Below, in pieces: positions 1-30,147 of a stretch of 30,147 bases of DNA (within the stretch, counting starts at the first letter, position 1; each line of letters opens with the position of its first letter). Source of the DNA: Burkholderiales bacterium (GTDB taxonomy: Bacteria > Pseudomonadota > Gammaproteobacteria > Burkholderiales > SG8-39); contig DASQYN010000028.1 in assembly GCA_035639215.1 (NCBI GenBank), positions 1 to 30,147 on the forward strand, written 5' to 3'. The position numbers were made by a program, and so were the translations under genes. The notes beneath the pieces were generated by a model. That model saw only the letters and a list, made by a program, of their open reading frames with translations, was not told the origin of the DNA and did no database searches.

Positions 1-7
1 ATGCGCT

Positions 8-718
8 TCAGCGCAAGGGCAGAACCGCGGCCCGGGGCAGGGAATGCGCCCAGAACGCATCGCTGCGCCCGGCCTTCCCGCTTACCCAGTGCGCGATCGG
101 CGCAAACTGGCGGCACTCGGCGATCGCGAGGCCGGGCTCCATCTCGAAGATTCCCGCGCCCGTCTCCGCCGCCCTCACGAAAGCGTCGGAATCGAGCAGG
201 CGTCCGACCAGGTTCAGATTCAGCGCGTTGAGGAACCGCTGGAACGGCTCGTACACCGGCATGGAGCGGCGCACGCGGTTCGCCACGACCGCCATCCGGA
301 TGCCGCGCGCCCGCACGATGCCGGTAAGCAGCACGTCCTTGATGAACCCGACCGTGGCGTGAATGTCGATGGTCGAGGGCGTCACGGGGATGAGGACGCA
401 GCTCGCCCTTCGCACCATCTCCTGCAGCTGCACTCCGCCGGCCGCCGCCGGGGCATCGATGATCAACTGCTCGGTTTCGGGCGGCACGTACATCCCAACG
501 CCGCGCAGGCTGCCGAATCTCTCGGGGGCGGCGTTGGCGCCGTGGATCTTCGGCAGGTGCGGCGGCCGCGATTTCAGCCAATGCAGGCTCGACCCCTGCG
601 GGTCGTAGTCCATGATCGTGGTGGCGACGTTGTTGCTGGCGAAATAGCTGGCGAGATTGATGGTGAGGGTGGTCTTGCCGGCGCCGCCCTTGCGATTGAT
701 CACCAGCGTGGTGTTCAT
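8..718 (-). CDS. ParA/MinD-family ATPase (short, orphan type)
   Basis: Deviant Walker A KGGAGKTT, DYDPQGS and IIDAP motifs. GAGGTGG RBS upstream. No parB in the window. Confidence 0.85.
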   Translation of the reverse strand: MNTTLVINRKGGAGKTTLTINLASYFASNNVATTIMDYDPQGSSLHWLKSRPPHLPKIHGANAAPERFGSLRGVGMYVPPETEQLIIDAPAAAGGVQLQEMVRRASCVLIPVTPSTIDIHATVGFIKDVLLTGIVRARGIRMAVVANRVRRSMPVYEPFQRFLNALNLNLVGRLLDSDAFVRAAETGAGIFEMEPGLAIAECRQFAPIAHWVSGKAGRSDAFWAHSLPRAAVLPLR

Positions 719-836
719 GGCACCACCTCTTTTTTGTTGGAACCCCGCGCGGAAATATGCGCCGCGCGTCGAAGGAAAGCAAGCGGCCGGTCGTGACTGC
801 GATCGGCGTCGCCGCGCGGCGACAACTGTGGAATGA

Positions 837-910
837 TGGGCCGGCTTGGATTCGAACCAAGGACCAAGGGATTATGAGTCCCCTGCTCTGACCGGCTGAG
901 CTACCGGCCC
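837..910 (-). tRNA. ileX: tRNA-Ile2 (anticodon CAT, lysidine type); CCA not encoded
   Basis: Reverse complement folds as a cloverleaf: acceptor GGGCCGG/CCGGCCC, anticodon arm GGGGA-CTCATAA-TCCCT, T-loop TTCGAAT. G1-C72 excludes initiator tRNA. C4-G69/C5-G68 and the anticodon-arm pattern resemble Ile2 rather than elongator Met. Position downstream of rpoD is typical. Discriminator A is followed by TCA. Confidence 0.93.
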
Positions 911-920
911 GTGGAGCGAG

Positions 921-926
921 ACTTTA
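921..926 (-). promoter_or_regulatory. Putative -10 element (TAAAGT) for the tRNA, overlapping the upstream stop codon
   Basis: TAnnnT hexamer 10 nt before tRNA base 1. No clear -35. Confidence 0.35.
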
Positions 927-1481
927 CTTCGCCAGGGCCCGGTCGAGGAACTCCAGCCGATCCTGGCCCCAGAAGATCTCGTCGCGATAGACGTAGCTCG
1001 GCGCGCCGAAGATGCCGCGCGTCACCGCTTCGTGGGTGTAAGCAGCGTACCTCGTCTCATCGCCTGCGCTCACGCCGAATCTGGCGCCGATCTCCTCGAG
1101 GAGCGCTGGATCGGCGAGGTTGCGATCGTCGCGCCATAGCGCACTGAGGAGAGCGCCGGCGAGCGCCATGCGCTTTTCCTCTGGCGCGGCGCAGATCAGC
1201 GCGGCGGCCGGATTGCCGTTCACCGGGAAGTACCGGGGCTGGATGACGAGCGGCAGGCCGAGGTGTTCCTTCCAGCGCCTGAGCTCCATCAGCCGGTAGG
1301 CCTGGCGCTGCGGCGCGCGCTTGGGAAGTGGCAGGCCGCCCGACTGCGGGAAGACCACGCCGAAGTCCACCGGCCGCAAGCGAATCGCCGCGCCATGCCG
1401 CGTTGCGATCGCGGCGAAGCGTTCATGCCCCAGATAGGTCCAGGGCGAGCCGGGCGTCATGTAATAGTCGATCGTCTTCAC
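924..1481 (-). CDS. 2-hydroxychromene-2-carboxylate isomerase / GST-kappa / DsbA-like family protein (185 aa)
   Basis: N-terminal IDYYMTPGSPWTYLG and C-terminal GIFGAPSY...FWGQDRL motifs. Start placed at GTG 1481 (MKTIDYY). Confidence 0.85.
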   Translation of the reverse strand: MKTIDYYMTPGSPWTYLGHERFAAIATRHGAAIRLRPVDFGVVFPQSGGLPLPKRAPQRQAYRLMELRRWKEHLGLPLVIQPRYFPVNGNPAAALICAAPEEKRMALAGALLSALWRDDRNLADPALLEEIGARFGVSAGDETRYAAYTHEAVTRGIFGAPSYVYRDEIFWGQDRLEFLDRALAK

Positions 1482-1508
1482 AAATGAAAAGGGCCGCTCA
1501 CGCGGCCC
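1482..1508 (-). terminator. Intrinsic terminator after rpoD
   Basis: Hairpin GGGCCGC-GTGA-GCGGCCC followed by TTTTCATTT on the minus strand. Confidence 0.7.
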
Positions 1509-1527
1509 CAATAGGGTACGTCCCGGT

Positions 1528-3747
<2,220 letters not shown>

Positions 3748-3804
3748 CCGTCCCCCGAGGTGAACCGTTAACCCGATCGTCCTGCCAACCCAAAAGAACC
3801 GCGC

Positions 3805-3833
3805 ATTATAGTTGACCGCTCAAGGGCTTGGAA
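3805..3833 (-). promoter_or_regulatory. Internal sigma-70 promoter for rpoD
   Basis: Perfect TATAAT (3810-3805), with TTCCAA exactly 17 nt upstream at the 3' end of dnaG. Confidence 0.65.
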
Positions 3834-5565
3834 GTGCCCCGCGCAGTCTCTGATAAGCGAGATTCTTCTCGTTGAACAACACCAGATCTTCCTTGGAGCG
3901 CAGGCGGCCGCGAAGCTCGTCGAGCTCCTTCTTGCGGCTGCGCACCTCCAGGCCGGTGAGCGCGTGCTGGAACTCGCCGCGCGCCGACTCGGCGTCGAAA
4001 CCGAGATCTTCCGCATATTTCAGGGCTTTCAGCACGGTTTCAAGGCACGCCTGGCCGGCGAGGGCCTCCATGAGGAGCGCAAAGCTCATGTCCTCCGCGG
4101 CCTCGCATTTCTGCCGGATGGCGAGCAGCGCCTCGGTTTCGGGCCGATCCCCGGCGAGCTGCTCGGCGTCAATGTGCTCGACCAAGGTGAGGTCGGTGAG
4201 GAGCGCGGTCAGCAAGGTCCATTCCAGCGAGGCCGGCGCTTCGAAGCTGCGCCGCTGGGGCGCCGGACGGCTGAACCGCGGCCGCTGAGGCAGCTCGAGC
4301 AGCCGCTCGATCTCGCCTTCCGCGACGCGACCGAGCTGGGCGATCTCGTTGGTGATCTGCAGCCGCAGCGCCGGGGCGGTGATCTTTTGCACGTGCGGCT
4401 TTGCCATCGAGACGAAACGCGCCCGGCCTTCGGGGCTGGCGAGCTCGCCCTCGGAGCGAAGCTGCGCGAGGAGAAATTGCGAGAGCGTCTCCGCCTCGCG
4501 CACCCGGCGCCGGAACTCCTCCGGGCCGTGCTTGCGCACGTAGGTATCCGGGTCTTCGCCCTCGGGCAGGAAGAGGAAGCGGATCGGCTTCGCGTCGGGA
4601 GCGAGCGGCAGGCTGACCTCGAGCGCGCGCCAGGCGGCCTTGCGGCCCGCCGCATCGCCATCGAAGCAGAAGACCAGCTCGTCGGCAAGCCGAAGGAGCT
4701 TCGCCACGTGGACCGGCGTCGTCGCCGTGCCGAGCGTCGCGACCGCGTTGCCGACCCCGTACTGGGCGAGCGCCACGACGTCCATGTAGCCCTCGACCAC
4801 GAGCGCGTACCCGGCGGTGTGGATCGCGTCGCGCGCCTGCACCAGCCCGTAGAGCTCGCGCCCCTTCTCGAAGAGGGGCGTCTCCGGCGAGTTGAGATAC
4901 TTCGGCTCGCCCTCTCCCAGCACCCGGCCGCCGAAGCCGATCGCCGCACCCCGCGCGTTGAAGATCGGGAACATCACCCGATCGCGGAAGCGGTCGTAGC
5001 GCTTGCCCTCGTTCTCGATGACCAGACCCGCTTCCACGAGCGACGGTTGGGAATAGTCTGCGAAAGCCTGCTTGAGTCCTTGCCAATCATCCGGCGCATA
5101 ACCGATCCTGAAACGCGCAGCGATTTCGCCGGTGAGCCCGCGGCTTTTCAGGTACTCGATCGCCCGTGGCGATTTCTTCAGCTCGGCGCGGTAAAAGTCC
5201 ATCGCCTTCTCCAGCAGGGCGCCGAGGTCGCTCTCCCGCTCGCGCCGCGCCGCCTCCTGAGCCGTGGGCGGCCGCGACTCCGGCACCGGCATGCCGACTT
5301 GCGCGGCGAGGTCCTTGATCGCGTCGACATAGCCCATCGACGCGTAGGCCATGAGGAAGCCGATGGCATTGCCGTGCGCGCCGCAGCCGAAGCAGTGATA
5401 GAACTGCTTCGCCGGGCTGACGCTGAAGGAGGGGGTCTTCTCGCTGTGGAAGGGGCAAAGGCCGAGGTAGTTGGCGCCGCCCTTCTTCAGCTGCACGTAG
5501 CGCGAGACGACCTCGACGATGTCGACCCGGTTCAGCAGGTCCTGCTTGAACGAGTCGGGGATCAC
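3820..5565 (-). CDS. dnaG: DNA primase
   Basis: CHC2 zinc finger (CPFH...CFGC), KYLNSPET and TOPRIM EGYMDV/FDGDAAG motifs. Lies between rpsU/yqeY and rpoD. Confidence 0.99.
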   Translation of the reverse strand: MIPDSFKQDLLNRVDIVEVVSRYVQLKKGGANYLGLCPFHSEKTPSFSVSPAKQFYHCFGCGAHGNAIGFLMAYASMGYVDAIKDLAAQVGMPVPESRPPTAQEAARRERESDLGALLEKAMDFYRAELKKSPRAIEYLKSRGLTGEIAARFRIGYAPDDWQGLKQAFADYSQPSLVEAGLVIENEGKRYDRFRDRVMFPIFNARGAAIGFGGRVLGEGEPKYLNSPETPLFEKGRELYGLVQARDAIHTAGYALVVEGYMDVVALAQYGVGNAVATLGTATTPVHVAKLLRLADELVFCFDGDAAGRKAAWRALEVSLPLAPDAKPIRFLFLPEGEDPDTYVRKHGPEEFRRRVREAETLSQFLLAQLRSEGELASPEGRARFVSMAKPHVQKITAPALRLQITNEIAQLGRVAEGEIERLLELPQRPRFSRPAPQRRSFEAPASLEWTLLTALLTDLTLVEHIDAEQLAGDRPETEALLAIRQKCEAAEDMSFALLMEALAGQACLETVLKALKYAEDLGFDAESARGEFQHALTGLEVRSRKKELDELRGRLRSKEDLVLFNEKNLAYQRLRGALPSP

Positions 5566-5575
5566 GCCCCGATTT

Positions 5576-6022
5576 TCAACCCGAAAGCTTGCTCTTGACC
5601 AGACTCGAGACCTTGCCCATGTCGGCCTTGCCGGCGAGCCGCGATTTCAGGGTGGCCATGACCTTGCCCATGTCTTTCGCCGAGCTGGCGCCGCTCTGGG
5701 AGATCGCCGCATCGATCTCCCTTTGGAGGTCGGCGTCGCTCAGCTGAGCGGGCAGGTAGGCGGAGAGCACCTGCACTTCGGCCTTCTCGGCCTCGGCGAG
5801 ATCGTGGCGCGCCGCTTTCTCGAACTGCGCGATCGACTCGCGGCGCTGCTTGAGCATCTTCTCGACCACCGAGACGACGGCGGCATCGTCGAGCTCGATG
5901 CGCTCGTCGACTTCGCGCTGCTTGACCGCCGCGAGCAGCAGGCGAATGGCGGACAGCCGTGCGGCGTCCTTCGCCCGCATGGCGGCCTTCATGTCGTCCT
6001 GGATTTGCTGCTTGAGAGGGAT
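5576..6022 (-). CDS. yqeY: GatB/YqeY-domain protein; start probably the non-canonical ATC at 6022 (first ATG is at 5992)
   Basis: DMKAAMRAKD...KQRRESI..F...AR.DL..E..E...L..YLP and MGKVM motifs. In-frame PLKQQIQDD precedes the first ATG and matches the family N-terminus. Confidence 0.9.
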   Translation of the reverse strand: MPLKQQIQDDMKAAMRAKDAARLSAIRLLLAAVKQREVDERIELDDAAVVSVVEKMLKQRRESIAQFEKAARHDLAEAEKAEVQVLSAYLPAQLSDADLQREIDAAISQSGASSAKDMGKVMATLKSRLAGKADMGKVSSLVKSKLSG

Positions 6023-6027
6023 GCTAG

Positions 6028-6240
6028 TTAATACAGCTTCTGCGGCAGCATCTGGCTGCGCAGGCGCTTGTGGTGGCGCTTCACCGCGGCGGCGAGCTTG
6101 CGCTTGCGCTCGGCGGTCGGCTTCTCGTAGTACTCCCGGGAGCGCAGCTCGGTGAGAAGGCCGGTCTTCTCGACCGTGCGCTTGAAGCGGCGCATCGCCA
6201 CTTCGAACGGCTCGTTTTCCTTGACTCGAACAGTCGGCAT
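6028..6240 (-). CDS. rpsU: 30S ribosomal protein S21
   Basis: [21 protein letters not shown]...[20 protein letters not shown]. Confidence 0.99.
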
Positions 6241-6268
6241 CCAGGCCTCGGCCTCGTTGGGGGCGTGA

Positions 6269-6281
6269 ATTGTATCAAAAT
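6269..6281. promoter_or_regulatory. Overlapping divergent -10 elements for rpsU and tsaD
   Basis: Minus strand: extended -10 TGA-TACAAT (6277-6269). Plus strand: CAAAAT (6276-6281), 7 nt before the tsaD ATG. Confidence 0.5.
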
Positions 6282-6288
6282 CATCGGC

Positions 6289-7290
6289 ATGCTCGTCCTC
6301 GGAATCGAGACCTCGTGCGATGAGACCGGCGTGGCGCTGTACGACGCGGGCGCGCGGCGCCTGCTAGCGCACGCCGTGCATTCCCAGGTCGACATGCACG
6401 AGGCGTACGGAGGCGTGGTGCCGGAACTCGCCTCCCGCGACCACATCCGGCGCCTGGTGCCGCTCGCACGGCGGGTCATGGCTTCTTCCAGCAAGGGATT
6501 CTTCGATCTCTCGGCCATCGGCTACACCGCCGGCCCGGGCCTCGCCGGCGCCCTCCTCGTCGGCGCCTCGTTCGCCGAAGGCCTCGCGCTAGCGCTGGGC
6601 ATCCCCGCGCTTGGCATCCACCACCTCGAGGGCCATCTTCTCTCGCCGCTCCTTTCGGCGCGCGCGCCGCAGTTTCCTTTCGTCGCCCTCCTCGTGTCCG
6701 GCGGGCACACGCAGCTGATGCGGGTGGATCGCCCGGGCGAGTACTTGCTTCTCGGCGAGACCCACGACGATGCGGCCGGTGAAGCGTTCGACAAGACCGC
6801 CCAGGTGCTCGGCCTTGGCTACCCTGGCGGCCCGGCGGTCTCGGCGCTAGCCGATCGCGGAACCCCGGGCCGCCATCGGCTGCCGCGCCCGATGCTCGGG
6901 AGCGGCGACCTCGATTTCAGCTTTTCCGGCCTGAAGACCGCGGTGCTCGGGCTCGCACGTCAGGAAGGCAACGCGGCCCGCGCCGATATCGCTCGCGGGT
7001 TTGTCGACGCGGTGGTCGAAGTGCTCGTGACCAAGGCATTGCGGGCGTTGGAAACCACCGGCTTGACCCGGCTCGTCGTGGCGGGCGGCGTCGGCGCCAA
7101 CCGACAGCTCCGGGCAGCGCTCGACGCGCGTTGTGCGCAAGCCGGATTCGACGTGTATTACCCGGAGCCGGAACTCTGTACCGACAATGGCGCGATGATC
7201 GCCTATGCCGCGGCGCTGCGCCTTCCCGCCGAGGAGGGCCGTGGCGCCTTCACCGTGCGCCCGCGCTGGCCGCTCGAAGCGATCGCCTAA
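6289..7290 (+). CDS. tsaD: tRNA N6-adenosine threonylcarbamoyltransferase TsaD (333 aa)
   Basis: [46 protein letters not shown] and TDNGAM motifs. Start trimmed to ATG 6289. Confidence 0.98.
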
Positions 7291-7880
7291 GTGGTCGTCT
7301 TCTTAGCGCCGATGCGCGACTCGGTCCCGGCCATCAGCCGGGCGATGTTCTCGCGGTGGCGCCAGACGAGAAGCGCGGCCATAGCGAGCACCACGGCGAA
7401 TGTCGCGCCGAAGCCGAAAAGCAGCGCCGCGAAGAACGGCGCGAACGCCGCGGCCACGAGCGCCGCGAGCGAGGAATAGCGCAGGAACGCAGCGATGATG
7501 ATCCAGGTCGCCACCGTGCCGAGGCCGAGGCGCCAGTCAAGCGCGAAGAGCACGCCCGCAGCCGTGGCCACGCCCTTGCCGCCCTGGAAGCGGTGCCAGG
7601 CGGGGAACAGATGGCCGAGGAACGCGGCGAGCCCCGCATACGGCGCCGCTTCGGGCAAATAGCGGCTCGCGACCAGGACCGCGACCAGCCCTTTCAGCGC
7701 ATCGCCGGCGAGCGTCAGCACGGCGGCCGCTTTCCTTCCGGTGCGCAACACGTTCGTCGCGCCCGGATTCTTCGAGCCGTAGCTCCGTGGATCGGGCAGG
7801 CGCATGAGCCGGCTCACGACGATCGCGAACGACACCGAGCCGAGCAGGTACGCAGCGATCGCTGCGAGCAGGGTGGGCAC
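7287..7880 (-). CDS. plsY: Glycerol-3-phosphate acyltransferase PlsY
   Basis: [29 protein letters not shown] and RHRENIARL motifs. Confidence 0.97.
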
Positions 7881-7884
7881 GCGC

Positions 7885-7900
7885 CGATTCTATAGAATCG
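7885..7900. promoter_or_regulatory. 16-bp palindrome forming a symmetric bidirectional -10 (TAGAAT on both strands)
   Basis: CGATTCTATAGAATCG sits inside the 28-bp plsY/folB gap. Confidence 0.65.
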
Positions 7901-7908
7901 TCCGCAAC

Positions 7909-8259
7909 ATGGACGCGATCGTGATCCGCGAGCTGCGCGTCGAGGCGCTGATCGGCATCCACCGCCGCGAGCGGCATGTGGCGCAGACGCTGTCCATCGA
8001 TTTGGAGATCGGCCTGCCGAGCGATGCGGTGTTCGCGAGCGACAAGGTCGCCGACACGATCGACTACGAGCAAGTGGCGCTGAGGATCCGCGCGCTCGCG
8101 GCGAGCGGCCACTTCCGCCTGGTGGAGACCTTCGCCGATCGCATCGCGCAGCTTCTGCTCGGCGAGCTCGGCGCGCCATGGGCGCGCGTCAGCGTCGCCA
8201 AGGTCGGCATCCTCGGCAACGCGAAGTATGTCGGCGTGACGATCGAGCGACAACGATAG
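7909..8259 (+). CDS. folB: Dihydroneopterin aldolase (116 aa)
   Basis: IGIH..E...Q....D, TIDY and LVET motifs plus the conserved C-terminal Lys. Divergent from plsY as in many proteobacteria. Confidence 0.93.
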   Translation: MDAIVIRELRVEALIGIHRRERHVAQTLSIDLEIGLPSDAVFASDKVADTIDYEQVALRIRALAASGHFRLVETFADRIAQLLLGELGAPWARVSVAKVGILGNAKYVGVTIERQR

Positions 8260-8268
8260 GCCGCGCCT

Positions 8269-9225
8269 TCAGTTTGCCTTGATGCCCGCTTTGCGCACCA
8301 CCTCGCCCCAGGTCTTCTGCTCGGCAGCGATATAGGCGGCGTACTCTTCGGGGGTCGAGCCGACCGCTTCCGCGCTGTCCGCGGCGAGGCGCTCGATGAC
8401 CGAAGGCTGCTTCGCCGCCTTCGCCGCTTCCTCCGCGAGGCGCCGGAGGATCGGCATCGGCGTCCTGGCCGGCGCGTTAAGGCCGTACCACTGCGCCGTC
8501 TCGAAGCCGGGATAGCCCTGCTCGGCCACCGTGGCGACCTCCGGCAGGATGCTCAGGCGCTTCGCCGAGCCGACGGCGATCGCCCGCAGCTTGCCGGATT
8601 TCACGTGCGGTAGAAGCGGCGGCGTGCCGGCGGCGGTCATCTGGGTGCGGCCGGCCAGCAGATCGATCAGGTTTGGCCCGGTGCCCTTGTAGGGCACGTG
8701 AACGATGTCGATGCCAGAGACGAGCTTGAAGTACTCGATCGCGAGGTGCCCGGCGCTGCCGTTTCCCGCCGAGCCGTAGTACAGCTTGCCGGGCTGCTGC
8801 TTGGCCAGCGCGACGAACTCGCGCAAGTCCTTCGCCGCGACGGCGGCGTGCACGACGAATATCTGCGGCACCTTGGCGAACAACGATACCGCCGCGAAGT
8901 CGCGGTTCGTGTCGAAGGCCAGCTTGTCGTACATGAACGGGTTCACCGCGAGCGTGCCGATATGGCCGATGATCAGGGTATAGCCGTCGGGGTCGGCGCG
9001 CGCCACCTCGGCCATCGCCACGTTGCCGCCTCCGCCGCCCTTGTTGTCGATGACGATCGGCTGCCCCAGTCCCTTCTCCATCTCGGCCGCGAACGCGCGC
9101 GCGATGATGCTGCTCGAGCCGCCGGGCGCGAACGGCACGACGAGGCGGATCGGCTTGGCCGGCCAGGTCTGCGCCTGGACCGTGCACACCATGAGCACCG
9201 CAAACATGCCTATCAGTCGCAGCAT
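8269..9225 (-). CDS. Bug/TctC-family tripartite tricarboxylate transporter substrate-binding protein
   Basis: Signal peptide, PIRLVVPFAPGG, HVPYKG and W..L.APA.TP motifs. Confidence 0.93.
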   Translation of the reverse strand: MLRLIGMFAVLMVCTVQAQTWPAKPIRLVVPFAPGGSSSIIARAFAAEMEKGLGQPIVIDNKGGGGGNVAMAEVARADPDGYTLIIGHIGTLAVNPFMYDKLAFDTNRDFAAVSLFAKVPQIFVVHAAVAAKDLREFVALAKQQPGKLYYGSAGNGSAGHLAIEYFKLVSGIDIVHVPYKGTGPNLIDLLAGRTQMTAAGTPPLLPHVKSGKLRAIAVGSAKRLSILPEVATVAEQGYPGFETAQWYGLNAPARTPMPILRRLAEEAAKAAKQPSVIERLAADSAEAVGSTPEEYAAYIAAEQKTWGEVVRKAGIKAN

Positions 9226-9239
9226 CTTTCCTCCCTGGG

Positions 9240-9710
9240 CTAGTCTCTGAGCGCCACCCCGACCGGGACCGGTGACAGCAGGCGCGACAGCTCGGCGGGC
9301 GCGATGCGCACGAGGAGGCCGCGTCGCCCGCCGTTAATGTAAATGAGCGGCAGTTCGAGGATCGAGCGCTCGACGTAGACCGGCAGCGGCTTGCGCAGCC
9401 CGAAGGGCGAGGTGCCGCCGACCTGGTAGCCGGTGTGGCGTTGCGCCGCTTCCGGCTTGCAGGGCGCAATGCGCTTGCGGCCCGCCTGGCGGGCGAGCTC
9501 CTTGGTAGAGACTTTGCAGTCGCCGTGCATCAGGACGATGAGCGGCGAGCGCTCGTCGTCCTCCATGACCAGGGTCTTCACCACCTCGTGCTCGGGCACG
9601 CCGAGCGACTTGGAGGACACCGCGGTGCCGCTGTGCTCGACGTATTCGTAGACGTGCTCGGTGTAGCGCACGCCGTGCTGGTCGAGGAATCGGGTGGCCG
9701 GCGTCTTCAT
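9240..9710 (-). CDS. ybaK: YbaK/EbsC-family aminoacyl-tRNA deacylase (Cys-tRNA(Pro) type, 156 aa)
   Basis: MKTPA start overlapping the xerD stop (ATGA). VVKTL and GYQVGGTSPFG motifs. Confidence 0.92.
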   Translation of the reverse strand: MKTPATRFLDQHGVRYTEHVYEYVEHSGTAVSSKSLGVPEHEVVKTLVMEDDERSPLIVLMHGDCKVSTKELARQAGRKRIAPCKPEAAQRHTGYQVGGTSPFGLRKPLPVYVERSILELPLIYINGGRRGLLVRIAPAELSRLLSPVPVGVALRD

Positions 9711-10567
9711 CCGCGGGGGTGGTGCTTCGCATGCAGCTGCTTCAGGCGCTCGCGCGCGACGTGCGTATAGATCTGCGTGGTCGAGATGTCGGCGTGCCCG
9801 AGCAGCATCTGCACCACCCGCAGGTCCGCACCATGGTTGATGAGGTGCGTCGCGAAGGCGTGGCGAAGCACGTGCGGCGAGAGGCGCTTGCCCGGAATCG
9901 CGCGCGCGCCGTAGCGGCGGATCAGGTGCCAGAACGCCTGCCGGGTCATCGCGCCGCCGCGGGCCGTGACGAACAGCGCGTCGGCCTCGCCCTTGCGCTC
10001 GCTCAGGTACCTGGAGATCCACTCGACCGCCTCTTCGCCGAGCGGCACCAGGCGCTCCTTCGATCCCTTGCCGAGCACGCGCACCACGCCGGCGTCGAGG
10101 TTCACCTCGAAGCGCTTCAATGCCACGAGCTCCGAGACGCGAAGGCCGGTCGCATAAAGCGTCTCGAGCATCGCGCGGTCGCGCAGCCCGAGCTGCGTCG
10201 CCACGTCGGGCGCGCCGAGCAGCGCCTCGACGTCGCTCTCCGAGAGCGTCCTCGGAAAGCGCGGCGCGCGCTTCGGCGGATCGAGCTTGAGCGTCGGGTC
10301 GGCGGCGAGGCGCCGCTCGCGCACGCAGTACCGGTAGAAGCGCTTCAGGCTCGAGACGCGCCGCGCGGCGCTTGTCGCACGGCCGGCTTTCGCTGCCAAG
10401 AAGGCGAAAAGATCCGCTTCGCTCAGCTCGACGAGCGGCTTGCCGAGCGAGCCGCAGACCTGCTCGAGATCGGCGCGGTAGGCGGCGATGGTGTTTTTCG
10501 AAAGGCCGTCTTCCAGCCAGAGCGCATCGCAGAAGGCGTCGACCAGCGCCGCGTCGGCGTCCCTCAG
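9707..10567 (-). CDS. xerD: Site-specific tyrosine recombinase XerD; start probably CTG at 10567
   Basis: LWLEDGLSKNT..AYR.DL, LYATGLRVSEL, GKGSKER, HVLRHAFATH and LGHADISTTQIY motifs. ogt-xerD-ybaK order. Confidence 0.95.
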   Translation of the reverse strand: MRDADAALVDAFCDALWLEDGLSKNTIAAYRADLEQVCGSLGKPLVELSEADLFAFLAAKAGRATSAARRVSSLKRFYRYCVRERRLAADPTLKLDPPKRAPRFPRTLSESDVEALLGAPDVATQLGLRDRAMLETLYATGLRVSELVALKRFEVNLDAGVVRVLGKGSKERLVPLGEEAVEWISRYLSERKGEADALFVTARGGAMTRQAFWHLIRRYGARAIPGKRLSPHVLRHAFATHLINHGADLRVVQMLLGHADISTTQIYTHVARERLKQLHAKHHPRG

Positions 10568-11046
10568 GGCGTGAGCTCGAACGCGTCCGCGCCGCACTCG
10601 TGGGCGAGCAGCCAACGCTTGGCCTCCAGGAGATAGCCGCCGGTCGAGTGCGCGAAGCCGCCGATGCCGTTCGCGGCGACCACGCGGTGGCAGGGGATGA
10701 CGATCGGCAGGCGGTTGTCGCCGCAGGCCTGGCCGACTGCGCGCGGCTCGCCGCCGAGCCGCCGCGCGAGCTCGCCGTAGGTGAGCGTCTTGCCGCGCGG
10801 GATCTCGCCGAGCGCCGCCCAGAGCCGTCGCTGGAACGGCGTGCCTTCCACGAGCAGCGGCAGGTCGAAGCGCGTGTCGGGATTTGCGCGATACGCCTCC
10901 AGCTGCCTTGCCGCTTTCTCGCCCAATGGGCTCTTCGGGGAGACCACCCGGGCCGAAGGCGGCAGATAGCAGATGTCCGTCACCCGTTCGTCCCGCGTTC
11001 TCACCGCCACTTTCATGCGCGGGAACTCGACGACTACGTCGTACAT
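10564..11046 (-). CDS. ogt: Methylated-DNA-protein-cysteine methyltransferase (160 aa)
   Basis: GTPFQRRLW, TYGELA, RAVGQA and active-site IPCHRV motifs. Confidence 0.95.
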   Translation of the reverse strand: MYDVVVEFPRMKVAVRTRDERVTDICYLPPSARVVSPKSPLGEKAARQLEAYRANPDTRFDLPLLVEGTPFQRRLWAALGEIPRGKTLTYGELARRLGGEPRAVGQACGDNRLPIVIPCHRVVAANGIGGFAHSTGGYLLEAKRWLLAHECGADAFELTP

Positions 11047-12038
11047 AGCTTCTCGATCTGGGCGATCAGCTCGTCGGGCACCTCGATGCCGTGCGCACGC
11101 GCCGATTTCTGCGCCGCGATGCGCCGCGCACCCGGCAGCCGCACTTCCGGGTCGGCGAGCATGGTCGCCACCACCGTCTCCACTCTCTCGAAGTAGCGAT
11201 CCATGCCTGCCAGCGCGCCCGGGTCGATCGCCACGAACGCCTGGCCGATGCGCGGGCGATTGCCCTGCTCGGAGAAGAACGAGTCGGCTTCCGGGCCGAT
11301 CGCCGAGCCGGTCAGGCTCGCGCAGATCAGCTCGAACATGAGCGCGAGCATCGCGCCTTTCGCGCCGCCGATGGGGAACAGGCTGCCATGCTCGATCGCC
11401 TCCTTCGGGTCGGTGGTCGGTCTTCCGTCGCGATCGAGCGCCCAGCCCTCCGGAATGCGCTCGCCTTTGCGCATCGCCATCATGATGCGGCCGCGCACCA
11501 CGGTGGTGAGCGCGAGGTCGATGACGATCGGCTCTGCTTCGCGCCGGGGAAAGGCGGCGGCCACCGGATTGGTGCCGAAGAGCGGCTTCTTCCCGCCCCA
11601 CGGCGGGATCGCGGCGGGCGAATTGGTGAAGGCGAAACCGACCAGGCCGGCCTTCGCCACCGGCTCGAGATGGATCCCGAGCACCCCCACGTGCGCGCTG
11701 TTGGTGATGCCCGAAAAGGCGACGCCGTTGCGGCGCGCCCTCTGGACGAGCTCCTCGATCGCCCACTGCGCCGACATGTAGGGCAGCCCGTCGGCGTTGT
11801 CGATGAGGCACGCCCCGGCCCGCTCGGCCACCATGCGGGGCCGCGCCGCGCCGTCGTTGCGGCCGTTGCGCAGCATGGTGCAATAGAACGGCACGCGCGA
11901 CATGCCGTGCGTGGCAAGCCCCTGCTCCTCGGCGGCGACCAGGTGGCGTGCCGTGGCTTCGGCCATCGCCGCGTGGGCGCCGGCGCGCTCGAGCGCGGTG
12001 CGCGCCAGTCGAAACAGCGTCTGCGCCTCCTGCTTCAC
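11034..12038 (-). CDS. Ldh_2 (type-2 malate/L-lactate dehydrogenase) family oxidoreductase, probably ComC-like (2R)-3-sulfolactate dehydrogenase (334 aa)
   Basis: THG.SR, N..H.G, FTNSP, FGTNP, IPEGWALD.DG.PTTDP and KG...AL motifs. Family call is strong. The ComC-type specificity rests on recalled clade features (GNRPRIGQAF, VRLPGARR) and context. Confidence 0.8.
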   Translation of the reverse strand: MKQEAQTLFRLARTALERAGAHAAMAEATARHLVAAEEQGLATHGMSRVPFYCTMLRNGRNDGAARPRMVAERAGACLIDNADGLPYMSAQWAIEELVQRARRNGVAFSGITNSAHVGVLGIHLEPVAKAGLVGFAFTNSPAAIPPWGGKKPLFGTNPVAAAFPRREAEPIVIDLALTTVVRGRIMMAMRKGERIPEGWALDRDGRPTTDPKEAIEHGSLFPIGGAKGAMLALMFELICASLTGSAIGPEADSFFSEQGNRPRIGQAFVAIDPGALAGMDRYFERVETVVATMLADPEVRLPGARRIAAQKSARAHGIEVPDELIAQIEKLCTT

Positions 12039-12045
12039 GGCTACG

Positions 12046-12055
12046 ATTCTATTCT
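12046..12055. promoter_or_regulatory. Overlapping divergent -10 elements (TAGAAT minus, TATTCT plus)
   Basis: TAGAAT (12051-12046) lies 7 nt before GTG 12038 with no SD. TATTCT (12050-12055) precedes the GAGGAG RBS of the hydrolase. Confidence 0.55.
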
Positions 12056-12078
12056 GCGAATTCGAGGAGACAGAATCC

Positions 12079-12747
12079 ATGGGCAAGATGATCGAGCTCA
12101 CCGCTGCCGACGGCCAGAAGCTTTCCGCGTACCGGGCCGACCCGGGCGGCAAGCCGCGCGGCGCCATCGTCGTCATCCAGGAAATCTTCGGCGTCAACAG
12201 CCACATCAAATCGGTGGCCGACGGCTACGCCGCCGACGGCTACCTCGCCATCGCGCCGGCGCTCTTCGATCGCGTGAAGACCGGCGTGGACCTCGGTTAT
12301 TCGCCCGACGACATCGCCAAGGGCCGGGAGATCCGAGGCAAGGTCACGAACGAAATGGCGATGAGGGACGTCGCCGCGGCGGTGAAAGCCGTCTCGGGCG
12401 CCGGCAAAGTGGGCATCGTCGGCTACTGCTGGGGCGGATTGGTGACCTGGCTCGCTGCCGAGAAAGTGCCCGGCCTCGCGGCGGCGGCGCCGTACTACGG
12501 CGGCGGCATGCCGGACCAGGCGGCCGTGCAGCCCAAGGTGCCGGTGATGGGCCACTTCGGCAGCAAGGATGCGCACATCCCGGTGGAGGGCGTGAAGAAG
12601 CTCGCCGCGGCGCATCCGAAGCAGCAGTTCTTCATCTACGAGGCGGACCACGGCTTCAACTGCGACCAGCGCGGCTCCTACAACGCCGCGGCGGCCAAGG
12701 AAGCGCGCGCGCGCACGCTAGAGTTCTTCCGGAAGCATGTCGGCTAG
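12079..12747 (+). CDS. Dienelactone hydrolase family protein (222 aa)
   Basis: QEIFG, nucleophile GYCWGG and HGF motifs. GAGGAG RBS before ATG 12079. Confidence 0.93.
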   Translation: MGKMIELTAADGQKLSAYRADPGGKPRGAIVVIQEIFGVNSHIKSVADGYAADGYLAIAPALFDRVKTGVDLGYSPDDIAKGREIRGKVTNEMAMRDVAAAVKAVSGAGKVGIVGYCWGGLVTWLAAEKVPGLAAAAPYYGGGMPDQAAVQPKVPVMGHFGSKDAHIPVEGVKKLAAAHPKQQFFIYEADHGFNCDQRGSYNAAAAKEARARTLEFFRKHVG

Positions 12748-12769
12748 CCGCACCTCTCAGCCGCGCATC

Positions 12770-13333
12770 TCAGCCGAGCAGCGCTTTGCGGAAGCGATCT
12801 TTCAGCGCCACGCCGTCGAGCGGCGGCAGCACCAGCGGCAGCTTCTCGGCGGCAACTTTCACCGTAGCGAACGCCGGGCCTTCGTGCCGGTGAACGCATG
12901 ACCGCAGGTTCTTCAAGCTCGCTTCATCCGTGACGATCGAGGCGTGCGCGAAGCGGCAGGCCTTGGCCACGGCCGCGAGGTCGACGCCGTGGGCGGTGTG
13001 CGTCGCCTGCATGCCGGTCTCGCCGTAGCGCTCGTTGTCGATCACCACGACGGAGAGGTTCTTCGGCTGCTGCACGCCGATGGTCGCGAGCGCGCCGAGG
13101 CCCATCAGCATCTCGCCGTCGCCGGTGAGGACCAGGACCGGGCGCTGCGGCTGCGCGAGCGCCAGGCCGAGCCCGATCATCGCCGCCTGGCCCATCGCGC
13201 CCCAGAGCGGGAAAGACAGATCGCAGTCGCCCGCCGCGGTGATGTCCCAGGCGGTGGACCCCAGTCCCGCTACCACCAATAGCTCGCCACGCTGTTCCAG
13301 GAGCTTCTTCACTACATCACGACGATGCAGCAT
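12770..13333 (-). CDS. ThDP-dependent decarboxylase beta subunit, ComE-like (sulfopyruvate decarboxylase type)
   Basis: GAMG, ThDP motif GDGEMLM...DN and GETGMQ. Stand-alone subunit of about 190 aa, paired with the alpha subunit. Confidence 0.8.
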   Translation of the reverse strand: MLHRRDVVKKLLEQRGELLVVAGLGSTAWDITAAGDCDLSFPLWGAMGQAAMIGLGLALAQPQRPVLVLTGDGEMLMGLGALATIGVQQPKNLSVVVIDNERYGETGMQATHTAHGVDLAAVAKACRFAHASIVTDEASLKNLRSCVHRHEGPAFATVKVAAEKLPLVLPPLDGVALKDRFRKALLG

Positions 13334-13853
13334 TGGTCTGCTCCTGGAAGCTCTTGATGCCGATCACGCGCTGGGCGATGAGCACCGCCTCGGCGCCCTG
13401 CGCCTCGAAGGCGAGCTGCAGCGCGGCGCGCGCGTGTGCGGCGACCGTCTGCGCCTCGCCCGCCTGGCGCACCGCGACGCCCATGGTCTCCAGCACCCTC
13501 GCGGTGTTCTCGCCCATCGGCACCTGCCAGGTGTTGAACTCGCCCTGCTCGCCGCGCATCGTCACGAGAAGCACCAGCGGCAGGCGGCAGGTCTTCACCA
13601 TGGCGAGCGCGTTGACGATGTTGCCCACGCCGCTCGACTGCATGAGCACGACGCTCTTTTCCCCGCCGAGCCAGGCGCCGGCGGCGAGGCCGATGCCCTC
13701 TTCCTCGGTGGTGAGCGGCACGGTGCGCATGCCGGGGTCGGCATGGCAAAGCTCGATCAGGCGCTTGTGCCCGGCGTCGGGCACGTAGCCGACGACGCGC
13801 ACGCCGGCGCGCTTCAGCTCCTGGTGGACTTCGGCGGGCCAGTCAGGCGGCAT
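13317..13853 (-). CDS. ThDP-dependent decarboxylase alpha subunit, ComD-like
   Basis: VPD, TTEEEGIG and LMQSSGVGN motifs (Pyr domain with catalytic Glu). About 180 aa, overlaps the beta subunit. Confidence 0.8.
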   Translation of the reverse strand: MPPDWPAEVHQELKRAGVRVVGYVPDAGHKRLIELCHADPGMRTVPLTTEEEGIGLAAGAWLGGEKSVVLMQSSGVGNIVNALAMVKTCRLPLVLLVTMRGEQGEFNTWQVPMGENTARVLETMGVAVRQAGEAQTVAAHARAALQLAFEAQGAEAVLIAQRVIGIKSFQEQTNAASS

Positions 13854-15570
13854 CTCTCAGGAGGCTTTCTCCCGGCCGCACGCGAGTGAAGGCGACCGGC
13901 TTCATCACGACGTTGCCGTCGGCGGCGATGCTCGTGAAGGCCGATGCTTCGAGGGCGCCGCTTTGCGGAAAATCCTCGCGGAAGTGCGCGCCGCGCGAGT
14001 CTTCGCGCGCCAGCGCCGCGGCACAGATGGTACGGCTCACGGCGAGCAGGCTCTTCAGGTTGAGCCAATCGTGCCAGGTGAGGTTGAAGGCGCGCCCGGG
14101 GTCGCCGATTCCCGCCCGGTCGAGAGACGCCTCGAGAGTGGAAAGCTGCGCGGCCGCCTCCGCGAGGCCCCGCGCGTCGCGGATGATCCCGACCTTCTCC
14201 CACATCACGTCGTAGAGAGCTTCGCGCAAGGGCTCGAGGCTTTCCGGCTTTCGCCCGAAGGGGCGCTCGCAGCGGGCAATCGCTTCCGCGACGGCCGCGC
14301 GGTCGGGTTCGCGCAGCCCCGAATCGCGAATGAACGCGGCCATGCTGTCCCCGGCGACCGCGCCGAAGACCGTGGAATTGGCGACGCCGTTGCCGCCGAG
14401 CCGGTTCGCACCGTGGACGCCTCCCGAGTCCTCGCCGGCGACGTAAAGGCCGGCCAGCGCGGTGGAGCAATCGCCGGCGAACTCCACGCCGCCCATCATG
14501 TAGTGGGCGGTGGGGACGACCTCCACCAGCCCGCCCGCGAGGTCGAAGCCGCAATCGGCGCAGCGCTCGACCATGCCTTTGAACTCCCGGCGCACGCGCT
14601 CGGGACCGAGATGCGCCATCGAAATGTAGACGCCGCCGTAGGGGGTCGTGCGGCCGGCGCGCATCTCGGCAAAGATGGCGCGCGAGACGATGTCGCGCGT
14701 GGCGCGCTCGAGCTTCGGGTCGTAGCGCGCCATGAACCGCTCGCGCTCGCCGTTCAGCAGGTAGCCGCCCGAGCCCCGCAGCCCCTCCTCGAGCACCGTG
14801 CCGGTCATGCGCGTCTGCGGCCCGGCGAGCAGCCCGGTCGGGTGGAATTGCACCATCTCCATGTCGCGCAGCCGCAAGCCGGCGCGCAGCGCCATCGCGA
14901 GGCCGTCGCAGCTCTTGTCGCCCGAGGGGGTGTGGTAGCGATACATGGTCGGTCCGCCGCCGGTGGCGAGCAGCACCGCCTTGGCGCGCACGAGCACGTA
15001 TTCGCCGGTGCGCATGTCGATGAAGAGCACGCCGGCGATCGCGTCATTGGCTTTGTTCCTGATCAGCTCGACCGCCCGGTGCTCCTCGAGCCGGTCGATG
15101 CCGCGAGCCCACACCTGCTCCGCCAGGCGGTTGATGATCTCGATGCCGGTGAGATCGCCCTTGTGGACGGTGCGGTCGAACGTCTGGCCCGCGAACGCCT
15201 TCTGGTGCACGGTGCCGTCGGGATTGCGGTCGAAGAAGCAGCCCAGCTCGTTCTCCAGCTCGTGGATGCGCTCCACCGCCAGCGTGACGAGCTGCCAGGC
15301 GAGATCCTGGTCGGGCAGCCACTTGCCGCCTTCGATGGTGTCCATGAAATGGCGCTCGACGGAATCGCCGGCGGCGAGCGCGACGTTGTAGCCGCCCTGA
15401 ACCATGCGCGTGCAGCCGCACTTGCCGAGCAGGCCCTTCACGGCCACCGTGATCGACGCTGGCTGCGCCGCGCGCCGTTGCGCCTGATGGGCGTGCAGCG
15501 CCGCGAACAGGCCGGCGCCGCCCGAGCCGAGGATCAGGAGGTCTGTATCGCGGGTACTTTGCGGAGCCAT
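13843..15570 (-). CDS. SdhA/FrdA/NadB-family flavoprotein, non-canonical
   Basis: GSGGAG, QGG, QFHPTG, RDIVSRA, HYMMGG, HGANRLGGN and REDSRGAHFREDFP motifs. The covalent-FAD His position is Cys. Confidence 0.93.
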   Translation of the reverse strand: MAPQSTRDTDLLILGSGGAGLFAALHAHQAQRRAAQPASITVAVKGLLGKCGCTRMVQGGYNVALAAGDSVERHFMDTIEGGKWLPDQDLAWQLVTLAVERIHELENELGCFFDRNPDGTVHQKAFAGQTFDRTVHKGDLTGIEIINRLAEQVWARGIDRLEEHRAVELIRNKANDAIAGVLFIDMRTGEYVLVRAKAVLLATGGGPTMYRYHTPSGDKSCDGLAMALRAGLRLRDMEMVQFHPTGLLAGPQTRMTGTVLEEGLRGSGGYLLNGERERFMARYDPKLERATRDIVSRAIFAEMRAGRTTPYGGVYISMAHLGPERVRREFKGMVERCADCGFDLAGGLVEVVPTAHYMMGGVEFAGDCSTALAGLYVAGEDSGGVHGANRLGGNGVANSTVFGAVAGDSMAAFIRDSGLREPDRAAVAEAIARCERPFGRKPESLEPLREALYDVMWEKVGIIRDARGLAEAAAQLSTLEASLDRAGIGDPGRAFNLTWHDWLNLKSLLAVSRTICAAALAREDSRGAHFREDFPQSGALEASAFTSIAADGNVVMKPVAFTRVRPGESLLRDAA

Positions 15571-17570
15571 TGCAGAGCGAGCACCACGACCACCAGCGCG
15601 ATGCCTACCGCGTCGGCGGCGGCAGCCGGGTAGACGAGCAGGAATCCGGCCGCTATGAGCATCCAGCGCTCATAGACGCTCGTGCGCTTGAGCAGCCATC
15701 CTTGAAGGCCTCCGGCAAGGGCGACGATGCCAATGGCCGCGGTGACCGTGACGAGACCGATCGAGGCCCAGTTCGCCTGGCCGAGCGTCTTGAACGACCC
15801 GGTGAGCAGCAGCCCGGTGCCGTTCGGGTCGAGCACGAACATGAACGGCACGAGGAACGCCGGCGTCGTGTATTTCCAGCATTGCAGCGTCGTCTTGTAG
15901 GGATCGCCGCCGGTGATGGCGGCCGCGGCGAAGGGCGAAAGCGCCGTGGGCGGCGAAACCTCGGAGAGCACCGCGTAGTAGAAGATGAACATGTGCGCCG
16001 CAAACTCCGGCACGCCCAGCTTGATCAGCGCCGGCGCCGCGATCACCGCGCAGATGATGTAGCTCGCCGTCACCGGCACGGCGAGGCCGACGATCCAGAC
16101 GATGAGCGAAGTGTAGATTGCCGTGAGCAGCAGCGAGCCGCCGGCATACTGCAGCACGATCGAGCTGAACTTGAGCCCGAGCCCGGTGAGCGTCACCACG
16201 CCGACGATGATGCCGGCGCCGGCGCAGGTCGAGGCGACATTCAGGACGCCTAGCGAGCCCCCGGCGAGCGCCTTGATGAGGCCCGACTGCCAAAGGCCGC
16301 GGCCGATCGGCGTCTTGCGTTCGAAGATCTCGTAAGGGATGAGCGACGTGTCGCGGCGCAGCAGGCTGGTCAGCCCCGAGACCACGGTCGCCCAGAACAC
16401 CGAGAGCACGGGCGAGTAGCCCCAGAGCATGAAGAAGACGATGGAGACGAGCGACAGGAAGTGGAACCAGTACTTCTTCGCGAGGCTCCAGGCGCCCTCG
16501 ACGCGCTCGAAGGTGACGTCCTGCATGCCGAATTTGCGCACGTCGATCTCGACCATGGTAAAGAGCGCCAGGTAGTACAGGCCGGTCGGGATGGTCGCCA
16601 TCAGCAGCACGTCGAGGTACGAGATCTTCAGGAACTCGGCGATGAGGAACGCCGCCGCGCCGAGCACCGGCGGGGAGATGATGGCGCCGAGACCGCCCGC
16701 GGACAGCAGCCCGCCCGCCGCATTCTTGCTGTAGCCGACCTTGGCGAGCATCGGATAGGCCACCGAGCCGAGCGTCACCGTCGTCGCCACCCCGGAGCCC
16801 GAGGGACCGCCGAGCAGGAACGAGGCGAGCACCACCGTGCGGCCGGCGCCGGTGGGCCTGCCGCCCATCGCCGCGAACGAGAAATCGATGTAGAACTTGC
16901 CGGCGCCGGAGTACTGCAGGAAGGCGCCGAAGATCGTGAACAGAATGATGAGCGAGGAGGCGACCCCCACCGGCACGCCGAAGATGCCCTCCAGCGTCAT
17001 GTACATGTGGCCGACCAGGCGCGGGACCTCGTAGCCCTTGTGCGTCCAGGGCGGCGGCAGGTACGGGCCGAAGAACGCGTAGAGCAGGAAGCACACCGTG
17101 ATCACCGGCATGATCCAGCCGGTGGCGCGCCGCATCGCCTCGAGCACGAGCACGACGAGCGCGACGCCGAAGAAGATGTCCCAGTCGTTCGGCGTGATCG
17201 AGCGGTCGAAGAAATCGTCGCCCTGGCTGATCAGGTACGCGCACACCGCCACGCCGAGCAGCCCGAGAATCCAGTCCCACCACATGGCGCGATGGCGATA
17301 GCGCCGCGCCACCGGAAAGATCAGGAAGGTGAGGAACAGCACGAACGCCACGTGCGTCGCGCGCAGTACCTCCGTGCGCACGATCTCGTAGGAGGCGTAG
17401 AGGTGGAAGAGCGACATCGCCACCGCGACGAGGGTGACGAACGCCGCCATGCGCCCGGCGAACTTGTTCTGGACGCCTTCCTCCTCCTCGATCATCTCCT
17501 CGGCGCGCTTCAGCGCGTCCTCGGCGATCGCGGCGTCGGGCTGGTGAATCCGGGCGAGCTCGTCGCTCAT
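15534..17570 (-). CDS. TRAP transporter fused 4TM/12TM permease (TAXI type)
   Basis: Many TM helices. EGIFG.P, GSGVATTVTLG, PPVLGAAAF.IAE, Y.AVLS.V.PP motifs. GAGGAG RBS. Confidence 0.95.
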   Translation of the reverse strand: MSDELARIHQPDAAIAEDALKRAEEMIEEEEGVQNKFAGRMAAFVTLVAVAMSLFHLYASYEIVRTEVLRATHVAFVLFLTFLIFPVARRYRHRAMWWDWILGLLGVAVCAYLISQGDDFFDRSITPNDWDIFFGVALVVLVLEAMRRATGWIMPVITVCFLLYAFFGPYLPPPWTHKGYEVPRLVGHMYMTLEGIFGVPVGVASSLIILFTIFGAFLQYSGAGKFYIDFSFAAMGGRPTGAGRTVVLASFLLGGPSGSGVATTVTLGSVAYPMLAKVGYSKNAAGGLLSAGGLGAIISPPVLGAAAFLIAEFLKISYLDVLLMATIPTGLYYLALFTMVEIDVRKFGMQDVTFERVEGAWSLAKKYWFHFLSLVSIVFFMLWGYSPVLSVFWATVVSGLTSLLRRDTSLIPYEIFERKTPIGRGLWQSGLIKALAGGSLGVLNVASTCAGAGIIVGVVTLTGLGLKFSSIVLQYAGGSLLLTAIYTSLIVWIVGLAVPVTASYIICAVIAAPALIKLGVPEFAAHMFIFYYAVLSEVSPPTALSPFAAAAITGGDPYKTTLQCWKYTTPAFLVPFMFVLDPNGTGLLLTGSFKTLGQANWASIGLVTVTAAIGIVALAGGLQGWLLKRTSVYERWMLIAAGFLLVYPAAAADAVGIALVVVVLALQWLRKVPAIQTS

Positions 17571-17583
17571 GGCGCTCCTCTAC

Positions 17584-17619
17584 AAACGAAAAAGCCCCGT
17601 CGTTTCGCTGGACGGGGCT
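17584..17619 (-). terminator. Intrinsic terminator / stabilising hairpin between the TAXI binding-protein and permease genes
   Basis: 9-bp stem AGCCCCGTC/GACGGGGCT followed by TTTTCGTTT on the minus strand. Confidence 0.7.
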
Positions 17620-17637
17620 CGCGGCGGGGACGATCCG

Positions 17638-18585
17638 TTACTGGATCTTGATCCCCTTCTCGGCAAAATACCTGACCGCGCCGGGATGCCAGGGCACGGG
17701 CGAGGCGCTCGTCTTCTGGTTGTCGAGCTTGATGTTCTCTGCCTCCTTGTGCACGCGCACCAGCTCGTCCTTGTGGTCGAAGACGGCTTTGACGATGTTG
17801 TAGGCCGTCTTGTCGTCCATGTTCTGATGCGCGACGAGCAGGTTGTTCACCGAGGCGATGTGGTTGTCCTTGCCCATGCCGTGGTACATGTCGTGCGGGA
17901 TCACGTCGGCCACATAAAGCTCCCCGTACTTCTTGTTCATGGCCGGGACGAGCTCCGCATGGTCGAGGAGCTTGATCTTCACGCCGGGGGTATTGGCGAG
18001 GTCGGTGACCGCCGCGGTCGGCAGCCCGCCCACCCAGAAGAAGGCGTCGATCTTGCGGTCCTTGATCGCGTCCACCGACTCCGCCACGCCGAGCCGCTCG
18101 CGCTTCATGTCGCGGTCCTTGTCGAGCCCCGCCGCCTCGATCACGCGGAACGCCATCACCTCGGTCGCGCTGCCGCCCGAGCCGGTGGAGACGCGCTTGC
18201 CCTTGAGGTCCTTGATCGTGTTGATGCCGGTGCCCTCGATGGTCACGATGTGCATGCGGTTCGGATACATGACGAGCAGCGTGCGCACCGGCACGGGCTT
18301 GCCCTTGAACTTGTCCTGCCCCTTGTAGGCATCGAGCGTCGCATCGGCCATGGTCATGCCGAGGTAGGGCTTGCCGGTGCCGATGAGCTGCAGGTTGGCG
18401 ACCGAGCCGCCAGTCACCTCGGCGGTCGCCTGCATGCCGTCGACGTACTTCGAGAGCACCGCGGCCATGCCGCCGCCGAGCGGATAGTAGACGCCGCCGG
18501 TGCCGCCGGTGCCGATCGAAAGGTTCTGCGCCAGTGCCGTGGTGGCGATGGCAAAAAGCGCCAGCGCGCGAGCGATGATGTGCAT
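17638..18585 (-). CDS. TAXI-family TRAP transporter solute receptor (315 aa)
   Basis: Signal peptide, SIGTGGTGGVYYPLGG, TGGSVAN and PWHPGA.RY motifs. GGAGGAG RBS before ATG 18585. Confidence 0.95.
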   Translation of the reverse strand: MHIIARALALFAIATTALAQNLSIGTGGTGGVYYPLGGGMAAVLSKYVDGMQATAEVTGGSVANLQLIGTGKPYLGMTMADATLDAYKGQDKFKGKPVPVRTLLVMYPNRMHIVTIEGTGINTIKDLKGKRVSTGSGGSATEVMAFRVIEAAGLDKDRDMKRERLGVAESVDAIKDRKIDAFFWVGGLPTAAVTDLANTPGVKIKLLDHAELVPAMNKKYGELYVADVIPHDMYHGMGKDNHIASVNNLLVAHQNMDDKTAYNIVKAVFDHKDELVRVHKEAENIKLDNQKTSASPVPWHPGAVRYFAEKGIKIQ

Positions 18586-18616
18586 TGCCCTGCTCCTCCG
18601 TGTTGGGTCGGCGGCG

Positions 18617-18654
18617 ATTTTAACGCCGAGCCGCACTCAGGTGAATAAGTCACC
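18617..18654 (-). promoter_or_regulatory. Promoter of the TAXI-TRAP-flavoprotein-comDE unit, with an inverted repeat over the -35
   Basis: -10 TAAAAT (18622-18617). TTCACC (18645-18640) lies 17 nt upstream. GGTGA-N5-TCACC at 18640-18654. Confidence 0.5.
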
Positions 18655-18728
18655 GGCGACTCGCGGCGTTCGCCGTACCCGATCTGCGCTCGCCGGCGTA
18701 CTTTGGCTCACCACAGGAGGAAACACCC

Positions 18729-18887
18729 ATGGACGCCAAAGCACTCGCCGACTTTGTGATGACCGCCCTTCAAGCCGGCGCCGCCACATTCGTCATCTAT
18801 GGCGGCTGGCTGTGCTTCCGGCAGGCCTTCTCGAGCAGCGAAGGCATGGAGACGCGGCAGGCAGCGATGAGATCGATTCACTTCTAG
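18729..18887 (+). CDS. 52-aa hypothetical small membrane protein (not in the ORF track)
   Basis: AGGAGG 8 nt before ATG. MDAKALADFVMTALQAGAATFVIYGGWLCFRQAFSSSEGMETRQAAMRSIHF has one hydrophobic segment. Confidence 0.6.
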   Translation: MDAKALADFVMTALQAGAATFVIYGGWLCFRQAFSSSEGMETRQAAMRSIHF

Positions 18888-18971
18888 GCGGCAGCCGTGG
18901 CGCTCGCCGTCAAACCGCCGAAACACTTGAAGTGGATACTCGTCAAACCCCTCTCGATGGCCTCAGACACC

Positions 18972-19196
18972 ATGAACACCATTTCCACCAGCCAGATCCT
19001 GCGCGTCGCCGCCGAGACCGTCGGCGGATGGCAAGCGCTCGCCCGTTGCCTGGGATGCCCGCTTGCTGAGCTCCAGGCGTGGATCGAAGGCGATGGCGCC
19101 GCCCCGTTCGCCGTCGCCCTGCGAGCCGCGCAGATTGCGTCCCAGGCGCAACGGCCCTCGTCGCCGTCGCTCGACGCTCGGTCGATCGCCGCCTAG
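18972..19196 (+). CDS. Small Cro/CI-like helix-turn-helix protein (74 aa; alternative ATG at 18957)
   Basis: LRVAAETVGGWQALARCLGCPLAELQAWIEG fits the GG-x2-LA-x2-LG-x7-W-x2-G Cro-like HTH pattern. Confidence 0.55.
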   Translation: MNTISTSQILRVAAETVGGWQALARCLGCPLAELQAWIEGDGAAPFAVALRAAQIASQAQRPSSPSLDARSIAA

Positions 19197-19213
19197 GCCT
19201 TTGCGGCCTGGCC

Positions 19214-19825
19214 CTAGCCTTTGACGCCGAGCTTGCGCAGCGCCTCGGCGCGGCGGCTGCGCGCCGATCGGTCCACCGCCGCGTAGAGGCTCGCGCCGTG
19301 GCTGTCCATCGCCACGAGCAGCGGGCCGAAGCCGCGTATCCGGAACTTCCACAGCGACTCCGGGTTGAGGTCGTCCAGGTCGACGTCCTCGATCGCTTCT
19401 ATCCACGTCGTCTCGAGCGCCGCGGTGCCGCCGATGATGGCTAGGTATGCGCCGCCCAGGTCCTTGAAGGATTGCAGGGAGCCTTCGCGCAGGCCGCCCT
19501 TGCCGATGAGGAGACGCACGCCGTACTGCTGCATCAGCGGCCGGGTGAAGCGCTCCATGCGGTCGCTCGTCGTGGTGCCGATGCATACCGGCGCGTAGCC
19601 GGTGGGATGGCGCGCGTCCTTCTCGACCTTGCGCACGTTTGGCGCAGTGTGGATCACCGCGTGACCGGAAAGCTCGAAGCGCGTCTTTCGCCCGCGGTCG
19701 AACATGTGGATCTGCGTCGCGTCGCGGATGCCGAACAGCGTGCCGTTGAGCGTTACGGTGTCCTGCACGCGCAGCGCCCGCGCCTGCGGCTCGCTGATCG
19801 GCATGTCGAAATCGTAATGCGCCAT
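19214..19825 (-). CDS. Fe-S hydro-lyase beta subunit (class I fumarase C-terminal / TtdB-like, 203 aa)
   Basis: G.L...RDA, GTTTS.RM, IGKGG and FGPLLVAMDSHG.SLY motifs. Confidence 0.92.
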   Translation of the reverse strand: MAHYDFDMPISEPQARALRVQDTVTLNGTLFGIRDATQIHMFDRGRKTRFELSGHAVIHTAPNVRKVEKDARHPTGYAPVCIGTTTSDRMERFTRPLMQQYGVRLLIGKGGLREGSLQSFKDLGGAYLAIIGGTAALETTWIEAIEDVDLDDLNPESLWKFRIRGFGPLLVAMDSHGASLYAAVDRSARSRRAEALRKLGVKG

Positions 19826-19827
19826 CG

Positions 19828-20484
19828 TCAGCCCTTTTCGCTTCTGTGCCGATCGATCCAGTATCCGGCGGCGCCGGTCACCAGCCCGCCAGCGAGCCCG
19901 ACCCAGGCGATCGCGGAGACGCTCGGCGGCGGCGGGCCGAAGGCGGCGCCGATGTAGGCGAGGACGAGAAAGGCGAGCAGGCCGTAGAGCGCCCAGTGCC
20001 CGGTGCGGTCGAGGGCCTGCGAGCCGGCAAGGTAGAAGCGGAAGCCGGCGACGAAGACCGCGCCTTCGACCAGCAGCGTCCCCGCGACCGAGTTCCACAG
20101 GCCGAAGCCGACCTTCAGGTCGCTGCCGGGCGCGAGCGGCAGGTCGGGCCGGTGCACCACGAGGTCGAGGAACCAGTGCGACAGCACGACGAGCGCGACG
20201 ACCGCCGCCGTGAGCCAGCGCCGGCGCACCGCGAAGTACAGGCCGCCGAAGACCAGCGCCCAGACGACGCTCATCAGCAGGCTGTGGCTCCACGGGTAGT
20301 GCTGGAAGTCGAGCGGCGTAAAGCGCGTGATGCCCGGCGCGATCGCCATCGTCTCCATGCCGGCGAAGAGGAAGATCGGCCAGAGGAGATCGACCAGCTC
20401 GCAGGCGATGAAAAGCGTGCCGAGCGAGACGGTGGGGGCAGCGCGCTTCGCGGCGAACGCGACCCCAAAGTGGCCGATGAACAT
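19828..20484 (-). CDS. Membrane-bound metal-dependent hydrolase (YdjM-like)
   Basis: MFIGH, DLLWP, PWSHSL and SHWFLD.VVH motifs with several TM helices. Confidence 0.7.
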   Translation of the reverse strand: MFIGHFGVAFAAKRAAPTVSLGTLFIACELVDLLWPIFLFAGMETMAIAPGITRFTPLDFQHYPWSHSLLMSVVWALVFGGLYFAVRRRWLTAAVVALVVLSHWFLDLVVHRPDLPLAPGSDLKVGFGLWNSVAGTLLVEGAVFVAGFRFYLAGSQALDRTGHWALYGLLAFLVLAYIGAAFGPPPPSVSAIAWVGLAGGLVTGAAGYWIDRHRSEKG

Positions 20485-21050
20485 CAGCCGCCGAGCAGCT
20501 GCTGCTTGATGTCGTCCTGCACCGGATGCTCGCCGAGCCAGATGCGCAGCAACGCGCGATAGAAGTCCTCGCCGGCGATCGGCTGACCGGCCGGCTGCCC
20601 GTCGATCGAGACGCGCGTCGCGCCGGCGCTCCAGTCGAGCGCGATGGTCATGCCCTTCTTCGCCTCCTTCACCTGCGCCATGATCGCCTCGAGCTGCTTC
20701 ACCCGCGGCTCGAGCGCCTGGTAGTCGGCCTCCGAGTGGTTGGCCTTGAGGCCTTCGACGAGCGCCTCCGAGAACGTGTCGGCGCCGACGTCGCGCAGCA
20801 TGTGGAGCGAAACCCGTTTCGGGCCGGCGAGCGCGAGCACGGCCGCCGCGTCCTTCGTCTTCTCCGGCAGGTAGAGGCCGATCACGTAGACCTTGAAGAA
20901 CAGCCGCTTGCGCAGGCCCGCGCCGTTCAGGACCAGCTCGCGCGCTTCCACCTGCGCCTTGTCGGCGAGCTGCACGCCGGCGACTTCCGCCGCTTGGCCG
21001 GCGAGCGGGAAAACCAGGAAGGCAACCAGGGCGAAGGCTCTAAAAGCCAT
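20484..21050 (-). CDS. Exported chalcone-isomerase-fold protein
   Basis: Signal peptide, LVLNGAGLR..LFFKVYVIGLYL and F..ALL.IWLG..PV motifs. Confidence 0.85.
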   Translation of the reverse strand: MAFRAFALVAFLVFPLAGQAAEVAGVQLADKAQVEARELVLNGAGLRKRLFFKVYVIGLYLPEKTKDAAAVLALAGPKRVSLHMLRDVGADTFSEALVEGLKANHSEADYQALEPRVKQLEAIMAQVKEAKKGMTIALDWSAGATRVSIDGQPAGQPIAGEDFYRALLRIWLGEHPVQDDIKQQLLGG

Positions 21051-21912
21051 ACTCGAGACCCGAGGGGCGGAAAGTGGCGCGCGCGCGGCGCGCGGAATGG
21101 CATTGCATGTTCACCGCCACCGGGTTCATGGTGATGTGCGTCGCGGCGGTCTCGACGTGCACGGCGAAGGCGGTGCCGTCTCCGCCGAGCCCCTGGGGTC
21201 CTACGCCGAGCCCGTTGACCGCCGCGGTGAGCTCGGGCTCGAGCCGCGCGCCCTCCGGATCGGCGCAGCTCGTGCCGAGCGCCCGGGTCGCCGCCACCTT
21301 GGCAAGGTGCACGCACAGGTCGGCCGTGCCGCCGATGCCGACGCCGACGATGGTCGGCGGGCAGGTCTTGCCGCCGGCGTCGAGCACGCAGTCGATGACG
21401 AAGCTTTTCACCGCGTCGACGCCCTCGGCCGGCACCGCCATGCGCAGCCACGAGTTGTTCTCGGAGCCCGAGCCCTTCGGAATCATCTCCAGGACGAGCG
21501 CCTCGTCCTCGCTGAAGTCGATGTTGATCACCGGCACGCCGCGTCCCGTGGAGGTGTGCTGGTTCTGGCGCGTCAGCGGATGCACGACCGAGGAGCGCAG
21601 CGGATGCTCTCGCGTCGCGCGCTCGCAGCCGCGGCGGATCGCCTCCTTCAGCGCGACGCCGTCCACTTCGACGCCGCGGCCGATCCAGACGTTGTAGATC
21701 GGGATGCCGGTGTCCTGGCAGAGCAGGTTGTCGGTCGACTCGGCCACCGCGATGTTGCGCATCATGGTGCCAAGCATGCGCTTCGCGCCGGCATCGCTCT
21801 CGCGCGCCGCGAGCGCGTCGAATCCCTGCTTCACGTCCGGGGGCAGCTGCTTCAGCGCCCGGATGTACAGCGCCTTCGCCGCTTCCTCCAACTGGCGAAG
21901 GTCGATCCTCAT
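21040..21912 (-). CDS. Fe-S hydro-lyase alpha subunit (class I fumarase N-terminal / TtdA-like)
   Basis: CQDTG, KGSGSEN, CPP..VGVGIGG, G.GPQGLGG and QCHSARR motifs; three cluster cysteines. Confidence 0.93.
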   Translation of the reverse strand: MRIDLRQLEEAAKALYIRALKQLPPDVKQGFDALAARESDAGAKRMLGTMMRNIAVAESTDNLLCQDTGIPIYNVWIGRGVEVDGVALKEAIRRGCERATREHPLRSSVVHPLTRQNQHTSTGRGVPVINIDFSEDEALVLEMIPKGSGSENNSWLRMAVPAEGVDAVKSFVIDCVLDAGGKTCPPTIVGVGIGGTADLCVHLAKVAATRALGTSCADPEGARLEPELTAAVNGLGVGPQGLGGDGTAFAVHVETAATHITMNPVAVNMQCHSARRARATFRPSGLEYGF

Positions 21913-21931
21913 CTGAGGTCGCTCATTTCAC

Positions 21932-22903
21932 TCATTTCACATGAATGTCGCGCTCTTTGACGACCTTGGCCCAGAGCGCGGTCTCTTCCTTGATCGCCCG
22001 GCCGAACTCCTCGGGCGTATTGCCGACCGGCGCGAGCCCCTGCACGTAGAGCCTGCCGCGCAGGTCGCTCGCCTGCAGCGCCGTCTTCGTGTCCACGTAT
22101 ACCTTGCGGATCACTTCCTTCGGCGTACCGGCGGGCGCGACGATGCCGAACCAGCCGGCGTTCTCGAATCCCGGAACCGTCCGGGCAATCGGCGGCACGC
22201 CCGGAAGTTGCGGCGCCTCGGTCTTGCTCGTCACGCCGAGGGCGCGCAGCCGGCCGCCGTTGATATGGCCGATCGCCGCAGCCACGTTGCCGACGAAGAA
22301 GTCGACTTCGCCGGCGACGAGCGCGGCGTGGCCGGGGCCTTCCCCCTTATAGGGCACGGCGAGCGCGTCGATTTTCGCCTGCCAGAGAAAATTCTCGGCC
22401 GCGAGATGCGTCTGCGAGCCGATGCCGGCATGGCCGAAGGTGAGCTTGCCGGGATTGGCGCGCGCGTAGTCGATCAGGTCCTTGACGGTCTTGAAAGGCG
22501 ACTTCGCCGGCACGGTGAGCACCTGCGGCCCGGACACCACGTTGGTGACGGGCACGAAGTCCTTTTCCGGGTCGTAGGCGAGCTTCGCGTAGATGTGCTG
22601 ATTCGCCGTGATCACCGACCCCGAGGGAAAGAATAGCGTGTAGCCGTCCGGCGTGGCGCGCGCCGCCTCCGCGGCGCCTACCCCGCCGCCCGCGCCGCCG
22701 CGGTTCTCGATCACGACCGTCTGACCCCAGATCTGTCCGAGCTTCTCGCCGAGCAGCCGCGCCGAGATGTCGGTGGCGCCGCCCGGCGGGAACGGCACGA
22801 TGAACTTCACCGGCTTCTGCGGCCACGACTGGCCCCACGCCGCGCTGCTCAGGACGAGCGCCGCAAGCGCCGCCCAGACTCTGCCGTTCTTGAAAACTTT
22901 CAC
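21932..22903 (-). CDS. Bug/TctC-family substrate-binding protein
   Basis: Signal peptide, PVKFIVPFPPGGATD, VPYKG and WFGIVAPAGTP motifs. AAGGAGG RBS. Confidence 0.93.
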   Translation of the reverse strand: MKVFKNGRVWAALAALVLSSAAWGQSWPQKPVKFIVPFPPGGATDISARLLGEKLGQIWGQTVVIENRGGAGGGVGAAEAARATPDGYTLFFPSGSVITANQHIYAKLAYDPEKDFVPVTNVVSGPQVLTVPAKSPFKTVKDLIDYARANPGKLTFGHAGIGSQTHLAAENFLWQAKIDALAVPYKGEGPGHAALVAGEVDFFVGNVAAAIGHINGGRLRALGVTSKTEAPQLPGVPPIARTVPGFENAGWFGIVAPAGTPKEVIRKVYVDTKTALQASDLRGRLYVQGLAPVGNTPEEFGRAIKEETALWAKVVKERDIHVK

Positions 22904-22922
22904 GGGTAAACCTCCTTCGCCG

Positions 22923-22928
22923 ATTCTA
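22923..22928 (-). promoter_or_regulatory. Putative internal -10 (TAGAAT) overlapping the upstream TAG stop
   Basis: TAG-AAT, followed by AAGGAGG and GTG 19 nt downstream. Confidence 0.45.
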
Positions 22929-23228
22929 CAGCGCGAGGGCGAAGGCGAGCCCGACCGCGAGCGCGAGCGCCGCGGCGGCCGCGGCGAGGCTCTTCTGCCA
23001 TTCGTGCCAGTCGAGCAGCTCGATCGCGAGAACGCGCAGGCCGGCGCCGAGATGCACGGCGAGCAGCACGACGATCCCCCACTCGGCCAGCTTGACGAGC
23101 GGCTGCTCGGTCCAGGCGAGGAACGACTGCAGCTCGAGCCCCTTGCCGAGCGCCCAGAAATGCAGCGGCAGGAAGGCGGCGAGCGCCAGCCCGGAGACCC
23201 GGTGCAGAAGGGCGAGCGCCTTGCTCAC
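22926..23228 (-). CDS. SdhC-like cytochrome b membrane anchor (100 aa)
   Basis: LHRVSG and VH...GLR motifs, three TM helices, GTGA coupling. Confidence 0.85.
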   Translation of the reverse strand: MSKALALLHRVSGLALAAFLPLHFWALGKGLELQSFLAWTEQPLVKLAEWGIVVLLAVHLGAGLRVLAIELLDWHEWQKSLAAAAAALALAVGLAFALAL

Positions 23229-23563
23229 AGGAACATCGTGAGCGCCGCGCGCAGGCCCATCCACGCGAGAAGCGCGGCGAAAAGGGCGAGCGCGATGTCG
23301 CGGCCGCGGCCGCGCCAGCGCAGCCACTCTATCGCGATGGCGCGAAGGCCAATCGGCGCATGCACCGCGACGGCGAGCACGAACACCGAGTAAAAGGCGA
23401 GCCAGGCGTGATTGCCGTGGGTGCGCGCCTGGATCTCGGCGGCCGAAAGCCCGCCGCGCACCGCATAAACGATCGTGGCGAGGTGCACCACGACGCACAC
23501 GCCGAGCACCGCCGCGCTTATGCGCTGCGCGAGCCAGAGCGTCGTCTCCGAGCGCGTGCTCAC
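23225..23563 (-). CDS. SdhD-like membrane anchor (112 aa)
   Basis: QRISA, VVHL and VHAPIGLR motifs, three TM helices, GTGA coupling to the Fe-S subunit. Confidence 0.85.
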   Translation of the reverse strand: MSTRSETTLWLAQRISAAVLGVCVVVHLATIVYAVRGGLSAAEIQARTHGNHAWLAFYSVFVLAVAVHAPIGLRAIAIEWLRWRGRGRDIALALFAALLAWMGLRAALTMFL

Positions 23564-24276
23564 AGCTCGCCCTCCAGCGCGGCCTTCGCGACGGCGCGCT
23601 TCAACCCCGCGATCGAGGCAGTAGGCGACAGGTGCTTCGGGCAGCGCTGCGTGCAGCTCATGTGCGTGTGGCAGGCATGGCAGCCGGCATCGCCGGCGAC
23701 CGCGCGAAGGCGCGCGAGGCGCTCCCGGTCCCGTTCGTCGTTGACCAGCGTCCAGGCGCGGTTGAGCGCCGCCGGTCCGAGATAGTTCCGGTTCCACGCG
23801 ACGACGTCGCAAGCGGCGTAGCAGACGCCACAGCCGATGCATTCGATTCCGGCGTCTACCGCTTTTCGATTCTGCGTCGACGGGGGGACTTTCGCGAAAT
23901 CATCGCTGCGTCCGCGATCGCCGGCGAACTGGCCCTTGGCGCTTGCCCACTTGTCGAAAAATTCGCGCATGTCGGTGACGAGGTCGCGGATCACCGGCAG
24001 ATTGCGCAAAGGCGCAACCGTCAGCTCATTCTTCTGGCAAACCCGGTCCACGTGCGTCCGGCAAGTCCAGCGCGGCGCGCCGTTCACCGTCATCGCGCAC
24101 GAGCCGCACATGCCGACCCGGCAGGCGTAGCGATAGGCGAGCGTCGGATCGAGCGCGCGCTGGATGTGGATGACCACGTCGAGCACGGTCTGGCTGGGAT
24201 GCCGCGGCACCGAGAAGGCCTGGAATTCGCCTTGCGCCGCTCCTCTCCAGACGCGCACTTTCAGGGTGGCGCTCAT
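23560..24276 (-). CDS. SdhB/FrdB-like iron-sulfur subunit (238 aa)
   Basis: CRVGMCGSC...C [2Fe-2S], CIGCGVCYAAC [4Fe-4S], CHTHMSCTQRCP [3Fe-4S type]. ATGA coupling. Confidence 0.95.
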   Translation of the reverse strand: MSATLKVRVWRGAAQGEFQAFSVPRHPSQTVLDVVIHIQRALDPTLAYRYACRVGMCGSCAMTVNGAPRWTCRTHVDRVCQKNELTVAPLRNLPVIRDLVTDMREFFDKWASAKGQFAGDRGRSDDFAKVPPSTQNRKAVDAGIECIGCGVCYAACDVVAWNRNYLGPAALNRAWTLVNDERDRERLARLRAVAGDAGCHACHTHMSCTQRCPKHLSPTASIAGLKRAVAKAALEGEL

Positions 24277-25349
24277 CGCACCGTCACCTGCAGGCGCTGC
24301 ACGGCATTGTTGCCCATGCCGCCACGGTTCCAGTCCGGCTCGAGCGGCTGCTCGGCCCCCTCGGCGTCGCCAGCGCGGCACGCGAGCTCGTGCTCGCCCG
24401 GCAACGCGTCCCATGTTGCGCGCCAGCGCTGCCAGGCGAAGCGCTGCGAAGGCGGCTCGACCTCGGCGGCGCGCCACTCGCCGTCGACACCGAGCTCGAC
24501 GCGCGTCACCGCCACTCCGGCCCCCGACCAGGCGCGCCCTTCGAGCGTCACCTTCCCGGCGTCCAACAGCCGCCGCCCCGTATACCAATCGGCGATGCCG
24601 GGGGGCGCGATGAGCGACTTCACGCGCGCGTGCCGCACCGGCGTACCCGCCTCTCCCGGTTGCCTGGTATAGCGATAGCCGACGACCTGCTGATAGCCAT
24701 CGAACGGCCGGTCGAGCGCTTCGATGCGCGAAAGCCATTTCACGCTCGCCATGCCGAACCACCCCGGAACGACGAGCCGGAGCGGCGCACCGTGCTGCGG
24801 GGCGAGCGGCTGGCCGTTCATCGCCCAGGCGAGCAGCACCTCCGGCTGCATCGCCTCGGCCACGCTCAGGCTGCGGCCGAAGTGATGCTCCACGCCCGAA
24901 TCGAAGCCGCGATCGGCGCCGAAGAAAGCGATTTCCTTCGCCCCGCCTGGGACCCCAGTGCGTTCCAGGACGGTACGCAAAGCGACACCGGTCCACTCCG
25001 CCGTGCTCACCCCGCCGTACCGCCACGGCATGCTCGGATAGCGCGGGGTGAAGCCGGCGCGGCCGTTTCCCGCGCATTCCAGCGTGACGCGCAGCGTCTT
25101 CGCCGGCATCGCCTGCAGGTCGGCGAGCGAGAACTGGCGCTCGCCGACCGTCAAGCGGTAGGCGGCGGCCTCGAGCCGCGGGATGTCGAAATGCGAGAGC
25201 GTGTAGTGCAGCCCGACCGGCGTCACGTCGTAGCGCAGCGCCTCGAGCGGCAGCGAGACGTGGCGCAGCGCGAGCGCCACCTCCTCAGCCGTGAAGGGGC
25301 CGTCGATATGCGCGCGCCGCTGGCGCTCGAAGAACGGATGCGGCTTCAG
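24273..25349 (-). CDS. Sulfite oxidase-family molybdoenzyme without heme domain (358 aa); start probably CTG at 25349
   Basis: Mo-ligand [12 protein letters not shown]...[18 protein letters not shown] and a C-terminal dimerisation domain. Confidence 0.9.
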
Positions 25350-26515
25350 GCGCTTTCGTACAGCCTGGTCAGGACGAACTCGCGATGGCCGAGCGCCTCG
25401 GCGGCGGTGAGGCGGCCGTTGGCGGTGCGGAACAGGCACTCGAGCAGCTTGTCGCCCGCCTGGTCCGGCGTCAGCTCTTTCCTCAGCAGCCCGGACACGT
25501 CCACGTCGATGTGCTCCGACATCGTGCGCACCGTGCGCGGGTTCGCGCACAGCTTGATCACCGGCAGGATCGGGTTGCCGATCACATTGCCCTGGCCGGT
25601 GGGGAAGAGATGCACCGCGTAGCCCGAGGCGGCGCACAGCGTCACCATCTCGGCGGCCGCCGAAGAGGAGTCCATGAACCAAAGGCCGGGGCCGGTCGGC
25701 GTCTCGGCCTTGTCGAGCACGCCGTCGACCATGCACTTGCGGCCGATCTTCTGGATGTTGCCGAGCGCCTTCTCCTCGATGGTCGTGAGGCCGCCGGCGA
25801 TGTTGCCCTTGGTCGGCTGCGAATCCGAGAGGTCGTTGGTCTTGTGGCGGTTGATCACGTCCTGATAGCGGTCGAACATGAACTGGAAGCGCTTCCTCAC
25901 CTCGTCGTTGCGGCAGCGCGCGGCGACGAGGTGCTCGCCGCCGGTGAGCTCGGTGGTCTCGCCGAAGACCAGCGTCACGCCGTGCGGGTAGAGCTTGTCG
26001 AAGGCGTTGCCGACGGTCGGATTCGAGCCGCAGCCGGAGGTGGTATCGGACTCGCCGCACTTCGTCGATACCCAGAGGTCCTTGAGCGGCCGCTCCTCGC
26101 GGCGCAGCTCGCTCGCCCATTGCACGAGCTCCTTGGCCTTCTTCGAGGCGCGCAGGATGGTGTCGTGGTCGCCGTGCTGCTCGATGCCGAAGTAGGCGAC
26201 CGGCTTGCCGGTCGCCGCGATGCCGTCGGCGACCTTCTTCGCCCACTGGTCCTCGATGCAGATGACGATCACGGCGGCGACGTTCGGGTTGGCGCCCGTG
26301 CCGATCAGCGTGCGAAAGTGAAGGTCGAGGTCGGCGCCGAACTGCAGCCGCCCGTAGGGGTGCGGCAGCGCCATCGTGCCTTTGACGGCGTTCTCCACCG
26401 CCCGCGCGGCCGCGTTCGAGAGATCGTCGACCGGCAGGATGATGACGTGGTTGCGGACGCCGACGCGCCCGTTCTCGCGCTTGTAGCCCCAGAAAGTCGC
26501 TTTCGAAAGTTCCAT
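25346..26515 (-). CDS. suyB: (2R)-sulfolactate sulfo-lyase beta subunit (UxaA family, 389 aa)
   Basis: [54 protein letters not shown] and [10 protein letters not shown]. These match the SuyB subgroup as recalled. Directly follows a SuyA-type SAF subunit. Confidence 0.88.
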
Positions 26516-26532
26516 TTGCGTTGCCACCCTCG

Positions 26533-26814
26533 TTACCACCTTTTGGTCTTGAGGTTATGCACGTGCAGATGCTCGCCCTTGGCGATCGGCTGCACCACCT
26601 TGCCGATGTCGACGCCGTACTTGATCACCGTGTCGCCCGGCTTGTAGTCGCGCAGGGCGACCTTGTGGCCGATCGGAATGTCGCTCTTCGCGAGCACCTG
26701 GAGGTCCTTGTCGTCCTCCATGATCCAGCCCGACAGAGGCTGGCCGGCCTTCACACCTTCGACGACGACCACGCCGACGCCGTCGCCTTCCTCGTGCACT
26801 ACGAAATGAATCAC
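26533..26814 (-). CDS. suyA: (2R)-sulfolactate sulfo-lyase alpha subunit (SAF domain, 93 aa)
   Basis: FVVH...[26 protein letters not shown] and [10 protein letters not shown] motifs. Confidence 0.88.
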
Positions 26815-26849
26815 CGCTGGCTCCGCTGAGCAAAAACGTGGGAAGCGGC

Positions 26850-26856
26850 TATTCTA
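26850..26856. promoter_or_regulatory. Putative overlapping -10 elements between suyA and the sulfatase
   Basis: TAGAAT (minus, 26856-26851) overlaps TATTCT (plus, 26850-26855), the same arrangement as at 12046-12055. Confidence 0.45.
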
Positions 26857-26917
26857 TTCGCCCGCAGGCCGCCTAGAGGATCTCGAGCTCTTCGATAGGC
26901 GGTCCTGGTATAGAGCG

Positions 26918-28300
26918 ATGAAAAAACCCAATTTTCTGGTCATCCTGATCGACGACCTGCGCTTCGACGAATTCGGCGCCGGCGGCCATCCGTACATGAA
27001 GACGCCGCACATCGACCGTATCGCGCGCGAAGGCGCGCTCTTCGAGCGGGCCTTCCATACCACGCCGATCTGCTCGCCGAACCGCGCCTCGATCATGACC
27101 GGGCAGTACGCGAGCCGGCACGGCATCATCGACAACGTGGCGCGCGACGCGATGAGCCACCGCCTGCCGAACTACCACCGCGTGCTGCAGGAGCTAGGCT
27201 ACGAGACCGCGCACGTCGGCAAGTGGCACATGGGCAACGACGGTCGGCCGCGTCCCGGCTACGACCATTGGATCTCCTTCGACGGCCACGGCCGCCTGCA
27301 GGATCCGAAGCTCAACATCAACGGCACCTACGAGCAGAAGAGCGGGTACATCACCGACCTGCTGAACGACTACGCGCTCGAGTTCCTGGCGCGCAAGCGG
27401 GCGAAGCCCTTCTCGCTCTTTCTCGCGCACAAGGCCGTCCATCCCGATGCCGAGCAGGCGGCCGACGGCACCCTCGACCTCGTCGGCTATGTCCCGGCCG
27501 AGCGGCACAAGGACCTCTACCGGGGCTGCCGCTTCCCGAAGCTGCCGAACATGCTGCCGCCGGAGAAGGTGGCGAAGCAGAAGCCCGCCTGGGCCGAAGC
27601 CTTCGAGCTCAAGCGCTCCGAGCGCTCGCGCCGGCTCCTCGAGCCGATCCACGCCGGCAGCCAGGAGGAGATCCGCTTGCGCGCCGCGATGATGGCCTCT
27701 GTCGACGAAGGTGTCGGTCGGATCTTCGAGCGGCTCGAGCGCTCGGGTGAGCTCGACCGCACGCTCGTCCTTTTCCTCGGCGACAACGGCTACTTCTTCG
27801 GCGAGCATGGATTGGGACCGGAGCGGCGCTTCGCCTACGAAGCCGGCATACGCTCGCCATTCGCCGTTCGTTTTCCACGACTCATCAGGAAACCGCGCAA
27901 ACCCCGAAACCTCGTGATCTGCCAAGACATCGCTCCCACGCTGATCGAGCTCGCCGGCGGCAAGCCGGGGCCGCAGATCCAGGGCCGCTCGCTCGTTCCC
28001 GTTCTGCGCGGCAAGAAGCCGCGTGACTGGCGGAAGTCGATCCTCATCGAGTACTGGGCCGAGCAGGCGATGCCGTGGCTCGTCGGCATGACCTATAAGG
28101 CCATCCGCACCGACCGCTACAAATACATCCACTGGGTCAACCGCGGCCGTGCTGGTGAGCTCGACGAACTTTACGACCTCGAGAAGGACCCGTGGGAGCT
28201 GAAGAACCTGAACGCCAGCCCGGCACATCGGCGAGTCCGGGCCAAGCTGAAGAACGAGCTACGCCGCCTCGTTAGCGATGCGGTGAGCCTGAAGCTCTAG
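26918..28300 (+). CDS. Cys-type formylglycine-dependent sulfatase, no signal peptide
   Basis: N-terminal DD, CSPNRASIMTG (CxPxR), GKWH, GDNGY..GEH and ELYDLEKDPWE motifs. Confidence 0.95.
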   Translation: MKKPNFLVILIDDLRFDEFGAGGHPYMKTPHIDRIAREGALFERAFHTTPICSPNRASIMTGQYASRHGIIDNVARDAMSHRLPNYHRVLQELGYETAHVGKWHMGNDGRPRPGYDHWISFDGHGRLQDPKLNINGTYEQKSGYITDLLNDYALEFLARKRAKPFSLFLAHKAVHPDAEQAADGTLDLVGYVPAERHKDLYRGCRFPKLPNMLPPEKVAKQKPAWAEAFELKRSERSRRLLEPIHAGSQEEIRLRAAMMASVDEGVGRIFERLERSGELDRTLVLFLGDNGYFFGEHGLGPERRFAYEAGIRSPFAVRFPRLIRKPRKPRNLVICQDIAPTLIELAGGKPGPQIQGRSLVPVLRGKKPRDWRKSILIEYWAEQAMPWLVGMTYKAIRTDRYKYIHWVNRGRAGELDELYDLEKDPWELKNLNASPAHRRVRAKLKNELRRLVSDAVSLKL

Positions 28301-28644
28301 CGGCAGCGGAGATTGCCTGAGTCGGCGATCGGCTGGGTGCAGTCCTGCTCGTTCACCGTGCGCGTCGGGTCCATCGCCGGCGCCGGGCGGCCCCAGAACC
28401 AGCCCGAGAAGCTCCCGTAACCGGAAGGCTGCGGATCGCTCGCCTGCTGTGCCACGCCCACCGCAATCCCAGTGACGACAATCGCGGCCGCCGCGCCGCC
28501 GGTCGCGTGCACCTGCAATCCGGCGCCACTGCTGACGATCGTGGATCCGCTCGGCGCGGCGCCCGTGCCCGTGTTCAGGGACACCGAGGTATGTGCGCAA
28601 GCGCTGAGCACGAGCGAGAGAAATATGAGCGTTCGACCAAGCAC
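28297..28644 (-). CDS. Hypothetical small lipoprotein (115 aa)
   Basis: Lipobox LSAC after RTLIFLSLV. Gly/Ser/Ala-rich body and a C-terminal Cys pair (EQDCTQPIADSGNLRCR). GTG start at 28644. Confidence 0.6.
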   Translation of the reverse strand: MLGRTLIFLSLVLSACAHTSVSLNTGTGAAPSGSTIVSSGAGLQVHATGGAAAAIVVTGIAVGVAQQASDPQPSGYGSFSGWFWGRPAPAMDPTRTVNEQDCTQPIADSGNLRCR

Positions 28645-28670
28645 GGGTGAATTGCGATCCTGACCCCGAA

Positions 28671-29606
28671 TTATCCGCAGGCGCGGCGCAAGCGATCGAG
28701 AACTGCTGCCCATTCCGGCGCATCGGGCGGCGATTCGATGAGGATCGCCTCGCAGCCGGCGCCGTCGAGCTCGCGAAGCGCGGCGTAAAGGCGCTGCGCG
28801 AAGGCCTGCGGCTCGCGGGGCACGCGCAGCCAGAAGTCGACGCGCTCGTCGGGGCGCGAGAACGCAAGCACCGCAACTTTGTTACCCAGTTTGGCGATCT
28901 CGCGATCGAGCTCGTGCGTGGCCACCAGTCGCGCCGGCGTTTTCGGCGCGTAGTGCCGCTCGAGTCCCCCGGAGTGTCTTGGAGACGCTCGTCCCTTTTC
29001 GCCGATCGATGCGCCAAGCACCGATTCCAGGTGGGCCTTGGTAAGGTGTCCCGGCCGCAGCAGTACCGGCGAGCCGCTCGAGAAATCGACGATGGTCGAC
29101 TCGATGCCGACCTCGCTCGGGCCGCCTTCGAGCACCAGGTCGACGTCCTTGCCGAGGTCCTCGCGCACGTGCGCCGCCGTGGTCGGCGAGACGTGGCCGA
29201 AGCGGTTGGCGGAAGGCGCCGCCACGCCGTTCCCGAAAGCAAGAAGCAGCTGATGAGCGACCGGATGGGAAGGAATGCGCAGCCCCACGTTCTCCTGCCC
29301 GCCGGTGACGAAGCCGTGAGCGAGCGGCGAGCGCTTGAGGATCAGCGTCAGCGGGCCAGGCCAGAAGCGCCGGGCGAGCGTTTGGGCGCCGGCCGGCACT
29401 TCGCGCGCCCAGCGGAACGCCTCGTCCGCCGAGGCGAAATGCACGATCACCGGATGCTCGGCCGGCCGGCGCTTCACTGCGTAGAGGCGCTTGATCGCGG
29501 CCGGATTCGAGGCGTCCGCGCCGAGCCCGTAAACCGTCTCGGTGGGAAAAGCGACGAGGCCGCCGCGCCGGAGGATCTCCGCGGCACGACGGACCTCGGC
29601 ATTCAC
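28671..29606 (-). CDS. sua5: L-threonylcarbamoyladenylate synthase, Sua5 type (YrdC plus SUA5 domains, 311 aa)
   Basis: [39 protein letters not shown] and G.LERHYAP motifs. GTGA overlap with purE. Confidence 0.95.
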
Positions 29607-30082
29607 AGCTTGAGCGGCTCGGCCTTGAGGACCGCTTCGGTCTGCTTGTGGCGGAACTCGGCGAGCTTCTTCGCGTATTTCTCGTGCGAGAGCGCGAGCA
29701 GCGCGACCGCGAACAGCGCGGCATTGGCGGCGCCCGCTTCGCCGATGGCGAAGGTGGCGACCGGGATGCCCTTCGGCATCTGCACCGTGGAGAGCAGCGA
29801 GTCGAGCCCCTGCAGGTGCTTGGATGGCATGGGCACGCCGAGCACCGGCAGCGTGGTGTGCGCGGCGACGACGCCGGCAAGGTGCGCGGCGCCGCCCGCC
29901 GCGGCGATGATCGCCTTCATGCCGTTGCGGTCGGCCGCCGCGGCCCATTCGGCTACCGCGTGCGGCGTGCGGTGCGCCGACATCGCCTTCGCTTCGAAGG
30001 GAACGCCGAATTCCTGCAGCATCTTCGCCGCCGCCTTCATCGTCTCCCAGTCCGACGACGACCCCATCACGATGCCAATCAC
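29603..30082 (-). CDS. purE: N5-carboxyaminoimidazole ribonucleotide mutase (class I PurE)
   Basis: [42 protein letters not shown] and NAAL motifs. Confidence 0.98.
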
Positions 30083-30147
30083 GCGATCTTCCTCCCGGTA
30101 AGCCGCTCGAGCGCCTCTCGATATTTCTGCGACGTCCTGGTGATGAC
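30079..30147 (-). CDS. purC: 3' end of SAICAR synthetase (partial, runs off the window)
   Basis: [22 protein letters not shown] matches the PurC C-terminal helix. GTGA overlap with purE. Confidence 0.75.

Follow-up and report, generated by a model that had tools for sequence, protein, structure and literature searches.

The locus studied here raises the question of why a gene for a molybdenum (Mo) enzyme of the sulfite oxidase family lies between the genes for a sulfolactate sulfo-lyase and those for a module resembling respiratory complex II, and whether its product takes the place of SdhA on the iron-sulfur (Fe-S) subunit of that module. The window, by which we mean the whole stretch of DNA analyzed, comprises 30,147 nucleotides and is the entire contig C28 of a 92%-complete assembly, with Burkholderiales as its closest kin. 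The genes that bear on the question all lie on the minus strand and are listed below in the order of transcription.

26533..26814, minus strand: SuyA, sulfo-lyase small subunit, whose gene immediately precedes suyB both in this window and at homologous loci.
25346..26518, minus strand: SuyB, sulfolactate sulfo-lyase large subunit, with 80% identity to a UxaA-family gene of Cupriavidus pinatubonensis that sits in an hpsN/hpsO cluster.
24273..25349, minus strand: Mo enzyme of the sulfite oxidase family (PF00174 and PF03404), leaderless and heme-less, of the 'Leu-for-Arg138' branch.
23560..24276, minus strand: SdhB/FrdB-like Fe-S subunit (Fer2_3 and Fer4; TIGR00384 above cut-off).
23225..23563, minus strand: SdhD-like membrane anchor (PF01127).
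22926..23228, minus strand: SdhC-like membrane anchor (PF01127; isolate homologues are annotated sdhC).
21932..22903, minus strand: Bug/TctC substrate-binding protein (PF03401 in a homologue), found in 61 of 80 loci.
21040..21912, minus strand: fumarate/tartrate hydro-lyase alpha-like subunit (TIGR00722 and NF004885 above cut-off).
19214..19825, minus strand: fumarate/tartrate hydro-lyase beta-like subunit (TIGR00723 slightly below cut-off), a core cluster member.
15534..18636, minus strand: TAXI-TRAP importer, binding protein and fused permease, assigned from the sequence; an optional insert in homologous loci.
13843..15570, minus strand: SdhA/FrdA-like flavoprotein (FAD_binding_2 and Succ_DH_flav_C; alignment to FrdA).
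12770..13853, minus strand: ComD/ComE-like pair, sulfopyruvate-decarboxylase-like (best match TIGR03845, below its cut-off; PF02775).
11034..12209, minus strand: ComC-like gene of the sulfolactate/malate dehydrogenase family (best match NF040650, below its cut-off).

Chalcone-isomerase-like (CHI-like) and YdjM genes lie between the two fumarase-like genes on the same strand, and are optional passengers across homologous operons. An earlier, sequence-only reading had described the order suyB, Mo enzyme, SdhB-like, D-like and C-like genes, joined by NTGA overlaps, with the flavoprotein gene about 8 kb away. This description is accurate: the four-base overlaps are CTGA (suyB/Mo, with CTG as the start), ATGA (Mo/Fe-S), GTGA (Fe-S/D-like) and GTGA (D-like/C-like), and the flavoprotein gene starts 7,990 bases after the end of the Fe-S gene. 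Further overlaps in the same operon join fumarase alpha to the CHI-like gene, the CHI-like gene to YdjM, the TRAP gene to the flavoprotein gene and the latter to comD, while suyB overlaps the Fe-S gene directly in several loci that lack the Mo gene. Since they occur both in these Mo-less pairs and at optional passengers, the overlaps carry no special message. A scan for promoters and terminators gave a result at chance level.

The Fe-S subunit has a more plausible partner than the Mo enzyme within its own operon. The complex II enzymes of Escherichia coli (SdhCDAB and FrdABCD) consist of a flavoprotein, an Fe-S protein and two small anchors, and the same parts are encoded here, with the catalytic His and Arg residues of the flavoprotein retained. 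The operon module differs from complex II in its gene order (B-D-C...A), in two substitutions of the flavoprotein, with Cys at the site of the FAD-linking His and Glu at that of the substrate-binding Thr, and in its clustering with fumarase-like and sulfonate genes. His243, Arg292, His356, Arg390, Cys53 and Glu261 of the flavoprotein are invariant or nearly so in 56-63 homologues; Cys53 replaces the FAD-linking His in 63 of 63, and Glu261 is the residue in place of the Thr. The flavoprotein scores below every SdhA, FrdA, TfrA and NadB cut-off. The cluster cysteines of the Fe-S subunit are conserved in 96 homologues, and across 151 genomes of the host family the Fe-S gene is found in 99 and the flavoprotein gene in 100, with both present in 95 of the 104 that have either. 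The flavoprotein is thus most likely the partner of the Fe-S subunit.

The sequence-only reading placed the Mo gene in the position of sdhA. A comparison of Fe-S loci in GTDB genomes, limited to the best 80, does not bear this out: a flavoprotein gene is seen in 49 of these loci, in every case downstream of the Fe-S gene by 2.2-8.9 kb and never upstream (0 of 49), and the upstream slot is variable. It holds suyB in 24 loci, a ThDP enzyme in 15, a LysR gene in seven, the Mo gene in six, soeC in six, a hydrolase in four, a 2-hydroxyacid dehydrogenase in three, comC in two and other genes in eight, with a contig edge in the remaining five. Linkage of the Mo and Fe-S genes is therefore not obligate when gene order is compared across genomes (6 of 80 loci), and the two adjoin in only four of the 99 family genomes that carry the Fe-S gene. 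Five intact plasmid loci of isolates (Methylobacterium, Paracoccus, Pseudomonas, Sulfitobacter and Pseudorhizobium) show B-D-C-A-fum or B-D-C-fum-A as their gene order and contain no Mo gene; a gene for a TauE sulfite exporter is near four of them. Cultured strains with the module and without a Mo gene at the locus fetched include Methylobacterium radiotolerans JCM 2831, Paracoccus seriniphilus and Caballeronia arvi.

On a tree of 96 Fe-S proteins, the state with Mo directly before Fe-S changes at least nine times, and well-supported sister pairs differ in it; the trees here were made by quick runs of IQ-TREE or FastTree, and related genomes do not give independent counts. The arrangement occurs in two deep branches of this tree, which suggests that the adjacency may be old. 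No Fe-S residue is diagnostic of the Mo-adjacent copies; the largest frequency difference is 0.44, where shuffling gives a 95th percentile of 0.38. A complex prediction for the Fe-S subunit with the Mo enzyme, run with alignments, returned a score of 0.00 against a mark of 0.32 and counts for neither side. Taken together, we hold with high confidence that the flavoprotein is the proper partner of the Fe-S subunit and that the Mo enzyme is no stand-in for SdhA. The related proposal of an Fe-S/heme module shared by two catalytic heads fares no better, as the flavoprotein is always kept (in all 11 genomes with a cluster-linked Mo gene, and in 14 long loci) and the Mo branch also joins comD-like genes and msmA.

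For the Mo gene, the suyB/Mo junction offers only a CTG, with no ATG, GTG or TTG there, and the probable start is the CTG at 25349. About ten close relatives share the CTG; in others a TTG, GTG or ATG follows within a few bases. Residues 1-23 are conserved among homologues, including some with ATG starts, and residues 1-30 are ordered in the structure model (pLDDT 84-94), which was built on a deeper alignment than an earlier version from 93 close homologues, whose N-terminus was modelled poorly. This conservation and order indicate a genuine N-terminus without a leader. Gene callers put the start at the GTG of codon 24, which the same two observations make unlikely. Consistent with the claim that the enzyme has no export signal, there is no Tat-like motif in 120 homologues and no hydrophobic leader, the highest 15-residue hydropathy being 1.28 at residues 24-38. 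The enzyme consists of the Oxidored_molyb (PF00174) and Mo-co_dimer (PF03404) domains only, and the absence of a heme domain and of a neighboring cytochrome gene noted from the sequence is upheld.

The model of the Mo enzyme (pLDDT 97.3) shows the fold common to SorA of Starkeya novella SorAB (2blf), SorT of Sinorhizobium meliloti (4pw3) and the Mo domain of chicken sulfite oxidase (SO; 1sox), with Z 39-41, rmsd 2.0-2.5 Å and about 32% identity; chicken SO and SorA are matched with Z ~41 and rmsd ~2 Å. The Mo-ligating cysteine, Cys92, aligns with chicken Cys185 and is kept in 121 of 121 sequences, and the equivalents of chicken His140 (SorA His57), Arg190, Trp204 and Tyr322 (SorA Tyr236), namely His53, Arg97, Trp109 and Tyr225, are invariant in close homologues. 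Against this conserved background, Leu51 occupies the position of Arg138 in chicken SO, Arg55 in SorA and Arg78 in SorT, in 120 of 120 aligned sequences, and the glutamate of the N-x-E motif is lost. Unlike the periplasmic dehydrogenases SorAB, SorT and SoxCD, the enzyme has neither a Tat leader nor a partner gene for a cytochrome c; it also lacks a heme domain, and its NCBIfam scores are far under the family cut-offs (180 bits against 600 for SorA, 156 against 570 for SorT and 179 against 420 for SoxC). The leaderless Deinococcus radiodurans DraSO, whose gene lies in a hydroxyphenylacetate cluster, and the S. meliloti pSymA enzyme (~42% identity) are likewise heme-free and without an adjacent cytochrome gene. 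These two, unlike the Mo enzyme, keep the arginine.

In a wider homologue search the relatives fall into two sets, 110 sequences of the Arg type and 88 of the Leu type. The Leu type has lost the N-x-E glutamate and gained Arg29, Glu36, His48, Asp55, Ser106 and Gln220, and forms, with the exception of one row, one side of a well-supported split in the FastTree tree; DraSO and the pSymA enzyme lie on the other side. By its sequence, the Mo enzyme falls in a distinct branch within the sulfite oxidase family, marked by the loss of a key arginine; this substitution was passed over in the sequence-only reading. In chicken SO, Arg138 hydrogen-bonds sulfite throughout catalysis; Arg190 and Trp204 bind two sulfite oxygens, and Arg138, Tyr322 and Arg450 bind the third (PMC5856855). 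In SorT, electrons reach the SorU heme predominantly through the equivalent of Arg138 (PMC4760952). The arginine lost in the Leu branch is thus central to sulfite binding and to electron exit in the enzymes studied, so that the name 'sulfite oxidase' is for this branch an annotation by fold. The loss of an electron exit to heme fits an enzyme with no heme partner. Among the solved sulfite oxidizers that we aligned, all retain the arginine, which counts against sulfite as the substrate here. We found no characterized member of the Leu branch.

The distribution of the branch gives a second indication of its role. Nearly all of its proteobacterial members are inside or close to an Sdh-like sulfonate cluster, and the Mo gene is found in 47 of the 151 host-family genomes, in 11 of them within the cluster (four abutting Fe-S) and in 36 elsewhere. 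There were no Mo matches among the 47 family genomes without the cluster, though such kin are not independent; a further 57 genomes have the cluster and no Mo gene. Of nine fetched loci with unlinked copies, eight have the Mo gene immediately before comD/comE-like genes or with one gene in between, and in two an ATGA overlap joins it to the comD-like gene. For a distant member, the next gene downstream is msmA, recognized by its 26-residue Rieske spacer, which is diagnostic for this gene (PMC4433239). The branch is therefore seen beside three sets of sulfonate genes (suyAB, comDE-like genes and msmA), which have cytoplasmic sulfite as their one common end product, and it tracks sulfonate catabolism and not the Fe-S subunit. 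In other loci the Mo gene precedes comC, a 2-hydroxyacid dehydrogenase, a ThDP enzyme or fumarase alpha, or follows fumarase beta; it is directly before Fe-S in 30 of 65 sampled Leu-branch genes, among which close relatives are over-represented. One further match came from a draw of 300 genomes across the phylum, which points to a patchy distribution. The presence of so widespread an Arg-less branch beside cytoplasmic desulfonation enzymes would imply either a new form of cytoplasmic sulfite oxidation or a new reaction for the family, and it is this branch, more than the gene order, that makes the locus of interest.

Other sinks for sulfite are present. The source genome has soeA and soeB homologues on other contigs, aprBA-like genes and six TauE-family genes, while its soeC is a short remnant only; the soeA, soeB and aprBA-like genes had also escaped the sequence-only reading. 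SoeABC is a cytoplasmic sulfite:quinone oxidoreductase, and so a cytoplasmic sulfite sink, in which a Mo enzyme of the DMSO reductase family, with a fold unrelated to that of the enzyme described here, has its own Fe-S and membrane subunits. Where the Mo gene is linked to the cluster, 10 of 11 genomes carry soeB; the gene is also present in 20 of 36 with an unlinked Mo gene and 41 of 57 with a Mo-less cluster. No anti-correlation with the Mo gene is seen in these sets, and the Mo enzyme does not fill an empty sink. Genes like soeABC occupy the slot before Fe-S in six loci, behind xsc in locus L065, and a TauE-like gene precedes the Mo gene in locus L142. The shared product sulfite, together with soeABC- and TauE-like genes in the same slot elsewhere, favors a sulfite sink.

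Our analysis suggests the following model for the operon. The Fe-S subunit, the two anchors and the downstream flavoprotein would form a complex-II-like enzyme that most likely oxidizes 3-sulfopropionate to sulfoacrylate; the fumarase-like pair would hydrate sulfoacrylate to sulfolactate, and SuyAB would cleave this to pyruvate and sulfite. The gene set matches this route, which is reported only from a thesis, in PMC11489063, and the source genome is one more carrier of the candidate pathway. A Paracoccus 'fumarate and tartrate' cluster ('cluster 3') with TauE, likened to ours by description only, is induced on sulfofucose (bioRxiv 2023.08.01.551581). The Mo enzyme is a separate, optional and soluble protein of the cytoplasm. 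Most likely it turns the sulfite set free by SuyAB into sulfate, through oxygen-atom transfer at its cysteine-bound molybdenum cofactor, and hands the electrons to O2 or to a soluble carrier without heme and not to the Fe-S subunit. Gene content, co-occurrence, fold and residue changes are observed directly; the substrates, the acceptor and the lack of contact between Mo enzyme and Fe-S subunit are inferred. That the Mo enzyme is a soluble cytoplasmic sulfite oxidizer separate from the Fe-S/flavoprotein module is, as a whole statement including its substrate, somewhat probable in our judgement. The sequence-only reading thus stands in one half, in that cytoplasmic sulfite removal is the likeliest job in this sulfite-releasing context, and falls in the other, coupling to the Fe-S subunit being at odds with the unstable adjacency of the Mo gene.

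A tentative alternative would make the Leu branch a hitherto undescribed molybdenum sulfinate oxidase supplying neighboring pathways or, with less likelihood, a second head on the complex-II-like Fe-S module. In its first form, which we consider unlikely, the enzyme adds oxygen to organic sulfinates (3-sulfinopropionate, methanesulfinate or cysteine sulfinate) and feeds the resulting sulfonates to neighboring enzymes; 3-sulfinopropionate may serve the Sdh-like route in this way, and methanesulfinate MsmABCD. Retention of the Arg190 and Trp204 equivalents with loss of Arg138 and coordinated changes nearby would leave room for an alkyl group, and an Mdo-like thiol dioxygenase is present in the source genome. 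The frequent company of soeB also speaks for it, as do several alpha-type loci where Mo accompanies the Sdh-like and fumarase genes while the DNA fetched contains no suyAB. However, Mdo-like genes do not co-occur with the Mo gene, being present in 6 of the 11 genomes whose Mo gene is in the cluster, 19 of the 36 where it is unlinked and 40 of the 57 that have the cluster alone; the Pfam CDO_I profile is too insensitive for finding such dioxygenases. Moreover, each of the three contexts would need a different sulfinate where sulfite covers all three, Arg450 is absent also from SorA, a true sulfite dehydrogenase, and a literature search found no Mo-dependent sulfinate oxidase.

Other chemistry, either on an S-sulfonate or in the reduction of S- or N-oxides as in MsrP, or the role of a mere operon passenger, seems rather unlikely. 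MsrP-type proteins also lack the equivalent of Arg138, Leu-branch members of Arthrobacter, Streptomyces and Deinococcus deserti (the last with a Tat-like leader) have no evident sulfonate genes nearby, PatB-like C-S lyase and ChaC-like genes lie upstream in unlinked loci, and the CHI-like and YdjM genes are likewise optional in the operon. Members of the MsrP type act as reductases (PMC7759655) and so provide a precedent. Yet the oxyanion-binding residues Arg190, Trp204 and Tyr322 are kept, the fold is far nearer to SO and SorA (Z ~41) than to MsrP (Z 17.7), and repeated placement beside three kinds of sulfonate genes speaks against a passenger role.

The idea of a complex II with swappable heads is tempting and finds little support here. 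Electron transfer from sulfite to quinone is thermodynamically downhill, the Mo gene is directly before Fe-S in both alpha-type (Mo-B-D-C-A) and beta-type loci, often with an ATGA or GTGA overlap, and it is missing from the family genomes without the cluster, kin as they are. The upstream order also matches that of most characterized bacterial sulfite oxidoreductases, which are encoded upstream of their acceptor (PMC3561395). That the Mo enzyme docks on the SdhB-like subunit, replacing or alternating with the flavoprotein in a cytoplasm-facing sulfite:quinone oxidoreductase, is nevertheless very improbable: the presence of Mo is never accompanied by loss of the flavoprotein; in many loci Mo is parted from Fe-S by comC, a 2-hydroxyacid dehydrogenase or a ThDP enzyme, or sits behind fumB; the Mo gene is outside the cluster in 36 of 47 genomes, often directly before comD; and Mo-adjacent Fe-S proteins bear no diagnostic residue, with sister pairs differing in state. 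The [2Fe-2S] face of SdhB is, in addition, buried against SdhA in complex II. An ordinary sdhCDAB set is present separately on contig C405 of the same genome, and His68 of the SdhD-like anchor lies in an SdhD-like heme-ligand motif.

The Fe-S subunit, the SdhB/FrdB-like protein encoded beside the sulfite-oxidase-family molybdoenzyme (Mo enzyme), has an additional conserved cysteine, Cys199, which produces a CxxCH-like string (window 23560-24276, minus strand; residues 199-212). His205 of the same protein occupies a position in the 3Fe-4S motif that is usually held by a non-ligand residue, and is found in 27/27 Mo-adjacent copies versus 67% of the other copies. The third cluster of the subunit may be unlike its complex II counterpart.

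The Mo gene itself appears to start within the stop codon of suyB, at a CTG (CTGA, window 25346-25349, minus strand); this putative start is common to about ten close relatives, and gene callers place the start at a GTG 23 codons downstream. A weak CTG start may maintain the Mo enzyme at a low level.

The Mo enzyme belongs to a branch of its family with Leu in place of chicken Arg138. Part of this branch may be exported, since a Deinococcus deserti member (L190:5794-7134) carries a Tat-like leader. At loci L211-L219, branch members unlinked to the Sdh-like cluster are preceded by genes for a TRAP importer, a PatB-like C-S lyase and a ChaC-like protein, and are followed by comD/comE-like genes.

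Further genes in and around the sulfonate-degradation cluster, in a homologous locus and elsewhere in the genome are as follows.

Window 19828-21050, minus strand: chalcone-isomerase-like and YdjM-like genes, separating fumarase alpha from fumarase beta
Window 26918-28300, plus strand: sulfatase gene, divergent from suyA
L038:7787-9439: conserved ThDP enzyme of a homologous locus
L203:1357-1965 (own-genome contig C686): Mdo-like thiol dioxygenase, with an FMN-dependent hydroxy-acid dehydrogenase-like gene downstream

Both inserts between the fumarase genes are optional among homologous loci. The ThDP enzyme occupies the suyB/Fe-S interval in 15 loci and lies near the cluster in others; it scores under all family cut-offs and is not Xsc.

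On contigs C288 and C517 of the same genome, soeA (divided between two contigs) and soeB have aprBA-like genes and Calvin-cycle-like ones (CbbX-like, CbbY-like, FBPase) in their vicinity, a neighbourhood that suggests a potential for sulfur-oxidising autotrophy. The soeC gene is a remnant of ~70 residues (C517, about 5290-5510, minus strand) in which N- and C-terminal motifs are joined, through either internal deletion or assembly collapse. Contig C120 carries a second sdhB and an sdhC-like gene, with no flavoprotein match on that contig; a further divergent SdhA/SdhB-like pair is encoded on C211.
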